From Mactra antiquata (Eukaryota): a stretch of 64,000 bases of DNA. Below the pieces are notes generated by a model. The model saw nothing but the letters and a program-made list of their open reading frames with translations. It was not told the DNA's origin and did not search any database. Where the stretch lies: the NCBI GenBank assembly GCA_047288015.1, contig CM103819.1, forward strand, positions 32,689,354 to 32,753,353. The letters are read 5' to 3'. The translations under genes and the position numbers were made by a program. Numbering within the stretch: the first letter of the stretch is position 1; every line of letters begins with the position of its first letter. Positions 1 to 64,000 of the stretch are shown here, piece after piece.

Positions 1-394
1 TTCTTGTGAAGTAAATAGTGATAATTCTACAATAGAATATTAGGGTGCTGCACCCTGCCCATTTTCCTCCTCCCTGCCCCTTTTTGCTCCCCACTAAGCA
101 GAAATAGTTACTTTGAAACATCAAGCCCAGTCCCTTTTTTGCCTATCTGCCCTTTTCTGAGTTCTAGAATAATCACTAAGTAAAGCTAAAGTACATGAGG
201 GTATTAAATCATATTTGTCTTGATTTAGGCCTTTTTGAAATGATTCTTGTCTAATTTATATGAATAATCATTTTGTAAAGTTAAACATCATCATTATATA
301 GATTTATACACTTGAGACATTTCTTGAAATGATTTCTAATACTAGGCATCACAGTGACTAAAAGTCTATAAAATAGAAGGTGATTTCAATTTAC

Positions 395-421
395 CTGATC
401 AGGCTCCTTTGGCTGTTCATC
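395..421 (-). CDS. PARP4: Candidate 27-nt micro-exon of the PARP4-like gene (DEQPKEPDQ); the gene continues beyond the window start
   Basis: Strong flanking signals (TTTTCAG|GAT ... CAG|GTAAAT) and in-frame with phase 0. The only homology anchor is the weak match to the human ..GEPQEAVRNQ region. Confidence 0.35.
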
Positions 422-1372
422 CTGAAAATGCATTTGATATAGTAAGAACAAATATTGATGAATAAAATGTAATCTAAAATTGTCAGAATGATCTTAGTTA
501 GTTCAAGTTATGTAAATGGCAAACATATTATAGCACTTAGATTGTTCAAGTTATGTAAATGACAGATATATCTTGACCTCTACTGAGTTCACAATGTTTT
601 TCTTTGCTTTGAAATGAAGCTTCTCACTGCGATAGGTGAAAATTAGAGAATGTGACTTCTAGAGTGTTCACTAGGATTTTCTGAGCTTTGACCTGGTGAC
701 CTAGTTTTTGACCCTAGGCAACCAAGTTTCATTGTGGACCTAGATTTTATAGAAGCCAATGTTTTGACAAACTCTCATGATGATTGAATGAAAAAATGTG
801 GTGTACATTGTGTTCACAAGACTTTCTTTGATTTGACCTAGTGACCTATTTCTTGACCTTAGATGACTCATTTTGAAACTCTAGCAATATTTCATTATAA
901 CAAAACATCTGACTAAGTATTATGAAAACTGGACAAAAAATGTCAAAAAAAGATAAATTATAAAGTTTGCTATATAAGTCTACATGATGAAGGCAATGTA
1001 TGCTTATTTTGGTTTTTAAAGGGCTATAACTCTGTTATACATAATGGTATCAGGCTGTTTTATAAAGGTTGTCCAGATCTTCTGGTGGTACAAGGTCTGT
1101 AAAAGTTTGGTCAATATAAAATAAAGAATGAAGCTGCTAGGATGCAGAATGTGTATGAAAGACACACAGACTGATGTGGGACAGCCAATAATCCAAAGAT
1201 TCACCTAAGTACTATGTGCTCAGGTGAGCTAATAAGTAACAATATACTAATCTGTCTAGCAAAGTAAGTCTTGTATTTTGCACTGGATTTGAATGAAAAA
1301 ATTAATGATTTTTTTGTCTTTTGTCACATCCAGTATAACAATATACAAAACAATGAATAAATCAATACTTAC

Positions 1373-1459
1373 CTCTTTATATTCCATATACATTAACTCA
1401 TCAACATTGTCTATTAGTTCAGAAAGTGTAGGTATATTTTCATCTGCTATATCATCATC
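1373..1459 (-). CDS. PARP4: PARP4-like exon 25 (DDDIADENIPTLSELIDNVDELMYMEYKE)
   Basis: Acceptor CATTATAG, donor GAG|GTAAGT. Resembles human PFPDIPKVSELIAKEDVDFLPYMSW. Confidence 0.6.
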
Positions 1460-1499
1460 CTATAATGCATAACATCATATGTAAATTACACTTTTTTGA

Positions 1500-1815
1500 T
1501 TGGATTTAATACTGACACACATTAAGGTTATGTACGGTGGCCAGCTCACGCAACTTTAGCATTTCCTGGACCATTTTCGTTAATCAGTACCACTTACCCT
1601 TCCACAAGGAGCCAATAATTTCTCCCTCTATGGAGGAAAATTGATATTAAATATCAAACTGTAATGGAAGGGTACAACCTGCTCAAGTGGGGATTGAACC
1701 CGGGACCTATGGCTTTATAACCCTGCACTGGGTACAACCTGCTCAATTGGGGATTGAACCCGGGACCTATGGCTTTATAACCCTGCACTCTACCACTGTG
1801 CCAAGGCCAGAGAGC
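1500..1815 (-). mobile_element. SINE family B (..CCTTCCACAAGGAGC..GGGATTGAACCCGGGACC tRNA-like head at the right end) with an internal 58-bp tandem duplication (1674-1732 / 1733-1791)
   Basis: TTGGATTTAATACTGACACACATTAAGGTTATGTACGGTGGCCAGCTCAC..CCTTCCACAAGGAGCC..GGTACAACCTGCTCAAGTGGGGATTGAACCCGGGACCTATGGCTTTATAACCCTGCACTG x2. Track ORFs 1654..1836 and 1687..1944 are spurious. Confidence 0.65.
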
Positions 1816-2325
1816 CAATACAAAATCATTTATCATCTAAAGTTAAAATATATAAATTATAGAAATATAGAAACTTATTACAAGTATGAGATTCAAATAA
1901 TATACAATAGGGTCTATAGTCACATGATCTACAACAACAACTAAGAAGGTAAACAAACACATGTTTTTTTTGCTGGTTTCATTTTTTAGACAAATAATAA
2001 ATATGAATTAACATGAATTCTCCAAATATAGTCAGAAATATATAAAGCCAAACTGAGTTTCTCGGTCCGAATGACATTGGTATAGCTAGTAGGGAACATA
2101 TAGTGAAACCTTCCATTATGGACACCTCCCAATAACTACCATACCTCTACGACTGGCACCTAAAATTCACCTCTTTAATGCATTTTCCAACGAAAATGAC
2201 TCTCCCAACAACAGTCACTTCTATAACAAACAATTTAGCCTAGTCCTTCTACTGACTGTTGCATTGGGTCTACACTTATTTTTATAACTTGTTGATTCAT
2301 GCTGCTTTACTCCACTTTTCAGTAA

Positions 2326-2590
2326 TTTTTCAGTCATATCACAACAGTCAGTCAACCAATGCAATGTTCCTGGAGAGGCTTAGATCTCTAGACCCAAGTT
2401 TTTAACTGGTACTAAGCACCTATCTTCGCTAGTGGCTCACAACTGCCCTACTTGATACAGAGGTAGGAGGGAGAATGGCCATAGAAAGTATTTCATGACC
2501 AAACTCCACAAGGTTGGTTCTTCTCAGGAATAGAACCCTAGATCGGTAGACAGACATGCTGCTGTCTCGGCTAGCCAGGCGGACTTAGTT
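2326..2590 (-). mobile_element. SINE family A copy
   Basis: Shares GAGAATGGCCATAGAAAGTATTTCATGACCAAACTCCACAAGG and the tail CAGTCATATCACAACAGTCAGTCAACC. Confidence 0.55.
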
Positions 2591-3806
2591 TACATGTATA
2601 AGCTAAATCTTATGATGACCATTCATATTTGGTGTCCTGAATTGTAAACTCATGAAAAAATTCCTTGTTTATATAAAAGTTAACTATCATACCTTATCCC
2701 TTTTCTCTATAGCAACAAAACTTGTAAACTGTGTAACAATAGAATATTCTTTACTTAATTCAATGATAAAATTCTTAGTGTTCATCTTCACAATCTACAA
2801 TTATAAACAAAAACAATCATAAGTCAACACTGAAGGGGCTTCTTTCATTGTCACTTTCACGACATTCCTTCATAACAAAGGTGTGTATACCTTAATTAGA
2901 AACTGTATGACACTGGCTGTTAATTTTTACTATCATTAACATCGTCAAAATAATTGCTACTGTAGAAAAATGAAGTTTGAAATATATTTTACAGAATCTC
3001 ACACTGTTTCATAATGTCAACAATCACTGGTTTCTTTTTACCAAACATGTTGACTTTTCACATGTTGGAACATTGCTGAAAAATGTCATTTTTGTCTAGT
3101 TTTATACGGTAGGAGCAATTTGAAGAAGTTCTTCTTTCATCATTATTATGTTACAGAAATGCAACTTGGCAAAATTGTCCTAGGCAATTGTTTTTCAGAA
3201 AATGCCATTTGAACCAAATCCCTGTTACCATGAGAATGCTGGGGCATAGCGATATAAAAAACACTGCAATTTTTGCCCTTTTTCAACCTCAAATTTGCAT
3301 TTCAGACAATATGATGTCTAAAAAGCCAGTACTTTTCAAAGCCTTAAGACATTTCATCCTATCAACATTTTGTGCCAATTTCCTGCAACCAAAGACCAAG
3401 ATTATTTTTCCAGTGATGTGAGGCATTGGGCCCACTTCAAACCTCAGCAACAGAGCCCCCCCTCTGTTATCGCCCTCAGCCATTTTTGATGGGGTAGGAA
3501 TGCAAAGAGAGGTCATTTTCTTTCTTCATCTAAGTGTTATTCACCAATTTGTAATTCGCACTAAAAACAGTATTTTCAACTCTAGTGGTGGCTATTTTAA
3601 AGGGGAAGTGTAACAAGTAAGAACATGGTATTGACCAGTAAAGTTCTAAATTTTACAATATGATTTATGAATGCTTGCAAATAAGATGGTAAAGAAATTT
3701 TGTAAACTTGAAATATCATATATTTTAAAGAAACAGATGGGCTACATCTGAATACTGAAACAACTTGACAAGTTCATAAAATATAATGACAAGATTCACA
3801 GTATAC

Positions 3807-3887
3807 CTCATGATCTATTCTATCAGGGGAGAGAACTCCATCTTCCCAATCGCCAATAACAGCTTTAGCAGTAAGACGATGTAATAT
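3807..3887 (-). CDS. PARP4: PARP4-like exon 24 (ILHRLTAKAVIGDWEDGVLSPDRIDHE)
   Basis: Acceptor TTTTCAG, donor GAG|GTATAC. Resembles human MIHKLAARALIRDYEDGILHENETSHE. Confidence 0.7.
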
Positions 3888-4950
3888 CTGAAAATAACAT
3901 AACATTAACATGGAAATAAGATTTTCTGGACAATTTTCAAGTTCAGTAGATCTTGCTTAACTAACACTTTTAAACTGAAATGTATTTTGAAACAGGTCAC
4001 AATTATGGCTTTACTTCTTTGTCATAACTGTTTGCCACCATTCAGTGCAATTAACATTTAGCCAATCTCCATAAACAGATATCCTAAAACTACTGTATTA
4101 GAATCTCTCGACACTGAACAGGAGGTCACGTTCAGGTGACCTTTGTGTCGGTTCGTTGCGAATTGCGTCATGAATATTATATGAAAGCAAAGGTCAGCTG
4201 AATGTGACCCGTAATGCGAGCTTGTCAGATTTAAAATAAGCGAGTACGCGAGCGGGGAATTTTAGATCAGGTTTTAATCAGATTGACATTTAGCCTGAGC
4301 CCGATTCCATAAAAATTTCAAACAGATCATAACTATCAGTGAGTAGACTGAACAGCAATTTTACAGCATACACAGGATTACATCTAAACAGTAAAAACCT
4401 TTTTTTCTATAGAAAACTAATAATTTTCAATAATGTGGTAGTTTGGTAGACCAATTTTTAGTTGTATTGCAGCGATCAGTCTACATATCAGTGGCCCTGG
4501 AGAAGCTTAGATCTCTAGACTAGTACTAAGCACATACCTTAGCCAGTGACTGACAATACAGCGGCAGGAAGAACAATTGCCACAAAGAGTATTTCATGAC
4601 CAAAGGTATGTAAGTCCCCCCCCCCTGGGAATGAAACTTGTAATCCCTAGATTGGTAGGCAGATGTGCTGAGCCAGCCAGGTATGCTGGGATTATTGCAC
4701 TGTATATGTACATGCATACAGAAAAACATACTACTGTTCATACTATAATTGTCTTTTTTGAATTATCAAATATCTACAGATAATAACCAGTTATAAGGAA
4801 GTAGAATGAAGTGTAACGAAAAACCCAAGAGCAGCCACTAGGGTATGTTCAACTACCTAGATTTGGTAAACACTAATGTCCACTTGCAACTAAATACAAA
4901 CACCAATCTAAAATAATTCTAAATAAATATTTACAAGTAATTGTACTTAC

Positions 4951-5031
4951 CTTTCCTTCTGTTATACTAAGACTGGAAGCAGACACCATTGTTTCAACTT
5001 CTTCCCCTCCGATACTAGCTTTCAGTATTGC
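4951..5031 (-). CDS. PARP4: PARP4-like exon 23 (AILKASIGGEEVETMVSASSLSITEGK)
   Basis: Acceptor TGATAACAG, donor AAG|GTAAGT. Resembles human ATLCALIQEKEFRTMVSTTELQKTTGT. 27 codons. Confidence 0.65.
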
Positions 5032-5141
5032 CTGTTATCACAATACAATCAATATGTCTTATTAAATTACTAAACATCACATTATTACATGTAATTATGT
5101 TATGATATATAGATAAAACATCACATTTATTAAATTATAAA

Positions 5142-5840
5142 CAGTTGAATAACAATTTTCCGAAAGTTGATTTTTCAAATTTGGGGGAATTCAAAGCCGA
5201 CCTGCAGAGCAGCAGTCCTGACATTTTCTCTTATATATCTATTGTAAAAATATTGTGATTCTTCATAACGCATTTTTTTCGAAATTTTCATGAATATGAA
5301 GCAAAATTGTGTGTAGCCTGCCAAGCTAGGAATTAATTGAAATTAAACAATTTTTCGAAGATGGTGTAGTGTCATAAGTTGTTCACACCTCTGATCGTAT
5401 ATCTTAAAAAAAGTTTACAAAGTCAATTAAATTCAATCGCAGTTCTTCGCCAGCTTATCATGTCTCTGTGGGTATTTCACCCCATTTGTTCTATTCTTTA
5501 TACTTGCGAACATAAGTTAAAATTATCCTAACTTTAAACTCCACAGTCGCCGGTGCTTGCCTGGGTGAGAAAGGAGGACGGGAGATTAAATAAAAATAAA
5601 AATCAATAATAAAATCAATGAATATCTATTTGTACTTAATAAAATCCTATCAACATAATTCAACAACAATATATGAAGGACAACTCTGCGAGTGTTACTC
5701 TGAGTAATTATCATGACGCACATATGTTATGAGAAACACCGAATTTCCTACAAACTGTCAATTCATAATTTTTCAAAATCACAATTTTTCAAAAAAAAAA
5801 TCTAGTCCAAAGCCACTTCCAAAAATCATAATTGAACTTG
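5142..5840. mobile_element. Diverged second copy of the ~700-bp CAGTTGAAT MITE family
   Basis: Collinear shared blocks with 27363-28073 (GTTCACACCTC, TACAAAGTCAATTAA, AAATCAATGA..TCTATTTGTAC, GGACAACTCTGCGA, TATCATGACGC, TTTTCGAAATCGCGATTTTTCAAA). Ends CAGTTGAATAAC / CATAATTGAACTTG. Confidence 0.55.
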
Positions 5841-6512
5841 CTTAATTAAATATAAACACATTAGTTATTTTCTGCAATGAATAACTAAAAAGATGAAATT
5901 AATAGCATAAAATTTAATTCCAAAGAACTAAATAGCATTATTATTTATTTACTTATTATTTAAGTTAGGGAGAAAACTTTCAGCGATATTTGATGGGGAA
6001 TAATAATAAATTGATCATCATTATCCATACTTTTACAATAATTAGCATACATTAGATAAGAGTTTCTTGCTGAAGGATATTATAAGGTGGGTTTTTGGAT
6101 GGGTTTAAAACCACAGAGCTAGCTATCCAAAGATTTACCAGTCAGAATTTATAATCACTCGGCATTGCCCACTCCTTCAAACTTTCATTCCATCTTCAAT
6201 AAAAAAGGCATAAATATTACATAAAGATTTATCCCAGCAATGACTCTTGAAATGAAAGCTATATACATGTAAACTATAAATAATACTATATGAACAATAG
6301 ATTCTAATTTATGTGGTTTTCCATGAGGTACAAACACACTTTCACTGTTATAATGAAAATATGAGTACAAAGAACAACAGCCTGAATTGAATTTGCAGGC
6401 TTTTCAACACCAGCATATGTAAAGCATTGTTTGGACCTAGAGGAAAAATCCCATAAACTTGAGCTTGGCATTACATCTACTGTATCAATAGACCTTTACA
6501 ATCAATACTTAC

Positions 6513-6683
6513 AGAGGTACAGTTTGGTACAAATCCATAAATAACAACTCTAGAACCATTAAACAATGCCGTTATTTGACTAGGTGCTTGCACAGGGGGA
6601 GGAAAATCTGCTCCATGCTGTTCCCAGTGTACACTAACTGATGTTAAACCGGGTTGAGCTGCTTTATGTATCTGGGACTTCAC
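6513..6683 (-). CDS. PARP4: PARP4-like exon 22 (VKSQIHKAAQPGLTSVSVHWEQHGADFPPPVQAPSQITALFNGSRVVIYGFVPNCTS)
   Basis: Acceptor TTTTGTAG, donor TCT|GTAAGT. Resembles human SPSCHSVSVKWQQLNPDVPEALQAPAQVPSLFLNDRLLVYGFIPHCTQ. Confidence 0.8.
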
Positions 6684-8068
6684 CTACAAAAGTTTAAACA
6701 AAATTATGTTTAATTGGATCTAGTTCAATTAATACAAATTCAACCAATAACTTAATATAAGCTAATATTATAATATTTTGACAAACAATTACCATTCATA
6801 TACAATTACCATAGCAGAGGTTAAATATGGCACTTCTATTTCGATGCATACAAGCTAATTATAATGAACAACTAGCTTGATTTTATGGTGAAAAACATAG
6901 CAAGGAATAAGTAAAATTAAATATTCAATGCTGTCATACATTACATAAATGTATATTATACATGCAAATTAGCATTATCAATAGCAGTGGGTTTATTCTA
7001 CAATAACAAACATCCAACAAGAAAACATATCAACTATTGGTTAACTGATTTTGGCCAAGTTGCTGATGTTGCAAACAATTTTCAATACGAAGCATTAATC
7101 GATATGTACCAATTTTGCAATAATTTCATCAATGATTTCAAAAACAGGAAAATGGTGCAACTTTAAGTCATTATACAAAAAAAACTGAAAATTTTAAGGT
7201 AACTTTAGCCTCCAATGAATTTTAGTCACCACATAGATCATAGGCCTATATGACTAAGGGTGCACTGCAAAAACCTAAGTTGTTTTGCAACATGAGTAGT
7301 AATAGTAAAATTATTTTCTTGTTCTGCTTTAACAGAGCCCAAAAGCATGGATTTTCATACCTATTCATATCATTAATACCAAATGCCCTGTTTTATTCAA
7401 TGAAAATGGTAATCATCAGAAAGTATGACAACTATAAAGATAGCATGATGGGAGTCTGCGAGCTCAGACTCTTTCGTTGGTGATATTCCTGATCAGTTTC
7501 ATTCAGCATTTGTGAACTGTTTAGAGGATTAGACCAATTGGATTTAACAAGACAAAAGAGAGTGAAAAATAGCAGACATCAACCCTCATATTGAGGAAAA
7601 GCATCAATATAAACAATGCAAAGATAATGCAATACTTAGAATCAAGAAAAATTCTTGACAACCACATTGAGAACAAAGTCACAATGAATACTTCATAGTC
7701 TGCTAAATTATGTCATGCCATCACACATACTCTATAGTCCCTTTCCATCTAGTAAGGCTCAATATTTTTGGTTAGGATGGAAATAACTCCACTGCCACTT
7801 CATACTACATATATAATGATAGTTCAGTTTACACGAATTAACTTATTACTTGATTGTGAAACTCTGGAGTCCAGTTCCTGGTATTGCAGTATTAGTCATA
7901 TAAAATAGCGTTTCTCGCTCAAGGAAACAATAGTTAGGTTAACTTTTAAATCATGAAATACAAACTAACACAGAGCTAGATAGCTTGATTACCAGTCCAA
8001 TTTTGGAACTGGTTAGTCATGAACACTCCATCATGCTATAACATGTATAATGATAAGCAATTGATTAC

Positions 8069-8168
8069 CTTGGCCTCCCATTTAGATTTAGCTTTAGAAT
8101 CAAAGAATTCAAATGCTCCAGCAGCAGTTCTTGCTAAATTTCTAAGTAGATGACAATCAGCAGTAGCA
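8069..8168 (-). CDS. PARP4: PARP4-like exon 21, vWA end (G-ATADCHLLRNLARTAAGAFEFFDSKAKSKWEAK)
   Basis: Acceptor TTGTTGTAG, donor AAG|GTAATC. Resembles human STANRHVLRILSQCGAGVFEYFNAKSKHSWRKQ. Confidence 0.75.
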
Positions 8169-8212
8169 CTACAACAAAATAACAAACATAGGTAGGGCTA
8201 GAAATGCTTCAT

Positions 8213-8520
8213 TTTTATTTCAATTGGGTTTAACACTGTAGCGACACTTTGTATAGGTCATATCATGGCGGTCAGTCAACCTACTCACTTTTTATGGAAA
8301 GGCTTTGATCTCTGGATCTAAGTTGTTAGTCAGTATTAAGCACATAATTTTGTCAGTGACTGACAACTACCCTACATGATACAGAATCAGTGGTAGGATG
8401 GAGAATGGCCGTAGATATTATTTCTTTACCGAGCTCCACGAAAGTATGCCCCACCCAGGAATCAAACCCACGACCCCTTGATCAAAAGGCTTGTGCACTA
8501 CAAACTGAGCTAGCCAGACA
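8213..8520 (-). mobile_element. SINE family A copy
   Basis: Collinear with 14207-14500. Lies between PARP4 exons 20 and 21. Confidence 0.65.
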
Positions 8521-8625
8521 GGATAGAAATGCTTCATTAAATAATGACTATTACATGTAACAATCATGTTGATCAATCTGTTTGATCAATCAGAAGTTTT
8601 TTTGTTTGTTTATGCTTTATTAAGT

Positions 8626-8860
8626 AATTGGATTTAATGCCATTTATCAACACATATTAAGATTATGTATGGCGGCCAGCTCAACCAACTATAGCATTTC
8701 CTGGACCATTTTCTTTAACCAGTACTGCACATCCTTCCACAAGGAGCCAAAAACTTCTCCCTCAACGGACAAAATTCTGGCGACTTTTCAAGGAAGGGTG
8801 TGACCTGTGGTATTGGGGATTTTATCCGGGCTCTACAAATTTGCCACAGCTGCAGCTTAG
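8626..8860 (-). mobile_element. SINE family B copy
   Basis: TTGGATTTAATGCCATTTATCAACACATATTAAGATTATGTATGGCGGCCAGCTCAACC..CCTTCCACAAGGAGCC. Confidence 0.6.
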
Positions 8861-9115
8861 AATACTGATTATTACATATGAATGACTTACATAAATGTAC
8901 TGCTTGTTGGTGGAGCAAAATATGGACGTTTTTATGGAAAGTATTTGACATTGAAAATGAGATTTTTTTATATACCACAAAGAAAAATTTTATTCAGTGC
9001 TATCCTACTGTAAAACATATAGTCAGTCAAGCTAGTGTTTGCTAACATTTTCAACAAAGTCTGTAATAGTAATGGTGATAAAGTAAGAAGAAATAGTTGT
9101 TCATAAAATACATAC

Positions 9116-9303
9116 CCAATACCAAAGGTAAATATCCTAGTATGCTGAGAGTTATCCCTGGCAGATATCAACATTGTGTCAGGATTATTTAGATGACCAT
9201 CAGATATAATAAATATATTCTGATTATAATTCTCTGGTTTCAGTAGATATATTGAATGTAATGGTCTTATAACTTCTGTGTTTCCCATTGTTGCTGTCAC
9301 ATT
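9116..9303 (-). CDS. PARP4: PARP4-like exon 20, vWA (NVTATMGNTEVIRPLHSIYLLKPENYNQNIFIISDGHLNNPDTMLISARDNSQHTRIFTFGIG)
   Basis: Acceptor TTTTTCAG, donor GG|GTATGT. Resembles human SATPTMGNTDFWKTLRYLSLLYP..RNILLVSDGHLQDE...RSRPHTRLFACGIG. Confidence 0.8.
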
Positions 9304-9461
9304 CTGAAAAATATAATAATAGAAAATATAATAAAGATTTACTAGTAGTATATAGTCCAGTGTGGGTTTGCAAGTCAGGAACTAAATTGTTATTACCCAG
9401 TTTTCTCTTATCAATGTATCCATATAACTAACAGAAGGCCAAACTAGATACACACAGCTTT

Positions 9462-9755
9462 GGCAGTTTGTTTTTGTTGGGTTTAATGCTATGTCAACAC
9501 AAATTATTGTCATTTTCACAGAGGCCAGCTCACCTAACCTAGTATTCCTGGACACTTTGTCTATAACCAGTACTCTCCTACCCTTCCACAAGGCTGACAA
9601 TGTCTCCATAAACCATATTAATGGAGGAAATCGACATTACTGTTGAATTTTCATGAGAGGGTACAATCAGTTCAAGTGGATTTGAAATAGCGACCCCTTC
9701 AGGACACTAGATTCGAAATTATATGCTTTACTATGGCGCCATGGACCCGGGACAA
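9462..9755 (-). mobile_element. SINE family B copy, flanked by ~160-bp direct repeats (9303-9467 and 9750-9910)
   Basis: GTTGGGTTTAATGCTATGTCAACAC..GAGGCCAGCTCACCTAACC..CCTTCCACAAGGCTGAC..GGCGCCATGGACCCGGGAC. The flanking repeat AATAATAGAAAATATAA(TAA)AGATTTACTAGTAGTATATAGTCCAGTGTG.GTTTGCAAGTCAG...CTAACAGAAGGCCAAACTAGATACACAC is present on both sides. Confidence 0.65.
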
Positions 9756-10997
9756 AAAATAATAATAGAAAATATAAAGATTTACTAGTAGTATATAGTC
9801 CAGTGTGAGTTTGCAAGTCAGAGAATATATTGTTATTACCTAGTTTACTCTTTATATTGTATCCACATAACTAACAGAAGGCCAAACTAGATACACACTG
9901 CCTTGGCAGCAATTACGTGTTTGTTTCTTTAACCAATCACTCTGCAATTTTTCTGTGATGTATTGCTGATTTAAAATCTCATGACCAACTGCGTTTCATT
10001 AGATCTTAAACAACGACATCTTAAAATTGTATCGACATTGCAAATGTCTCGAACATTGTCTATGTACCTGCTAGTGGCTATTATTATCTAAAACTCAGCA
10101 ATGGTGATGAGGATGAAAACTTGCGACATTTTAAAGTAAGTGAAAATAGAACCTTAGGCAGAATTACATAATTTATTAGTATTTATAAATACTGTGTAAG
10201 TTTAAATTTCCAAGGGTTAGGGTTTTAGAATTTTTCCAACATGAAAGACAATTTTATTTCCGTGGACAAACTGTTTGCGGTCTCAGAAATTCTGAATATC
10301 AGTGATTTTGTTTCCGACATTTCCATGGATATAATTTCTACAGTTCAACTAAAGACGGCAGAAATAGTGGAAATCAAGTACTTGCAAAAATTTCTATTCA
10401 CATGGTAATAACAAAGTACTTTAGTATTACTACATTTATTCCGACACACAAATCAAATCAAGTGTATACATGTTTATATGAAAATTTGATGACATGAAAG
10501 TGGAGATAATTGTCAAAGTAAGTCTTTTATAGACTATACATAATTATCCGGAATTCAAATTTTGGGGTTTTTCCCTGTGATACAAACAAAATTTTATCGG
10601 TAAAATGAAAATATATGTACAAAGAACAATACGTTATAATCCATGTTTTGTGTTTTTTTAGAAATAATGTGTAAAAATCTTTGTTTGTACTGCCTGTGCA
10701 CAAATGGAAAAACCAATAATTTGGAGTACCAAATTAAGTCTTTTGACAGAAATTGATATAAGCTTGATTGTTAAACAAGTTTTTTTCCACTTATAGCAGT
10801 CCCTCTCAAGTTTGCTTCCTGGACCCCCAGCAGTAAATTAATATAAAATAAAATAGACCAGGTTGGTTTTCCATAGGATTTAAACCAACCCAGAGCTGAT
10901 TATTCAAACTTAACATTGTATTAGTTCAAACCTGATTAGCCTAAACCTGATCCAAGAAACAAAGTTATCACAAAGAAATAAAATAAATTCAACAAAC

Positions 10998-11071
10998 CAT
11001 GATGAATTCTGATGCCAACTTTCTGTTGGCAGTTGTATTAGTGACACATGTTGGGAACAATTCCTGCCATG
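10998..11071 (-). CDS. PARP4: PARP4-like exon 19, vWA (A-WQELFPTCVTNTTANRKLASEFIM)
   Basis: Acceptor TGTTTTCAG, donor ATG|GTTTGT (weak donor). Resembles human YKELFSYPKHITSNTMAAEFIM. Phase 1 in, 0 out. Confidence 0.55.
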
Positions 11072-11567
11072 CTGAAAACATTCAAATATAAAATATAAGA
11101 ATTTATAACATATTTTATTGTTCACATTATATAAGCATTTAAAAACAAAAGTTTTATAGAATTTTATAAAGAAAACCCTGATGTACAATAAGTTTTCAAA
11201 TATAAGGTGATAAGTTTTATTAGTGACAGGAGATTCACAGATGAAATGGGTATACAGATGGCCTGAAACTACTTGCTACGTCATTCTCATAATCACAAGG
11301 AATATTTTTGAGAGAAATTAGTTAGGCATCTGAAGTTGACTGACGCTGTGATATGACCTATACAATGTGTTGCTATGGTGTTAAACCCTACCAAAAAAAA
11401 GGATTTATCAGTGAGTCTACCATTCTTTGTCTAATACATATTTGGTTGTATTGAAAGTATTCACCAGGGTAAATATATTCTTTCTTGTCCCATATTGTTT
11501 AATTTTGGGATTTAGAGTTTATATGCAGATCTCAAGTTATAGCCAGTGAGGTATAGCATATGCTTAC

Positions 11568-11754
11568 CAGTTCCAAATACAACAATGTTAATGTTCCAAG
11601 AGGGAGGTAACTGCTGCAGAGTTAGTAGAAGAATTTTCTTGGCATTAACCAGATTATCTCCCTTCATTGAGTTAGATAAATCTAACATCAAAATAACACT
11701 TGTATCATCATTATCACAGGCTTCAAATTCTGGATAAAATGTCAGCATACAAGC
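11568..11754 (-). CDS. PARP4: PARP4-like exon 18, vWA domain start with MIDAS DxSxS (ACMLTFYPEFEACDNDDTSVILMLDLSNSMKGDNLVNAKKILLLTLQQLPPSWNINIVVFGT)
   Basis: Acceptor TTTCAG, donor CTG|GTAAGC. Resembles human ACMLVFQPDL...EVIICLDCSSSMEG...KVNIIQFGTG. Confidence 0.8.
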
Positions 11755-12704
11755 CTGAAAATAAATATAAAAATATCATTCTTTATGCATCCAATACAAT
11801 ATTATAAGTAATAATACATGATGCTTGTATAACAACAAGATTTAAAATTACTATGGTGACTGCAATCAGTTAAATTATTTCATTTTACAGTTCTAATATC
11901 AGATATAATTAAATTGGAACAATACAACAATTAACAATAAACAAGGAAAATATTCCACCAGTATTATGATAAGGAATACTGCTTAATTGTTTTTCAGTAC
12001 TTCATAAAACCAGGGCTTTTACTTAACAGGGATTGGCAACGAAATGCTTTTTTGAGATTTCACTGCCGTCACCCTCTATAACTGACTGATACAGGCTGTA
12101 CAAATTATTCCAAAGTTTAAAAACTTATTTTATGTGTTTGTACATGTCTTCAATGCAACTTGTGAACGTTTCTGAAGTTACTAACACAAATTTGTTGCAA
12201 TTATGACCGAAATTATGACTGCTGGTGGTGTAAAATGGGGCTAAAATTGGCAGATCGGCAAAAAAATGCATAATTTTGTAAAACAGTGTGTAGGTGTAAT
12301 TTAGATCAAAATCATCTGGAAACACAATTTTCATAACATGAAAGTCAATTTAAAACGTACTGATACAATATTTCATTTGAATGTCTTTATTTAAACTTGT
12401 AATACTTGTTATCCATATGAGCAGAAATAATAGCTATGACAGTGAAATTTGATGTAAATCTACGTGGTTGCAAATCCCTATTATATAAAATCCCTGATGA
12501 AACTTATCTTCAAATGTTTTCTATAGTAAATGATTCAATGAAAGCAGAATTCTCCCAACACATTAGCAATTTGGTCATCCAATGACATGCAACATCATTA
12601 GAATCTGTGTGTTTCATCATCATGTTGATATTAGAAAATCAAGCAAAACTTGCCAAGAAAAATTGTTGAAAAGCAGTGTAAAACATGAAAAATTAAATTG
12701 TTAC

Positions 12705-12842
12705 CTGATGATCATGATCTTCTGGTTTCCGTTCCACCCACATTCTAGGTACATGTATCTCAGCTAATCCAATATATAGATGAAAACCTTCAGATATAGA
12801 CTGGTTAGGTAACATTTCTATGGTAGCTTTCGTAAGGGTTCT
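12705..12842 (-). CDS. PARP4: PARP4-like exon 17 (RTLTKATIEMLPNQSISEGFHLYIGLAEIHVPRMWVERKPEDHDHQ)
   Basis: Acceptor TTTTCACAG, donor CAG|GTAACA. Resembles human GFSLHIGLSAAYLPRMWVEKHPEKESE. Confidence 0.7.
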
Positions 12843-13288
12843 CTGTGAAAACATTATACACATAGTTACAGCATGTACACATTGCTTCAAGACAGACTTA
12901 TGTATCACATTACATAAACTCTAGACTTGTATACATGCAATATAATCACAAAAATAAACAAAACAACAGACAAAATATGGAATATTGTCACTGATAATGA
13001 TTTTAGTACAATCAAATGCTTAAGGTAAACAATCCCTGATAAAGAACTATGCTTTTTAACCTGCTGAAAATTTCTAGAAGTAATGATACTTGTTTATACA
13101 TTATATTTTTCATCACAATTATATTAATGCTGACTTTTTGTGGACACATTCAAAATTGCTATATTTTCATATGAAAGGGAGGTAATAATTAATAAATGCA
13201 GACAGATTTGTTAAAACAAATTTTCAATGTTATTTGTGAATAAATTGAAATATACACTAATTATATGATGTAAAAATCACATAAATAC

Positions 13289-13402
13289 CTTAGATTTGAT
13301 TCTATGTGTAGGACATTCAATAGATCTAATATCATATGGCATATCAACAGATACTTGTATACTAGTTTCACCTTGCTCCACTTCTACAGTGTCTGTCTCT
13401 TT
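13289..13402 (-). CDS. PARP4: PARP4-like exon 16 (KETDTVEVEQGETSIQVSVDMPYDIRSIECPTHRIKSK)
   Basis: Acceptor AATTTCAG, donor AAG|GTATTT. 38 codons, phase 0/0. Resembles human ..SFSLTMSIEMPYVIEFIFSDTHELKQK. Confidence 0.65.
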
Positions 13403-13429
13403 CTGAAATTTTTAATACATCAGTTTTTC

Positions 13430-13690
13430 TTAATTTGGATTTAATGCCATTTATCAACACATTTCAATGTTATGTATGGCAACCAGCTCAAATATAGCAT
13501 TTCCTGGACCATTTTCTTCAACCAGTACTGCTCACCCTTCCACAAGGAGCTGACACCTTCGCCCTCTATGTAGGAAAATCGATATTATCAAATAAATTGT
13601 CACGGAAGGGTTTAAACCTGCAGCGACCCATGATCGAACCCGGGCCTCCAGATTTGTAATCCTGGGGTCTACCACTGTGCCACTACAATA
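13430..13690 (-). mobile_element. SINE family B copy
   Basis: TTGGATTTAATGCCATTTATCAACACATTTCAATGTTATGTATGGCAACCAGCTCAAATATAGCATTTCCTGGACC..CCTTCCACAAGGAGCTGAC..CGAACCCGGGCC. Confidence 0.65.
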
Positions 13691-13744
13691 CATACATCAC
13701 AGTAACTACAAAATCATAACATCTCAAACAGTATGCCACATTAT

Positions 13745-14000
13745 TTATATCTACAGAGCTCACAGAGGCCAGCACACCTAGTATAACTTTCCTAGACACT
13801 TGTCTATAACCAGTACTCATCTACCCTTCCATAAGGCTGACAACTTCTCCATAAACCTTATCAATGGAGAAATCAACATTATTGGCAAATTTCTATGGAA
13901 GGGTATAAGCAGCCCACATGGGTTTTGAACCGGCCATCCCTTCAGGACACTAAATTCGAAATCCAACTCATTACCACTGAGCCATGGACATGGGTTTCTG
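13745..14000 (-). mobile_element. SINE family B copy (adjacent, tandem to the previous)
   Basis: CACAGAGGCCAGCACACCTAGT..CCTTCCATAAGGCTGACAACTTCTCCATAAACC..GGTTTTGAACCGGCC. Confidence 0.6.
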
Positions 14001-14206
14001 ACATGTAAACACAACAACTATAATACATACATTCATAGTAATTACAAAGTCACAACAACTTGGACAGTATGTCTGTATTATCTAGAATGTATATGCTAAA
14101 TGATTCCTTATTTATATATCGTGTACAAATAACATGTAACACATGTAAGGTGCATAATTTACTCTTAAGTCTTGTTACACCTAGTTATGTAATATTTTTT
14201 TTAGTT

Positions 14207-14500
14207 GGGTTTAACGCCGTAGCAACACATTGTATAGGTCATATCACGGCGGTCAGTCAACCTACTCACCGTTCCTGGAAAGGCTAAATCTCTGGATTTA
14301 GCTGTTAATCAGTTACTAGGCGCATACTTTCGTCAGTAACTGACAACTGCCCTACATGATTTGGAATCAGTGGTAGGAAGGAGAATGGCCGTAGAAATAA
14401 TTTCATGACCAAGCTCCACAAAAGTATGCCCTGCCCGGGGATCGAACCCACAACTCCTCTATCAGTAGACTTGTGTGCTACTGACTGAGCTAGCCGGGCG
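14207..14500 (-). mobile_element. SINE family A copy
   Basis: Reverse complement of the 19209-19505 unit (..GGGGATCGAACCCACAACTCC..CTGAGCTAGCCGGGCGGG). Confidence 0.7.
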
Positions 14501-14607
14501 GGTAGTTTCTGTAATATGCACTTACCTAAATTCTGTAATGTGCAATATGATTGAATAAAAATTGGCCACCAATTATGAGAATCGATTCCATTCAGACAGC
14601 CACATGT

Positions 14608-14886
14608 TTAAGAATGTAACATTACGTATGGGGTGCCATAGGTTGTGTCATGTGACCTCTGAGATTTTACGATATTTTCTAACTTCCGGGTGCTCCGATT
14701 TGTAATTGACGACACCAGAGTCACTTTAAGCCAATATATCTTCCTATTTTTAGAAACCAAATTTTCCTGCTTGCACCAATCAATCCATTTTTTCCTTTCC
14801 TTTTGATTAACAGGAAATCTAAACAAACTACAAGTCTCCGACCCACCAGTACGATGCGTACAGCCAAAAGCATAACAGTAAACCAT
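14608..14886 (-). CDS. THAP-domain-like ORF ([43 protein letters not shown]...), possibly a P-element/THAP-derived fragment or a small nested gene in a PARP4 intron
   Basis: C-x4-C ... FRFP ... KW motif matches the N-terminal two-thirds of the THAP zinc finger (THAP1: [36 protein letters not shown]). The C-terminal CxxH/SEHF part is absent or degenerate. Flanked by the direct repeat AACTTCCGGGT (14683-14699 and 14927-14943; ETS-like CCGGAAGT on the coding strand ~45 bp 5' of the ATG). Region is CpG-enriched. Confidence 0.45.
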
Positions 14887-15050
14887 TATACAACTGAGCG
14901 TTCGCGTTTACTTTCACTTTCTATTTTCAACTTCCGGGTACATCAGTAAACGAGACTTAAATACCCTACTATAGTATTATTCATATTTACATCATCAGAT
15001 AAATGAACATATCTGAAATATATTTATTTATTTTTTTATAAATAAGTTAC

Positions 15051-15212
15051 CTGTGTTTCAAGTTTAAGAGAGTCTTTTTTCCATGGTGCCACACTACCGG
15101 GTAATCTAAAACTAATTAATTCACCTTCCACAAGTAGCTCAGCAACGTAAGTTATCTTAATAAGTACAGTAGCACCTGGTGGTAGGTTACCTACACTAAC
15201 TGTGAACACATC
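15051..15212 (-). CDS. PARP4: PARP4-like exon 15, VIT domain (DVFTVSVGNLPPGATVLIKITYVAELLVEGELISFRLPGSVAPWKKDSLKLETQ)
   Basis: Acceptor CCTTACAG, donor CAG|GTAACT. 54 codons. Matches human DVFTVSVGNLPPKAKVLIKITYITEL...PATVAPWQQD. Confidence 0.85.
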
Positions 15213-15304
15213 CTGTAAGGTGTTAGTTGTAAATAACAAACATCTTGATACATGTAGTACATTTAGATAGAAAAAATGATAGCACAAATCTATTATGCTT
15301 TATG

Positions 15305-15560
15305 GCATTTTTCAGTCATATCACATTGTCCTTGGTAAGGTTTAGGTCTCTAGACCAATGATTTTAGCCAGTACTAAGCACATACCTTCACCAGAGGCTA
15401 ACAACTACCCCACTTGATACAGCAGTAGGGGCAGAATGATTGTAGAAAATATTTCATAAAACTCCACAAATGTATGAAAGTTCTGTCAGGCAATTGAATC
15501 TGCAACCCCTGGATCAGTAGGCAGGCACTTCTAACCGAGTAAGCTGGGAGGAGTGGAAAA
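15305..15560 (-). mobile_element. SINE family A copy (diverged)
   Basis: TCAGTCATATCACATTGTCC..TAGGTCTCTAGACC..ACTAAGCACATACCTTCACCAG.. Confidence 0.5.
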
Positions 15561-15819
15561 ACTAATGTATTCATCATGATGTATTGTTGACACTTCACCA
15601 CAAAAAAAACTCAAAATGGGCAAAGTCGTGTGACTTACAGAATACAAACATCAAATACATTGATAAATTAACTCAACAGACCAATAGAATGAGAGGAAAC
15701 AGGAGTCAGAGGTTACATAAAAATTTCAAATAAAAATAATAGAAATGTTTTAGGTCAAACTATTGCAATTTTACCATCATGGAACTGAAATTTTGACTAA
15801 TTTTACCATCAATATAAAA

Positions 15820-15960
15820 TTCATTCATTAAAGGTCAAATATAATTTGATTTTCAATTTTGAATAAATACCTTCATTTGATAGAGCTTCAAAACAGGATT
15901 GTAATGGTGCCATTCTTATTAAAATCAGAAAATAAATAGCAAAATAATGACTGATTTATG
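15820..15960. repeat. Dispersed ~140-bp repeat (second copy at 28868-29000), both in PARP4 introns
   Basis: AAGGTCAA.TATAATTTGAT.TTT..AATTTTGAATAAATAC.TTC.TTGATAGA.CTTCAAAACAG.A.TGTAATG.TGCCATTCTTAT.AAA...GAAAATAAATAGC.AA.ATAA.TGA. Confidence 0.5.
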
Positions 15961-16427
15961 AAAATGAATATTTAAGAGTTCAAATATCATGACATTTGTT
16001 GCATGCGTTTTAAAATTCAAGGTAAAATGTGAGTCTGTCTTCATTCCCTTGGTACAATGAATATGGAAAATGCTTAAATAAGCTATATCTTTGCCATTTT
16101 AATCGGATTTTAATTTTGTTTTCACTAAATCGATTTTTTAAACAGCTTTGGCTCCCAAATAAGTGTATTTTATTACCTTTAATTCATCGCTCACTGATTT
16201 TTTGTTGAGGAATTGCCATTTTCAAATTTGATGGCCAGTTGCGGTTCATTAAATCATGTAATAGCAATATCGAAAATATTTACCTACATGTACATCTTAA
16301 AACTTTCAAAATATTGTTCGTGCACTTGCTAGTTGCTACAATTGCCAAATAATTAGAAAAGGTAATGACAATGTAAACTTGGAAGCAATATTTTCAAGTT
16401 AATGAAGTGGGCCGTCAAACAACTTAC

Positions 16428-16652
16428 CGGAGTTTCTTCATCTTGATCCATCAGATAGGCACCATGACCTTCACTTATGGCTTTCTTATATTCTTTATGT
16501 GCAGTTTCTTTCTCTTTAACTTCTCCTATGATATGTTTACCATTAATAAAAGCTTCAAATCCACATACAACTGCTAGATCACTTAATGGAAATACATACT
16601 TAGCTTCTAGATGTGTATCACTTAAATTCTCATACTCTTGTAAAACTATAAC
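16428..16652 (-). CDS. PARP4: PARP4-like exon 14, VIT domain (VIVLQEYENLSDTHLEAKYVFPLSDLAVVCGFEAFINGKHIIGEVKEKETAHKEYKKAISEGHGAYLMDQDEETP)
   Basis: Acceptor TTATGCAG, donor CCG|GTAAGT. 75 codons. Near-identical blocks to human VIVFQTY...EAKYIFPLDDKAAVCGFEAFINGKHIVGEIKEKEEAQQEY...QGHGAYLMSQD. Confidence 0.85.
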
Positions 16653-17520
16653 CTGCATAAACAAAAGTAAGATTGATTGATATTGATATTGTATTGTTAT
16701 TTTATATATATATATGTTTGTATTACTATTCTGTATATAGTTCTCATGTATTACTATTATGTGTAATTTGAGAAATAAAAGTATTGTTCTGTTCTGTTCT
16801 GATATTAGGCATGGTATCTGTTAATACACATTTACTTAAAGGCACTCGTTCACAGATTTTGTTAAATTTTTTTGATATTTTAATATTACCTGCCCGTGTT
16901 TGTAATTTTACTAAGAAAATGAATGCTTAATATTGTAAGACAAATTGACCTATAATTTGTGAGAAATATAAGATAAATGTCACAAAAATTGCCTAAAATA
17001 ATCTATACCGTGACATACGGGGTAGGTTTTTATTAATAAAATCACCATATTTTACAGCTGTATGCCAATTTGCAGTAAAATTGTCATTATCAGAACGCTG
17101 CTTTTACTGTTTCCAAAATGTTTCTTTACAAATTTGACAGTTTTAGAAAAGTTGTTATTTAAGTTGAAATCTGTGAACGAGTAGCTTTAAGCTTAATTTT
17201 GAAACAAGAAGAGCAGTCAATGGTCTATTTAATGGGATCTAACTCATGACGTAAAGTTGAGAAGCCAGTAATGTAGAGCCAATAAATGTGCAGGCTATAC
17301 TGTCTCTACACTGGCAAAAGCTTTAAAGTTTAACCTTAAGCATGGTAAGTGTTAAAATGTATCTTTTAAAATAGTGTTATAATTAATATTTATCATTGCA
17401 GTCACACCTTTAAATACTTACATAAGACAAATGCTTATATCTGCACTATATCTATGGCCAGTTAGCAAATATAAGCATTAAACAGGAATGAATAACATTG
17501 ATACCAATATATTAACTAAC

Positions 17521-17651
17521 CTCTGAAGCAAGATCCATCAGTTTTGCTCGAATATGGACACACTTAAGATTCACAGGTGCATCATCCTTGGACACTAAAC
17601 CTGCTTTAACCTTTGACATTGGATCAACAATATCTTTGACATCTGTTAAAC
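17521..17651 (-). CDS. PARP4: PARP4-like exon 13, VIT domain start (LTDVKDIVDPMSKVKAGLVSKDDAPVNLKCVHIRAKLMDLASE)
   Basis: Acceptor TTTCAG, donor GAG|GTTAGT. Resembles human VPLEDVHIKGRIIDTVAQ. Phase 1 in, 0 out. Confidence 0.65.
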
Positions 17652-18984
17652 CTGAAATATAACAAAATCTGGTGTATTTGTTCCAAACAAGAATCTGCTC
17701 ACTAACTTAGATATCAAAGCATTATCATTAAAGTATTTGGAGACTTAGTAATGTTTAATTTTATGTCAAAGAGTACACATAGAAGTTGGTAGACCTTTCA
17801 CATATTGAAAGTGGTCAAGCCGTTACGACACTGGACTGGTAATATTTGGATAGCCATCTCTGCATTGGTTCCAATCCCATCTAAAACAAACCCTGTTGTT
17901 TCCTTGTGCAAGAAAACTTATCCTAATTGCTTAATACTGGGGGACCAGAAAGCAAAATTGAGAGTGATTATTGTAATTGTAAAGACTTGTATCACAGTCA
18001 AGCTTAACTAAGTGAGTATAAGCTAAATATAAACTTTAAACTTTAGATAGCATTCTAAAATGTATAGCAAAACCATTTTATAGCACTGTTAATTTCTAAC
18101 ATTCACACAGCCATGTAATACATGGTCAAACTGCCCTTAGCACTACTAATATGATGCACTTTACATCAACAAATTATACAATGCCAAAATATGTCTAAGC
18201 TTTAGAATTTCAAATTATTGTTACAAACAGTCATGCTGGAGAGTATAATGTTGGTACTTTGTTCATCAGTAAATATCAACAGAGTCTAAGGCAAGAATTC
18301 CTAAGAGGTTTAAGAGAGTCAATAATTGAGCTAGATCATTTGGGCTCCCTTGGTGATTATCATAGATTAATCAACCTCAGGAAGAGAATGTTTCTAAAGT
18401 AGTCCTATAACAACTGAGCATGCGCTCAATGTCTTTTGGGTATAACTCAATATGAAGTGCTAAAAACTGAACAAAAATAACTAAAAGTACACTTTTTTCC
18501 TGCATACTTCATTGTTTTTGACTCCCCATAAGTATGAGTTAAAACATATGGAACTGACTGAAAAACAGAATTTAGCTTGCCTTTTCAATGAACATTGGTT
18601 CAGAAGAATAGTGATATTATCAATTGTTTCTCAGATTACCAACTTATTTCATTTCAACGGAGTGACAATAAGACTCTTTAGCGTGTTTTGATGTAATATT
18701 TTCTCTTTCTAAAGGTAAATTATTTGTGAAAAGAATGGAACTTTTTTACTCCAACATGTAAATGACCCATTCGAATGGCTCAACAACTTACAACAGATAT
18801 GTTGTGGTGTATTCCTTCAACTGCATCGGCGCCTGATTTTGCAATAGCATAGTGTTAGCGGAGAAGGCAGAGGTGTTCTGATTTGTGCCAAAGACCTGAC
18901 ACAATTGCTAGCCTCTTTGCACAACCCAACAGACTCAATGTATAAAATATTAACACAAAATAAAATGAATACAAATATAATTAC

Positions 18985-19138
18985 TAAGAGGTCCATTATT
19001 ATTATCATCAGTAAGTTCCATATTCTCACATAAAGTGAGAGGTATATTTATAGATGTTAATGTATCATCATCTGTAGTAAATTCTATAAGATATTTTATC
19101 CTTTGTTGTCTAGTACTGTATACTACAAACTCATCATC
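18985..19138 (-). CDS. PARP4: PARP4-like exon 12 (DDEFVVYSTRQQRIKYLIEFTTDDDTLTSINIPLTLCENMELTDDNNNGPL)
   Basis: Acceptor TTATATAG, donor A|GTAATT (weaker). Resembles human DDEFVVYKTNQVKMKYIIKFSMPGDQIKDF. Phase 0 in, 1 out. Confidence 0.6.
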
Positions 19139-19208
19139 CTATATAATATATATATAGATAAAACAAAGTTAGTCATAAGAAAACAATAACATAAGAAACA
19201 TACTAAAT

Positions 19209-19505
19209 AGGTACCCACCTGGCTAGCTCAGTCAGTAGCGCACAAGTTTACTGATTGAGGGGTCGTGGGTTCGATCCCCGGGCAAGGCATACTTTTGTGA
19301 AGCTTTATCATGAAATAATTTCTACATCCATTCTCCCTCCTACAACTGATTCTAAATCATGTAGGGCAGTTGTCAGTCACTGACGGAAGTAAGCACCTAA
19401 TAACTGGTTAACAGCTAAATCCAGAGATTTAGCCTTTCCAGGAACGGTGAGTAGGTTGACTGACCGCCGTGATATGACCTATACAATGTGTTGCTATGGT
19501 GTTTC
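19209..19505 (+). mobile_element. SINE family A (tRNA-Lys-like head GGCTAGCTCAGTCAGTAGCGCAC..GGTTCGATCCCCGGG; tail ..GTGTTGCTATGGTGTT)
   Basis: tRNA-like A/B-box region followed by a ~200-bp body. Other copies at 2326-2590(-), 4470-4700(-, partial), 8213-8520(-), 11326-11400(+, 3' fragment with poly-A), 14207-14500(-), 15305-15560(-), 56108-56390(+). Confidence 0.7.
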
Positions 19506-19703
19506 AGTTCATTGGTTTATTGGATCATTTCATGAAGTTCTTCTGCAGCATAGATACAAATCAACAAACAAATGCATCACCACATACTCCCTATCAGAAC
19601 ATTAGGGCTCTGACATCAAGCTTAAAATATCAAGCATTGTCTTGAAGTTACATAATCTCATGCCATTATAACATTAACACAGTCCAGAATACGTTTGCAA
19701 ATA

Positions 19704-20125
19704 CAGAAATCTTGCAAACTTACTTTTTTCATTTTTGATCCGATTTCTTTCAATTTTTTAATAAATATAGATCTACATATGGGCATTACACCAGTAAATT
19801 TTCAGCCACATATCTTAACTGGAAGTATGAAAAGAAATGAGTCAAAGTCAAAATTCCCATGGGAATTGGCATTTTCCCATTGGAAAATTCCATCCCCATG
19901 GGAATTTCGTGGGACTATCATGGGAATTCTCTCCCATTCTCAGAAATGGGAGAAAATACCCATTTTTATAAAGAAACTGAAACTAACTTTTAATTTCTTT
20001 GTAAAAAATGGGTATTTTCTCCCATTTCTGTTAAGTGTTATGCCCAAATGTAGATCTATATTTATTGAAAATTTGAAAGAAATCGGATCAAAAATGTAAA
20101 AAGTAAGTTTGCAAGATTTCTGGAT
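19704..20125. mobile_element. Foldback/MITE-like element with ~75-bp terminal inverted repeats and an internal cluster of TTCCCATGGGAA-type palindromes, in a PARP4 intron
   Basis: 19705-19780 is the reverse complement of 20045-20125 (AGAAATCTTGCAAACTTACTTTTT.CATTTTTGATCCGATTTCTTTCAA..TTT.AATAAATATAGATCTACAT). The track ORF 19695..20099 spans it and is spurious. Confidence 0.65.
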
Positions 20126-20410
20126 TTTGTGTTCATTATATTTTTGATTTTTGTATTTTTTCTACACACTTTTTCTGTCATAGACTTAATATCATTATTC
20201 TGCAAGAACATTTCCATATTGATTATAAGGCATACTGTACAAACACCAGGCTGATGGTGAAAACGACATAACATTAGAAAACATAGTTCTCACACATAGC
20301 AAAAAATTTATATTTCAAAATCAAATCTCATCAATTTAACTAATATTTTTTATATATAATGTGAAATATACTCAATAGAACTCGGCAAAAATTTTAATCA
20401 TAGTCCATAC

Positions 20411-20594
20411 CTTGAAAGCAGACTTAGTGTGCTCTGTTGTTTTTACACCATGTACACTATCATAGCCTTCTGGTGGTGAAGTCAAGTCATAATCTCTTTC
20501 ATACATTTCTTTCTGTCTACCAAGAGCAACATCACATACTAACATAAATCTAGAACCCTTTGTCTTACTGGGTGTGGAATATTGTATACTTGTA
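20411..20594 (-). CDS. PARP4: PARP4-like exon 11, catalytic domain (STSIQYSTPSKTKGSRFMLVCDVALGRQKEMYERDYDLTSPPEGYDSVHGVKTTEHTKSAFK)
   Basis: Acceptor ATAACAG, donor AAG|GTATGG. Resembles human TSIKYSHPGETDGTRLLLICDVALGKCMDLHEKDFSLTEAPPGYDSVHGV. Confidence 0.75.
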
Positions 20595-21134
20595 CTGTTA
20601 TAGAAAAACAACAAACAAACAAAATTTATACACAGGTGATACATGTAAAATAAATTTCACAACAGGGCTGTAAAAATCTATGTGCCCTGCAGGATTATTT
20701 ATCCCTTAGATGTAAGTCCATAATATGATAATGCATGTATGGACTAGGAAGAAAGACTTGTAAACATTAAAAATATTTCAAAATATTTATCATGATTCTC
20801 TTATTTAAGTTTTCTATAGTAAATTGTGATCTAACAATGGTTTTCCTTTAACTTTTTATGAGTATCTTCACATAAACATCAATAAATTTGGAAATGGATA
20901 AAACGTAAGTAGGACAAGAAGTCCCATGGACAAAAAGTACTATGCTATTTTTTGCCAGGCAGACCAAAAAGTAATATTTGGTTTCGACAGAGCGGATGAA
21001 AAGTACATGTACCACACTTGTTTTGCCTTGAAACAAACACTACAACAAATTCATTGAAAAAATATAATAAAATATATTGATACATGATACATATATAAAT
21101 TAAGTTCTTTATACATGTATGTAAGTATACATAC

Positions 21135-21233
21135 CTAGCAGAGTTAGCAAAATAAATACCAGAACCCAACATGCCAGGATCTGATCTTATACCACCATGA
21201 TCATCAACGACAACTTTAGGCATTAATAAACCA
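21135..21233 (-). CDS. PARP4: PARP4-like exon 10, catalytic domain (GLLMPKVVVDDHGGIRSDPGMLGSGIYFANSA)
   Basis: Acceptor ATTTCAG, donor AG|GTATGT. Resembles human GLLLPKVVEDRGVQRTDVGNLGSGIYFSDS. Confidence 0.75.
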
Positions 21234-22018
21234 CTGAAATTATAACAAGGTTCAAGTCATTAAATCAACCAGTGTTTCATAGATCTCAAATAGGACTTTT
21301 CCAACTTTGCCCCCCCCCCCCAATTCAAAATGGTCACCTCTAGAATTGATTATACTGTTTTCAGCAGGATTGAGTGAATAAATATAAATAGGCATTTTAA
21401 GTTTGTCCAAAGGAAAAGTATACTAAGATGACCACTAAAGAACACATCCAATGTTTCTGTATCAAACAAAATATTGATCATTTAAACAAAATAAGTGCAA
21501 TGTCAATAAATAGCCCATTTGTCATTGTTTCAAATTCCATTTCGTGTACTTATTATGTACAGCAGTATCATCTGTGTTCTTACATGGATATTATACGCCA
21601 CCTTTGAGCAAAGTTTGGGGACATTATGGCACTGCATTCAGTAGCACCTTCTCACAAGTTTTACCAAGACATAAATTAGAAAATGTTTAATACATGTACA
21701 TATCAATCTCTGAAACCATGATGCCTAGAGGTATCATGTTTGACATAGTATAATATGAAAACATTGTTTCTTTTCAGTGTCTTTAACGATCTGTCTAGGA
21801 CCATCATGGCCATCCTAATTTCAAATTTTTGTTTAATACATAAAATATCATATGATATATATCAAATATCGATCATTCTGAATCAATACAAATATTGTAT
21901 CAATCAATCTGATTGATATAGAGCCCAAATGAGCACCAAAGTCAATAAATTACAACACCAAATCTTGATATCATAATCAAATACATATATATATTTATGC
22001 ATGATAATAAATGCCTAC

Positions 22019-22153
22019 CGTGACAGAATTCCAACAATATTGTTCACTTTTGAAGCATGAAAGAGTTCTTGTGAAGGTATATCATGTGTAAAGTTAACAT
22101 TTTCTAAAGGACGACTCACAGCATAAATAGATTGTACAGTCATTGATTCATTT
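22019..22153 (-). CDS. PARP4: PARP4-like exon 9, PARP catalytic domain start (NESMTVQSIYAVSRPLENVNFTHDIPSQELFHASKVNNIVGILSR)
   Basis: Acceptor TTTTTTAG, donor CG|GTAGGC. Resembles human RPLLHGSPVQNIVGILCRG. Phase 2 in, 2 out. Confidence 0.7.
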
Positions 22154-22219
22154 CTAAAAAAGACAAACAGTGAAAATCATATTCAACAATATCTGTTTAT
22201 AACAACATGTATACATTAC

Positions 22220-22512
22220 ATTAGGAGTAGCGGTACAGTGATTGGACTGCCACTTAGGGATCAAGAGATCCAGGGCTCAAACCCCCCCTGGGGCACAGCT
22301 ATTTACCTTGAGCAAAAAATTTGTCTACTATCGCTTCACTTCACTCAGGTGAAATGAAGTACCTAGGAGGGGGGTATAATTCTGTTGCGCCATTGTTGGT
22401 TGCACAATAAATGGAGTAAAAGACTCTCAAGGGAGATAGATAGATACTAGTAGCCTGGTGATCAGGGGTGATAGCTGTAAAGTTAGTGAGGGTGCAACAG
22501 CATGAAACCAAG
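22220..22512 (+). mobile_element. SINE family C (tRNA-like head GGAGTAGCGGTACAGTGATTGGAC..; body ..ATTTACCTTGAGCAAAAAATTTG..CTTCACTCAGG)
   Basis: A second, 5'-truncated copy in the opposite orientation lies at 52150-52300 (..GGAGCAGTAGTCCAGTGGTAGAACGC..GGTTCGAATCTCACGGGGAACACTGCTTATTTCCTTGAGCAAGAAATTT..). Confidence 0.5.
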
Positions 22513-22794
22513 ACTACAAAATGCAATAACTTCACTTTAAAAATCACTATATATCATAATTATTATAATCATTAACATTTACATATATTCATTATTACCA
22601 TATGACATCGCAATAAATTGTAACATAACTGTGTACATTTAGATAATATTATCAAAATCCCAATGATGTTTCTCTGCTATGATTCTATTGACCATTTACA
22701 TTGCAGTCATGCAAAAATATAAGAGAAATTTGATGTCATCCATTTTTATACAAACTGTAGCTGCAATACAGAGCGTCACACTTACCAGTTTTTC

Positions 22795-23085
22795 TTTACT
22801 TTTATTTTTGTTGGGTTTAACGCCATGTCAACACAAATTATGGTCATTTGACGGTCAGCTCACCTAATCTAGCTTTCCTGGACCTTTGTCTATGACCAGT
22901 ACTCAACTACCCTTCCACAAGACCAAAAACTTCCCCATATACCTTATTAATGGAGGAGAATCACATTATTGCCAAATTTTCATGGAAGGGTATAACCAGC
23001 CCGATTGAGGCTCGAACACTTCGGGACACTATTTTCGAAATCTTGCGCATAGCCTACTGCACCATGGACCCCAGTAAATGAAATT
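22795..23085 (-). mobile_element. SINE family B copy
   Basis: TTGTTGGGTTTAACGCCATGTCAACACAAATTATGGTCATTTGACGGTCAGCTCACCTAATC..CCTTCCACAAGACC..GGCTCGAACACTTCGGGAC. Confidence 0.6.
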
Positions 23086-23569
23086 CAATAAAGATTTCAA
23101 TGGATAACAGATATAAAATGCTGAGCAGGATAATTATTTGATTCTACATGGTTGTTGCAGTATTTAAAAACAAGAGCCGGTCGAACCGGGTGATGCTCCC
23201 TGAAAAAAATTTTAGACACAGAGAAGCAGTTTGACAATAAAGTATTTACCATATTCAGCATAAAGATATAATGTAAAGTGTAAAAATAAAAACGGGCAAT
23301 AACTACAAAATAAGGCAAGGCAGAGTTACAGTTCTTATGCACTGCACTTCCACTTGATGAGATCTATCTACCTACAAGTTTCATGTTGGTACCTCTTGCA
23401 GTTTCAGAGTTATGTCCCAGACAAGAAAATGCTAGGGACGGACATGAGGACATATGGACATACAGACACATGGACATGCGGACTGACAAAGCGTCGACTA
23501 TATACTCTCCCTTCAGGGAGCAAAAACAAACAACTAGTAAGAGAATCAATGAAAGAAAAGAGCACATAC

Positions 23570-23730
23570 CCAGTTAAAGAAGACATCAAGTGTGTTTCAA
23601 CTCTCTGAAATTCCTCACAAGATTTAGGTAAGTTTTCTACCAGACATCTTAAAGCTTTATATTTACTTTGTGTACTTGATGTCATGGACCAATCTGTAGC
23701 TTCACTCACTGATATCATGTCCTTTACAAG
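23570..23730 (-). CDS. PARP4: PARP4-like exon 8, regulatory domain (LVKDMISVSEATDWSMTSSTQSKYKALRCLVENLPKSCEEFQRVETHLMSSLT)
   Basis: Acceptor TTTTATAG, donor G|GTATGT. Resembles human SLAKYRALRCKIEHVEQNTEEFLRVRKEV. 161 nt, phase 0 in, 2 out. Confidence 0.7.
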
Positions 23731-24948
23731 CTATAAAATACAAAATATACATTATATCAGAGGTATAGATCCTTACATTTTTCTAGGAGGATGGGGTCGG
23801 ACATAATTTTCATTTTGAATCTATTTGTTAACATCTGTTACATCTACACATACATGCATTCAAAAGGGCATTTTTTTCAACATATTTCACAAGCATGTTA
23901 AAAAATATCAGTTGTAGCTGCATACAGCTAGTAAACTCAGGTAGTCATGAATTTTTATCATTTACTCATAGTAATTACCTACAGTACATTGTATTTCTAA
24001 GACTGAAAATTAATACATTTTTTTTAGATTCTAGTCTTTGCTTATTTGTTACAACAAAATTTAATGTAAAATATATCTGCTAATGAAATACGATGAATCA
24101 TTTTGTCTGGATATAAATACTTAAGCATGAGAAAGGCCCAATAGTTTCACTTCTTTATTGTTTGTATTGAAATAGTATTGTTTAATAATATCATTATTTT
24201 CATTTGCTTCACCTGTACAACTTGTGAAATTTATATATAATTATGTACTTTGATAACAACCATTTTGCTTTCAATAATTTGTTTGTTAAAATGTGCTTCA
24301 AAGAATTGATATTCAGTGGGTCCTATCATAACAATCTCACAACTGAACATGTTTTGCTTTTGATTTTTTTTTTTTAGTGGGAATTCTTGTGAAAAATCAG
24401 TGTAACACTTTCTCATTTGATTTTGGATTTTATTTTATAATCTGGATTCTCTAATATTAGCAGATATTTTTTTTGTCATGCAAAATAATATTTTCCATTA
24501 TAATCTGGTACAAAATACTAGACTTATTATATTCCTTATGCTAGAGACATTTATTATTTTATTCTTAGTAAGGGCATAGACAAATTATCCACATCGAAAA
24601 GATAGAACACTTTGTTCAGGCAATGCATGGACTTTCTCTGCTCAAGTAATTTTTTGTCTAAGCATATTAATAAAACATTACGAGCTAAAAATCATTTTTA
24701 AACAAAGTAATATTGAAGACAGCAATTCATAAGCCTAATTTAATAGATTTTCAAAGGTATAATGTTGTTTGTTTTGGTGAGACAAAAAGGATTTCTGCTA
24801 ATATTAGAGAATCCAGAATATAAAATTCAAAATCAAATAAGAAAGCGTTATATTATGTTATATTACATATATATGTATACTCAGAGTGTCTGACTTGTCT
24901 GCACATAAGGCATTCTTATGAAGCAGTCAGACCCTTATAAAAACTCAC

Positions 24949-25128
24949 CTGACATGTATCCATCTTTCTAGATATCCATGCTTTAAATCTATCATTATCT
25001 GTCACAGAATCCATGATATTATGTGGTATGTTCTTATAGAATTCTGATACTAGGTTAGGTATTGAGTCCATGTCTTTATTATCTATATTAGATTTTATCT
25101 GCTTTAAAACTGCCTCCGCTTTCTCTAT
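24949..25128 (-). CDS. PARP4: PARP4-like exon 7, PARP alpha-helical regulatory domain (IEKAEAVLKQIKS...LVSEFYKNIPHNIMDS...RKMDTCQ)
   Basis: Acceptor CATTATAG, donor CAG|GTGAGT. 60 codons. Resembles human VSKAEGILLLVKAALK...MTEFYRLIPHKG...KKADLCQ. Confidence 0.7.
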
Positions 25129-25149
25129 CTATAATGTAAGAAAATGTGT

Positions 25150-25540
25150 CAACTCTTTTCTTAATTAGATTTAACGGTGTTTTCAACACATATTATAATA
25201 GGTCAGTTCACAGAGGCCAGCTCACCTACCCAGCTTTCCTGAACTGTTTTCTAACACAAGTACTCATTTACCCTTCCACAAGGCCGAGAACACATATTAT
25301 AATAGGTCAGTTCACAGAGGCCAGCTCACCTACCCAGCTTTCCTGAACTGTTTTCTAACACAAGTACTCATTCACTCTTCCACAAGGCAGACAACTTCTA
25401 TGTATACCTTATAAATAGAGGAATATCAACAATTAAGTCAAATTTTCATGGAAGAGTATAACCAGCTGCAGCAGGATTCGAACCCAGGACCTTACGATCC
25501 ATAGTGGAGTGCTTTATCTACTCGGCCACAACTGTGGCTA
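25150..25540 (-). mobile_element. SINE family B copy with an internal ~105-bp tandem duplication (25187-25291 / 25292-25396)
   Basis: ACATATTATAATAGGTCAGTTCACAGAGGCCAGCTCACCTACCCAGCTTTCCTGAACTGTTTTCTAACACAAGTACTCATT.ACCCTTCCACAAGGC repeated twice, then ..GGATTCGAACCCAGGACC. Track ORF 25146..25346 is spurious. Confidence 0.65.
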
Positions 25541-26458
25541 TGTTATATTAGTAAAATCAGTCCTGAAAATGAAGTATAATAAAATGATACATGACTTAGA
25601 GTATAACATCAGCATTGACCAGCTGATGTTGAGTATACTAAGAGCTACTATGCCAATGTCCATGGTGACATAATTTATACAAACTAAAAGTAACAATACT
25701 TTCAACATCTCAAACTAACCTGGGTTTTCACCTATTTACAACCCTTCATTACAGATATAAAATTAATGTATTTCAATAAGTTTATTCTGTATGGCAATTT
25801 TAATGCACTTTCACATTCTGTTGTGAAGTGTCTTTTTATTAAAACGATTGAAGACATTACATGCTACTTGTTATCGCTTAAGTGACAAGACATGAATGTT
25901 AAGAAGGCTGATACAGTTATTAAGAAGCTGTTTCAGCTTGTATTGGATTTAGATTAATTCAAGAATACTTAAGTCAATAAAATAGTTTACATTCTCATCT
26001 TAGAGTGCATAAAGCTATTTACTGATTATGCCAAATGTATTTCAGAATGTTTAAAACTTTATTAATCTCACATAAGTTCCAAGTAAGCACAGCATTAAAA
26101 AATTTAATCTCAGTCAGCAATTGAATACACAGGGTTGCTCATGATATCAGAATAAATCTCTAAATAAAAGTACCACTGTTAACCAACTGTATACCCTCCA
26201 TCATCTATATACAGATTGCTGCTTACCAAATCAGGGTATATCTACATTCAATTACGCTGCTCGCAAAAAATTGTGTAGTAAACTTAAAGTACAAAGATCG
26301 TACTAAACACATTTAAGGTTTCAATTCAGGCATTCGGGAATGATTCTTATCATCATACAAATTTTGCCAAGAATACAACATCAGACAAAAATTTATACAC
26401 TACAAGTGTATTCCTCAATATACCAATATATATGATGTAATATCTAAGAATGTCTTAC

Positions 26459-26596
26459 TTGTTCAAGTTTTATATTAGTTATCGGTACACTAATAATAGT
26501 CTCTAATTCACCAAGAGCTTCATACCATATATGTTGTACAAGTTGACTGACTTCATCTGATAGATTACAACTCTCTATACCTAGTTCTCCTGTCAT
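26459..26596 (-). CDS. PARP4: PARP4-like exon 6 (MTGELGIESCNLSDEVSQLVQHIWYEALGELETIISVPITNIKLEQ)
   Basis: Acceptor TTATTACAG, donor CAA|GTAAGA. Resembles human LSQEVSDLVEMIWAEALGHLEHMLLKPVNRISLNDV. Phase 0/0. Confidence 0.65.
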
Positions 26597-27140
26597 CTGT
26601 AATAACAGTGAAAATAAACAAAATGTTTATCATTGTAGCAGAGCCATTTCAATGGAGTGAAAATGAGACTCTCAAGCATGTTTTCATGGGATCTTTTTCT
26701 CTTTGGCTAAATTATGTGTGAAAAGAATGCAATATTTTTACTCCTATGTGTAAATCACCCGTTTAAAAGCCTAACAACTCACAACAAATACACTGTTGTG
26801 TATCTTTCAAACCGTATCTGAGTCTGATTCAGTGATAGCCTAACATTAAGCATTAGAAGAAGGCAGAAAAGTTCCAATTGTGATTACCCTTCTCCATGTA
26901 TAACATAGTTATCACTCATCCACTTCCACTAAAAGCTGACTGAACGAAATAAAAAACAATTTCAAACAAAAGTTAGAAAGGTAAAATTTCTTGGAACTTT
27001 CAGACCTCAAAAAGTGACTTAGACCAAAAAATGACTTTGACAAAAATGACTTAGACCACAAAAAGTGACTCAGTCCACAAAAAGTGACTTAGACCATAAA
27101 AATTGACTAAGGTACTGTAGTATTAAAGAACTTAATTTAC

Positions 27141-27296
27141 CTGACAGAATTTTTCTGATCCAATATTCTGAGAGAATATTTTATGGGTCAAGGTCATTCC
27201 CTGTTGTTGTTGTTGTTTATATAAATAACTATATATAGCTAATACTTCATCTACATTACAACAAAATCTATACTCAAAACTTCCACAACCTGATTT
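27141..27296 (-). CDS. PARP4: PARP4-like exon 5 (KSGCGSFEYRFCCNVDEVLAIYSYLYKQQQQQGMTLTHKIFSQNIGSEKFCQ)
   Basis: Acceptor CTTTTTCAG, donor CAG|GTAAAT. 52 codons, phase 0/0. Contains an in-frame CAA/CAG poly-Gln tract. Confidence 0.5.
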
Positions 27297-27362
27297 CTGA
27301 AAAAGTATGAAAAGATTAAGTTTGAAGAATAAAATAAAATAGGAAATGTAATCACATTAAAC

Positions 27363-28073
27363 TACAGTTGAATTAAGATTTTAAGAAATGTGATTTTTCG
27401 AAATTCGGCGAAATTTGACATAGATCTGCAGTCCAAACATTTGCTCCTATACATTTAATGTTAAATCACGCAATTATTCAAAACGCCATTTCTCGAAATT
27501 TGGGCAAATTCGACAACTTTTCGTAGTCTGCCGCACATAAAATTAACAACCAGAAATTAAACATGATTTTTCAAAATTAGTGTCTAATCACGAGTAGTTC
27601 ACACCTCCAATTGTCTATCTTTACAAAGTCAATTAACTTTACTCACAATTGTTCGACAGCTTATTAATGCGTGTTTTTCACACCCTGTATTCGATTCTCC
27701 AAACTTGCTTACGTAAATTGATCATTTTATGTAACATATTGTAAATCAGTTTAACTTCTTTATTAATTCTGCCATTGCCGATCCCCAGCTTGAGTGACAA
27801 AAGGACGGATTTAAAACCAAGTCAAAATTAAAATCAATGATGATATCAATAAAATGTCTATTTGTACATAATGAATTTCTGTTATTATGTAAATCAACAA
27901 CGATAGAAAAAGGACAACTCTGCGATCATTACTCAGGGTAACTATCACGACGCTGTGATTTTATGCCAAACATTGAATTTTCCGCGATATGTCAATTCAC
28001 AAGTTTTCGAAATCGCGATTTTTCAAAGTTTTGGCCAGTTCGAAGCCAATTCGAAAAATCTTAATTCAACTGT
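27363..28073. mobile_element. MITE (~710 bp) with TIRs CAGTTGAATTAAGATTTT and TA TSD (Tc1/mariner-type), in a PARP4 intron
   Basis: TA|CAGTTGAATTAAGATTTT at the left, AAAATCTTAATTCAACTG|TA at the right. Internal direct repeats TTTCGAAATT(C/T)GGCGAAATTTG / TTCGAAATTTGGGCAAATTCG. Confidence 0.65.
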
Positions 28074-28674
28074 AATTACAATTTCTACTTTACTTGCATC
28101 CATGGTCCAGTACATGTAGTTAAGGTTACTGACTTCCAATCACTGTAACCACTCATTGATAGAGCATCATGGGTTTGAGCAAAACAACCATCCACGGCAC
28201 TTTATGACAAAAAGTAGGTATTTACTTAGGAATGATGGAAGTGTGGTACAGATGCATACCAGGAAGGATGGTTATGTGAATTGTCCACCTCAAATGACTC
28301 TGTCAAAAACTAGTATAAAACAAACCAAGCCAAACCAAACAAGCAATTTCCATCAATTACAAAGTACATTATCCTTTAAACAACAATTTGAATTTCACTG
28401 TGTATACATTTATTTTAGCCTGATTTGAAACTAGTCTTATCAAACTATATTGATCACTCAGGCATCTGCTTCCTTGTCCCCGTAATACTAAGAAATAAGG
28501 GGGAAATATTTTGCACATTAAAAAAATTGCACAGAGACTGATTTTACTAAGGGATAATTATAGACTTAATACATGTAAAATATCTTCAATTAATGAAGAC
28601 AGAAAAAGGTAAGATTGAAAAAAAATTTGATCAATCTAATCATACTGTGATTTCCCCCCAAAAAGTGACCATAC

Positions 28675-28806
28675 CTCAGATTGATGTTTTGATCCAGAAT
28701 GGGATGTAACTCTATACTTATATTGAAACACTGAGTTATTGTGTTTGTATTTATCATCAACATGTATTTCTAGAACTGTAAACATCTGAGCTTTCTTCTC
28801 TTTCTT
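28675..28806 (-). CDS. PARP4: PARP4-like exon 4 (KKEKKAQMFTVLEIHVDDKYKHNNSVFQYKYRVTSHSGSKHQSE)
   Basis: Acceptor CCTTGCAG, donor GAG|GTATGG. 44 codons, phase 0/0. Loose similarity to the human ..RRQFAIKKTSEDASEYFENYIEELKK region. Confidence 0.5.
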
Positions 28807-29826
28807 CTGCAAGGAAAAAAGAAAAGTACAATTTAGTACAATATATTGATTTTGAAACTCATTATAAAGGTCAAGTATAATTTGATATTTTTTCCAATTT
28901 TGAATAAATACATTCTTTGATAGAACTTCAAAACAGAAATGTAATGATGCCATTCTTATCAAATTGGAAAATAAATAGCGAAGATAAGTGATCTGGTACG
29001 GAGCCCCTAAAGCAACATTTTTAAATACTATTTTTATTTTCACAATTATTTCGTTTAAACGTAATATTATTTCATTTAAACTAAATATTATTTTGTTTAA
29101 ACAAAATTATTATTCCCTATTTTCAAAATAATATAATTTCATCTTTTCGAAAAAATCATTACGTTTTTACATAATATTATTTCGTAAATATGAAAAAATT
29201 ATTTAAAAAAATGCAATAATCATTTCGAAAAAAAAGAAATAATATTACATTTAAATTAACCAAATAATTGTGAAAATTCTTTGTGCAAGCTGTCCACAGA
29301 CCATAGGTGTCTGCTGTCTTCAGTTAATTTAAAGAGCAATTTTGTAGGGGGAAATTAAAGAGTTCTTCATCCAGAGGTGTCCGCTCTATAGGAGGTGTTC
29401 ATTATTTCAAGGTCAGAGTGTGATACTATTTTGTTAAACAGTGAACTACAATATGTGTAATAATATACTGGATAGACAGAATTAAAAATGCATCAGGATA
29501 TGGAAATTAAAAAGGAGCAACATCTGAGAGTACATAATAAGAATATTCACAATATTTGTAGTGTCAAGTGTGAATAACAAGTGAAAGTATCCTTGATTAT
29601 TATAATCATCAACTTGCATTCTCAACAGATTACCAGAGTTTCCGATAAAATTCCATCTTAGGAGGGTTTTAAACTTCTTTAGTACATGTAAGACCCAAAA
29701 GTTCTAATAAACGTAGAAAAAGAAACATTCTGATATTTTGAAATACAGGGTTATAAGTTGAGAGTGATTTACAACAAAATGCCTATTAACTATACCACCA
29801 AACTGCTTAACATATAATAATCATAC

Positions 29827-29975
29827 CTCATTAACAAAGATGGCATATTTAGCCAATTGGTATTCAGGTGTAAATATAGGACAATCATCATCCCCCGGAC
29901 TCCAGACCCTGAACTTAGTAACATTGATATACGGCTTAATTGTCTTCTTCTTTTCTGTCTTCTGGAACTTTGAGG
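29827..29975 (-). CDS. PARP4: PARP4-like exon 3 (..VWSPGDDDCPIFTPEYQLAKYAIFVNE)
   Basis: Acceptor TTTTTCAG, donor GAG|GTATGA. Resembles human QCSRDSRDCPFLISSHFLL. Phase consistent (1 in, 0 out). Confidence 0.6.
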
Positions 29976-30863
29976 CTGAAAAATGGATAAAACTATTAGT
30001 ACCAGTAAATTAATGTTGGCATTGCTATTTAAAGTATATAGATAGATCTACAACTGATGTGTTATTTAGCAGAATAATTACTCATAGTATGGTAAGAACC
30101 ATTTCAAAAGGCCTACGTTGAAACAATAATTATTCAATCAATGACTTATAAATACACAAAAGGTTTTTGTACTGTTTAATTTTTGTTCATAAACACAGCT
30201 TCGGTAAGCGTAATAATATTTATCTGACTAAAGATTTATTTTGATATCATGATCAACCTTGTGTATTTAATTGCAGAGGCAGAGTTTTACAAAATTTCTT
30301 TAAGCAGCAGTCATTAGGATGTGAGACCAATAAGATTTTATACATTTTATAATTTATGAGACATAACTGTCAGTTATAGCTTTACTAGTATACACTTCAA
30401 GTTACACAGCTAATTATTTAGTCAGGTTTCCTAGTATATATTGTCAGAAGAACTATCTAGAGAGACTCATAATTAAACCTCCAAATATATCTAATCTGGC
30501 GATCCATGTTTGATTTTGGATTGAGTCAGATAATATCCTTCTATCATGAAAATTCAACAAAAAGGTTGGATTTTCTTCTATAAAATAAGAAATATGATTC
30601 ATTGTAAAGGGTAAGAGAGTTCTGATAAGGTAATTGGTGTGGTTACTTTAAAAACAAAATGTTTATCCGATGAAACACAATCTATGATTGGCCAATTTTT
30701 AAAAAAGAAAATTAATAGAAAATTGAAATCTAGGAATAGAATTTGCAATAGGTTGTCTTCAGATCTACCCATACTGTACAATAGATCAAGTGCTTGTCTT
30801 CAGATCTACTTGTTCTGTACAATAGATCAAGCACTTTAGTCAAACTGATACCAATCTGTTTAC

Positions 30864-31062
30864 CTGGTATTTTTCCAGCAGCCAGTTTATCAGATTTAGT
30901 TTTCCCAGCAATCAAGTAATCATCAGTGTTGAGTATCCTATTCTGTTCAATGCATTGTTTTATCCAATTTATACTAACTACAGGTAAATCATATTTTGCA
31001 GCCATCCTACACTTATAGGAGACATCAGTCTTTTCTGGATCATTACATACAACATGGGTGCT
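30864..31062 (-). CDS. PARP4: PARP4-like exon 2, BRCT domain (STHVVCNDPEK...AAKYDLPVVSINWIKQCIEQNRILNTDDYLIAGK...)
   Basis: Acceptor TTCAG|AGC, donor CAG|GTAAAC. THVV...VS.NW...C BRCT signature. Phase 0 in, phase 1 out, consistent with neighbouring exons. Confidence 0.65.
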
Positions 31063-31289
31063 CTGAAATACAGGAGATATACAGGATGTATATAAAATAT
31101 TATATAAAAAAGGTTAAATGCTGAAACGTTGAAAGAAGTAGAATTCAAACTGATAAAACTTGCATGTGTGTTTTGGTTGGTATTTGGCTACTTAATATTA
31201 TACAATATATTATCAAATTATTGATTTATTCAATTATTTTACCTTAAGTTTACAATTCCAATCCATTCAAACCTGTATGGTGGCATATT

Positions 31290-31720
31290 TCTGCTTTAGA
31301 TAACCACATAATTAACAAGTTTGTTAGGTGGTTAACTAGATACACAACTAGTTAATCACTTAATTAACTTGTTACATATAATGTTAATTAGATATGTAAC
31401 AAGTTTTTTTATATAAATAAAAGATCATAACAGGAAACAAATGTAAGTTAGTGCCTACAACTGCCATTCTTGTATTACTTCACCAGCTTAATGTTAAGTG
31501 GTTAATTAGTTACTTACATGTAACTAGATAACCTCTTACCAGTGAGCAATTTTAGATATGTGTCAACTGATTAACTAGTTACGTACCTACATAACCACCT
31601 ACCAGTTAGCGATTTTGGATATGTGGTAAGTGATTAACTAGTTACATAACTAGCTAACAACTTAACATGTAGCAGGTGACATTGTTACATATGTAATTAT
31701 CTGGTGGCAGAAATATGTCA
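31290..31720. repeat. Palindrome-rich repeat block in PARP4 intron 1: many copies of TAACTAGTTA / GTTAACTAGTTAC and ~62-bp tandem units (31521-31582, 31583-31645)
   Basis: TTAACTAGATACACAACTAGTTAATCACTTAATTAACTTGTTACATAT ... ACCAGT(G/T)AGC(A/G)ATTTT(A/G)GATATGTG..AA.TGATTAACTAGTTAC.TA. Confidence 0.6.
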
Positions 31721-32133
31721 CCATAAACCTGGGCCTGAGGTAATAAAACTTGTGATTGAATGCCATGCTCAAATTCAGTTTTGTTCTCAAAAGATTTCTC
31801 TCTAAATGAGGGATTACATTTGAAAAATCTATTATATTTAAATGCAGTTTACAATATATATATTAGATTCTCCCCCCCCACCCCATCTTGTATTTACATG
31901 ATATTACTACTATACATTATATAATACTTGAAAAGGTGTATATGAAGGCGGAGTTATAAACATAAGAAAAAACAATTCTATAATCAATTCAATAGTCCGT
32001 AGGTTTCTCAAAGAGATAATTCTTTATGAAATTCCTGGTGATTCCTATCACTAGTCCAAATAATGTTTCCAAAGGTTCTGACATGAATAAACTAGGATAC
32101 TTGAAGAGTGTAACAATGAAAAATGTCACCTAC

Positions 32134-32262
32134 CTTTTTTGTTACAATGTATGAAACAATTCCTCCATTTGATGTTATATCCTTCCTTAACTGACTCTTG
32201 TCTTTAAATTTCATAGATGTAGTCAAGTCTGGAACAATCAGTAGTCCTTCAAAGACCGCCAT
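32134..32262 (-). CDS. PARP4: PARP4-like exon 1 (coding part): Met start, BRCT N-terminus (MAVFEGLLIVPDLTTSMKFKDKSQLRKDITSNGGIVSYIVTKK)
   Basis: ATG at 32262 (minus), 43 codons, donor AAG|GTAGGT at 32133. Resembles human PARP4 N-terminus (..KKKLQTDIKENGGKFSFSLNPQ). An acceptor-like TTTTGTTTTAG lies immediately 5' of the ATG, suggesting an upstream 5'UTR exon. Confidence 0.6.
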
Positions 32263-33674
32263 CTTGAATGATCTAAAACAAAAATAAGTGGTTATCATAA
32301 TTTTATAGCTTCAATAACAAAATTAAATATTTGTCACTATTTATGTTTTAAACATAGCCCTACCTAAGTTCACATGGCAAAACAAACTATAATTGTTCAA
32401 TTGCACTGCAAACAAACTAATGCAGTATGTACACCAAACGTGCTAGTCACGCCTTTCTGCATATACATGTATAAAATTAGTTCGAGGAACGGCTGACATT
32501 TGCACTGTTCAACATTTTGACAAACTGGTACTATGACAAAACCTCTGACAACCCTAAATTCACCCATAACTCACCTCATTGATTCCATGGTAAAGAAACT
32601 TCGTACTAATAGCTGTATTCTGGTGGACCAGGAAGAGGGCTTAAGAATGATTGATGATGATCTAATGAAGTAAAATGAACGACAATCGTCATAAATCGTA
32701 TTTTATAAGTTACCTGTCAAATTAAATTTTCACAAGTTCTTCACTTTGTCACTCCAGAAAATTGCATCTAATGGTAAAAGTGGCAGGCAAAGAATATGAC
32801 TAATACACATAAATATCTTAAATGAGTGTTACTAAAATTATAAATGACAAAAACAACCTTCTTCCGTAATGTAAACAGTAAACAAGTAAAAACGGTTTTG
32901 GTTAAAATACAGTTTTCCGTACTCACAATGCGGAAAATACCGAATGACAACCTTTAGCTAAACCGAACAAGCGCCAGTTTGACGTTGACTGGGGTGAGGC
33001 AATTGTTAATTATTGCTATCCCAATTGACTCAATTATTCGGCAACGCTGAATATTGTTACACGATCATATGCAGCGTAAGATTATTTTCTTATTTTGCAT
33101 GCTCAATACGGAAAGCAGGCTTGCAAATATGCGATAAGTCAATGCAATAAAGCATAATCATGCAGTGGTTGGTATTGATTGGTATCAAAGATGTCCTAAT
33201 TCCTATTATTATTTGAAATTATTTATTTTGTTTATTAATTTCTGTACCCCACCCACTCCAACTGCGTTGTCAAATGTTATTTGCCTAAGTCTGTGTAAAA
33301 TATTTCACCCTTTCCTGAATATATACACGTATGGAAAAACATCCAGAACATGGTGTGAAATTTCAAGTGAAATGATTGGGGTCGGGACATGTGATCCCCT
33401 GGAAAAGTGACCCCGGGACGACTGATCCCATAAGCAGGGACAACTGATCCCATAGACAACTGATCCTGTAATATATATTTTCAGTTATTAAAACAACATT
33501 TTAATATTAAATGAAAAAAAATTAAACGTATGGATCGAGATACAGTTTGGAAGATTTTAATGAATTAAAAATGAATTTTTACAAAATTTCACAAACTTGA
33601 TTATGTACATAGTAGTCGGCTTTATGTTGACAGGGGAATTTTAACAATGACATGCGAGTGCCATAATACATGTA

Positions 33675-36600
33675 CAGTACTCGGATCGTGCAAGTTGTCA
33701 TACGGAACGGACGATACACGCATCAAATTCACGATACACGATTATGATACACGCTAAACGCGATTGTTCGGATTCCTCGGCTTTTTTCACCTGTCGAAAA
33801 CGTTTATTCGACGATGACTTATACATTTTATGCGTCACGGATGTAAATTAAAAACCCAAGATTAATTTTTATTTTTAACACCTAAACTGTCGAATCTGTG
33901 TTGAATAATATTTCATTAAAGATCATTGGAAGGGTGTAAAAAATATCAAAAAAACTATTAAAATGCATAGATAAGGGTTCAATTAAATGGTTTTCGAAAA
34001 AAGCTAAGAAATATGTCCACCCGTTGGTTTAAAAAACGCCTCCAAAACCTGATCAATCATGCTATTTTGCTTGAAATTTCTGCCGCTAGGTGGCGCCGCT
34101 ATTATTAGCGATGACGTAGATCCTACCGTTTAATCAATAACGATGAACTTCTGCGAGCAATATAACGATATAAATGCATTACTTTTTGTGACAAAATGAA
34201 CCGAATTTTGCGTATTTTTTATAGGGAATAGTGGTGACGATATTGTTAAATGGTCGATAATGTTGTAGCGTCGATTTAGCGTCTTATTTAATGATTAGTT
34301 CTATCCTAATTGTAGTTTGAACCCTAACTTCGTGCTAATTATTTTACCAGGCATTGGTTTGAACATTTGATCAACACAGCAGAATTATAAAAATAGTAGG
34401 TATTCTTAGGAAACAAAAAAGAAAAATATTTTGTCAATTTAACCATTCGTCTTTGATATTGCCTTAAAATATCCATGAATTGACAAAATCGATAATATTC
34501 GTACAAAAAGCACGGTAGAAAAAAATGCGTCTCTGAGACGGTGTATTTCTACTACAAATAGCCTTCGATGAATTGCACAGTTTTATGATGGTGATTCGTA
34601 AAATGTGTTAAGAATATATTTTCACTGGGTTATACTAATCACGTATATTGTTTGACCTAGTAGTTTTATCTTACCGCTTGTCGTATGTCAAAATGTGTAC
34701 TAAAAACGCCGACAGGAAATGGTGGTCAATATCACACGTGAGGGTGGTACACAGATTGTCACGTAGTAATTAATTTCACTATCAAGATTAAATCATAACT
34801 TAATGTACATATATAAACCGTGGACACCCTTATATAGGGTCCTTGTATAAACACAGCAATCAGTCAATCGAAACAATGCTAGTGTCATGGTGTTTTACCA
34901 GATATAACGGCCTTGTGCACTAACAATGAATTGATTGACAATTAATGGGCGGAGTTAACAAATTATAAAAGCGTCCAATCAGATGAAATGATATTATTAA
35001 ATAGTAACGCCGATAGCAAATTTATAATGTAATAATTCTATCAACAGTTTGAAAATACATGTGTCGCTGAATTCGGCACTTGATTTAAGCCGCACTTAAT
35101 TTATGTCGCATGCCACTTGCCACTGACGAAACCTAGTTGTTTGTTTGTCAGTTCACGGACCCTATATAAACCTCAGGGTCAGTTATAAAGTTTGCAATCG
35201 TTTTCAAACTGTTTTATTTTATAGTAATGTTCTTATGATTTGTAAATAAATTTCAGACGTTTATTTAAATAGATGGATAAGTGATCGAAACTAATTTTGA
35301 ATATATTACGACAGTATAATCATGTCAGGGATTTTATATAACATCCATGAACCATGTCTACTTTCAACTTGTACTTTTATTCTTCCATACATAATTAACA
35401 TGGTTCTAATTCAACTTATATAACTTCAGGTCAAGTAAAATACATAAATGCGAAATACATGCAATCACTGGTGCATAAACTTGTTAATAATTACTGATTG
35501 ACATCAGCGGAAATTGGTGACATCCGGACATTTATTACTATACATAAAGATAAAATCTGTTGTACAATATTTGCCGCTGTGAAATCAATATTGACCACGG
35601 GGGGGGGGGGGGGGGGGACTTTTTAACTTGCTTATTATAGATTAATGTACCATTATACAAAATTGATTATATTTTAATCCATTCGATGATTGATGTGCAA
35701 GTGGTTTGTTATTTGTTTGCATCATAAATGTTGAAACTTTGTGACCAGCGTGGGACATTATTAATGTTATTTTTGTGCAATTAAAGTCGTTAAACACGGC
35801 ATGCGTGATTAAATGTTGAAAATATACAGTTTACTTTTTAATCTGTTGAAGAAAAAACATTGTTATAAAACTGCATATGATCATAATTAAACGAAGTAAA
35901 ATAGACGGCAACATTGACAGAGATGCATTTTATCTTCAATACGGTAGGATCTACGTCATCAGGTCACGTGACCCGCTTTCGCTGTACATTCTTATCTGTG
36001 CTATGTAAAGTCGTTTTTTGCAATAACGGTACATTTTGGGACAAAATTAGTTACACCATGTAATTGTTAGCCCCAGATTCTATTTATATGGAAAAAATGA
36101 TGGCTAGCCTTCCCATGACCTTTAAGTTTAATTACTTGTCCCGTTTAAGTATTGTATTTATAGTACTGACAGTTAATTTTAGTTTGTTTACCGATTTTTC
36201 GACTTTTAACATAACTGTTTTAGTGGTTCAAAATATAGGAATAAAACTTTTTTCAGAGGGTACGACATAAATTAATGATCATTAAATATCAGTTGTCTTT
36301 ACCCTTTATTTCAACCAACCTTGCATAGCATTGTGCATATTAATTAATCGATACAGCATCAAGACAAAATTATACACGTATGACGTCACGCATCCTGGGT
36401 CAGTAGATGTGTTGAAAGTAGACTGGAGTCACAAAGTCTAGGTCACTTGTGCTTTGTTTTCATAACTGACGAATATACAACCCGATTTTCGGAAAATACA
36501 CAGTGTTACTAGGGATAGATCTTTCCAAAATCTCACTCACGAAACCATGTAATTGACGAGCATAACAGACGATTTAACACAAATTTTCGGCTTGAATCGA

Positions 36601-36948
36601 GTACGATTATTATTGATATAAAACTCAATAACCACAGACCTGGAAATATATCAAATTTAATTGATAGCCATGAAATAATTAACTATGATCTTACTTGTTT
36701 ATAAATCTAGCTATGTCTGAGTATTTGACGCAAACACGGTTGATTTATCTCGTACACACGATACACGATAGAAAATACGTAATCACAATATCTCGGACCA
36801 TCTTTTTAAGGTGAAATTTCACGATGAACGATACACGATGCACGATTCAAATACACGGTACGAACGATACACACACGTTGTGAATGATACACGCACGATG
36901 CACGCACGATACACGCAAATTTCGGTAACTTGCACGATCCGAGTACTG
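33675..36948. mobile_element. Non-autonomous Tc1/mariner-like DNA transposon (3274 bp). 22-bp perfect TIRs CAGTACTCGGATCGTGCAAGTT, flanked by TA on both sides, subterminal CGATACACG direct repeats; no transposase ORF
   Basis: Left end TA|CAGTACTCGGATCGTGCAAGTT at 33675. Right end AACTTGCACGATCCGAGTACTG|TA ending at 36948. More than 10 copies of CGATACACG/CGTGTATCG within ~250 bp of each end. Largest internal ORF is 68 aa. Confidence 0.75.
34111..35960. repeat. Nested 20-bp inverted-repeat pair (GATGACGTAGATCCTACCGT / ACGGTAGGATCTACGTCATC) bounding 1.85 kb inside the Tc1-like element. Contains a G19 homopolymer (35599-35617), palindromes and TATA/CCAAT/GC-box motifs
   Basis: Exact reverse complements at 34111-34130 and 35941-35960. 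GGTCACGTGACC palindrome at 35961-35972. TGACGTCA at ~36381. GGGCGG/TATAAAAG/CCAATCAG at ~34955-34995. CTATATAAACC repeated at ~34810 and ~35158. Confidence 0.6.
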
Positions 36949-37901
36949 TACCCAACACCTTTTCGTATTATTTTTTTACAAATCAACTTGTGGTGGCCTC
37001 GAGTGTGTGCATCTTTGCTTTATTGGTACTTGTCTCTTCTTCCCTCACTTGAAAGTTGAAGATCGTCTTTCAAAATTCTCTTGGCTGCAAGTGGTGAACT
37101 GATAAAATAGTGCCATAACTCTGTATATAATCTGAATATTTAGCAATTTCATGAACTACATGCTATCAAATTTATGTGTGTTGAAGTTTTATTTATTTTT
37201 GTTTTCATTATTCAAATTTTGATGGTGTTTTTAAAAGTAATGAAATCAAAATTTCAAATATACTAAGAGGGGGTCCTATTCCGTCATCCTTAGGAACTAA
37301 ATAAAATAATTAATAATAATGAACACTTAATTGTACACAAAGACAACATTTATTTACTGTGTAAATCATTCATTAAAACATTGTTCCATCAACTTTCAAC
37401 AAGAAACATAAGCAATCATAGTGTAAAGGTCAAACATATAAATGCAGACAATGGTCTCTAGCATGCCAATATTTTGTCACAGCAGAATAAAACTTAAATT
37501 GTATTCACTTGTTCGATGAAAAGCATCCTTTTTTACCATGATGAGAAATATTTAGGTATATTTTAAAAATCATACTTGCACAACAATTTAAAAACAAAGT
37601 CGTCAAAAATCATCCGTTTGCAATGGTGACACATATGCCATAAGTATTAAAGTGTAACTGGTGTAAGTTGGCTCCACCCACAAGATAACTACGCCTAGTT
37701 GTTAGATATGAAAAAATGACAATCCATGTATTAAAATATGTTCCAGGTCTACTTCCTATGCAACAGTTAAATAGTTTGGCAGATGTATGCAGTATGCTAA
37801 GTTTTTGCTGAGGCGAGTCTGAACGAAATGTCTTTTTACTAATGTGAGTTTTACCCTAAGGCTTGTGAATATTTGTATTTGCTTTTTTACTTTGCAGAGT
37901 C

Positions 37902-37998
37902 ATGTGGGCCAATCAGTGGCAAGGTGGTGGTAATGCTGGAGGTGGTGGTGGTTGGCCAATGCAACCAGCAAATTTTCAAGGAATGGCAGCTGATCAAG
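37902..37998 (+). CDS. PNISR: PNISR-like exon 1, coding part (MWANQWQGGGNAGGGGGWPMQPANFQGMAADQ)
   Basis: ATG at 37902 lies 4 nt after an acceptor TTTGCAG (exon starts 37898), implying an upstream 5'UTR exon. Donor CAAG|GTATGA at 37999. Resembles human PNISR MWDQGGQPWQQWP N-terminus. Confidence 0.65.
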
Positions 37999-38086
37999 GT
38001 ATGAGGGAAAACTGATTTGGTACTTAAAGCCAGTTAAGGTCCATACTGTCAAATTTGAGTAGTTGTCTAGGATACTATATGTATGC

Positions 38087-38397
38087 AGAGATGTAAGTCT
38101 TCTGAGTATTTCCGGAATTCCGGGTTTTTGATGTGCCGAAAAAAAAATTTGGGGTGGAAAAGTTGCGAGGATGAACGGAGAAGCCAATCTGTAGATAAGA
38201 CGCCTAAGTGAAGGGGAGTAACACATTTACGGACCAGTACGGGGCTTATAGCCTCCGTTTGGTAAAAGAGCTTTTCATTGGTCGATTAGTGGATATTTTG
38301 ACTAACCAAAATGATTGATAAATTTGGGTTTAGGTGGCTTCCATGACTTCCAACCAATATCAGGGTTTTTTGTCCCGTCCCACTTACATCTCTGTGT
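38087..38397. mobile_element. Possible small MITE in PNISR intron 1 (13-bp TIR CAGAGATGTAAGT)
   Basis: TGCAGAGATGTAAGTC at 38085 and ACTTACATCTCTG at 38385. Internal CpG-containing unique sequence. Weak: short TIR, no clear TSD. Confidence 0.3.
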
Positions 38398-38664
38398 TTG
38401 TCTTTCAATAAAAATTTTGAACCGTAAGGTAGTAGTAATTCTGCTATAATCACTTTTTTCCATGGCAGCTGATTTAGTCCTAATTTCAGATTTCAATTTT
38501 CATTGGTCCACTAAATTTTGTTTTTACTACAGGACTATTTCAACCAACACATGGTTGAATGAGCTGCTTAGTTTAAAATTAATTGTTGCAGAATTAAGCA
38601 GATATCTGTATGTTTGTTTTCCAATGTATTCATTATTAATATTTTTTATCTATTTATTCCACAG

Positions 38665-38847
38665 TTGACTGGGCTGCCCTTGCAAAACAATGGATAGCTC
38701 AGAAAGAAGCAGTAAACACCATACAAGGTGAACAGCCGCCACATCAACCTCCTCCTCCACAAATTCCAGAGATTTCAAGTGGACCACATGGTGATGGCAT
38801 GGATTTATGTAATGATGAAATGCCAGGTCCCCCACAAAATAATGGTG
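38665..38847 (+). CDS. PNISR: PNISR-like exon 2 (VDWAALAKQWIAQKEAVNTIQGEQPPHQPPPPQIPEISSGPHGDGMDLCNDEMPGPPQNNGG)
   Basis: Acceptor TTCCACAG, donor G|GTAAGA. Matches human IDWAALAQAWIAQREASGQQ. Phase 1/1. Confidence 0.75.
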
Positions 38848-39192
38848 GTAAGATTTTATGTTTTTTTAGCTTTATTAGTGAAGGTGTGTCTAGAATAGCC
38901 AAATGTATGCTATTAAATTAGGCATTATGATGCTATCATTGGTGATGAGAAAATTCAGTTATAAGTTAAGAGATTGAGTTTTTTTTAATTTCGTTATTTC
39001 TATTTAAGCTGACATAAAGAAACGATTAATAAAATTTTCAATGAAAGTATGACGTTCAAAGCCTTTCTTTCCACGAACAATTCTGCTCCTATGTTAATTA
39101 TGCATGTCACATTTTGTTATTAAAAATATCTTGACTGATTTATCATTCTTGAAGTTTTGTAAGTAGGTTTTATCATTCTTAAAATTCTGTAG

Positions 39193-39293
39193 GTATGTTT
39201 GGAGGACAAGATAACTGGGAATGGGGAGGTAACTCACAGAAATGGGAACCTCCAAACCAAGGATGGGAACAACATCCACCAGCCCCAAATAAG
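39193..39293 (+). CDS. PNISR: PNISR-like exon 3 (GMFGGQDNWEWGGNSQKWEPPNQGWEQHPPAPNK)
   Basis: Acceptor TTCTGTAG, donor AAG|GTGAGT. W/Q/P-rich like the human region MWQPEWGMHQQPPHPPP. Confidence 0.6.
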
Positions 39294-39849
39294 GTGAGTT
39301 ATAGCCTAACTCCATTATATCTAGACTTCATTTAGGGATTAGAATTTAAAGTTTAAGTATATTTCCCATAAATCTAGCTAAAAAATAAGTTTAGAGTCTG
39401 TTTCATTCAAGGCATTGTGATTGTATTGGGCTTTTCATATGAAGTTTATTCATTTGTTTTGTTAGTTGTCTTTTCATGTTTTCATGGGAGAGTTGAATTG
39501 CAGGATTTTTCAGGGTCGTTTTCCAATATAATAGCTGCTGAAATCATGAAGTCGAGGAGTTTCAGTATTATGAAATTTTTTCTCTCTCCCTTGTGTTTAC
39601 ATCATTCACTTCTTTCTTTCTTTGTCAGTGTAAAACATACTGACAGTCACATGGGTGTAAGTTTGCAGTACTGGTTCTGAAGTTCTGGATTTTTTAACCT
39701 TAAAAGGAGTTCTTTTCTTATGTAAAAACTACTGAAATCATGAAATTTGGGAATTTCATATTTTCTAAAATTTTGAACTTACTGATCCAGTCCTGAATTT
39801 GATGGTTAGTTTATAGCAAATTATTTAGAAATTTTTTTTATCTTTAAAG

Positions 39850-39939
39850 GATGAACCACAAGGCTTTGATTACAATCATAGTAGCTTTCAACAATTTGAT
39901 TATAATCATGGTGGTGAATATGATGACTATCAGGAACAG
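39850..39939 (+). CDS. PNISR: PNISR-like exon 4 (DEPQGFDYNHSSFQQFDYNHGGEYDDYQEQ)
   Basis: Acceptor TCTTTAAAG, donor CAG|GTATGT. Resembles human NQFDYQHGAAFGPPQGG. Confidence 0.6.
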
Positions 39940-40436
39940 GTATGTTAATATAATTATATACATGTATATACTGTTATACTGTTTTATATTTTAATGTAGT
40001 CTTAAGATCCAAGTTTATTATACCAGATGTTACAAAGGAGAAAAGGTTCACCTTAACTCTCTGAGTATGCTGTGAAACCTTCCTTAAAAGCCACCTCTCC
40101 GAAAATAGCCACAAATGAACAACAGCTTTATCATGTCACTATGGTCATTCTTTTTTTCTCATAGTAATGACTGTCCATATGACATTCACCTCTCATTTGT
40201 TGCCAGTTTTGCATAGACCTACTAGTGGTTGCTGTAGAGAGGTATCACTGTACTTAGTCTTTAAATTTTGATGTTCTTGTTAGTAGTTTTTGCATAGACC
40301 TGTTAGTGGTTACTGTAGAGATGTATCTCTGTACTTAGTCTTTAAATTTGGATATTTCTGTTAGTAGTTAGTATGATGACTATTAGCAGTTGCAGTGATA
40401 ATAAGTTGTAAAATTTGTTCTAATTTATAATTGCAG

Positions 40437-40481
40437 TATGAAAGTAACCATGGTGATGATAGTGGTGGTTATAGGAAACAG
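40437..40481 (+). CDS. PNISR: PNISR-like exon 5 (YESNHGDDSGGYRKQ)
   Basis: Acceptor TAATTGCAG, donor CAG|GTATTT. 45 nt, in frame between exons 4 and 6. Short exon, moderate confidence. Confidence 0.5.
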
Positions 40482-40884
40482 GTATTTGTTGTGTTTATTC
40501 ATGTATAAGTAGACTGTCATTAATAGTCAAACGACAAATGCTCATCATCCTGGAAGGAGGGTATTTGTCCTATTTGGGGGGGGGTATTCTGTACTATCCA
40601 GGCAGGTGGTATTTTGTCCTATCTAGGGAATGGTATTTCATCATATCCTGGCGAGTTATAATTTGTCATATGTTGGAGGATGGTTGATGGTCACTGTTGT
40701 GACTATGTTCTAATTATGTGTTGCCATGAATTATCTTTTTATTAATTTAATAATTGTATTTCCCTCCTCATTATATGTTCTGATTATTTTATTAACATAT
40801 TATGAAAAGGTTTTATGTTATAGCTTCATAAATTGCTTGATATTTTGTCTCTTTTGTGCTTATTTTGATCATTGACATCAACAG

Positions 40885-41017
40885 GATAAATCAAAGAATT
40901 TTCATGATGGACCACCATGGGGACGTGGTCCACCACATGGTAGGTTTCCACCAAGAGGAGATCACTATCATAGACATGAGAGAGATGAGATGCAAGATAC
41001 AGATGCTATGGTTTTAG
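40885..41017 (+). CDS. PNISR: PNISR-like exon 6 (DKSKNFHDGPPWGRGPPHGRFPPRGDHYHRHERDEMQDTDAMVL)
   Basis: Acceptor CATCAACAG, donor TTAG|GTATTT. P/G/R/H-rich like the human region PPYWQPGPPGPP..RRERPSSFRDRQRS. Confidence 0.55.
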
Positions 41018-41542
41018 GTATTTTCATTTTATGATTCCATTTTCAAGTCACATGGTTGTGCCTTCTTTACTTATAGCTATAGATTTTAACTCGTCATATT
41101 ACAGCATTAATTGCAGTTGATAATAATCTTAATTGTGTAATTAAATTTCTGATACTATTTATATCAAATGCATGTATTTCATTAAACACAAGAATTGCTC
41201 ATAACTTAAGTTAGACCAATCAATATTTGTTAATTGATGGTGATATTTTTACATGACATCTTTCACCTACCCTAAAATTTACTCTATTTGAGTTATTATT
41301 TATGCTTAATTTTAGATATTTTTTCTTTTCCACCAGATACAAGGCAATTATAAATTTTTTCTTTTTCGTGTTTTCCTCATACTGTACATAATGCACCCAA
41401 GTTGATAAAGTTCTGTTCTGTTTTGCTTCTAAGTTGTTTTCAAATAGCATGTAGTATATGAAGGCCAAGATTTTTCCTGGCAATCTTTCGGCAATGCACA
41501 ATCAATGTAAGATAATATTAGTATTATTTACTAATTTTACAG

Positions 41543-41760
41543 ACGCTGCAAAAAGAAAAACTTTACCTGCATGGATAAGGGAGGGACTTGAAAAGATGGA
41601 GAGAGAAAAACAAAAGAAATTAGAGAAAGAACAGAAACAAAAAGAGATTGAGTTAGCCAAGCAAGCTCAGGCTGAGGCCGAGAGACAAGCAGAGGAAAAA
41701 TTAAGGAGAGAAAAGGAAGGCTATGATGCTGGTCCCAGAGTACCGAAAAAGAGCAAATTT
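41543..41760 (+). CDS. PNISR: PNISR-like exon 7 (DAAKRKTLPAWIREGLEKMEREKQKKLEKEQKQKEIELAKQAQAEAERQAEEKLRREKEGYDAGPRVPKKSKF)
   Basis: Acceptor TTTTACAG, donor TTT|GTAAGT. Near-identical to human DAVKRRTLPAWIREGLEKMEREKQKKLEKE...GPRLPQRSKF. Confidence 0.9.
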
Positions 41761-42222
41761 GTAAGTCTTGATTACTAGTCTTCTAAACTATTGTTAAATA
41801 TATTTCTCTTTCGATTTTTTTCAACAGCTAAGCTAGTGGCTTGATATAAATAAAAAAATTAATTTATTTGAAGACAGACTGTGGAGTAAAGATTTGTAAA
41901 GTGGTTGTCAGAAAGCTTTCAGGTGTATGATTTCTTTCCAGTTGCTAATATGGTGTGTAGTTAAGCAAAAGAAAACTGGTTGTCCTTAGCAACTTTGAAC
42001 TGCCTACTTCGTAAGCTGTAAAGAGTTGGTGTTACCCAGCCATTATGACTTGACTGGTAATCTTTTGGATTGCCAGCTCCTCATTGGTTCATATTCCATA
42101 CTGAATGACTAAGAAGTGGGCTTACTGGTGATTAATGTATAAAGCTGTCAGAGCAAGTTTCACAATCAATGTATGATAAACTAGTAGAAATTATTTCAAA
42201 GTGCCCTTTCTTTTCTACACAG

Positions 42223-42417
42223 GACTCAGATGATGATGATGATGATGATGATAATGATGTAGAAGAAAGATCAGTATCACCATCACCTCATCGTAGAAGA
42301 TCAGGGTCAGCACATTCTAGAGGTTCAGTACCTTCCCAGTCACCTGTTAGACGTAAATCTGCTGAGAGGAGAAGTCCTTCACCTGTTAAAACTGAGGAGG
42401 AAAAACAAGCTGAATTT
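42223..42417 (+). CDS. PNISR: PNISR-like exon 8 (DSDDDDDDDDNDVEERSVSPSPHRRRSGSAHSRGSVPSQSPVRRKSAERRSPSPVKTEEEKQAEF)
   Basis: Acceptor CTACACAG, donor TTT|GTAAGT. (GAT)8 poly-Asp tract. Resembles human DSDEEEEDTENVEAASSGKVTRSPSPVPQEEH..EEEKEYQ. Confidence 0.85.
42229..42258 (+). repeat. PNISR: Coding (GAT)n poly-Asp microsatellite in PNISR exon 8; second (GAT/GAC)n tract at 44951-44975 in exon 11
   Basis: GATGATGATGATGATGATGATGATAATGAT. Confidence 0.8.
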
Positions 42418-42899
42418 GTAAGTTAATAAAAAAATACTATAAAACTTATGCAATTGTGTTTCCCACCTCAAAATAACTTAAAGGTCTGTTTATGATAAAA
42501 GTTGAGATATCAGATGCAGTGCTTGGTCTGTCATTTTCCCTCTGTTCACTTCTCTCACTGCTATTTTATAAGCATGATGATTACTACTCATGTATGTTCA
42601 CCTAGAATATTTTTCAGCAACTCACAGGCACAAAGTAATTGGTTTTGTTAATAGTGTGACACAGTCAGCTGAAGTAGATTAGATTTTTTATTATTTAGAA
42701 ATATTGTGTGTTTCAAGTTGGAGAGGACATTATTCTGCACCTGATCTAGGAAACTAAAACTTCCTTTTAATCTATTGTATACTGATAAGTTAAAAGTATT
42801 ACATTCACTTAAGTGTCAATAGATTTGTTTGTAGTTCATAGTTATAAATATCTGGAATGTTTAGTGATGTATCTTAACCTAAAATTTGTTTTATTTCAG

Positions 42900-43011
42900 T
42901 TAATGAAGGTTAGAAGAATGCTGACAGAAGTGTTATTGGAAGTCACAGATAATGAATTATATAATGTTGCTAGGAGTGTTTACAATAGAGCTAAGGCAAA
43001 AAAATCTAAAG
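42900..43011 (+). CDS. PNISR: PNISR-like exon 9 (LMKVRRMLTEVLLEVTDNELYNVARSVYNRAKAKKSK)
   Basis: Acceptor TTATTTCAG, donor AAAG|GTAAGT. Matches human MMLLTKMLLTEILLDVTDEEIYYVAKDAHRKATKA. Confidence 0.85.
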
Positions 43012-44229
43012 GTAAGTCTATTATAGATGCCCACAGAATTAAGTATACTTTTGTGTTCATCATGCTTAATAACAGGTTTGTTTTTGATGATAATGGATGA
43101 ATTTAGAGTACTTTTTCTGGTGTGGGCTTTATTGATAGGTTTTGTGTGATCATAAATTGTTCTCAATATGTAATCAATTTTGGGTCTTACAAAGTGTGAC
43201 AAAATTGTGAAAAGGATTTATGCAATATGAGAGAACCACAGCATCAGTATTGAAGGTGTTTGAATCAACTGTATGAAGTACTTATCTGATAATGTCTTGT
43301 CCAATTTGTGTGCATGCGATGTAGCTTAATTGCTGTATATTCTTGAATCAAGGAAAGACCTTTTTTTGTTTGGATGTATTAAACTTGCTTTAATATCAAA
43401 CTTCTATTTCAGGATTGTTGTATGTTTATTCTATTATGTTGATTATAAATGTTATTTTCAGTGTTTTTCGTCTTGTATTCTGAAATTACCAGCTCTGTTC
43501 CTAGATTTTCTATGTATTTTATATTGAAATTTAACTACATTCTATTTGCAAATATTTTACTACAATTGACTATTTCGAGGAACGCCCTGTATTGTTGAAC
43601 TTGATGTCTTTTATCACTGTGTATATATCATGAAGTTATCTTTGATACCATAAATCATAAATAAATTTACAAACTTTCTATTGGTTTTCCTTTTATCCTT
43701 GTTTGGTGTTAACTGTTATAGAAGGGGGTCCTTTGAATTAGTAATCTGATTTGGGTTGGGTTTTTTCTGTTTAATGAAAATTGTAATTATTTTGATTTGT
43801 GTTAAATTGTTAGTAAATGCTTTGAAATAATGATGGTATTTTTTCACTGAATATACAGTAGTGTTGAGTAATAACTTTAATCAAGTCATTATATTTTATA
43901 GATTTTATTATTGATTGGGGTTTTTCTGTTAAAACTTTACTTCTGTGGAATTTAAACCCGAGAGACTTTTCTATGATACAACTTTTACTACTAATGGTAA
44001 AAAAATGAGGCCCCAGGGAAAATCTAAAAATAAACCCATTCACTTCTTTCAAGCCAAGGTGAGGGCTTGTACTATGAATATGTATGTACAAATTAAACAG
44101 CTTCCATTTTTCAGTAGAAGGATTAGATCTTCCAGATCTGTATTATATTGTATGATAAAAGCCTGGCTGGTTGCAAGGCTAGATTCATGTGTTGAGTATA
44201 TAACTAATGTTGTCTCTTGTATAACAAAG

Positions 44230-44283
44230 CTCCAGCAAGACAACTCGCCAAGTCAACTGCTTTGGCATCAATTACCTCCCTTG
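44230..44283 (+). CDS. PNISR: PNISR-like exon 10 (A-PARQLAKSTALASITSL)
   Basis: Acceptor TATAACAAAG, donor TTG|GTAAGT. Matches human APAKQLAQSSALASLTGL. Phase 1/1. Confidence 0.75.
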
Positions 44284-44936
44284 GTAAGTAATACGTTCTT
44301 TTATTACCATGATCATTGTATCATTTCATTGTATACTTGGTTTATGAGGTCAGGACACTGATGGCTCTGGGACATCCAGACCCCATCTAAGGAGAGTGTG
44401 TTTGTTTCTGATTGGTCATATAAAGTAGTTAGTGAACCCTGCATGTTGAGTGACACTTACAGGCCCCAAAGAGTTTACTGTGTTGTCTCTTGAAATTTAG
44501 CCCAAAAAATGCGAAAATGAAAGAAAAAATATCATAGCCAGTTAGAACTTTCTAAGATGAAGTTCATGATTGGTAACAAACTTACACGGTGCAATGAATG
44601 TTTTGTCTGTATATGAACAAATGAGAGTATTTATTCAAGTTAGTATACTGTTCATGTTCATAGTTTTTTTTTCTCTGAAAAAGAATGGGTTTGTATGGTT
44701 TGATTACTTCTTTATGGCTTAATTGGTATATAAAATGTTTCAATGAAAATGTTGAAGTATTTTTTACTGTGGTTTAATGATTATAGTAATGTTTCCATTT
44801 TTTAATATGTTCAAATTTTGTAGCATGCTTGGTGTTGAGGGTGTCTGGCAAAATCCTAGATGTGTTCAATTTTAGAGCACAAACTTACCTAATGAAAAAT
44901 TTTGGTATAGAAATTAACATTAGAATATTTTGACAG

Positions 44937-45152
44937 GTCTTGGTTATGGAAGTGATAGTGATGATGACGATGATGATGATGCCTATGACAAAACAAAGCG
45001 AGATAGTGATGAAGAATCAAGTAGTTCAGATGATGATGATGGTGATTATGAGATGAAAATTCGTAGAAAACGTGAATCATTTGATCGATTACAACGACGT
45101 CGTCTGGAAGAAATAGAAAGAGAAGAACAGGATATGATTAAACGTAAAAAAC
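44937..45152 (+). CDS. PNISR: PNISR-like exon 11 (GLGYGSDSDDDDDDDAYDKTKRDSDEESSSSDDDDGDYEMKIRRKRESFDRLQRRRLEEIEREEQDMIKRKK)
   Basis: Acceptor TTTTGACAG, donor AC|GTATGT. Resembles human GLGGLGGYGSGDSEDERSDRGSESSDTDDEELRHRIRQKQEAFWRKEKEQ. Confidence 0.75.
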
Positions 45153-45388
45153 GTATGTATGACTTGAACTTGTTCTTTATGTGTACTTAATACTTTTGAA
45201 AAATGATAGGATTTTACTATTGTAATATATTTGATATACTTATTATATATACACCCTGGTTACGAAGTAAGCAGTACAAGTTTGCACATCCTTTTTCTTA
45301 GCATGTTTAGTTATGCGTGTGAAAATGGCATTGTTCTGCCTTCAAGTTAAATAGATCAACCATGTGTATTATCTTTTTTCTCTTTCAG

Positions 45389-46547
45389 AGGAAATCCAGA
45401 ATACCCCTTCATTTCTTAAAGATCCTTTGTCCGAATCCCATAGTAAATATCCATTTCAGCGTCCTAGACATGGTGAGATTCCTGGTCTAGATGATAAAAA
45501 AGACCATAATAGTGAGGACTCTCATAGAAATAGTGATGTTAAAAAAGAGAGAAAGTTAAGTGAGGACCATGTTAAACATGAGGCAGGAAGAGAGAAAGCT
45601 AAAAAAGAGAAAACTGATCGACGTAATAAAAAAGAAAGTTCAAGTAGTTCTAGCAGCTCTGGGAGTAGTAGTAGTAGTAGTGACTCATCTAGTTCAAGTT
45701 CTGACTCCGATAGTTCAGGGTCCGAATCCTCATCTGAGTCTTCAGATGTAAAATCTAAGTCTAAACGTAGGTCTTCTAAAAATGATAAAAACAGTCGCTC
45801 TAAGAGTGATAGAGACAATAAGAAATCAAAAACTGAAAGAAATGTTAGAGTTGAACGTAGTGACTCTAATAGATCTACTAATAAATACAAAGATAAAAGT
45901 AGGAGAGAGAGTGAGAGAGACAGTAGAAAAATGTATGAAGATGACTCAGAGGATGAGAGAGAGGTTAGGAGAGTTGAAGTTAGACGGGAGAGCAAGTCTG
46001 ATAAATATATAGAGAGAAGTCGATCTAAGGATCGAAGTTCCAGAAAGAAAAACAGGGAAAGTGAGAGAAGTCGATCAAGGGAGAGATATAGGGAGAAAGA
46101 ACGTCCTAGGGAGAGAGATGATCATAGTAGGTCAAGGGAGAGAAGGAAGGAGAAAGAACGAAGAAGTCGATCTAGAGATCGGAGTGAGAGATTTAAAAGA
46201 GTGAAAGAAGAGAGAGATGAACGAATGAAAGAAAAAAAATATGACAGAAGTGAATCATTGGACACTTCTTATGATGACTATTATGGAGATAGTAGAAAAG
46301 TTAAGAAATCTAGACGACGTGATGATAGTGTTGATTCAAGAACCAAATCTAGCGGCAAGAAGAGACGAGCATCACGGTCAGACTCTTCAGAAAGTGAAAA
46401 CCATAGTAGATCGAAGCATAAAAAATCCAGCCGAGATGTAAGTCCGAGAGAATCCAAACATAAAAGTAGTCGACATGATTATGATGAGTATGAATATCAA
46501 GAGAGACGGGGTAAGAAGTCGAGTCACAAACGCAGATCTAGATCAAG
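45389..46547 (+). CDS. PNISR: PNISR-like exon 12: long RS/poly-Ser/RD/RE-rich exon (Q-EIQNTPSFLKDPLSES...SSSSSSSGSSSSSSDSSSSSSDSDSSGSESS...RSRSRERYREKERPRERDDHSRSRERRKEKERRSRSRDRSE...KRRSRSR)
   Basis: Acceptor TCTCTTTCAG at 45387-88. Matches the 456-aa ORF 45364..46734 in the track. Candidate donor CAAG|GTGGGC at 46548; if unused the ORF runs to the stop at 46734 through a hydrophobic low-complexity tail that does not look genuine. A downstream acceptor TTTGCAG|ATAA (46960s) would add one Arg codon then a stop. 3' end unresolved. Confidence 0.7.
45640..45745 (+). repeat. PNISR: Coding (AGT/AGC/TCN)n poly-Ser microsatellite within PNISR exon 12
   Basis: AGTTCAAGTAGTTCTAGCAGCTCTGGGAGTAGTAGTAGTAGTAGTGACTCATCTAGTTCAAGTTCTGACTCCGATAGTTCAGGGTCC... 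Confidence 0.8.
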
Positions 46548-46740
46548 GTGGGCAATTTATTTCATTTCTTTATTAGATCCATTATTGTTCATTAGAAAAA
46601 AATTCTTTTATCTGGCCTGTTCCAAATCTTTACCCGACATTTTCATGTCTGTCTTTTCTTTTAATAAGAGCTTTCTAAAACTGAAATTGCTCATTACAGA
46701 TGTGATATTTGTGAATCTAGATTTAAAAGCTTAAATTCTG

Positions 46741-46792
46741 ATTGATTGAACAATTAATTTATTTATTGATTGATTGATTGATTCTGTAACTG
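46741..46792. repeat. (GATT)n / TTTATT microsatellite downstream of PNISR exon 12
   Basis: GATTGATTGAACAATTAATTTATTTATTGATTGATTGATTGATTCTG. Confidence 0.7.
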
Positions 46793-49700
46793 AATCTTTC
46801 TGTCTAGCTTTAGGTAGGTAAGTTGAAGAAAGGGAGCCTATAGAAATTTAAGATTTGTCATTTATTTTTTTTTTCAAATTTTCTTTGATATTCTAACATG
46901 AACTCACCAGTTATGAACTCTGTGTTGGATAGGTATGGTGTTTTTCATTTGCAGATAATTTCCTCAGAGATGATGAGATTAATGGATGTTATACTCACCT
47001 GGTAACCATGGCAACCACTTACCCTGCTGATAACTTATCGTTTATATCTGTCATGAAATGTACATGTTGATTTGTAATTAAATTATTGAAAATATTCAGA
47101 TTGTTTTTTGACTATTGACTCCCTCAGGCTCACAAGGAAGACTGAGCTTGCCCAACTGTGTTGCCTCAGTAAATAAAGTCCTAACTTACTGGTATTTTCT
47201 TTTTGAATGTTTAACATGATGGAATGAAAAAAATATCAGCATGATAAAATATGACATCTTTCGTTGTTTAGTCTTCTCAAGCACTGGCTATTGGCCAAAT
47301 AAACCTCTTCAAATATCACTGTATATATGGCAATTTTGAACACTGATCTTGGTATTCTGATAATTTTTGTCTGCTGTTACAAACATTTTGGTTTTGACAT
47401 TTTATAACTGGTAAACTGACTGTGGACTCAAAACTCAGTTTTGTTTTCTAATTGTTTTTCTTTAGTAGCATATAACTATGAAGTAATTCATAGTAGTATA
47501 TAAGTATTATTGAAAGGATGTTAAATATATTCATTTTATCATGTACGATCCCTTATTTACAAAGAAATATCAGTGCTCAGGAATTTGAAATTTTATATCA
47601 AAACATAGAAAAATATTTTGTTGTCAATATATAAAATTTCAAGTTCCTGTGTTCAGTGGAACAAAACTTAATTTCTAGCTTTGAGTTGTTTCAAGTTTAT
47701 AACTTGGGCCTTGATCATTGTACAGTAGGTTATCATGCCTTGTGCAGGTATGGACATCATATATTGAACAAATATATTACCTCAAGAAATATTTTATAAA
47801 CTGCATGCTGATCTGAACCCAAGGTTATAAGACCTCTAGAACAAGCTCTATGCTCAAAACTCAAGTTTTGTCCTCAAGCTGTGTTTTTCTTAATCGCATA
47901 AAGACTTAGAAACTAGTTTCTTGTAGTATAGATATATTGTTGAACACTGCATTAAATTTTAGGTTTTTCAAATATAATGTATACTTACTAAGAAATCCAT
48001 TGAAAGAACGAATCTGAGTTTTCAGCATGGAGTTTGTTCTCAAGTTTTATAACCTCAGACTGGAGTCTCTACCTGTCTGTTGATATTTGGATATGCAAGG
48101 CCTTTGGATTTTGAGTAACTTTGATACCAGATGTTTAATTTGCTTCAACAGAACCACACACCACTTGATGTGACAGATGTTTACTTTATTACGAAAATAC
48201 ATTTCAGTTTGAAAGTAATTCTTACAGGATAAAGAATGTAGGAATTTGAACATGAATCATAAGGCTACGTATGTGCTGTCTTGATGTCAGGGTGTAAAGT
48301 CATAAGATATAATCTTGAAGCCACTCGACCGAACCAAGCACCTGTAAAACAGTTGTCAACTTGGGAGACACTTGACCAATCCATAAATCTGTTCACCCAA
48401 CATCAATCTAGAAGCAACAAGATGGATCCAAGAATCATGTTAAAGCAACGGACTTCAGATTCATCTGTTGATCTGTTGTGGAGCAACCAATATACCACTT
48501 TGTGTAATTTTATTTTATACCAATGGTGCACTAGACAAATAAAATTGAATTTGAATGTTAGTCTATAAATACATTGTCACAATGTAGAAAAAATTGTCTG
48601 TGCTCTGTTCATGTTCAGCCACTTAACATTGATATTCTCGTTCACACAACACAATCAGAATGTTTCATAAGTATTTATCATAACAAACACAGTAATAGAA
48701 AGTCATCAAATATAACTTTTCAAATGACCAATACCCGCGATATTTGATTGACTTGAGAAATGGGTACCATGAGAACTGTAGCTACTAAGGGAGGTAATTG
48801 TGTGAAACCATAATTTAAACACGGTTCATGTATACTTCAATATACTTTATACAGTAAAGTTCCGCTAAGACCACTTAAGTTATTTCAAAATCATGCGATT
48901 TTTGAAAATTATTTAGATCCAAATGCTTAATTTGTGAAGAAAAGGGTCCCTATGATAAGACCGTTTCGCTATTAAGACCACCAATTTTGCTGGTCTTAAT
49001 TAGTTCAAAGGCTCAGGACTCGCCTCGAATTTTCTTTGTAAACTGAAATTTTGCCCAAATGTTATTCAAACTAAAGATACTATAATTCCTATTTTCTAAA
49101 ATTAATCATTTCAAAAAGAATTTGTTAAAAGGAGTACGCAATCATTGATTGTGCTAAAATGCAGAAATAGATTTGTAACGTATATATTTTTTGACTTTTG
49201 ACAATCTTGATTCGCTTTTTGTATTTTGATCATTCCGAGAACAGATTTTAAGGTTCAGAAATCTTTGTGGCGGAATAAGACTAATGTCAATTATTAACGA
49301 GTACTTTTTCGTCTTATTTAAATCTTACTTTTTGCATAAATCTATTTTTAGCTAGGTCCACGTGGGTCTTGTCAGAAATCGCCCATTAATTGCGACAAAA
49401 CAAAATCTCTTACATCAGGAATATATTGGCATACTCATTTCAAGCTCAATGATAGATATATCATTTCTAATTGGTTAAAGAAAAAGTTGGACATAATGTG
49501 CCTGCAATTTGTTTAAATGGAGTCTGTGATAATTGCTGATACATAAAATCCCTTACTCGCCTGAGAAAAATGTGCGTTTTAAAGTTCTTTAACCGGGGTG
49601 TCTGGTCGTCTCGTTGGTTTTCAAAATGTTGGAAATGGGATCCAACGTAATATTTTGGTGTCTAGATCACCCTGTAAAAACTTGGGTCTTTGACCCCCAA

Positions 49701-51631
49701 AATAAAGTTTTAAATAGTCTGAATCATCCTCTGATTATGATTCCTTTAGATAGACTAAGGAATGTATTAGCTGGTAAGATTGAAATATGTACGGAGAACC
49801 AGACTTGACCTAGTTTGAATGTGATGTTAGGCTTGAGCAATGCAGTGCTCCGTCTTATTAAAATCCTCTCATAAATGGTTTTTGTACAACAGTCAGTTTG
49901 GGATTTGCTTCAAGCGTTGCTTGTATTGTGTCTCACGCTAAGACTATAAGTCAATTCTCGGGTGTTTGATTTATTTGTGTTACTAAAAGATTGATAAATA
50001 TTGCTAAGTTCTTCAAGTTCTAGATTTTTAAAACTTACATAAATATTTTCAATAAAAATAGGCCATACAACATTGTTGATACTTATCTCATACTTTTAAC
50101 AACATTACCTCAAAGTGACCCATGGAGAAATGAAAACTATGACCTAAAACTTCATACAAATTTTCTTTACGATCAGTTAACTCGAAAAGTCTTTAATTTC
50201 GAAGTTAATTATTACTCAAGTGTGCTCGAGTCTGTTCAAAATTTACCTAGGCTATTTAGGTTTAGCCTTGTGCGTTATTTTTTATGATACATATCAAATT
50301 TGGTTAATAAAATACTTTGATGTATTGATAGCAGATAATTGTTGGACACTGCGTACTTATTGGTACAAAATATATATTTTCAAATACTTTATTTGAACAC
50401 CATTAGATCCATACAGTTATAATGTCATTTTACAGACATCGACAGGTGACTTGTGGTAATGTATTTTTTAAAAAGACCTAAATGGAAAAACGAATGTGGG
50501 TAGCGATTAATCATAAATAAGTTGAATAAAAACTTGGCTTGCAATCCTCTACTTCATTGCCATCCAAAAGTTCCTTCACAGTGCGTTGAACTGAGCTACT
50601 ATATTTTCCATGTTCTTGTTTGAAGAATCATTATTTTATTATTTATTACAATTATTATTTATGCAATGAAGATACATTTCATTTATGTGTTGCAGCATTA
50701 ATTATCTGTCGGCCTCCAAAACCATAGTCAACAATACAACATATTTTAAGTTACTTTCGTTATCTCATATTCAGTAGAAAAATCTACTGATTTCCAAAAC
50801 AAAACTAAAAAGTATAGTTTAAAATGAACTTTTTGAATGAAAATTAGAGCTGTTTGAAAGTATGTTTTTACCATGTATAAATTGTGAATGAGTGAAGGTA
50901 CTTTCGAATGGCAGGGTATATCGATAAAAATATAGACATGAGTTGTAATACGCGTGCATAAGTAAAACTCATGCCATGCACACAGAACGGAAGAATTGAT
51001 AACCAAAAGTTGCACTAAGAAAAGTGTGATCATTTGAACATGGTGTTTGACAAAGGCGCAACTAAATGAGATGTTTATGTTTTAGAAAATCACAAAACAC
51101 CAACACGTAAATGAAAATGTTAATTAAATAGACTGAACCAAAAAAGGCAAAAAAAAACACATAAATTTAGATAATTCTGAACTTATATAATGTGTCAGCA
51201 ATGTAACACAATGTCCTTTCCTTAAGATTTGCATTCAGTGTGCTTACAAATAAAACGTATTATTTTCAAATTCATGCATTTATAATGAGATTGCTTAGTT
51301 ATGTGTGCTCGGAGGTTTCATTATACCAGTACATTTATATGTGTTACACATAAAATTTTGATTGAAAATGTAATTAGGTTTTTAACATAAACTCGACGAT
51401 CATTGAAGTTGAATTATTTTGATGAGATTTTATTACGTAATAAAATCAAGCTATGGGGCAGTTAGATAGACACTTTTATTTCCTCCGATTCTGGTGAACA
51501 CATGAATGAAATACAAAAGGAACATTTAGTTGATAACCTCGATTTAAAATATGACTTAAGTTATATCGTTTACCTTCGATCACAATGTGATAAAGGCAAA
51601 ATATTGTCAGTACTGGTGAGAATGGGACGTG

Positions 51632-51679
51632 CATTCGGAACGTCCTCGGCTCGGAAAATTGCCGAGAAAGTTCCGAATG
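51632..51679. other. 48-nt nested perfect hairpin (CATTCGGAAC..GTTCCGAATG outer stem; CTCGG..CCGAG inner stem)
   Basis: CATTCGGAACGTCCTCGGCTCGGAAAATTGCCGAGAAAGTTCCGAATG. 10-bp outer and 5-bp inner inverted repeats, GC-rich relative to the flanks. Confidence 0.5.
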
Positions 51680-52149
51680 TGGGACATGTTGGAATGACTT
51701 TGTCAAAATATAGTAAGTTAAAAGTCGTCCCTTATAATGTAACGTTAATTTAATACATGTTACGTATGAAATACACGTAGCCAGTGACATTAGAGTACCA
51801 AGAGGTTAAATCTAGATTATTGATCTGGATTCCACTTTACTTTGATAATCTCTGGGTTCCGAGAATTAGCCAATGACGGTTCCTGGTATTTTATCTTGGG
51901 GACTGGAGTGGACAACAAACGTACGTTGTACTTAGAAAACCCTTTTCAAATTGTTTGCTAGTTTTTTTTTGAAAATTCCCGAGTGTGGAGGGGTCCAGAA
52001 TCCCCTACAGTTAAAAGTCCGGTTTAAAGTCTACTTTCATGTACACGTTCAGCCGAATACAATTTTATACGATAACCCCAGAATGATTCATATATCAAAA
52101 TCACCTTCAAGTAAGCGACCCTCACTGTATCCATTCACCGTCTATGTAT

Positions 52150-52300
52150 AGAACGATTTATACCTGGGTTGAGTGAAGCAGTCGCGGGTAAATTTCTTGC
52201 TCAAGGAAATAAGCAGTGTTCCCCGTGAGATTCGAACCCGGGACCTCTCGATATCTAGCTAAGCTAGCGTTCTACCACTGGACTACTGCTCCATGAACTG
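52150..52300 (-). mobile_element. Truncated SINE family C copy (tRNA-like head does not fold into a canonical cloverleaf)
   Basis: The T-arm GGTTCGAATC is present but the flanking stem does not pair (CCGGG/CTCAC), so I call it a SINE head/pseudo-tRNA rather than a tRNA gene. Confidence 0.45.
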
Positions 52301-55300
52301 GATCAACATAGCCGTTGTTTCGTCACATATACGTGTATGTTATAATTGTTATTTGGCTTGAAATTTCAAGTTAGATTTTTTAATGAACGTTAAACCAACA
52401 AATCATCTGAAGGGTATATTGACATGTCAATGTGATTGTCGACTTCAATACACACGATAACTTTATAGAACATTTTTTAAGTTTTTTATAGAATGACAAA
52501 TTGTATCAAATTGTGGGACAAAGTATCGAAATGATTGAAAAACAAGTTTTATATGTAAATCATTAATATGAACTCTTTGAAAAAAAGTTAAAATACCTAC
52601 ACTTGGTAGCGTAATTTATGCGATAAAATATCAGCTACAACATTATGTCTAACTACGGCCTAGATGTCGATATAATGCAATCAGACTATGGTTAAAAAAG
52701 AAATATTGTTATGTTTTACTAAAAGTCTATTGACACTTTTAAATAAATGTTTAAAGAATATAATATCTTGATAACCGAGTGTAACCTTTACATTATATAT
52801 GTAAGAAAGTATTAATTTTTAAAAGGTTTAACGCTAATCTGCCTCAATTTGTTAACACAGGTGATTATCACCGACTTAATATTTCATAGTCTGACATAGT
52901 TTCCAATGCTTTAGTTTTAAGGACAGATTTAGTCAGCGGACTAGACCAGTGTGACTGAATTGGTAGATTTTAGTTTAAATGCTTTAAAAACGTTGAAACA
53001 TTGATATTGGCGCTATTGAATAGTTAACTATTTAACAAAAAAGCAACTTTTAAAGTTTAAACCGATTGGGTTACATTTAATTTGAAATTCGGTAGATGAA
53101 TAATTAACATGTTTTTTGCTCAAAAAGGATAATATATATACGATATTTAAATTTGAAAAATAAATTACTGGTATAATAGACTCATTCATATCATAATGAC
53201 TTTTTTATGTGTGTGAAAGAATCAAAGGGACGTCTATATAATGTGTTCAGTAGGCCGACCATGAACCACTAGGAAATGGATTGAGAACGTTCAGTATGTA
53301 TTTTCAATTTTATTTTCTAAATTTCTATAATCTATAAATTGTCTTTTTTAACTAGTACATATAATAAATGACTGATATTCGTCATGTTCTGGCTGTGGCA
53401 TTTAATCCACAGACATCGGGATTGCAAAAGCTCACCCCTTGGACCCATTTACAAAACAGGAAGCCAATTTTCAAGCACTGTATTCGACACCATTGCTCGT
53501 AATATTACGATTATATGTAATTTTATATTGTTAAAATACTGGATTACTGTGTTGAAAATGGGACTGAAAGGGATTCTTGCATGCTGGATACCTGTGATTT
53601 AACTAGGATTCTTGCAAGCCCATCTAATACACTTTAAAAGTAAGTCGGTGCAAAGTTGGTCCCATAATTCTTTTTTACTAAAGTAAAGGGTTAGGGCTAA
53701 ACCTAAAGTTTTCACAGACTCATATGTTTACATTACTCATAGTCCACTATTATAATAAATCAAGTTGTCAAATAATAGTTACTACGCTCGAATTGTCTTA
53801 CTAAACGTAATTGTCCTGTACGGAGACAATACTGTCTATCTCAGAATATTGTTTTTTATTTAATATAAGATTATATAAATCAATTATTCAAGGTATCAAT
53901 ATATTTCACTTCGAAACAAACCTGGCTGGCGCTTATACAACGATCGTTATGTAAAGGGATAGGAAATTATACATCCGAGTACTTGAAGAACCCTTTCATT
54001 ACATTGACCTATACGGTAACATTTTGCTCCCTGGTATAAAGTACATATACAATGTATTTCTAAATTCAACATTTCTTGCAGTCGAGAATAATGATTTCCT
54101 TCTATTCCGAATGTAACAAATTAGTAATTGATGTTTTCCTCTTATAATCTTAAGAGAAACGCGATTTAATCAACTCTTTCATTACTTTGTTGTTAGTTTA
54201 TTAGGAGACTATACTATGATTTTATGAGTAAATAAAATTACTGGCTACTCTTCCTGATATTGCTCCCTTGAATGTTTTTACTGAAGTTGCCATAATTAGA
54301 ACATAACTGTTTGCTTAGTAATGACCTGTAAAGCTATTGACCGGGTACTCATGGTCTTCCGATAAAACGTATTGGAATTGCTTTCACTTTTTTATTTACT
54401 ATTTACTTATTCAAATAGTACAGATGACACAATTTGTAATCCATTTACATATGTTTCGAAACAGTCACAGCAGAGCTAAATCTTGTTTTATGGAACGGTG
54501 TCTTTCTACGGACTGTGACAAGTACCTTCTAGTTGTAGTTCGATCAACCAACGATTCTTCTGGTATCAAATTTGATATAAAGAAAATTATAATTATAGTG
54601 GTTAGAAAGGCGTTGAAATGTCAAATTCGGTCAACCAAATTTCTACCCTGAATATACAGTTAGATGTCTTGTTAAATCATCCACCCGTTTATAAAAGTTA
54701 CTTCCCATGCTCAAAACAGAATGCAAGACAGACCTCATCTTTATTTGGCAACACTATACCTCAGCATAATGACGTACAAAAACTCAAAACTTGTGTGACC
54801 CATTATTATACTTCAATGCTTGTCTTTGTGGTACTATTTAAAAGCATTTTGTTTCAGCATTCGAATAATGCATTCTGAACTCTTGGCAATCTTGAATGGT
54901 GGAACAACGGCAAGTTTATAGGTCCGTGGTAGAACTAAATAACATATGCGCATTTTTCGGTGATTGAAGATCATCGCATAATGTTTTCTTTATCATTTTG
55001 TCAAAAAAACTCGAAACGTACAATAGTGTCATATTTTTTGAATAAATACCATATACGTTTTTTATTTATGATTTATTTAACACAGACGAAGATATTTTTT
55101 GTTCTTGTTGACTATTTAAATAAGCGACAAATATTGCAAAGTCGTCTTTCAAAATATTTGTTTAACCTCTAATGTTTACAAAATTTGCGTTTTTGTCGAA
55201 CTGCAATTGCCATTTTTGTCACCCATTGCCTCAGTTATGACCTTGACGTTCATTCAGCTCTGTAAAAATATAGTCAGCTCAAAGAACGCTGAAAGTAGCA

Positions 55301-55525
55301 TTCAACAACGGACGACTAAAGGTGGTAAATAAACACCAAACATAATAAAGCCATGTACTTATTTTTTTGGTAGAGTTAAATATTTGATCTTTGATTGCAA
55401 TCGGCTTGATATACCTTATACAGGGTTCTGTGAAACAATAGCTGAAGGTTTAAATACCGCCATTGAATTAATGTTTAATACTTTAAATAGAAGCAAAGTT
55501 AGATTGTATCATGTAAGGTTTATTA

Positions 55526-55701
55526 CAGTGAAACCTGAGAAGTACGAACCTTGAGACATCTGAAGTCTCAGAATTCTGAACGATTTTCTCAGTCTGATTT
55601 TTAACATCCGATTGCAAAATAAACTTGAGAAATCCGGAAAACTGTGAAGTTCGAACTTATTGTCAGGTGTCAAAGGTGTTCGGATTTCTCGGGTTACACT
55701 G
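55526..55701. mobile_element. 176-bp MITE, TIR CAGTG(A/T)AACCTGAGA, TA TSD (copy 1)
   Basis: TA|CAGTGAAACCTGAGAAG ... CGGGTTACACTG|TA. Related copies at 57530 and 59631. Confidence 0.65.
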
Positions 55702-56107
55702 TATCAATGTAAACAAGTCAAGGGTAGCATATTTTTAATATCAAATACCTGCATTTAGACTTGAATACATATCATCGTGCACCTTTATTGTTTTAAGCAT
55801 AAAAACATGAGATAAGAGGTTTTTATAGGACGCCGGAAAAGGAAACACGCTATAAGATTTAAAAAAGAAATGGTTAATATACAATACATGCTCAAGCTTA
55901 GATCGACTATGCAGAGGTTCATGTCTGATTTTCAAATGATTTCAAAATATCATTAAAATTGTATTAAGCGCATGTTAAAATTAAAACGTATGACAATATG
56001 AATAAAATGATAAAATTTAATCTTTTGTGTGGTAAGACTCTTTGAATACACCCACCGTCATGTTTCCCCGGGAACAGCTAGTTTATTTTAGGTCCTCCAG
56101 TGTTTAT

Positions 56108-56390
56108 GTTGTCCGCCAGGTTAACTCAGTCGGTAGCGTGTCCAACTGCTAATCCAGAGATTTTAGGTACGATTCCCGGAGGGGGCCAACCTACCTTCGT
56201 GGAATTTGGTCATGGAGTACATATACTTTCCACAGTCATTCTCTCTCCTACCTCTGTATCAAGTAGGGCAGTTGTCGGCTACTGGCGATGGTATGTGCTC
56301 AGTACTGGTGAAAAGCTTAGATCTAGAGATCTAAACCGCTCCAGGGACAGTCAGTAGGTCGGGTGACCGTCGTGACATGACTTAAAATTT
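56108..56390 (+). mobile_element. SINE family A copy
   Basis: GTTAACTCAGTCGGTAGCGTGTCC..GGTACGATTCCCGGAGGGGGCC head plus the shared body. Track ORF 56100..56357 is spurious. Confidence 0.65.
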
Positions 56391-57529
56391 CCAGAAGAGC
56401 GTCGTAAAGCTCTAAAAAACAAACTAAAGTGCTCCAGTACATTCAATAAAATGGGTATAATAGACACATACATGTTTGACGTATAGATTTATAGTTTGAT
56501 ATATTGACAGGAGCTGACTTTAGCTTCAACCCGTCAATATGTATTTTGAAATCTTTTGGTGGTATGGTCGATATAGGACAGGTGTGAAATCACTTCATTT
56601 GTTATCTATACATGTGCAGTCATGTCTTTCAGTAAATCTTGTCAATGATGTATTGATTCTTTTGTTTTTTTACGTAAATCTCACTTTGTTGTCAATGTAC
56701 CTCTTCAAATCATTGTCATTTGGTGGAGGAGCCTAAGTATACATAGTTGCAGTTCCTCATGTAACGTGCTAGTGAGGAGAAGAAACGACTCTTGTATAAA
56801 TTGATGATCAATAATATCTAAGCACCATCGCCTGTACTCTTCCACTATGGAGAGATAAAATATTTGGTGGTCAGCTGACCGTAGTTCGGAACCCATCCAA
56901 AGCAAGATGGTGTATACAGAATACTTGCTAGTCTATTTTCTACTAACCTGTTTAGCTCAATTGTAAAACAATTTCTTGCCACTTATATTAATAAAGCTCG
57001 AGTCTGCTACCTGATCCCTCAATACTGAGTTATCTGGATAAAGTTTCTTGCTGAAGGGGATACAGGGATAACGATGTGGGTTTGGAAAGAATTCAAAGTA
57101 ACTGGGTGTTGCCCATCGTAACTGCTCGATCACGATCATTCTTTTTGAAAACTATTCATTTTATTGACGATAAGTTATGACTCAAGTGAAAAGAGAAATT
57201 ATATGTTCTTTTCCGTTCCGTTCCGGTGCATTGAAATAATATGTTGCAACATTCTTAAAGCAACTTGTACCACGATGAGACATTATCAAAATATTTGATT
57301 TAAAAATCTATCAAAGTTTGATATACATCGTTAACATTTATACATACAGACACCATGGGGTCTTTAAAGCAATATAATCATGTATGATTGATTGGACATG
57401 AAGTATCATTAAATCCTTTAGTTGTCTGTAAAGTGAGGTAGTTTAAACTGTTGTTGAATAGATTATATCATTTATTACTGCCTGAAAACCATCAATAGAT
57501 TTAAGATCATAAACTAACTGGGTGATATA

Positions 57530-57705
57530 CAGTGTAACCTGAGATTCAGACCTTGAGGAATCCGGATTCCTCTGATCTTCGAACGATTTTCTCGGCCCAA
57601 CTTCGGATATGAGAACATGAACAATGCTCTGAGAAATCCGGAAACGTGTAAATTTCGTACATGTAGTTTGGCCCAGAAGGTGTGCGGATGTCTCAGGTTA
57701 CACTG
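57530..57705. mobile_element. 176-bp MITE of the same family, TIR CAGTGTAACCTGAGA, TA TSD (copy 2)
   Basis: TA|CAGTGTAACCTGAGATTC ... GTCTCAGGTTACACTG|TA. Internal TCGAACGATTTTCTC ... GAGAAATCCGGAAA shared with copy 1. Confidence 0.7.
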
Positions 57706-59299
57706 TATAATGGTAAGCTCAAGTAAAAATTTAGATTTAATATGCTTGAATTTTGTAGTTTTAAGATTTTTTTAAAGAGTGGAACTACTAGTTTGGCCAA
57801 TTCATTCATGATGCCACATAGGCGATCGACATGACTTTTTGTCTACAACAATTCAATTTATCTTATCCTTTTGATTTGCTTTATTTTAAATTTAAAAAAT
57901 AACAAAATAATCTTGGAGCGAGCGACGAACGGGTGCAAAACCTTTAATCTAGTTCGCAAGTGTCAGTTTAATTAACAACGGGAAATAGCTCTTTGAACAG
58001 TCATTACATTGGCTCTATTAGACTTTTCACATTGACCATAAACAAGGAATCAGTTAACCACAATGTATAGTAACATAATCCGGCCTCAGATGTTTCAAGC
58101 TGTCTCACGGTACATATTAACAAGCTATAAAAGCTTATCATAAAACTCAGGTATCGATATCAACTAGTATAGTAAACAGGCATGAAACGTTCTTGGTAAC
58201 ATTCAGAAGTACATGTTTCTCATTGAATTCCAGACTTTACGTTAATTACTGTTTATTTAGTGAATGTTATATCTAACGGTAGAATTTCAATACATTTGTT
58301 ACAATAGATTTCCGTTTGCCTTACCTCCTGTGTGTTCCTGGAACATTGAACTTTTTTAGCTATTCGATCTCATTGTCGTGACCATTTGTCTCTGACATAC
58401 AACATTTGACCGTTTTAGTTACTTAATATAGGAAATTGTCTCATTTTTATTTACCATCTAAACAGGAATACATTTGTTTAATGTTGCGTTCTCTACCATG
58501 ACCAATCATACTGTTTAACTAAATATATTTACCACAACGGTTCCAAGAAAATAAACAAAAGTAAAAAAATATTCATAAAATATTCAATACCGGTTTTATC
58601 TATTCTCAACAGTCCTAATATACACAGAGTAGGTCTATTTCATTTCGTCAGATCAATTAGACTAAAGTACATGATCTTCCATGGTTGGAAGATCTGATAT
58701 TAAGCACCTATTACAAAGTATATTAATAGAAATTGGAATTTACAAATTTAAAAGTCAGACAATCAGAGATTGCACCCCATCTACGATTTGGCTTAATGTT
58801 AAAATTAAATTTCTGCCGTGCAAGGCTCTGACTGGTTAACTTGACTTTCAGTAGAAGACATTCCTATGTATGACCTCTTAACCCTCGGACCGTAGCGGTA
58901 TATGAGGGTATGGTTTGAATCAGATTGATCGTCTGAACATCTTGTCATAAAACTAGCAAATTCATAAAAAAGACACAATACACGAAGATTTTTATCGTAA
59001 GGACGTATGGTTTGCCTCTTGTTATTTATCGCATAAATGTCACGGCCTCATTAACAATGTGGCATAACTTTAATCAAGTAATTATGTCTGAAGATTGGTT
59101 GAATTATTTCACATAACGTAACAATGACCTAGTACACTAATTTTACCGCAAATTACAGTTAAGTCGAACACTTGAAAGATCTTAAAAAAGAAAACAAACT
59201 TAAGAAATAATCTAATGAGGTATAGTTATCAAATACTATTCCTTATACGTGCTACCTGTACCTCGTGGGTGTTTTACTATGTGCCAAGTTAATCTATTT

Positions 59300-59585
59300 A
59301 TGTCTTTATAAGTCCCAGGTCTGTGGCGCAGGGGTAACGCGTAGGTTTTCAAATCTAGTATCCCGGAGGGGTTGATGATTCGAAACCCACCTGAGCTGGT
59401 TATAGCCTTCCAAGAAAATTCAACCATAATATCTATTTTCCTCCATAAATAAGATTTATGTAAAAGTTGTCGGCCTTGCGGAATGGTAGATGAGTACTAG
59501 TTATAGACAAGGGCCAGGAAAGCTGGGTTAGGTGCGCTGACCGCCGTAAAATGACGATAATTTGTATTAACATGGCGTTAAGCCA
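59300..59585 (+). mobile_element. SINE family B copy (plus orientation)
   Basis: GGTCTGTGGCGCAGGGGTAACGCGTAGG..GGTTGATGATTCGAAACCC head; body is the reverse complement of TTGGATTTAATGCC...CCTTCCACAAGG units. Confidence 0.6.
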
Positions 59586-59630
59586 AATCAATCAAGCAAT
59601 CATGTCTTTATAAAGTCAATGAAGTGTATA

Positions 59631-59777
59631 CACTGTAACCTGCGAAATCAGGAATCCACTGAATTCTTGACGAAGTTTGCTCCTAATGCGGGCTTTCAAA
59701 TGCAAATGAACTTACGAAACTTGTAAAATCAGAGCTTTCTGGTCAGTCCAAAGTGTCCAAATTCTCAGGTTTCATTG
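59631..59777. mobile_element. Diverged/truncated copy of the same MITE family
   Basis: CACTGTAACCTGCGAAATCAGG ... TCTCAGGTTTCATTG, flanked by TA. A further internal fragment lies at ~61860-61990. Confidence 0.45.
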
Positions 59778-60256
59778 TATTGAAGTTGATACAGTTGGGA
59801 CATTTATTCTTGTCTTTGATTCGTTTTGAATCAAGAAAGTCTAATTCAGTTGATACAGTACATGAAGTCAGCCCACACCTTTAACCATATTTTCTCACAT
59901 TTACTTTACAAGAAAGTATTAATGAAGGTATAAGATGTAGTATTACTGGTCAATCTAATTTTTGTATTTAATTTCATGGATTTATGATTTATAACAAATG
60001 ATTAATTTATTCTGTAATGTAGCTTAATCCAAGATTTAGAACTGTAGCCAAATTTTGTTAATAATTTACGCTTGATTACTACTGCTGGTGTTAACTCAAT
60101 TAATTCTGTAGGTTCATGCAAATGTCATATTTGTTATTATACAATGACTAGCACTAAGCTAAACAACCTTGAAAATAATGAAACAAATTTTAAAAAATGA
60201 AGTAAAAAATCACTAGTTGTAGTCAATTTATTATTAATATTTTCCAACATTTTCAG

Positions 60257-61402
60257 GTGATGACCAAAAGTCAAGAAACTGGACTTTCAGTAGACAATAT
60301 GCCGGAAATTCCCGACTACTCGGCGAACTATGACGGATACGCTCGACTATCACCGGCATTCATCGAGCCAGTCTTCGAAGATCCATACCGATGTCCGGTA
60401 TCCACTCCAACCGTCTCCCGGCAACACAGTTCCACTAATTTCCGCCATACACAGGGACCATTTATTGCTTTCACTAGCTTGAACAGAAGTCTTCAAATAC
60501 CCAATCATATTTCAACACCAAAACATTCTAAATATAGAAATGTCAAAACGAGGCCGGTCGCCAAACCACAGAAAAAGAATTTTGATTGTTATTTTGTTAA
60601 AAATGTTGACAAAAATATTCACATAGACGCACAGACGCATGGATCAACATGGCTGAATACATTATGTGCCCAACCAGTTGACGAAATATTCGGTAAATAT
60701 AAACGCAAGTCTGAAGTGAATTATCTCTCCCGCCAGACGCCGAGAAGCAAGAATTCAACACCTGGCGAGAAAGCGTTGATGTCTGCATGGTCTAGTAATG
60801 CTTCGAATAGAGGAACCCCTTCTGTTATGTCGAAATCAAATAAATCTATTCCTTTGACAGCGTCCAGGAAAAGTTCTAAATCAGTTTTTGTTGAACCAAA
60901 TGTTCGCGCTGTCGGATTTGACCCCGATCCAGATAGGTTTGTAAATAACATTGGGTTTGCACTAGTTCCGGTGCCTTCCCCTACTGGTTATGACACTGAT
61001 GATGCAACATTTACCATGACGTCATCAAGAGATTCTCCTGTGTTTCAAAGGGTGTTCAGAAATAATTATACTAATCAACCAAATGACGCTGTAATAAACA
61101 ATACATATTACGAACCATACCAGCGAGACAAAAGATTTCCGGAAATTCGTCGCCGGAAGTCGGCATTGTCTCCGACGCGCAGGCGCATTCCACAGGAAGC
61201 CAAAGAAGCGGTTTCAACTTCGGTCACCAACCTTGTCAAACAGGATCTGGAGGAAAGCCCTATACACATCGTTACAATTGGACAAGCATTCCGAAACAGC
61301 CCGGAACCGATAAAGAGCACCCTACCCGTTTCACGACAGTGTTCATATCGTCTGCCTAAATCGCTTTCAATGTCACTTCCGGAATTGCACGGAGCTGGTT
61401 GA
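60257..61402 (+). CDS. Uncharacterised 381-aa single-exon ORF (MMTKSQETGLSVDNMPEIPDYSANYDGYARLSP...), Ser/Thr/Pro/Arg/Asn-rich, probably intrinsically disordered
   Basis: Longest uninterrupted ORF outside the two annotated genes. Noticeably CpG/GC-richer than its surroundings. An acceptor-like TTTTCCAACATTTTCAG lies directly upstream (60240-60256). Basic clusters RRRKSALSPTRRRIP. I recognise no homology. Confidence 0.45.
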   Translation: MMTKSQETGLSVDNMPEIPDYSANYDGYARLSPAFIEPVFEDPYRCPVSTPTVSRQHSSTNFRHTQGPFIAFTSLNRSLQIPNHISTPKHSKYRNVKTRPVAKPQKKNFDCYFVKNVDKNIHIDAQTHGSTWLNTLCAQPVDEIFGKYKRKSEVNYLSRQTPRSKNSTPGEKALMSAWSSNASNRGTPSVMSKSNKSIPLTASRKSSKSVFVEPNVRAVGFDPDPDRFVNNIGFALVPVPSPTGYDTDDATFTMTSSRDSPVFQRVFRNNYTNQPNDAVINNTYYEPYQRDKRFPEIRRRKSALSPTRRRIPQEAKEAVSTSVTNLVKQDLEESPIHIVTIGQAFRNSPEPIKSTLPVSRQCSYRLPKSLSMSLPELHGAG

Positions 61403-62636
61403 CTTTATTTGTCATCAACCGAAGACACTATTTGTGTTTTCATGTTTTATATACATGTACGTACTTAAGTATAATATAATTATTTCATGATACGTTTCTG
61501 GCTTGCTCGACTTAATCATTGAAACTGGAACTTACTTCAAAAGTATACAGTTGTAAAGTTCAGCCATTTAATAACTTACTTTTCGGATGTTACTTTCTAA
61601 GACAAGGAAGCCAACCTGGACGTGTTATTTGTGCCAATATTATACATGTATATGCTACACAGTCTTATACCTTTTTCAGGAAAAAAATTGTTACTTTCGA
61701 TTTGCTTTTTTTAATGTGAACCATTGTAGAGCTAGTAAATGAATGATTACAAAATTGAGCACATTGTTACGATATGCATTTGAAACACTACAGAATAAAA
61801 AGTGCAAATGTCACTATAAATAGATTCTATCACAACACAGTGTGACTATAGATATTTGAACCCATGAGAAATCTGACATCATTTGAATTTCGAATGATTT
61901 TCTCCGTCCAATTTTGGAAGTTCGAAACCCTGAAAAATTCGGACATTTATTAAATCGGTTCACTATTTGTTCGATTCCAAAAATGTTTACTTTCTCAACT
62001 ACATGATGTACACTTTACATATACACGTGTAACAGACATTCATTGGAAGGCACGCTCCGTATATGATATACAGTATATATATATACATGTATATTATTAT
62101 TTGCTTAGTCATGAAATCTGCTTTTTTAAAGAAATACATGAAGGATTAATTTATGTGTTATTTTCTCTCTTTTGCACATAAATCACTGCTGTTATTGTCA
62201 TTAAAGTGTCTTTAATATACTATAAAATGTTTAAAACAAGTCTTCAATAACTCATACCTTTGCATGTGATATATCATAAATTAATGAGTTTAAAATGACT
62301 TGAAATGGGTATTAGCAACTTCGCAAGTCATTATAAATGCATAATAACTAAAATTACATTCCTCCATATGTTTTCTAAGTGACCTGCATTATATTTCAAA
62401 GTAAGATTTATTTTCGTTTGCTTCCATACACTTATTAAAGGCAAAATTTAGGAATAGTGTCGTGACCACGTAACTGATAAGAGCTTTGAACATAGTGATG
62501 ATGGATCAAACAATATATGATTCGAACATGTAACTGCATTCACTCTGGTGCCAGGGGCTCGTTCAGTTCTTGCCCACTAAGCTTACAAAACAGCATATGG
62601 ATTATCAAAGGTTTGAAGCGTACTGGTACCTGCACG

Positions 62637-62756
62637 CGCATCCACATGTGCATGTATGCAGGTATCTGGTTCATGATGGGTACCGATAATAAACATCCAC
62701 ATGTGCATGTATGCAGGTATCTGGTTCATGATGGGTACCGATAATAAACATAACAT
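62637..62756. repeat. ~58-bp tandem duplication
   Basis: CCACATGTGCATGTATGCAGGTATCTGGTTCATGATGGGTACCGATAATAAACAT repeated twice. Confidence 0.7.
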
Positions 62757-63587
62757 TTTGTACTTAACATATAATTGTTTCCATGATGGTATAAAGTTTT
62801 ATAATTCTACCATACATTCTTAAGCAAATCCATGATCGTTACATAGCGTTCAGTCTCAATGTCAGTGGTCGTGCTAAGTCCTAACCCTTGTTCGAGTCTC
62901 TCAAGCTACACTACCTAGAATGTTATGTGTATGTGTATATCCCTTGTCAAATGGATATATGTACCTGTCAACCCATGATTACTAACGGGACAGGTTGTCA
63001 TGGTTTCCAATCTATGCTCTAGAACCTTGCTTACCTCTGGTGTTCTAGATTGACGAATAATTTGTACCGTAGACGAAATAGAAGTATGAACATAAAATTA
63101 TGTATTTTTTATCTATCACATTTTGACAGTTTTCGGTACTTATATAGTCAGCTATATGATTATAACACGCAATTTAACTTTTATTCTAAATTGTGGAAAA
63201 TTGGTTGATTGATATAGGAAATTTTAAATACGTGACACGTTTAGGTTTTTCGACAATATAATGGATCGGTTATTATTTTTTTTAAGTTTAAGAAATTATG
63301 TAAATTGTATTATTTGTCTTTACAAGCATATTACCGCTAACCTTGCTAAATAAATTGTGTTATTTTTTGTAAATTTTCCTATAAATAAATATTTGATTTA
63401 TTTAATTCAAAATTTTCAAAACGAAATTAAAATGCTATTTATTTTGTTAATAAAGAAAATAGGAACTTCAATAATCACGCCTTTGTGTCCTTCATGAATG
63501 GTAGAAATAGCACAACATTTGAGCTGTTCAAAGTACATGTAATTGCACCAAATATTTGTCGGTTAGTAATCTAGACACCGCGAAACC

Positions 63588-63805
63588 TGTCAGACCGTCA
63601 GGCATGTCTGGTAAATTTTCGTCCGGTCTGACAACAATTGCCAGATTGCCTGACTTCATGTCTGGCATATTTTAGACCGTCCAAACCGGAATTTACACTG
63701 GATGATGGGACCGGTCTGACAAGTTTTTTCAGTCTGACAAAAGTTTTAGGCTTGTTAGACCGAAAGTCTGACAGATCCTCTGTCAATTTTGTGGTGTCTG
63801 ACAGT
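63588..63805. promoter_or_regulatory. Dense cluster (>=7 in ~210 bp) of the octamer GTCTGACA/TGTCAGAC, both orientations
   Basis: TGTCAGACCGTCAGG, CCGGTCTGACAACAA, GACCGGTCTGACAAGTT, CAGTCTGACAAAAG, AAGTCTGACAGATCC, GTGTCTGACAGTCCC, GTCTGGCA variants. Contains SMAD-type GTCT/AGAC cores and TGACAG. Confidence 0.4.
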
Positions 63806-64000
63806 CCCGCGTGAAATTCCTTCAGGCACTGTGAATTAGCTTTTATAAACTGTTTTCATATTTATAATGTGACTAACCTACATTTAATCTTTTATTTCTA
63901 AGGGTTGGTTTTCTCAGAGGTAATTTATTTCATTTTTTATCGATGTTGAAAACTTGAGCTCGATTTAACATTTATGTATGAAGTAAACATGTTATTGTAT

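Follow-up and report, generated by a model that had tools for sequence, protein, structure and literature searches.

A half THAP finger in a PARP4-like intron of Mactra antiquata as the probable 5' end of an ISL2EU-type DNA transposon

What is an open reading frame (ORF) that begins like a THAP zinc finger doing inside an intron of a PARP4-like gene? The ORF lies in a 64-kb window of Mactra antiquata DNA (the whole stretch analysed here, to which all positions refer), and an earlier note on that window had read it as a possibly degenerate THAP domain, bracketed as a unit by a direct repeat, that might be the relic of a P-like transposable element. Our comparison with homologous loci leads to a mobile element of another kind. 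With a probability of roughly 0.8, the minus-strand segment from about 14970 to 14771 represents the 5' end of a cut-and-paste DNA transposon of the ISL2EU type that lies in the PARP4-like intron, which would make it ordinary mobile-element debris and no new zinc-finger gene. The features that enter this reading are collected in Table 1, and below we consider in turn the ORF, its family, the boundary of the presumed element, the repeat, and the host intron.

Table 1. Positions of the features at and around the half-THAP ORF in the window (an empty strand cell means that no strand was given; a slash after AT marks the boundary of the element).
Feature	Position	Strand	Evidence or remark
Upstream host exon, PARP4-like, end of VIT domain	15051..15212	-	Putative transposon end ~80 bp into the next intron
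AT dinucleotide just outside the putative transposon 5' end	14971..14972	-	AT precedes AGG in 6/6 loci: window, L001, L003, L005, L006, L009
Putative transposon 5' terminal sequence AGTAGGGTATTTAAGTCTCGTTTACT, collinear with exon 1	14945..14970	-	nhmmer, blastn, fuzzy match
Conserved subterminal/promoter-like block CGTTTAC TTTCACTTTC .. AACTTCCGGGTACATCAG	14903..14949	+	Inverted relative to exon 1; nhmmer E=8.8e-10
Short predicted 5' untranslated leader, between block and ATG	14887..14902	-	Position only; CGAACG/CGTTCG hexamer in common with Saccostrea L005
Exon-1 homologue, N-terminal half of THAP finger (C4, C9, FRFP, W34)	14771..14886	-	Pfam THAP; 59-71% amino acid identity to bivalve P0123, P0125, P0128, P0129, P0001
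Site of the phase-2 splice donor conserved in the family	14769..14770	-	GC here against GT in the family; window AA/GCAGGA; aligned with L001/L003
Putative read-through tail of the ORF, codons 40-92 and stop	14608..14768	-	Without homologue
Second motif copy TATTTTCTAACTTCCGGGT	14673..14691	+	18/19 match to 14922-14939
Possible degenerate opposite terminus AT/AGGTTGTGT	14638..14648	+	Spacing to the second ACTTCCGG 42 nt; 40-41 nt at genuine 5' ends
SINE copy of tRNA origin, lying downstream of the stub	14192..14504		Self-blast matches at 91% identity to 19212-19503, and to several further copies
Downstream host exon, PARP4-like VIT region, phase 0	13289..13402	-	

The ORF occupies 14886..14608 of the minus strand and has 92 codons. 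A HMMER comparison with the Pfam THAP profile (PF05485), proposed in the earlier note as the check on its THAP-like character, confirmed that assignment, scoring 30.1 bits (E=8.7e-7) against a cut-off of 23.9. The match spans ORF residues 4-48 and covers only positions 1-47 of the 87 in the profile, that is, the N-terminal half, within which the first ligand pair C4-x4-C9, the FRFP at residues 22-25 and W34 are all present. The tail of the ORF has neither a C-x2-H pair nor an AVPTIF-like box. The note had rightly observed that the C-terminal CxxH is not evident, since neither the ORF nor any of the six frames of the window contains it, and had suggested a search for a downstream exon that supplies it; none came to light in the 64-kb window, whether by a six-frame regular expression (C..H[FL] followed by a P-x-[ILV]-F box), by tblastn with five homologous exon-2 peptides or by tblastx with whole homologous loci. 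On established structural grounds, such a half module, without two of the four zinc ligands, should be unable by itself to fold or to bind zinc or DNA.

An explanation for the missing half is found in the gene structure of the homologues. These were sought with a word-indexed search, which yielded two Logan proteins, and with an exhaustive HMMER search of 1.84 billion representative proteins, which yielded 26 matches; the named matches are from the bivalves Saccostrea cucullata, Crassostrea gigas, Ylistrum balloti and Dreissena polymorpha. All 26 align to ORF residues 1-44 only (the first 39-44), except for a single weak match (E=7.6e-4) that extends to residue 60. The tail is otherwise without relatives among these 1.84 billion representatives, and it has no DNA similarity to the homologues' introns. 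In L001, L005, L009 and the Dreissena gene, an intron cuts the THAP domain directly after W-I-x-R-C-(R/K), and the spliced models read ..WI(D/E)RC(R/K)/RADRE..DR(L/I)CSCHF..GK.ENGPTIF, where the slash before RADRE marks the intron. This intron is in phase 2, exon 1 stopping two bases into the R/K codon (L001, L005, L006 and L009), and exon 2, which lies 0.2-0.7 kb downstream of exon 1 in the homologous loci, supplies both the C-x2-H (CSCHF) and the (G)PTIF box. The homologues' donors read CG/GTAGGT, AG/GTGAGT, AA/GTGAGG and AG/GTTTGT. Half of the finger is thus missing because the family encodes the C-x2-H on a separate exon 2, an exon absent from the window, and degeneration of the THAP domain, which had been put forward as the cause, does not account for it. 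Judged by these alignments, the ORF represents the first exon of a gene family of bivalves followed by read-through, and its tail would be read-through of former intron or of host DNA.

The later exons of the family identify what kind of gene this is. They encode a linker, a coiled coil and, in one large exon, HTH and DDE domains; the large exon scores 125 bits for DDE_Tnp_4 in Saccostrea L005 and 124 bits in L009 (a Tara Oceans contig), and includes HTH_Tnp_4. A mealybug relative has THAP, HTH_Tnp_4 and DDE_Tnp_4 in a single protein. The combination of THAP, HTH and DDE is found in L005, L009 and P0144, and the window has the THAP exon 1 only. A second multi-exon gene follows downstream in L005 on the opposite strand. 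With its exons joined by hand, this ORF2 scores 41.8 bits for YqaJ (cut-off 22) and 28.4 bits for SWIM, scores that belong to the joined exons, as a single YqaJ-like ORF alone has no Pfam match. In L003, an ORF that lies next to an inverted terminus and is read in the direction away from it is homologous to the first exon of this second gene. The window does not contain this YqaJ/SWIM gene, and neither a DDE exon nor a clear 3' end was detected anywhere in its 64 kb.

ISL2EU elements, a group of the PHIS (PIF/Harbinger-ISL2EU-Spy) superfamily known from oysters, are defined by a transposase with THAP, HTH and DDE domains together with a YqaJ ORF and target-site duplications of AT (PMC4482050; PMC4122938), and the PIF-Harbinger content of bivalves has been treated separately (PMC10294476). 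We assign the family to ISL2EU and not to the P element because a THAP-HTH-DDE transposase, a YqaJ ORF and an AT fit this published definition. The likeness to the group, for example to the Repbase families that Bao & Jurka (2013, as cited in PMC4122938) described from Crassostrea gigas, is a likeness by definition: the full-length relatives of the window exon have an N-terminal THAP, HTH_Tnp_4, DDE_Tnp_4, a YqaJ ORF and an AT at the terminus. The window itself differs in that nothing but the terminal ~200 bp, exon 1 included, is present and in the inversion of its subterminal block, and the Saccostrea ORF2 has in addition a SWIM finger, which is not mentioned in PMC4482050 or PMC4122938.

We put close to nil the chance that the segment is instead left over from a P element or THAP9-like gene, or derives from a canonical THAP gene of the host. 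Such an origin would agree with the THAP HMM match, as PF05485 is also the DNA-binding domain family of human THAP9, host THAP1-11 and the P element transposase. However, every full-length relative is of the DDE_Tnp_4/HTH_Tnp_4 type and lacks a P-element transposase domain, whereas the P element and THAP9 have an RNase-H-like P transposase; host THAP genes have a complete C2CH module, and the closest named proteins, labelled 'THAP domain-containing protein 2-like', are truncated transposase models whose DDE exon was called as a separate gene. The earlier suggestion of a P-like relic therefore appears to hold as far as a transposon relic is concerned, but not as to its being P-like, given relatives with HTH_Tnp_4, DDE_Tnp_4 and a SWIM/YqaJ second gene. 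The other two options of the earlier note, a domesticated THAP gene fragment and a cryptic alternative exon, are conceivable but unsupported, with GC at the family's donor position.

Further evidence for a mobile element comes from the 5' boundary. Six loci (the window, L001, L003, L005, L006 and L009) have in common a boundary AT/AGGG..TGTAAGTCTCG and a ~60-bp block containing ACTTCCGGG, and their upstream flanks are unrelated. Written out, the pattern is AT/AGGG(T/C).(T/C)GTAAGTCTCGTTT(A/G)C TTTCACTTTCG .... ACTTCCGGG(T)AC, then 20-70 nt to the ATG. The comparison of L001 with L003 illustrates how abrupt the boundary is, with 93.7% identity to its right and unrelated sequence on its left, which is also indirect evidence of mobility. 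In the window, a profile built from five homologous 5' ends finds the terminus at 14968-14945 on the minus strand (nhmmer, E=0.011), the Dreissena 5' end is 92% identical to the same stretch (blastn), and a fuzzy match has 2 mismatches in 21. An inverted copy of the terminus, 17 nt long, lies directly against the 5' end in L003/L004, and in L003 the two ends form a 17-nt palindrome; no such copy was found in L005, L006 or the window. As far as can be judged from the loci compared, the shared boundary, the unrelated flanks and the abutting inverted copy are the signs of a transposon end. The AT just outside it is consistent with the AT target-site duplication of ISL2EU (TSD = AT, PMC4482050), and could also be explained as part of a TATA-like element sequence; on the 3' side, an AT is readable only at the putative end discussed below, at 14638-14639. 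A 13-mer, ATGATGTAAATAT, common to the upstream flanks of the window and L001 was dismissed as chance (score 26, shuffle maximum 30).

Between the terminus and the ATG, the window departs from its relatives in one respect. The block aligns plus/plus with L001, L003, L005, L006 and L009 (blastn, 81-88%), and exon 1 aligns plus/minus, which means that a 45-bp segment of the block is inverted relative to exon 1, unlike in 5/5 homologues. Inverted CGTTTAC/GTAAACG sequences stand on its flanks and point to a micro-inversion. Within the block are the upstream copy of the ETS-like 11-mer of the direct repeat (14929-14939) and an IRF-like ACTTTCACTTTC (14910-14921). The sequence ACTTCCGG, with its ETS-like core CCGGAAGT, occurs once in the 5' block of each of the five homologous loci and twice in the window, and the upstream occurrence has the opposite orientation here to that in the homologues. 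As a consequence of the putative micro-inversion, the motif reads CCGGAAGT on the coding strand and the two copies are direct, not inverted. The ~60-bp block must be under functional constraint, because it is conserved from Dreissena to oysters while the synonymous sites of the adjacent exon are saturated; its role may be that of a terminal repeat, a transposase-binding site and/or a portable ETS/IRF-like promoter.

The direct repeat itself is best described apart from what it might mean. The 11-mer AACTTCCGGGT does occur in two copies, as had been reported, although the positions given for them (14683-99 and 14927-43) were a few bases off: the exact matches are at 14681-14691 and 14929-14939, and there are no others in the window. 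On the coding strand, the repeat extends to 18/19 nt, ACCCGGAAGTT(A)GAAAATA, and its local-alignment score of 31 exceeds anything obtained in 300 shuffles (mean 17.8, sd 2.3, maximum 28). The repeat is therefore short but real and non-random. Its upstream copy ends 42 bp before the ATG, which upholds the earlier placing of an ETS-like site ~45 bp upstream of the start codon; the core is present in the homologues as well, in the opposite orientation. The downstream copy falls within the non-homologous tail of the ORF, so that the pair brackets the THAP-homologous part and not the whole ORF. With the upstream copy belonging to the family-conserved 5' block, the notion of a repeat that brackets the ORF as a unit has to be given up. 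From the comparison of loci, we take the upstream 11-mer to be the transposon's own conserved ACTTCCGGG motif, which could equally be a transposase-binding subterminal repeat or a candidate ETS/GABP site.

Several other sources of the repeat were considered and rejected. A tandem or segmental duplication does not agree with a local alignment that stops at 18/19 nt; a target-site duplication of a retroposed unit does not agree with an upstream copy that is element sequence conserved in five other loci, nor with the lack of a poly(A); and the downstream copy is not the head of a tRNA-SINE (family D4), as its identity is only 76% across 21 nt and the SINE alignments do not extend into 14505-15323.

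The downstream copy may be a degenerate second terminus, a reading that does not explain it fully. As a sub-variant of the ISL2EU reading, the stub could then be a complete, tiny element, that is, an internally deleted non-autonomous ISL2EU of ~331 bp (14970-14640) with both termini and AT/AT flanks, in which the downstream 11-mer would be the subterminal motif of the other end. We hold this to be possible, with somewhat poorer than even odds. Abortive gap repair is a common source of internally deleted derivatives and could have produced such an element. Apart from the non-random repeat, the second copy is the third-best nhmmer match of the 5'-end profile (14676-14698 plus, E=0.25), and the candidate AT/AGGTTGTGT both resembles the genuine Dreissena terminus AT/AGGGTGTGT and has nearly the same spacing from its motif (Table 1). 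The similarity beyond the 18-mer is not significant, however, either by that E-value or in a local-alignment test of AT/AGGTTGTGT, where 92/1000 shuffles reach the score. Furthermore, AT/AGGTTGTGT has no match to the 3' arm of L003 or to the 5' end of the stub itself, the inverted 5' block leaves the two motif copies in direct and not in inverted orientation, and the homologues have no second ACTTCCGG near exon 1. A search downstream of exon 1 for a 3' terminal inverted repeat was likewise negative, both with the reverse-complemented window terminus and with the L003 3' arm.

The host of the insertion is a PARP4-like gene on the minus strand, with the exons for PARP_reg, the PARP catalytic domain, VIT and vWA in collinear order between 26554 and 2690. 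The ORF is on the strand of this gene and within one of its introns, as the earlier note had it; the intron is 1.65 kb long and separates the two exons of Table 1, both from the VIT region. It holds three SINE copies, and by self-blast the stub sits between tRNA-SINE copies, of which the one at 14192..14504 may have displaced or replaced further transposon sequence. Rfam and ARAGORN gave no matches. In two PARP4 relatives, L007 and L008, the orthologous intron has no THAP exon (the flanking exon is only ~77-79% identical, too divergent for an empty site to be aligned base for base), and the distance from exon to exon is ~0.9 kb in L007 against 1.65 kb in the window. Best identities in the protein search were at most 71% for the THAP exon and at most 94% for a PARP4 exon. 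We favour an insertion over an old nested gene because the stub is unique in the window, lies between tRNA-SINEs, and is missing from the shorter intron of L007 and L008.

These observations lend themselves to the following scenario. An ISL2EU-type element would have inserted in sense orientation ~80 bp into the PARP4-like intron, and the stub would retain its terminal sequence, the ~45-bp subterminal block (the presumed transposase promoter/leader), the ATG and the first coding exon. What the window lacks, from exon 2 and the coiled coil through HTH_Tnp_4 and the DDE_Tnp_4 exon to the second gene with SWIM/YqaJ, would have been lost, and the family's splice donor would have changed from GT to GC. 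The stub would be a dead copy, truncated or internally deleted, of an element that carries its own promoter and from which the CpG richness of the segment would be inherited.

That CpG richness had been likened to a small promoter. The CpG observed/expected ratio is 1.24 for 14770-14970 but 0.31 across the gene body of PARP4 (15300-27000) and 0.55 over the window as a whole. With a G+C content of only 39%, the segment thereby ranks within the top 8.5% of all 200-bp windows. The enrichment is thus genuine, yet there is no classical CpG island; the CpGs are kept at the family's own level. Exon 1 is likewise free of decay, with ATG, both cysteines, FRFP and W intact, and the promoter-like block is well preserved. 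Relative to the homologues, exon 1 has a pN of 0.13-0.19 and a pS of 0.74-1.0 (saturated); pN among the homologues themselves is 0.10-0.23, and the branch of the window exon is no longer than theirs. Taken at face value, these figures suggest either a young copy or one still constrained. Such preservation would fit a recently immobilised copy of a transposase lineage once under selection, and a present function is not implied.

The same purifying-selection signature, which is strong in exon 1, would be expected if this were the first exon of an intact nested gene, either a THAP gene or one derived from a THAP transposase, with its exon 2 more than 14.7 kb downstream across a GC-AG intron. We think this very unlikely. 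GC-AG introns do exist in animals, at a frequency of ~1%, and the Dreissena family member, which spans 58 kb, has long introns. But a transcript of this kind must traverse the PARP4 exons that follow on this strand, of which there are at least 12, the AA/GCAGGA at the donor position bears little resemblance to the strong consensus on which GC donors usually depend, and first introns in the homologous transposase genes measure 0.2-0.7 kb.

A use by the host gene is another way to account for the preservation. The stub may have been co-opted as an internal sense promoter and alternative first exon of PARP4, with transcripts that start at the ETS-like/IRF-like block. A donor TTG/GTTTCT after codon 43 (phase 0) would be joined to the phase-0 acceptor at 13402, giving an in-frame, N-terminally truncated PARP4 without the PARP catalytic domain. 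Several features would accommodate this route: the stub is on the host strand, its ATG and ORF are intact, its promoter block is preserved and its CpGs are retained, and the junction ..KQENL/KETDTVEV.. is in frame; in Dreissena, moreover, exon 1 of the same family is annotated as spliced to non-THAP exons, which yields a half-THAP isoform. Nevertheless, we judge the co-option improbable, as the required donor GTTTCT is poor, the family donor position is a GC from which the reading frame is out of frame with PARP4 and stops after 6 codons, the protein collections searched hold no transcript or protein with this exon from the same or a close species, and the insert is not conserved in L007 and L008. 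A more specific version, in which a dead ISL2EU end gives PARP4 a working ETS/IRF-type promoter together with an in-frame 43-codon half-THAP leader, and thereby a vault-associated VIT(part)-vWA isoform that lacks the catalytic domain, is a longer shot still. If such a PARP4 isoform is real, the preserved ORF, promoter block and CpGs would reflect selection at the level of the host, and not youth.

Under the preferred reading of a dead ISL2EU end, the practical implication is for annotation: a THAP-passing ORF in this PARP4 intron is to be masked as a transposon fragment and not annotated as a gene or as a PARP4 exon. Since THAP is always split by an intron in this bivalve ISL2EU lineage, solo first exons can be expected to recur as 'half THAP' matches in genome scans. 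Two relatives show what the stub can be compared with. The Saccostrea cucullata protein XP_062601681.1, a 'THAP domain-containing protein 2-like' (L005, GCA_032062105.1), is 71% identical in amino acids over exon 1 and has the same 5' block and the same intron position; it differs from the window in that exons 2-5 and ORF2 follow, the block is in canonical orientation and the donor is GT. Dreissena polymorpha LOC127852234 (XP_052242080/81) has the same THAP exon 1 (67% identity), the 5' block and the ACTTCCGGG motif, and its isoform X2 has only half a finger, as the window ORF would have. In contrast to the window, which has no evident downstream partner exon, it is annotated as a 58-kb gene that adds ~770 residues and lacks a DDE domain. 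By its conservation next to saturated synonymous sites, the ~60-bp terminal block (TGTAAGTCTCG .. CTTTCACTTTC .. ACTTCCGGG) is marked as a constrained cis element, and blocks of this kind may be open to co-option by host genes, for which the gene model of Dreissena LOC127852234 is suggestive.

The subterminal block of the window's transposon end, the conserved segment next to the terminus, does not lie as it does in related elements: at 14903-14949, versus 14945-14970, it forms a 45-bp micro-inversion relative to all five homologous ends (5/5). A 7-nt inverted repeat (CGTTTAC/GTAAACG) flanks the inverted segment, and we raise as a question whether template switching may have been the mechanism, though the micro-inversion may instead be an artefact of the assembly.

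A different arrangement is seen in L003, one of the homologous loci, and in L004, which shares its palindrome. At L003 2119-2161, which corresponds to L004 1185-1227, two transposon ends stand head to head with 1 base between them and form a 17-nt palindrome without mismatch, GAGACTTACAGAGCCTA-A-TAGGCTCTGTAAGTCTC; from it the THAP gene reads rightwards and the first exon of a SWIM/YqaJ gene leftwards. These ends could represent tandem elements or a junction with a bidirectional promoter.

In the ISL2EU-like element of Saccostrea cucullata (L005), ORF2 encodes a YqaJ domain and a SWIM zinc finger; the NCBI annotation divides the transposase into two models, a 'THAP domain-containing protein 2-like' gene and a separate DDE gene. 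The same two THAP exons (1-2), together with the conserved 5' block, stand at the head of Dreissena polymorpha LOC127852234, a 58-kb gene; it encodes about 770 residues beyond the THAP exons, without a DDE domain, and its isoform X2 skips exon 2, leaving only half a THAP finger. This locus is possibly an ISL2EU THAP gene that has been domesticated.

Feature coordinates in the window and in homologous loci
Feature	Position	Strand	Remark
tRNA-derived SINE copies	window 14192-14504, 13757-13994, 13435-13690, 15324-15476		
tRNA-derived SINE copies, further	window 1517-1803, 2333-2511, 8211-8766, 9477-9746, 19212-19503, 22801-23069, 25205-25466, 56113-56384, 59314-59542		
381-codon ORF	window 60257-61402	+	CpG-rich
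456-codon ORF	window 45364-46734	+	very high Arg/Ser/Lys/Glu/Asp, RS-domain-like
ORF2 of ISL2EU-like element	L005 4780-8746	-	S. cucullata JAVVLV010005318.1
LOC127852234	L006 9878-10117 and whole locus		D. polymorpha CM035926.1

Elsewhere in the window, the strongest CpG islands (33500-34100 and 36550-36850; observed/expected about 2, 18-24 CpG per 300 bp) lie upstream of the mapped exons of the PARP4-like gene, contain no long ORFs and may be its promoter region or regions. Neither the 381-codon nor the 456-codon ORF has a Pfam match; the latter is probably a single large exon that belongs to a neighbouring gene, transcribed from the strand opposite PARP4. With the former go two more CCGGAAGT/ACTTCCGG sites, at 61153 and 61375. 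At 44452-44523 (-), GGGCCTGTAAGTGTC and CTTTCATTTTCGCATT match the transposon 5'-end profile very weakly and non-collinearly (nhmmer, E ~12), probably by chance.

The PARP4 introns of the window are also populated by many copies of a tRNA-derived SINE family (67-91% identity), none of them called by ARAGORN or Rfam; three share the intron that holds the THAP stub.

Follow-up and report, generated by a model that had tools for sequence, protein, structure and literature searches.

The 3,274 bp between positions 33675 and 36948 of the window (the whole 64-kb stretch of DNA that was analyzed) are probably a single insertion of a non-autonomous cut-and-paste transposon of the IS630/Tc1/mariner group, with a pogo-like end layout, that would have been moved in trans. 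The segment is bounded by perfect inverted repeats with TA outside each of them, carries arrays of short motifs of defined orientation next to both ends, has no coding capacity, and lies between two divergent genes. A transposase of the pogo type may have bound the arrays and mobilized the element, and the insertion may be recent. Its putative membership of the superfamily is read from the anatomy of the ends alone.

The left terminal inverted repeat (TIR), CAGTACTCGGATCGTGCAAGTT, occupies positions 33675–33696 on the plus strand, and the right TIR, in minus orientation, occupies positions 36927–36948, where the plus strand reads AACTTGCACGATCCGAGTACTG. The two match as complements at 22 of 22 positions. 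Immediately outside, TA can be read directly from the sequence at 33673–33674 and at 36949–36950; these are the left and right copies of a putative 2-bp target-site duplication (TSD). The original prediction had described perfect 22-bp repeats beginning with CAGT and flanked by TA on either side, and direct reading together with the complement match confirmed this description. When the flanks are counted, complementarity reaches 25 nt (GTA...TAC). Perfect inverted repeats with arms no more than 8 kb apart are expected ~3e-4 times in the whole window at a length of 22 nt and ~7e-6 times at 25 nt, and the chance of TA at both flanks is ~0.009. The TIR pair is unique in the window: a second copy was not found at ≤3 mismatches.

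A TA target-site duplication and short TIRs (~20–30 bp in most families) are the signature of the IS630/Tc1/mariner group (PMC7325037). The perfect 22-nt TIR starting with CAGT lies within this range, and the TA flanks are consistent with such a duplication rather than proof of it, since TA is a palindrome and a TSD and an extended inverted repeat are inseparable from one copy. The pre-insertion site predicted from the flanks is GCCATAATACATG-TA-CCCAACACCTTTTCG. When alternative boundaries were considered, no direct duplication other than TA was found at any of them (2–9 nt examined), and hAT, PIF, or other TSD lengths were rejected for lack of a matching duplication. A larger segmental inversion, named in the original prediction as the case that would refute it, was also rejected: sensitive blastn and local alignment across the window revealed no extension of the TIR into a longer inverted duplication, and nothing aligned past the TIR.

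Inside the TIRs, both ends carry reiterated short motifs. The left subterminal block (33702–33771, plus strand) contains three GATRCACG (33713, 33733, and 33746) and two exact CACGAT (33730 and 33737), and the right array (36754–36925, plus strand) contains six GATRCACG and seven exact CACGAT (36757–36905) and is partly tandem, with periods of 7, 11, and 20. The 9-mer CGATACACG is present in exact form twice on the left and three times on the right; when up to one mismatch is allowed, the numbers rise to three (33712–33753) and seven (36759–36915). At least 10 such repeats had been predicted for each end. This did not hold, as the counts of three and seven show, and the reverse-complement form CGTGTATCG has zero occurrences, every motif copy being direct on the plus strand. 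The predicted clustering of the motif at the ends was, in contrast, borne out: all nine GATRCACG of the 64-kb window fall inside the two ends, where ~0.015 would be expected. The left block (33702–33771) aligns with positions 36854–36925 in direct orientation at ~70% identity.

The CACGAT core of the repeats coincides with the TIR's inner half. Of the hexamers that make up the TIR, 17 in all, just three recur subterminally, namely, those at positions 11–13 (ATCGTG, TCGTGC, and CGTGCA). At the right end they are found in 7, 3, and 2 copies, respectively, in TIR orientation; at the left end there are two reversed copies, the first of them 34 nt from the TIR. The CACGAT units of the right array are, that is, co-oriented with the CACGAT within the adjoining TIR, while those of the left block are reversed relative to the ATCGTG of the TIR next to them and are spaced from it. 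An inner copy of the entire 22-mer was not detected in either end, where the best match has 8 mismatches and lies within the shuffle background.

A comparable arrangement has been described for the pogo-type Lemi1 transposase, which was footprinted on the Arabidopsis Emigrant MITE; the subterminal motifs there are reiterations of the TIR's inner half and are adjoining and co-oriented at one end, but reversed and spaced at the other (PMC1636448). The right (co-oriented) and left (reversed) ends of our element have this architecture. The likeness extends to the short TIR, to the use of its inner (3′) half as the motif, to the asymmetric end layout, and to the non-autonomous nature of an element that would be moved in trans. 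The differences are a plant rather than a bivalve host, two units at one end versus ~7 here, and a MITE of a few hundred bp versus 3.27 kb with an unrelated interior. The likeness is one of layout, with no sequence similarity claimed, and the motifs of our element are candidate binding sites.

The ends had originally been likened to the IR/DR type of Sleeping Beauty. By definition, each inverted repeat of an IR/DR element contains two binding sites for the transposase, arranged as direct repeats (PMC5224488). Our element resembles this type in its TA target and in having more than one candidate binding motif at each end. However, Sleeping Beauty has long, mirror-symmetric inverted repeats with two full sites each, one outer and one inner, whereas in our element the repeat stops at 22 nt (25 with flanks), there is no inner copy within 7 mismatches, and the motifs are only 6–9 nt long, with 3 at one end and 7 at the other, all in a single orientation; the blocks align as direct repeats. 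Because the motifs are direct and no second TIR copy exists inside either end, we rejected the IR/DR label. With generic non-autonomous Tc1/mariner (ITm) elements and MITEs the segment shares TA flanks, CAGT...ACTG termini, a 20–30-nt TIR, and the lack of an ORF. It differs from them in its subterminal arrays, since they mostly have one binding site per end, and in its length: non-autonomous derivatives are mostly far shorter than 3.27 kb, and at 3,274 bp the element exceeds the size usual for MITEs (<800 bp), which are also typified by a high copy number.

As a rule, hAT, CACTA, and P-like families carry arrays of short motifs next to their ends. Dense arrays of 6–9-nt motifs, unequal between the ends and lying within ~200 nt of each, are more typical of hAT and CACTA elements, whose subterminal motif arrays are also mentioned in PMC1636448, than of most Tc1/mariner elements. 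It is conceivable that the segment is a TIR transposon of another superfamily (a family with 2-bp TSDs, e.g., ISL2EU, or a hAT-, CACTA-, or P-like one) and that the TA is coincidental or reflects target preference, the more so as superfamily is unprovable without a transposase and the element holds no domain relic. We nevertheless consider this improbable. hAT and CACTA elements have 8-bp or 3-bp target duplications and other termini, neither of which is seen in the element; whichever boundary is chosen, TA is the only direct duplication, with none of 3 bp, 8 bp, or another length; the CAGT...ACTG termini, TA, and 22-nt TIR fit Tc1/pogo; and the motif repeats the inner half of the element's own TIR, as in the pogo-type Lemi1/Emigrant pair.

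The interior (33697–36926) is non-coding. Its longest ORF measures 68 aa from start to stop (69 aa from stop to stop, with no ORF >69 codons), an exact sequence look-up of the 68-aa ORF returned no record, and there was no Pfam, Rfam, or tRNA match. A six-frame Pfam scan at E ≤ 1 revealed no protein-domain relic. The ORF and Pfam scans thus agree with the original description of the element as transposase-less and coding for nothing beyond 68 aa. A decayed transposase was rejected as the source of the interior on the grounds that no domain relic is present in any frame, and an RNA gene as cargo was rejected on the Rfam and tRNA results. The interior likewise has no similarity to the remaining window. 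Nested TSD-flanked elements were also considered as the cause of the large size and were rejected, none being found inside. The interior does contain a perfect 20-nt inverted repeat, GATGACGTAGATCCTACCGT, with its left arm at 34110–34129 (plus) and its right arm at 35941–35960 (minus); the chance expectation for such pairs across the window is ~4e-3. The palindrome GGTCACGTGACC (35962–35973) directly follows the right arm. Neither a TSD nor an extension was found at this internal repeat, and its 20-mer had 0 matches in viral contigs. E-box/CRE-like palindromes also occur in the region.

The observed/expected ratio of CpG in the interior is 1.18–1.40, compared with 0.49 on average in the window. 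No other 3.27-kb stretch of the window is so little depleted in CpG: the element has a ratio of 1.40, against a maximum of 1.02. Such a high value is compatible with a unit whose history at the site is its own and probably short; alternatively, it could mark a promoter region free of methylation. The step in CpG at the right-hand edge falls on the likely first exon of a PNISR-like gene, and for this reason we downgraded it as support for a foreign insert.

Considered together with the CpG-rich interior, which resembles an unmethylated promoter region of divergent genes and is unrelated to any transposase, the direct rather than mirror-image orientation of the subterminal blocks might be taken to mean that two opposed fragments, each a transposon end or a miniature element from the same family, happen to surround host intergenic (promoter) DNA and that the cargo never moved as a unit. 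The abundance of small TA-flanked elements in the window is in keeping with this reading. Each fragment, however, would need a partner end nearby, and none is present at ≤3 mismatches; moreover, both 22-mers are perfect, TA lies exactly at both outer boundaries, and the asymmetric ends match a known single-element architecture. We think this reading unlikely.

Relatives of the element were sought through its TIR. The 20-mer gave 0 matches in viral contigs and 0 in JGI metagenomes, and the 18-mer gave six bacterial matches among prokaryotic genomes, which is at or below chance expectation. Two metagenome matches to the 18-mer plus TA were rejected as chance events, one of them lying inside a eukaryotic LSU rRNA gene and the other within an ORF of 303 aa on a contig that looks microbial. 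In full-text literature, the 10-mer retrieved only unrelated primers and 14-mers retrieved nothing, and the TIR is missing from the supplements of a Tc1/mariner survey (PMC7325037). The window does contain other TA-flanked, CAGT-type miniature elements, namely, three copies with CAGTG[A/T]AACCTGAGA and one pair with CAGTTGAATTAAG. Hence TA-targeting elements were active in this genome. Among the points against the transposon interpretation are the single copy visible in the window, the lack of a true TIR match in the collections named above, the absence of a transposase from the element, and its size, since 3.27 kb of unrelated non-coding DNA is much for a non-autonomous derivative of Tc1/mariner.

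The single copy would also suit a sequence that is not mobile DNA at all. A local 25-nt inverted repeat, produced, e.g., by template switching or representing paired protein-binding sites, could surround a CpG-island-like bidirectional promoter, with the CACGAT arrays being a degenerate microsatellite. The tandem array periods of 7, 11, and 20 are in keeping with this, as is the location between two probable 5′ exons with promoter-like CpG and E-box/CRE-like palindromes. We find this explanation doubtful. A perfect 25-nt inverted repeat with arms 3.2 kb apart is expected by chance only ~7e-6 times, and we know of no local process that yields CAGT termini and TA flanks together with end-confined arrays of the repeat's inner half. 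This combination is, in contrast, textbook anatomy for Tc1/pogo-type elements.

If the segment is a transposon of this kind, its 22-nt TIRs would be bound by the helix-turn-helix domains of a DDE/D transposase whose gene lies elsewhere in the genome; in the pogo type, such a protein combines a CENP-B-like HTH with DDD. The same protein would also bind, probably cooperatively, the (G/A)CACGAT arrays, with two to three reversed and spaced units at the left TIR and ~7 co-oriented units at the right TIR. It would then pair both ends, excise the element, and reinsert it at a TA, which would be duplicated in the process.

The element lies between a PARP4-like gene on the minus strand and a PNISR-like gene on the plus strand, which are divergently arranged in this heterodont bivalve. 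Its start is 1412 nt upstream of the PARP4-like ATG (32262, minus strand), and its end is 953 nt upstream of the PNISR-like ATG (37902), which is preceded by a splice acceptor; the predicted position between the two genes was thereby verified. The start codons are ~5.6 kb apart, of which 3.27 kb is the element, so the insertion has more than doubled the spacer. The nearest annotated relatives show only ~50–60% protein identity. In Mytilus trossulus, no PNISR was found within 10 kb upstream of PARP4, and no homology to the element was detected there. A search with the RS-rich exon of PNISR gave no match at E ≤ 1e-10, probably owing to an excess of low-complexity candidates. An 82-aa junction ORF had no word-sharing candidate, and exact look-up of a 380/381-aa ORF returned no record.

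Transposons of this sort are an ordinary kind of genome parasite. A bolder view, which we regard as a long shot, is that the element is the first representative to come to light of a bivalve family of the pogo/Lemi1 type that has not been described before. The arrays of the TIR's inner half would then have a polarity that the transposase of this family recognizes, and the CpG-rich cargo would serve the PARP4-PNISR pair as a promoter or regulatory module brought in by the transposon. If further genomic copies confirm the element, the bivalve repeat catalogue would gain another non-autonomous family of the Tc1/mariner group, and there would be an animal example of the asymmetric reiteration of the TIR inner half known from Lemi1/Emigrant. 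This layout bears on how transposases distinguish the two ends of an element and on which non-autonomous elements each transposase can move. Neither the end layout nor the effect on the promoter spacer would surprise specialists. Should an allele without the insertion exist as a polymorphism, it would offer a natural experiment on the promoter architecture of two divergent housekeeping-type genes, because the insertion more than doubles the distance between them.

The interval from 33675 to 36948 (3,274 bp), hereafter the element, is a real, well-delimited feature. A 22-nt terminal inverted repeat (TIR), CAGTACTCGGATCGTGCAAGTT, was read from the sequence on the plus strand at its left edge (33675–33696), and the perfect reverse complement lies at its right edge (36927–36948, minus strand); a TA is found directly outside each TIR (33673–33674 and 36949–36950). 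When the TA and one further base are included, the complementarity of the ends reaches 25 nt. For arms within 8 kb, at the base composition of the window and over the total of 64 kb, ~3e-4 perfect 22-nt inverted repeats are expected by chance, and 7e-6 of 25 nt; the chance of TA at both flanks is ~0.009. At up to three mismatches, the TIR pair gave the only matches to the 22-mer in the window, and neither word-9 blastn nor local alignment within the window revealed inverted similarity beyond the TIR. Since similarity ends there, the TIRs do not mark the border of a more extensive inversion or inverted duplication, and the segmental inversion against which the original prediction was to be checked is ruled out.

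The defining features of the IS630/Tc1/mariner group are a DDE/D transposase, short terminal repeats, and duplication of a TA target (PMC7325037). The element shares with this group the TA flanks, CAGT...ACTG termini, and a 22-nt TIR, and it contains no transposase ORF, so it would be non-autonomous; the main idea of the original prediction, a non-autonomous Tc1/mariner-type element, is thus borne out. A TIR element of another superfamily is improbable; no direct duplication of 2–9 nt was found at alternative boundary choices. Because TA is palindromic, the duplication in the one copy examined is inseparable from an extended inverted repeat.

The interior was also predicted to lack a transposase. 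This was confirmed, since the longest ORF within the element spans 68 aa when a start codon is required (69 aa stop to stop), a six-frame search with stops masked returned no Pfam family at E ≤ 1, Rfam (E ≤ 1) and ARAGORN gave no matches on the element, and nothing in the remainder of the window resembles the interior. The element's size is not explained by a nested pair of inverted repeats flanked by a target duplication. A perfect internal 20-nt inverted repeat, GATGACGTAGATCCTACCGT (34110–34129 and 35941–35960, 1811 nt between arms), exceeds chance (~4e-3 expected); neither a target duplication nor an extension accompanies it, and the window contains no further copy. Directly after its right arm, at 35962–35973, is the perfect palindrome GGTCACGTGACC (E-box/CLEAR-like), and ~400 nt beyond the palindrome is a CRE-like TGACGTCA (36377–36390). 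Judged by sequence, the two are possible candidate regulatory motifs borne by the element. A run of 19 uninterrupted G at 35599–35617, also inside the element, may be a homopolymer, may form a G-quadruplex, or may mark a weak spot in sequencing or assembly.

Both ends carry arrays of a short motif, CGATACACG, with two exact copies at the left and three at the right; when one mismatch is allowed, the counts are three (33712–33753) and seven (36759–36915). All copies are on the plus strand at both ends. The related GATRCACG occurs nine times in the 64-kb window, and every occurrence is no more than 80 nt from the left end or 190 nt from the right, zones in which ~0.015 copies are expected. Hence the predicted clustering of subterminal repeats at the ends stood, but the number (at least 10 per end) was too high and the reverse-complement form of the motif is absent. 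The ~70-nt blocks adjoining the TIRs (33702–33771 and 36854–36925) are ~70% identical when aligned in direct rather than inverted orientation, and the right array is partly tandem, with periods of 7, 11, and 20. Such direct blocks could be read as two separate end fragments around ordinary promoter DNA, which is unlikely for sequences that close on a perfect TIR pair.

The ends had been likened to the IR/DR structure of Sleeping Beauty, in which a directly repeated pair of full binding sites lies within each inverted repeat (PMC5224488). We rejected this layout: the element has no inner copy of the full 22-mer, and the best match, with eight mismatches, falls within the shuffle background. A better analogue of the end architecture is Emigrant, an Arabidopsis MITE bound by the pogo-type transposase Lemi1. 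EMSA and DNase footprinting established that the Emigrant motifs, which repeat the inner half of the TIR, adjoin it in the same orientation on one side of the element, whereas on the other they are reversed and separated from it by 22 bp; binding of Lemi1 to the subterminal motifs is cooperative (PMC1636448). The element matches this layout. Only 3 of the 17 TIR hexamers recur nearby, at positions 11–13 in the inner half (ATCGTG, TCGTGC, and CGTGCA); at the right end they are present in seven, three, and two copies, respectively, co-oriented with the adjacent TIR, while the two inner-half copies at the left are oriented opposite to the TIR at that end and begin 34 nt from it.

We rather favor an ITm-type (IS630/Tc1/mariner), possibly pogo-like, transposase that would act in trans by binding the TIRs and the (G/A)CACGAT arrays. 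It would synapse the two unequal ends, excise the element, and paste it into a TA. Searches for relatives in viral contigs, JGI metagenomes, prokaryotic genomes, protein collections, the full text of papers, and the supplementary files of a Tc1/mariner survey yielded none or chance matches only.

The element lies in a divergent intergenic region between two head-to-head genes and makes up 3.27 kb of the ~5.6 kb between their start codons. The left neighbor (minus strand) is PARP4-like, its exon translations matching mollusc PARP4 proteins (BRCT, PARP, VIT, and VWA domains); its ATG at 32262, preceded by a splice acceptor, is 1412 nt from the element. The right neighbor (plus strand) is PNISR-like (Pfam PF15996, E = 6.9e-38), and its ATG at 37902 immediately follows an acceptor (37896–37897) and is 953 nt from the element. 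Splice-site-like motifs suggest that untranslated first exons probably lie near 32927–33000 and 37000–37090. The 10 kb upstream of PARP4 in Mytilus trossulus contain no PNISR, so the head-to-head arrangement is not common to all bivalves. Three tandem-like ACTGATCCCATA-type units occupy intergenic positions 33400–33470, ~200 nt outside the left end.

CpG observed/expected is 1.40 for the element (interior, 1.18), the highest among 3.27-kb stretches in the window (others: mean 0.49, sd 0.25, maximum 1.02), and falls sharply, from 2.01 to 0.37, at the right boundary. This richness fits a young or unmethylated insert and, equally, an unmethylated promoter ending at the PNISR first exon, and for that reason was not taken as decisive. 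A local structure that is not mobile, within a bidirectional promoter resembling a CpG island, would share the CpG pattern and the head-to-head setting; with TA-flanked TIRs at its edges, we consider it unlikely.

Other repeats are present in the window. Three copies of a miniature element of ~150–180 nt with TA-flanked inverted ends, CAGTG[A/T]AACCTGAGA, lie at 55524–55703, 57528–57707, and 59629–59779 (six matches versus 0.02 expected) and are a separate Tc1/mariner-like MITE family clustered in 4.3 kb. A TA-flanked CAGT-type inverted pair, CAGTTGAATTAAG / CAGTTGAATTAAGATTTT... (31 nt, 87%), spans ~715 nt end to end in a PARP4-like intron (27363–28077), with a terminus similar to Tc1-type ends. 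PARP4-like introns also hold inverted pairs of 292 nt (91%; 14213–14504 and 19212–19503, 4.7 kb apart) and 93 nt (94%; 19699–20127, 243 nt apart), which are probably additional members of repeat families or elements of foldback-like type. The source organism is a heterodont bivalve; the closest proteins to a 380-aa ORF at 60260–61399 are from Mercenaria (60%), Ruditapes (58%), Dreissena (54%), and Mya (53%). The further TA-flanked CAGT-type miniature elements indicate that such elements are common in this genome. From the end anatomy of its single copy, the element is most likely a non-autonomous member of the Tc1/mariner group in a transposon-rich bivalve genome.

Follow-up and report, generated by a model that had tools for sequence, protein, structure and literature searches.

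A Mactra antiquata gene with a single coding exon and its uncharacterised family of mollusc proteins

The 64-kb stretch of DNA of the surf clam Mactra antiquata analysed here (the window) very probably contains a bona fide, single-copy protein-coding gene whose lone coding exon lies directly behind a conserved 3′ splice acceptor. The gene product is identical, over its full length, to a protein already deposited in GenBank, 'hypothetical protein ACF0H5_008164 [Mactra antiquata]' (100% identity, 100% coverage), so the gene itself is already known. An earlier note on this DNA, made from the sequence alone, had described an ORF of 381 aa, and the ORF listing has it at 60257..61402 of the plus strand, counted from a GTG codon at 60257; the string quoted in that note is present in the sequence. 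The GTG is in frame with the first ATG, at 60260, from which the CDS (60260-61402, + strand) encodes 380 aa and ends with a TGA at 61400-61402. No second copy of the gene is present in the 64-kb window. The features of the locus are as follows.

60240..60256, +, polypyrimidine tract and AG, ttttccaacattttcag, putative 3′ acceptor of a 5′-UTR intron, ending 3 nt ahead of the ATG (sequence and cross-species equivalents)
60260..61402, +, CDS, 380 aa and TGA, ACF0H5_008164 (GenBank identity, dN/dS and codon-position mismatch pattern)
61794..61799, +, candidate poly(A) signal, the first AATAAA past the stop, 392 nt downstream (pattern match)

The earlier note had proposed a dN/dS comparison with related species and an examination of whether the reading frame is conserved in them. 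When the Mactra CDS is compared with a contig of a related clam (L001), dN/dS is 0.088 (pN 0.153, pS 0.694), the mismatch frequencies at codon positions 1, 2 and 3 are 0.19, 0.12 and 0.51, and the indels are of 6 nt each, with no other sizes. The nucleotide similarity is confined to 60251-61402 and stops exactly at the stop codon, and the flanks of the CDS align at about 41% identity, which is the random level. The pattern of substitutions indicates that the gene is under strong purifying selection. Together with the orthologues described below and the GenBank identity, this supports the reading of the ORF as a genuine protein-coding exon.

A family of mollusc proteins

The protein had been said to have no recognisable homologue, and BLASTP or HHpred searches had been recommended. 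Sequence and profile searches overturn that view since, besides the exact GenBank match, they find orthologues throughout bivalves and gastropods. The first homology search gave 19 homologues in addition to the self-match, with E-values from 1e-180 to 1e-13 to other bivalves. When 1.84 billion representatives were searched exhaustively with a HMMER profile, there were only 39 matches in all, and every match with a named organism is from a mollusc; the Mactra protein itself matches the family profile with E = 1.4e-101. Bivalve members come from Mercenaria, Dreissena, Mya, Potamilus, Mytilus, Crassostrea, Saccostrea and pectinids, and gastropod members from Haliotis, Gigantopelta, Littorina, Babylonia, Biomphalaria, Bulinus, Lymnaea, Elysia and Plakobranchus. 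Across both classes, the identity to the Mactra protein is 73-30%, all are annotated 'uncharacterized', and nearly all are 330-410 aa long, with starts that differ by no more than a few residues around a common Met.

At the sensitivity of HMMER, no non-mollusc member was found among the named matches. A profile search with the core only (A4) recovered a single fragment but no member already known, and is thus uninformative on absence. Pfam gave no match at E<=1 for the Mactra protein and, across 31 family members, only scattered single matches, all with E>=0.047 and nothing consistent. PDB sequence searches with full-length and core profiles gave no match (the best, E=1.5, is noise), and no paper was found for 18 locus or protein accessions of the family. 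By these searches, the protein belongs to an unnamed and uncharacterised family found in molluscs alone, in bivalves and gastropods.

The orthologues in RefSeq and GenBank include LOC123551669 (Mercenaria mercenaria), LOC127853202 (Dreissena polymorpha), LOC128238881 (Mya arenaria), LOC110455122 (Mizuhopecten yessoensis), LOC111099916 and LOC111100028 (Crassostrea virginica) and, among gastropods, LOC124127400 (Haliotis rufescens) and LOC106060546 (Biomphalaria glabrata). At 58-30% identity, they are like the Mactra gene in length class, in motif order, in having a single large coding exon behind an acceptor and in their high CpG o/e, and nothing essential differs. Dreissena and C. virginica have two copies each.

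Four motifs occur in the same order throughout the family; in consensus form, with their positions in the Mactra protein, they are YRCPVSTP (aa 43-50), KNxDYYxV (106-113), WLxxLCxQPVxEIxxKY (131-147) and STPGExxLxxAWxxN (166-180). With three further motifs of the C-terminal half, they are listed here as A to G.

60386..60409, +, motif A, YRCPVSTP, aa 43-50, with invariant Thr49-Pro50 (invariant in 19 bivalves; mean identity to the Mactra residues 0.86 over 31 molluscs)
60572..60598, +, motif B, KKNFDCYFV, aa 105-113; family consensus [KR]N-x-DYY[FY]V (alignment)
60647..60715, +, motif C, TWLNTLCAQPVDEIFGKYKRKSE, aa 130-152, predicted helix-Pro-helix with a basic KYKRKS cluster at its end (conservation within the family is highest here)
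60755..60799, +, motif D, STPGEKALMSAWSSN, aa 166-180, a predicted helix behind the invariant Thr167-Pro168 (sole segment of the core model with pLDDT ~81)
61109..61189, +, motif E, YEPYQRDKRFPEIRRRKSALSPTRRRI, aa 284-310, basic cluster with Ser301 and Ser304-Pro-Thr-Arg, a CDK-type [ST]Px[KR] pattern (alignment, tblastx)
61250..61282, +, motif F, EESPIHIVTIG, aa 331-341, alternating hydrophobic stretch after Ser333-Pro (alignment)
61340..61399, +, motif G, CSYRLPKSLSMSLPELHGAG, C-terminal, aa 361-380 (alignment)

In motif B, K106, N107, D109 and Y111 are invariant in bivalves, and Y111 is nearly so in molluscs. Across 31 molluscs, W131, L135, P139, V140, E142 and I143 of motif C are invariant, as are T167, G169, E170 and N180 of motif D, with P168 and W177 nearly invariant. 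Motifs E to G, which make up the C-terminal half, are well conserved in heterodont bivalves alone. The full form of motif E is kept mainly there, with P294 invariant in bivalves and the S304-P site retained in 84% of the 19; its tblastx segment (61109-61189) has 85% identity to Dreissena. Motif F takes the form ES[PA][IM][HQ]I[VI][ST][IV]G in heterodonts, and S333-P is kept in 63%. The heterodont form of motif G is YRLPK..LS.SLPEL, with L373 nearly invariant; a C-terminal [KR/x][LF]Px[IL] is recognisable out to gastropods, where LPxI/L lies near the C-termini.

Nature and possible role of the product

The earlier note had called the product a low-complexity Ser/Thr/Pro/basic protein. The compositional bias is there (S 11.8%, P 9.2%, T 7.4%, R 7.4%, K 6.3%; pI 9.7), but low complexity in the SEG sense is not: the minimum entropy of a 12-residue window is 2.36 bits, and 0 of the 369 windows fall below 2.2 bits, compared with 115 of 445 in the neighbouring RS-rich exon. 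With a maximum Kyte-Doolittle 19-residue mean of 0.49, the chain lacks a hydrophobic segment; mean hydropathy over the first 30 residues is -0.81, and there is no signal peptide, which places the protein outside the secreted shell-matrix and other secreted mollusc-specific proteins. The AF2 model of the full length has a mean pLDDT of 46 and a pTM of 0.16, with 277 of 380 residues below a pLDDT of 50, and the conserved residues cluster in short islands, with fast-evolving linkers between them. The product is thus predicted to be a basic, soluble, non-secreted and mostly intrinsically disordered protein; the disorder that the earlier note had thought probable agrees with the model, itself a prediction.

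Might part of the chain nevertheless fold? One possibility is that residues ~100-185 truly fold into a small helical domain, either of a new type or of a known one that has diverged greatly, and that the rest of the protein is disordered tails, in place of an adaptor made of motifs only. Conservation is densest in this region, four helices recur consistently in two AF2 runs, one of them with a pLDDT of ~81, and the invariant W, C, P and W are what one would expect of a packed core. Against this, the core modelled with 40 sequences has a mean pLDDT of only 59 and a pTM of 0.25, with helices of low confidence at aa 131-135, 140-146 and 150-157; Foldseek found no fold match in the PDB, and neither Pfam nor PDB sequences gave a match. 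With only 19-40 sequences to work from, AF2 may nevertheless miss a small real domain at aa 100-185. We consider such a domain unlikely, although it is the strongest of the alternatives, and prefer the reading of the product as mostly disordered.

Disordered, phospho-regulated adaptors and inhibitors built of short linear motifs, of the 4E-BP, DARPP-32/inhibitor-1 and ENSA/ARPP-19 type, are the closest analogy. The Mactra protein shares with the 4E-BP, DARPP-32 and ENSA class a small to medium size, a basic or Ser/Thr/Pro-rich composition, the lack of a stable fold and a few invariant islands with S/T-P or basic-x-S. Its STPGE and RRRKS..SP superficially recall TTPGG in 4E-BP and RRRRPTP in DARPP-32. 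The likeness is architectural alone: homology to this class is not detectable, there is no Pfam or PDB match at E<=1 to 10, and the Mactra protein is without the YxxxxL-phi eIF4E motif, a conserved RVxF or FDSGDY.

From the composition, the conservation of the motifs and the low AF2 confidence, we would tentatively suggest a regulatory role for the protein, as an adaptor or scaffold of docking motifs that are switched by proline-directed and basophilic kinases. The docking motifs would be the islands YRCPVSTP, DYYFV, the helix-Pro-helix WLxxLCxQPVxEIxxKY[KR]R and STPGE..L..AW. Proline-directed kinases would switch binding at the invariant T49-P and T167-P and the frequent S31-P, S259-P and S304-P-x-R, and basophilic kinases would act at KRKS and RxRKS. 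The basic RRRKS/KRxS clusters to which the earlier note had drawn attention are indeed present, as RRRKS at aa 297-301 and KRKS at aa 148-151, and the basic clusters make a nuclear localisation plausible.

None of the invariant islands has a verifiable match to a curated linear-motif class. A PP1 RVxF-type subunit was considered and rejected: RAVGF (aa 216-220) occurs only in Mactra, L001 has RMVGF, and other bivalves have RVYGY, RVHGH or RIQGF. Calcineurin PxIxIT/LxVP, EB1 SxIP, 14-3-3 mode I/II and eIF4E-binding YxxxxL-phi motifs, as well as KEN and D-box degrons, were dropped on grounds of conservation or pattern.

It is tempting to go further and to see the family as a true innovation of molluscs that dates back at least to the split of bivalves and gastropods. 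The invariant core (DYYFV, WLxxLCxQPVxEIxxKYRR and STPGE..L..AW) and the N-terminal YRCPVSTP would then form an undescribed protein-interaction module, which proline-directed phosphorylation would switch in a regulatory pathway confined to certain tissues or stages; this we regard as possible, with the balance of probability somewhat against it. If true, the family would deserve an entry of its own and functional work. In any case, the gene is one among many conserved mollusc-restricted proteins without a Pfam family, structure or literature, and its sharp invariant motifs, two of them with Thr-Pro sites, make it a tractable candidate for surveys of lineage-specific mollusc regulators.

Gene structure

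A polypyrimidine-AG had been noticed at the 5′ end of the ORF, and it is present at 60240-60256. Equivalent Y-tracts with AG lie 0-9 nt ahead of the start codon in L001, Mercenaria (L002), Mya (L004), Dreissena (L003), the oyster-like L005, in L011 and in the scallop-like L013; in total, eight taxa have the conserved acceptor beside the ATG, and in all eight the whole CDS is contained in one exon directly behind it. For Dreissena there is a RefSeq splice model, in which an exon encoding MALPSRYPGIQ, followed by the canonical donor gtatgt, is spliced to the equivalent acceptor. Accordingly, the gene consists of one or more 5′ exons and one exon with essentially the whole CDS, the acceptor being presumably used in Mactra as it is in Dreissena. 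The description 'intronless' in the earlier note thus holds for the CDS alone and fails for the gene, as the conserved acceptor implies at least one upstream exon.

When the window was compared by blastn and tblastx with the Mercenaria, Dreissena and Mya loci, only the CDS aligned, and no conserved 5′ exon or non-coding sequence was found. The public Logan/ENA contigs L001 and L005-L015 provide no direct evidence of transcription in Mactra: the Y-tract-AG precedes the ATG in every one of them, and all look genomic. The N-terminal extensions of P0017 ('MSLQ') and P0014 were set aside as read-through of the acceptor by the gene caller. At the 3′ side, no obvious A-tract follows the stop codon on inspection of the sequence. 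Rfam found no RNA family across the entire window.

The earlier note had also supposed that the ORF may be the terminal exon of a longer gene. Since the 5′ acceptor is real and conserved, the ORF would be the last exon of a spliced gene, and to that extent the supposition stands. Could it then be the last exon of a substantially longer protein, with coding exons further 5′, perhaps those of the upstream PNISR gene? The acceptor directly adjoins the ORF and does not interrupt the frame (the GTG at 60257 is in frame), and some isoforms of Dreissena, Argopecten and Mytilus gain ~10-35 N-terminal residues from an upstream exon. However, these added pieces are short and are not conserved between species, and the Mactra annotation and nearly all orthologues give proteins of 330-410 aa with a near-identical Met start. 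In addition, PNISR finishes in its own RS-rich exon, within a CpG-depleted domain that stops near 48 kb. A much longer protein is therefore improbable, and upstream exons would add no more than ~10-35 residues, in some isoforms; we retain the gene with 5′ exon(s) and one large coding exon.

CpG content and the age of the gene

As the earlier note had stated, the ORF is richer in GC and CpG than the window: the GC content is 0.437 versus 0.331, and the CpG o/e is 1.13 versus 0.55. It does not, however, lie in a CpG-depleted intergenic region, as had been thought. The CpG o/e of the flanks is 0.87 at 49001-60239 and 0.86 at 61403-64000, so that the local 49-64 kb domain has a value of ~0.87; the depleted parts of the window, at 1-32 kb (0.34) and 37-48 kb (0.33), are the bodies of two other genes. 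The CpG o/e is 0.95-1.65 in all nine orthologous CDS.

Bivalve genes with high CpG o/e are predicted to be sparsely methylated and non-housekeeping, while those with low values form the housekeeping class (Gavery & Roberts 2010, PMC2996979). The Mactra CDS and its flanks share the CpG o/e of ~1 of the former class, and the neighbouring PNISR and VIT-domain genes, at ~0.33, resemble the latter (PMC2996979). The high-CpG-o/e class is a statistical one, in which the Mactra gene is placed from its sequence alone. With that qualification, the 49-64 kb domain is predicted to be hypomethylated in the germline, as is typical of bivalve non-housekeeping genes, and the CpG pattern suggests that the Mactra gene itself is of the non-housekeeping expression class, for which restricted or inducible expression would be predicted in place of a ubiquitous one. 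The hint in the earlier note that the gene is unmethylated in the germline fits this prediction (PMC2996979). Because all nine orthologous CDS have a CpG o/e of 0.95-1.65, the predicted germline hypomethylation would be a conserved property; and because the high o/e is common to the orthologues and the flanking 15 kb, the CpG richness would reflect methylation state and not youth.

This bears on the proposal that the ORF was acquired recently, either as an intronless retrogene or from a transposable element, and owes its high CpG content to youth. The single-exon CDS and the CpG o/e of ~1.1 would agree with such an origin. Yet heterodont clams, oysters and scallops all have the single coding exon with the acceptor beside the ATG, and members of the protein family occur in gastropods as well; this distribution argues strongly against a recent or retrogene origin, which we regard as most improbable. 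Other observations point the same way: Pfam scans find neither transposon nor reverse-transcriptase domains, the window has no second copy, the orthologues and the flanking 15 kb also have high CpG o/e, and in Mercenaria and Dreissena the locus is flanked by an IIGP-type GTPase gene and GWT1. Neither neighbour is detectable within the Mactra window, and a gene order shared with Mercenaria and Dreissena is thus not confirmed for Mactra. No homology search returned a multi-exon relative. On this comparative evidence, the gene is old. The value of the analysis is thus mainly corrective, as an apparent young, CpG-rich orphan is an old, well-conserved and catalogued gene whose CpG content would mirror the mosaic gene-body methylation of bivalve genomes and not a recent origin.

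The least probable reading, to which we give practically no weight, is that of a chance frame in non-coding DNA kept open by locally raised GC: the window is AT-rich and stop codons are fewer at higher GC, but the dN/dS of 0.088, the three-base periodicity of substitutions, the indels in multiples of three, the more than 40 orthologues of the same length and motifs and the similarity to the related clam contig that ends exactly at the stop codon already refute it. The frame is also, as the earlier note had remarked, long. From stop to stop (60206-61402), it has 398 codons and ranks second in length within the 64-kb window. In 100 first-order Markov simulations of 64 kb, the longest frame had a mean of 130 aa and a maximum of 193 with the composition of the window, and a mean of 195 aa and a maximum of 287 with that of the ORF itself. 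Since the 398 open codons exceed every simulated maximum, a chance origin is excluded.

Coding sequence and family

The open reading frame under study lies where the earlier note had placed it, at 60257..61402 on the forward strand, with 381 aa when counted from a GTG. From its first ATG it reads as follows.

60260-61402 (+): coding sequence (CDS), first ATG at 60260, stop TGA at 61400-61402, 380 aa

The stop-to-stop frame (60206-61402, 398 codons) ranks second in length over all six frames of this AT-rich window (GC 0.33), in which the ORF occurs once. In 64-kb Markov simulations, the mean length of the longest open frame was 130 aa (maximum 193) at the window's composition and 195 aa (maximum 287) at that of the ORF itself, whose GC by codon position is 0.47, 0.46, and 0.38. 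Since the 398-codon frame exceeds all simulated maxima, the ORF is not a product of chance. In the closest related clam contig, L001, the orthologous CDS (96-1238) also encodes 380 aa. Their alignment has no indels other than two 6-nt gaps, mismatch rates are 0.19, 0.12, and 0.51 at codon positions 1, 2, and 3, and the dN/dS comparison that the earlier note had suggested gives 0.088 (Nei–Gojobori; pN 0.153, pS 0.694). The blastn similarity (60251-61402) starts 9 nt 5′ of the ATG and ends exactly at the stop codon, and alignment of the flanking DNA on either side is at about 41%, the random level. The ORF thus codes for protein and is conserved by selection.

Along its whole length, the translation shows 100% identity with the GenBank entry "hypothetical protein ACF0H5_008164 [Mactra antiquata]"; a chromosome-level assembly of the species is available (PMC11897284). 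With this match and with orthologues across molluscs, the view that the protein has no recognisable homolog is refuted. Identities in the first search were 73% for a Logan contig, 58% for Mercenaria, 50% for Dreissena, 49% for Mya, and about 32% for the scallops Argopecten and Mizuhopecten. A HMMER profile built from 19 bivalve sequences retrieved just 39 hits when run against the full set of 1.84 billion cluster representatives. Further members came from look-ups of clusters and from another profile search: Potamilus, Mytilus, Crassostrea, Saccostrea, Pecten, Ylistrum, Haliotis, Gigantopelta, Littorina, Babylonia, Biomphalaria, Bulinus, Lymnaea, Elysia, and Plakobranchus. No named hit in these profile searches and look-ups fell outside Bivalvia and Gastropoda. 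The Mactra ORF has all three features formulated as defining the family. Its relatives are called "uncharacterized" or "hypothetical" throughout, and literature searches with 18 family accessions returned no paper. By these comparisons, the family is widespread in molluscs, uncharacterised, and unnamed. Because public databases already contain this very protein and its orthologues, the ORF is not new as an object.

A weak hit, P0048 (UniParc UPI00078A3EDC, 258 aa), covers part of the core only; it has RTWLKSLCSQPVNEI and NTPGEAAL and lacks the remaining family motifs. It may stem from an erroneous gene model in a mollusc; otherwise it is the sole hint of a more distant relative. In Dreissena polymorpha (L003), the coding exon is present in two tandem copies, 36316-37449 and 42282-43415, about 6 kb apart and about 90% identical as DNA, a similarity that extends 5′ of the acceptor. 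There are likewise two loci in Crassostrea virginica, LOC111099916 and LOC111100028.

Exons and neighbouring genes

Two signals flank the coding sequence.

60240-60256 (+): polypyrimidine-AG, seen by the earlier reader, with equivalents in relatives
61794 (+): AATAAA, candidate poly(A) signal by pattern match only

An equivalent acceptor lies 0–9 nt 5′ of the ATG in L001, Mercenaria, Mya, both Dreissena copies, the oyster-like L005, a further relative's contig (L011), and the scallop-like L013. In Dreissena, RefSeq isoforms X1 and X2 begin with MALPSRYPGIQ, encoded at L003 10001-10033 and followed directly by a canonical gtatgt donor, and splice 32 kb downstream onto the equivalent acceptor, reading ...aag|CGA ATG ATG. 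Given the conserved acceptor and this splice model, the gene is not intronless, although essentially the whole CDS does lie in one exon. The suggestion of a terminal exon holds in the same partial way: the ORF is a last exon behind an acceptor, but it does not form the end of a far longer protein, as the orthologous proteins of 330–410 aa with a common start Met show. The predicted gene comprises one or more upstream exons, mostly non-coding, and one terminal exon with essentially the whole CDS. The Mactra 5′ exon was not located by DNA comparison with the relatives' loci because conservation at the DNA level is limited to the CDS.

At L011 940-1012, a possible donor, ccag|gtgcgt, about 65 nt 5′ of the acceptor suggests a very short 5′-UTR intron, in contrast to the 32 kb in Dreissena. 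Some N-termini were rejected as artefacts of automatic gene calling on genomic contigs, in which the call runs on through the splice acceptor; examples are "MSLQ" of the family member P0017 (L013 1373-1384; atg tct tta cag) and the 65-residue extension of P0014 (L012 222-404), neither of which is an isoform.

The window carries two further genes.

1-32000 (-): VIT-domain gene, PARP4/VWA5A-like, exon 16353-16820 (PF08487, 1.2e-23)
37000-48000 (+): PNISR orthologue (arginine/serine-rich), exon 41458-41778 (PF15996, 5.7e-20)
45364-46734 (+): PNISR RS/SD-rich exon, low-complexity, the window's longest open frame (459 codons)

In Mercenaria and Dreissena, the orthologue has an IIGP-type GTPase gene on one side and GWT1 on the other. 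In Mya arenaria (L004), a gene called as MMS22L on the other strand (1-10176, -) covers 176 nt at the start of the orthologous CDS. With MMS22L in Mya and PNISR in Mactra, synteny is conserved only in part. That the gene and its structure are so deeply conserved refutes the idea of a recently acquired (retro)gene.

CpG content

The ORF is indeed GC- and CpG-rich relative to the whole window (GC 0.437 and CpG o/e 1.13 versus 0.331 and 0.55). Its surroundings, described earlier as CpG-depleted, are not so locally: CpG o/e is 0.87 in the upstream 11 kb (49001-60239) and 0.86 in the downstream 2.6 kb, and there is no depletion from about 49 kb to the window end. Depletion is restricted to 1–32 kb (0.34) and 37–48 kb (0.33), the bodies of the VIT-domain and PNISR genes, between which GC skew switches from negative to positive. 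Between these divergent bodies lies a 4-kb block, 33001-37000, with CpG o/e 1.28, ordinary GC (0.34), and no ORF of at least 90 aa; possible readings are a promoter or intergenic region that both genes share and that lacks methylation, or else a recent insertion.

High CpG o/e is a conserved property of the CDS, as all nine orthologous sequences examined have values of 0.95–1.65, with flanks at 0.83–1.1. Oyster genes with low CpG o/e are predicted to be methylated in the germline and to have housekeeping functions, and those with high CpG o/e to be sparsely methylated, with enrichment in signalling, adhesion, and inducible functions (PMC2996979). Given this pattern, it is reasonable to regard the Mactra gene, as the earlier note proposed, as probably germline-unmethylated and tissue-restricted.

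Protein features and possible role

S, P, T, R, K, and N are abundant in the protein (pI 9.7, GRAVY -0.75), which has a biased composition but, contrary to the earlier note, is not low-complexity in the SEG sense (lowest 12-residue window 2.36 bits). No signal peptide or membrane segment was found. Conservation is concentrated in seven islands.

aa 43-50 (+): YRCPVSTP, conserved
aa 105-113 (+): KKNFDCYFV, conserved
aa 130-152 (+): TWLxxLCAQPVDEIFGKYKRKSE, conserved
aa 166-180 (+): STPGEKALxxAWSSN, conserved
aa 284-310 (+): YEPYQRDKRFPEIRxRKSxxSPTRKRI, mainly heterodont bivalves
aa 331-341 (+): ESPxxIVxIG, mainly heterodont bivalves
aa 361-380 (+): YRLPKxLSMSLPELxG, C-terminal, mainly heterodont bivalves

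Pfam gave no consistent match for the Mactra protein or 31 family members, PDB sequences none with the full-length or core profile, and Foldseek none against PDB. AlphaFold2 returned, at full length, a mean pLDDT of 46 and a pTM of 0.16, with four short helices only, between aa 131 and 181. The protein is, then, conserved, selected, and non-secreted, without a confidently predicted fold and with sharply conserved short islands.

We tentatively suggest that the protein might be a regulatory adaptor or scaffold, in which the islands would serve as partner-binding sites under the control of kinases, both proline-directed and basophilic. With similar reserve, the invariant core might form a mollusc-specific module for interactions that is new to description. 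The main rival for the core, a small but genuine helical domain whose fold AlphaFold2 would be unable to resolve from a shallow alignment, seems to us rather unlikely. For aa 36-190 with 40 sequences, pLDDT is 59, and the helix after STPGE alone reaches about 81. Small disordered phospho-regulated adaptors and inhibitors have a like architecture, with homology to none of them. Candidate RVxF, PxIxIT/LxVP, SxIP, 14-3-3, and eIF4E-binding motifs and KEN and D-box degrons, compared with their consensus patterns, failed on conservation or pattern. T49-P and T167-P are invariant; S31-P, S259-P, S304-P, and S333-P are kept in 63–84% of 19 bivalves, and KRKS in 74%. The basic clusters KYKRK and RRRK...RRR would make nuclear localisation plausible.
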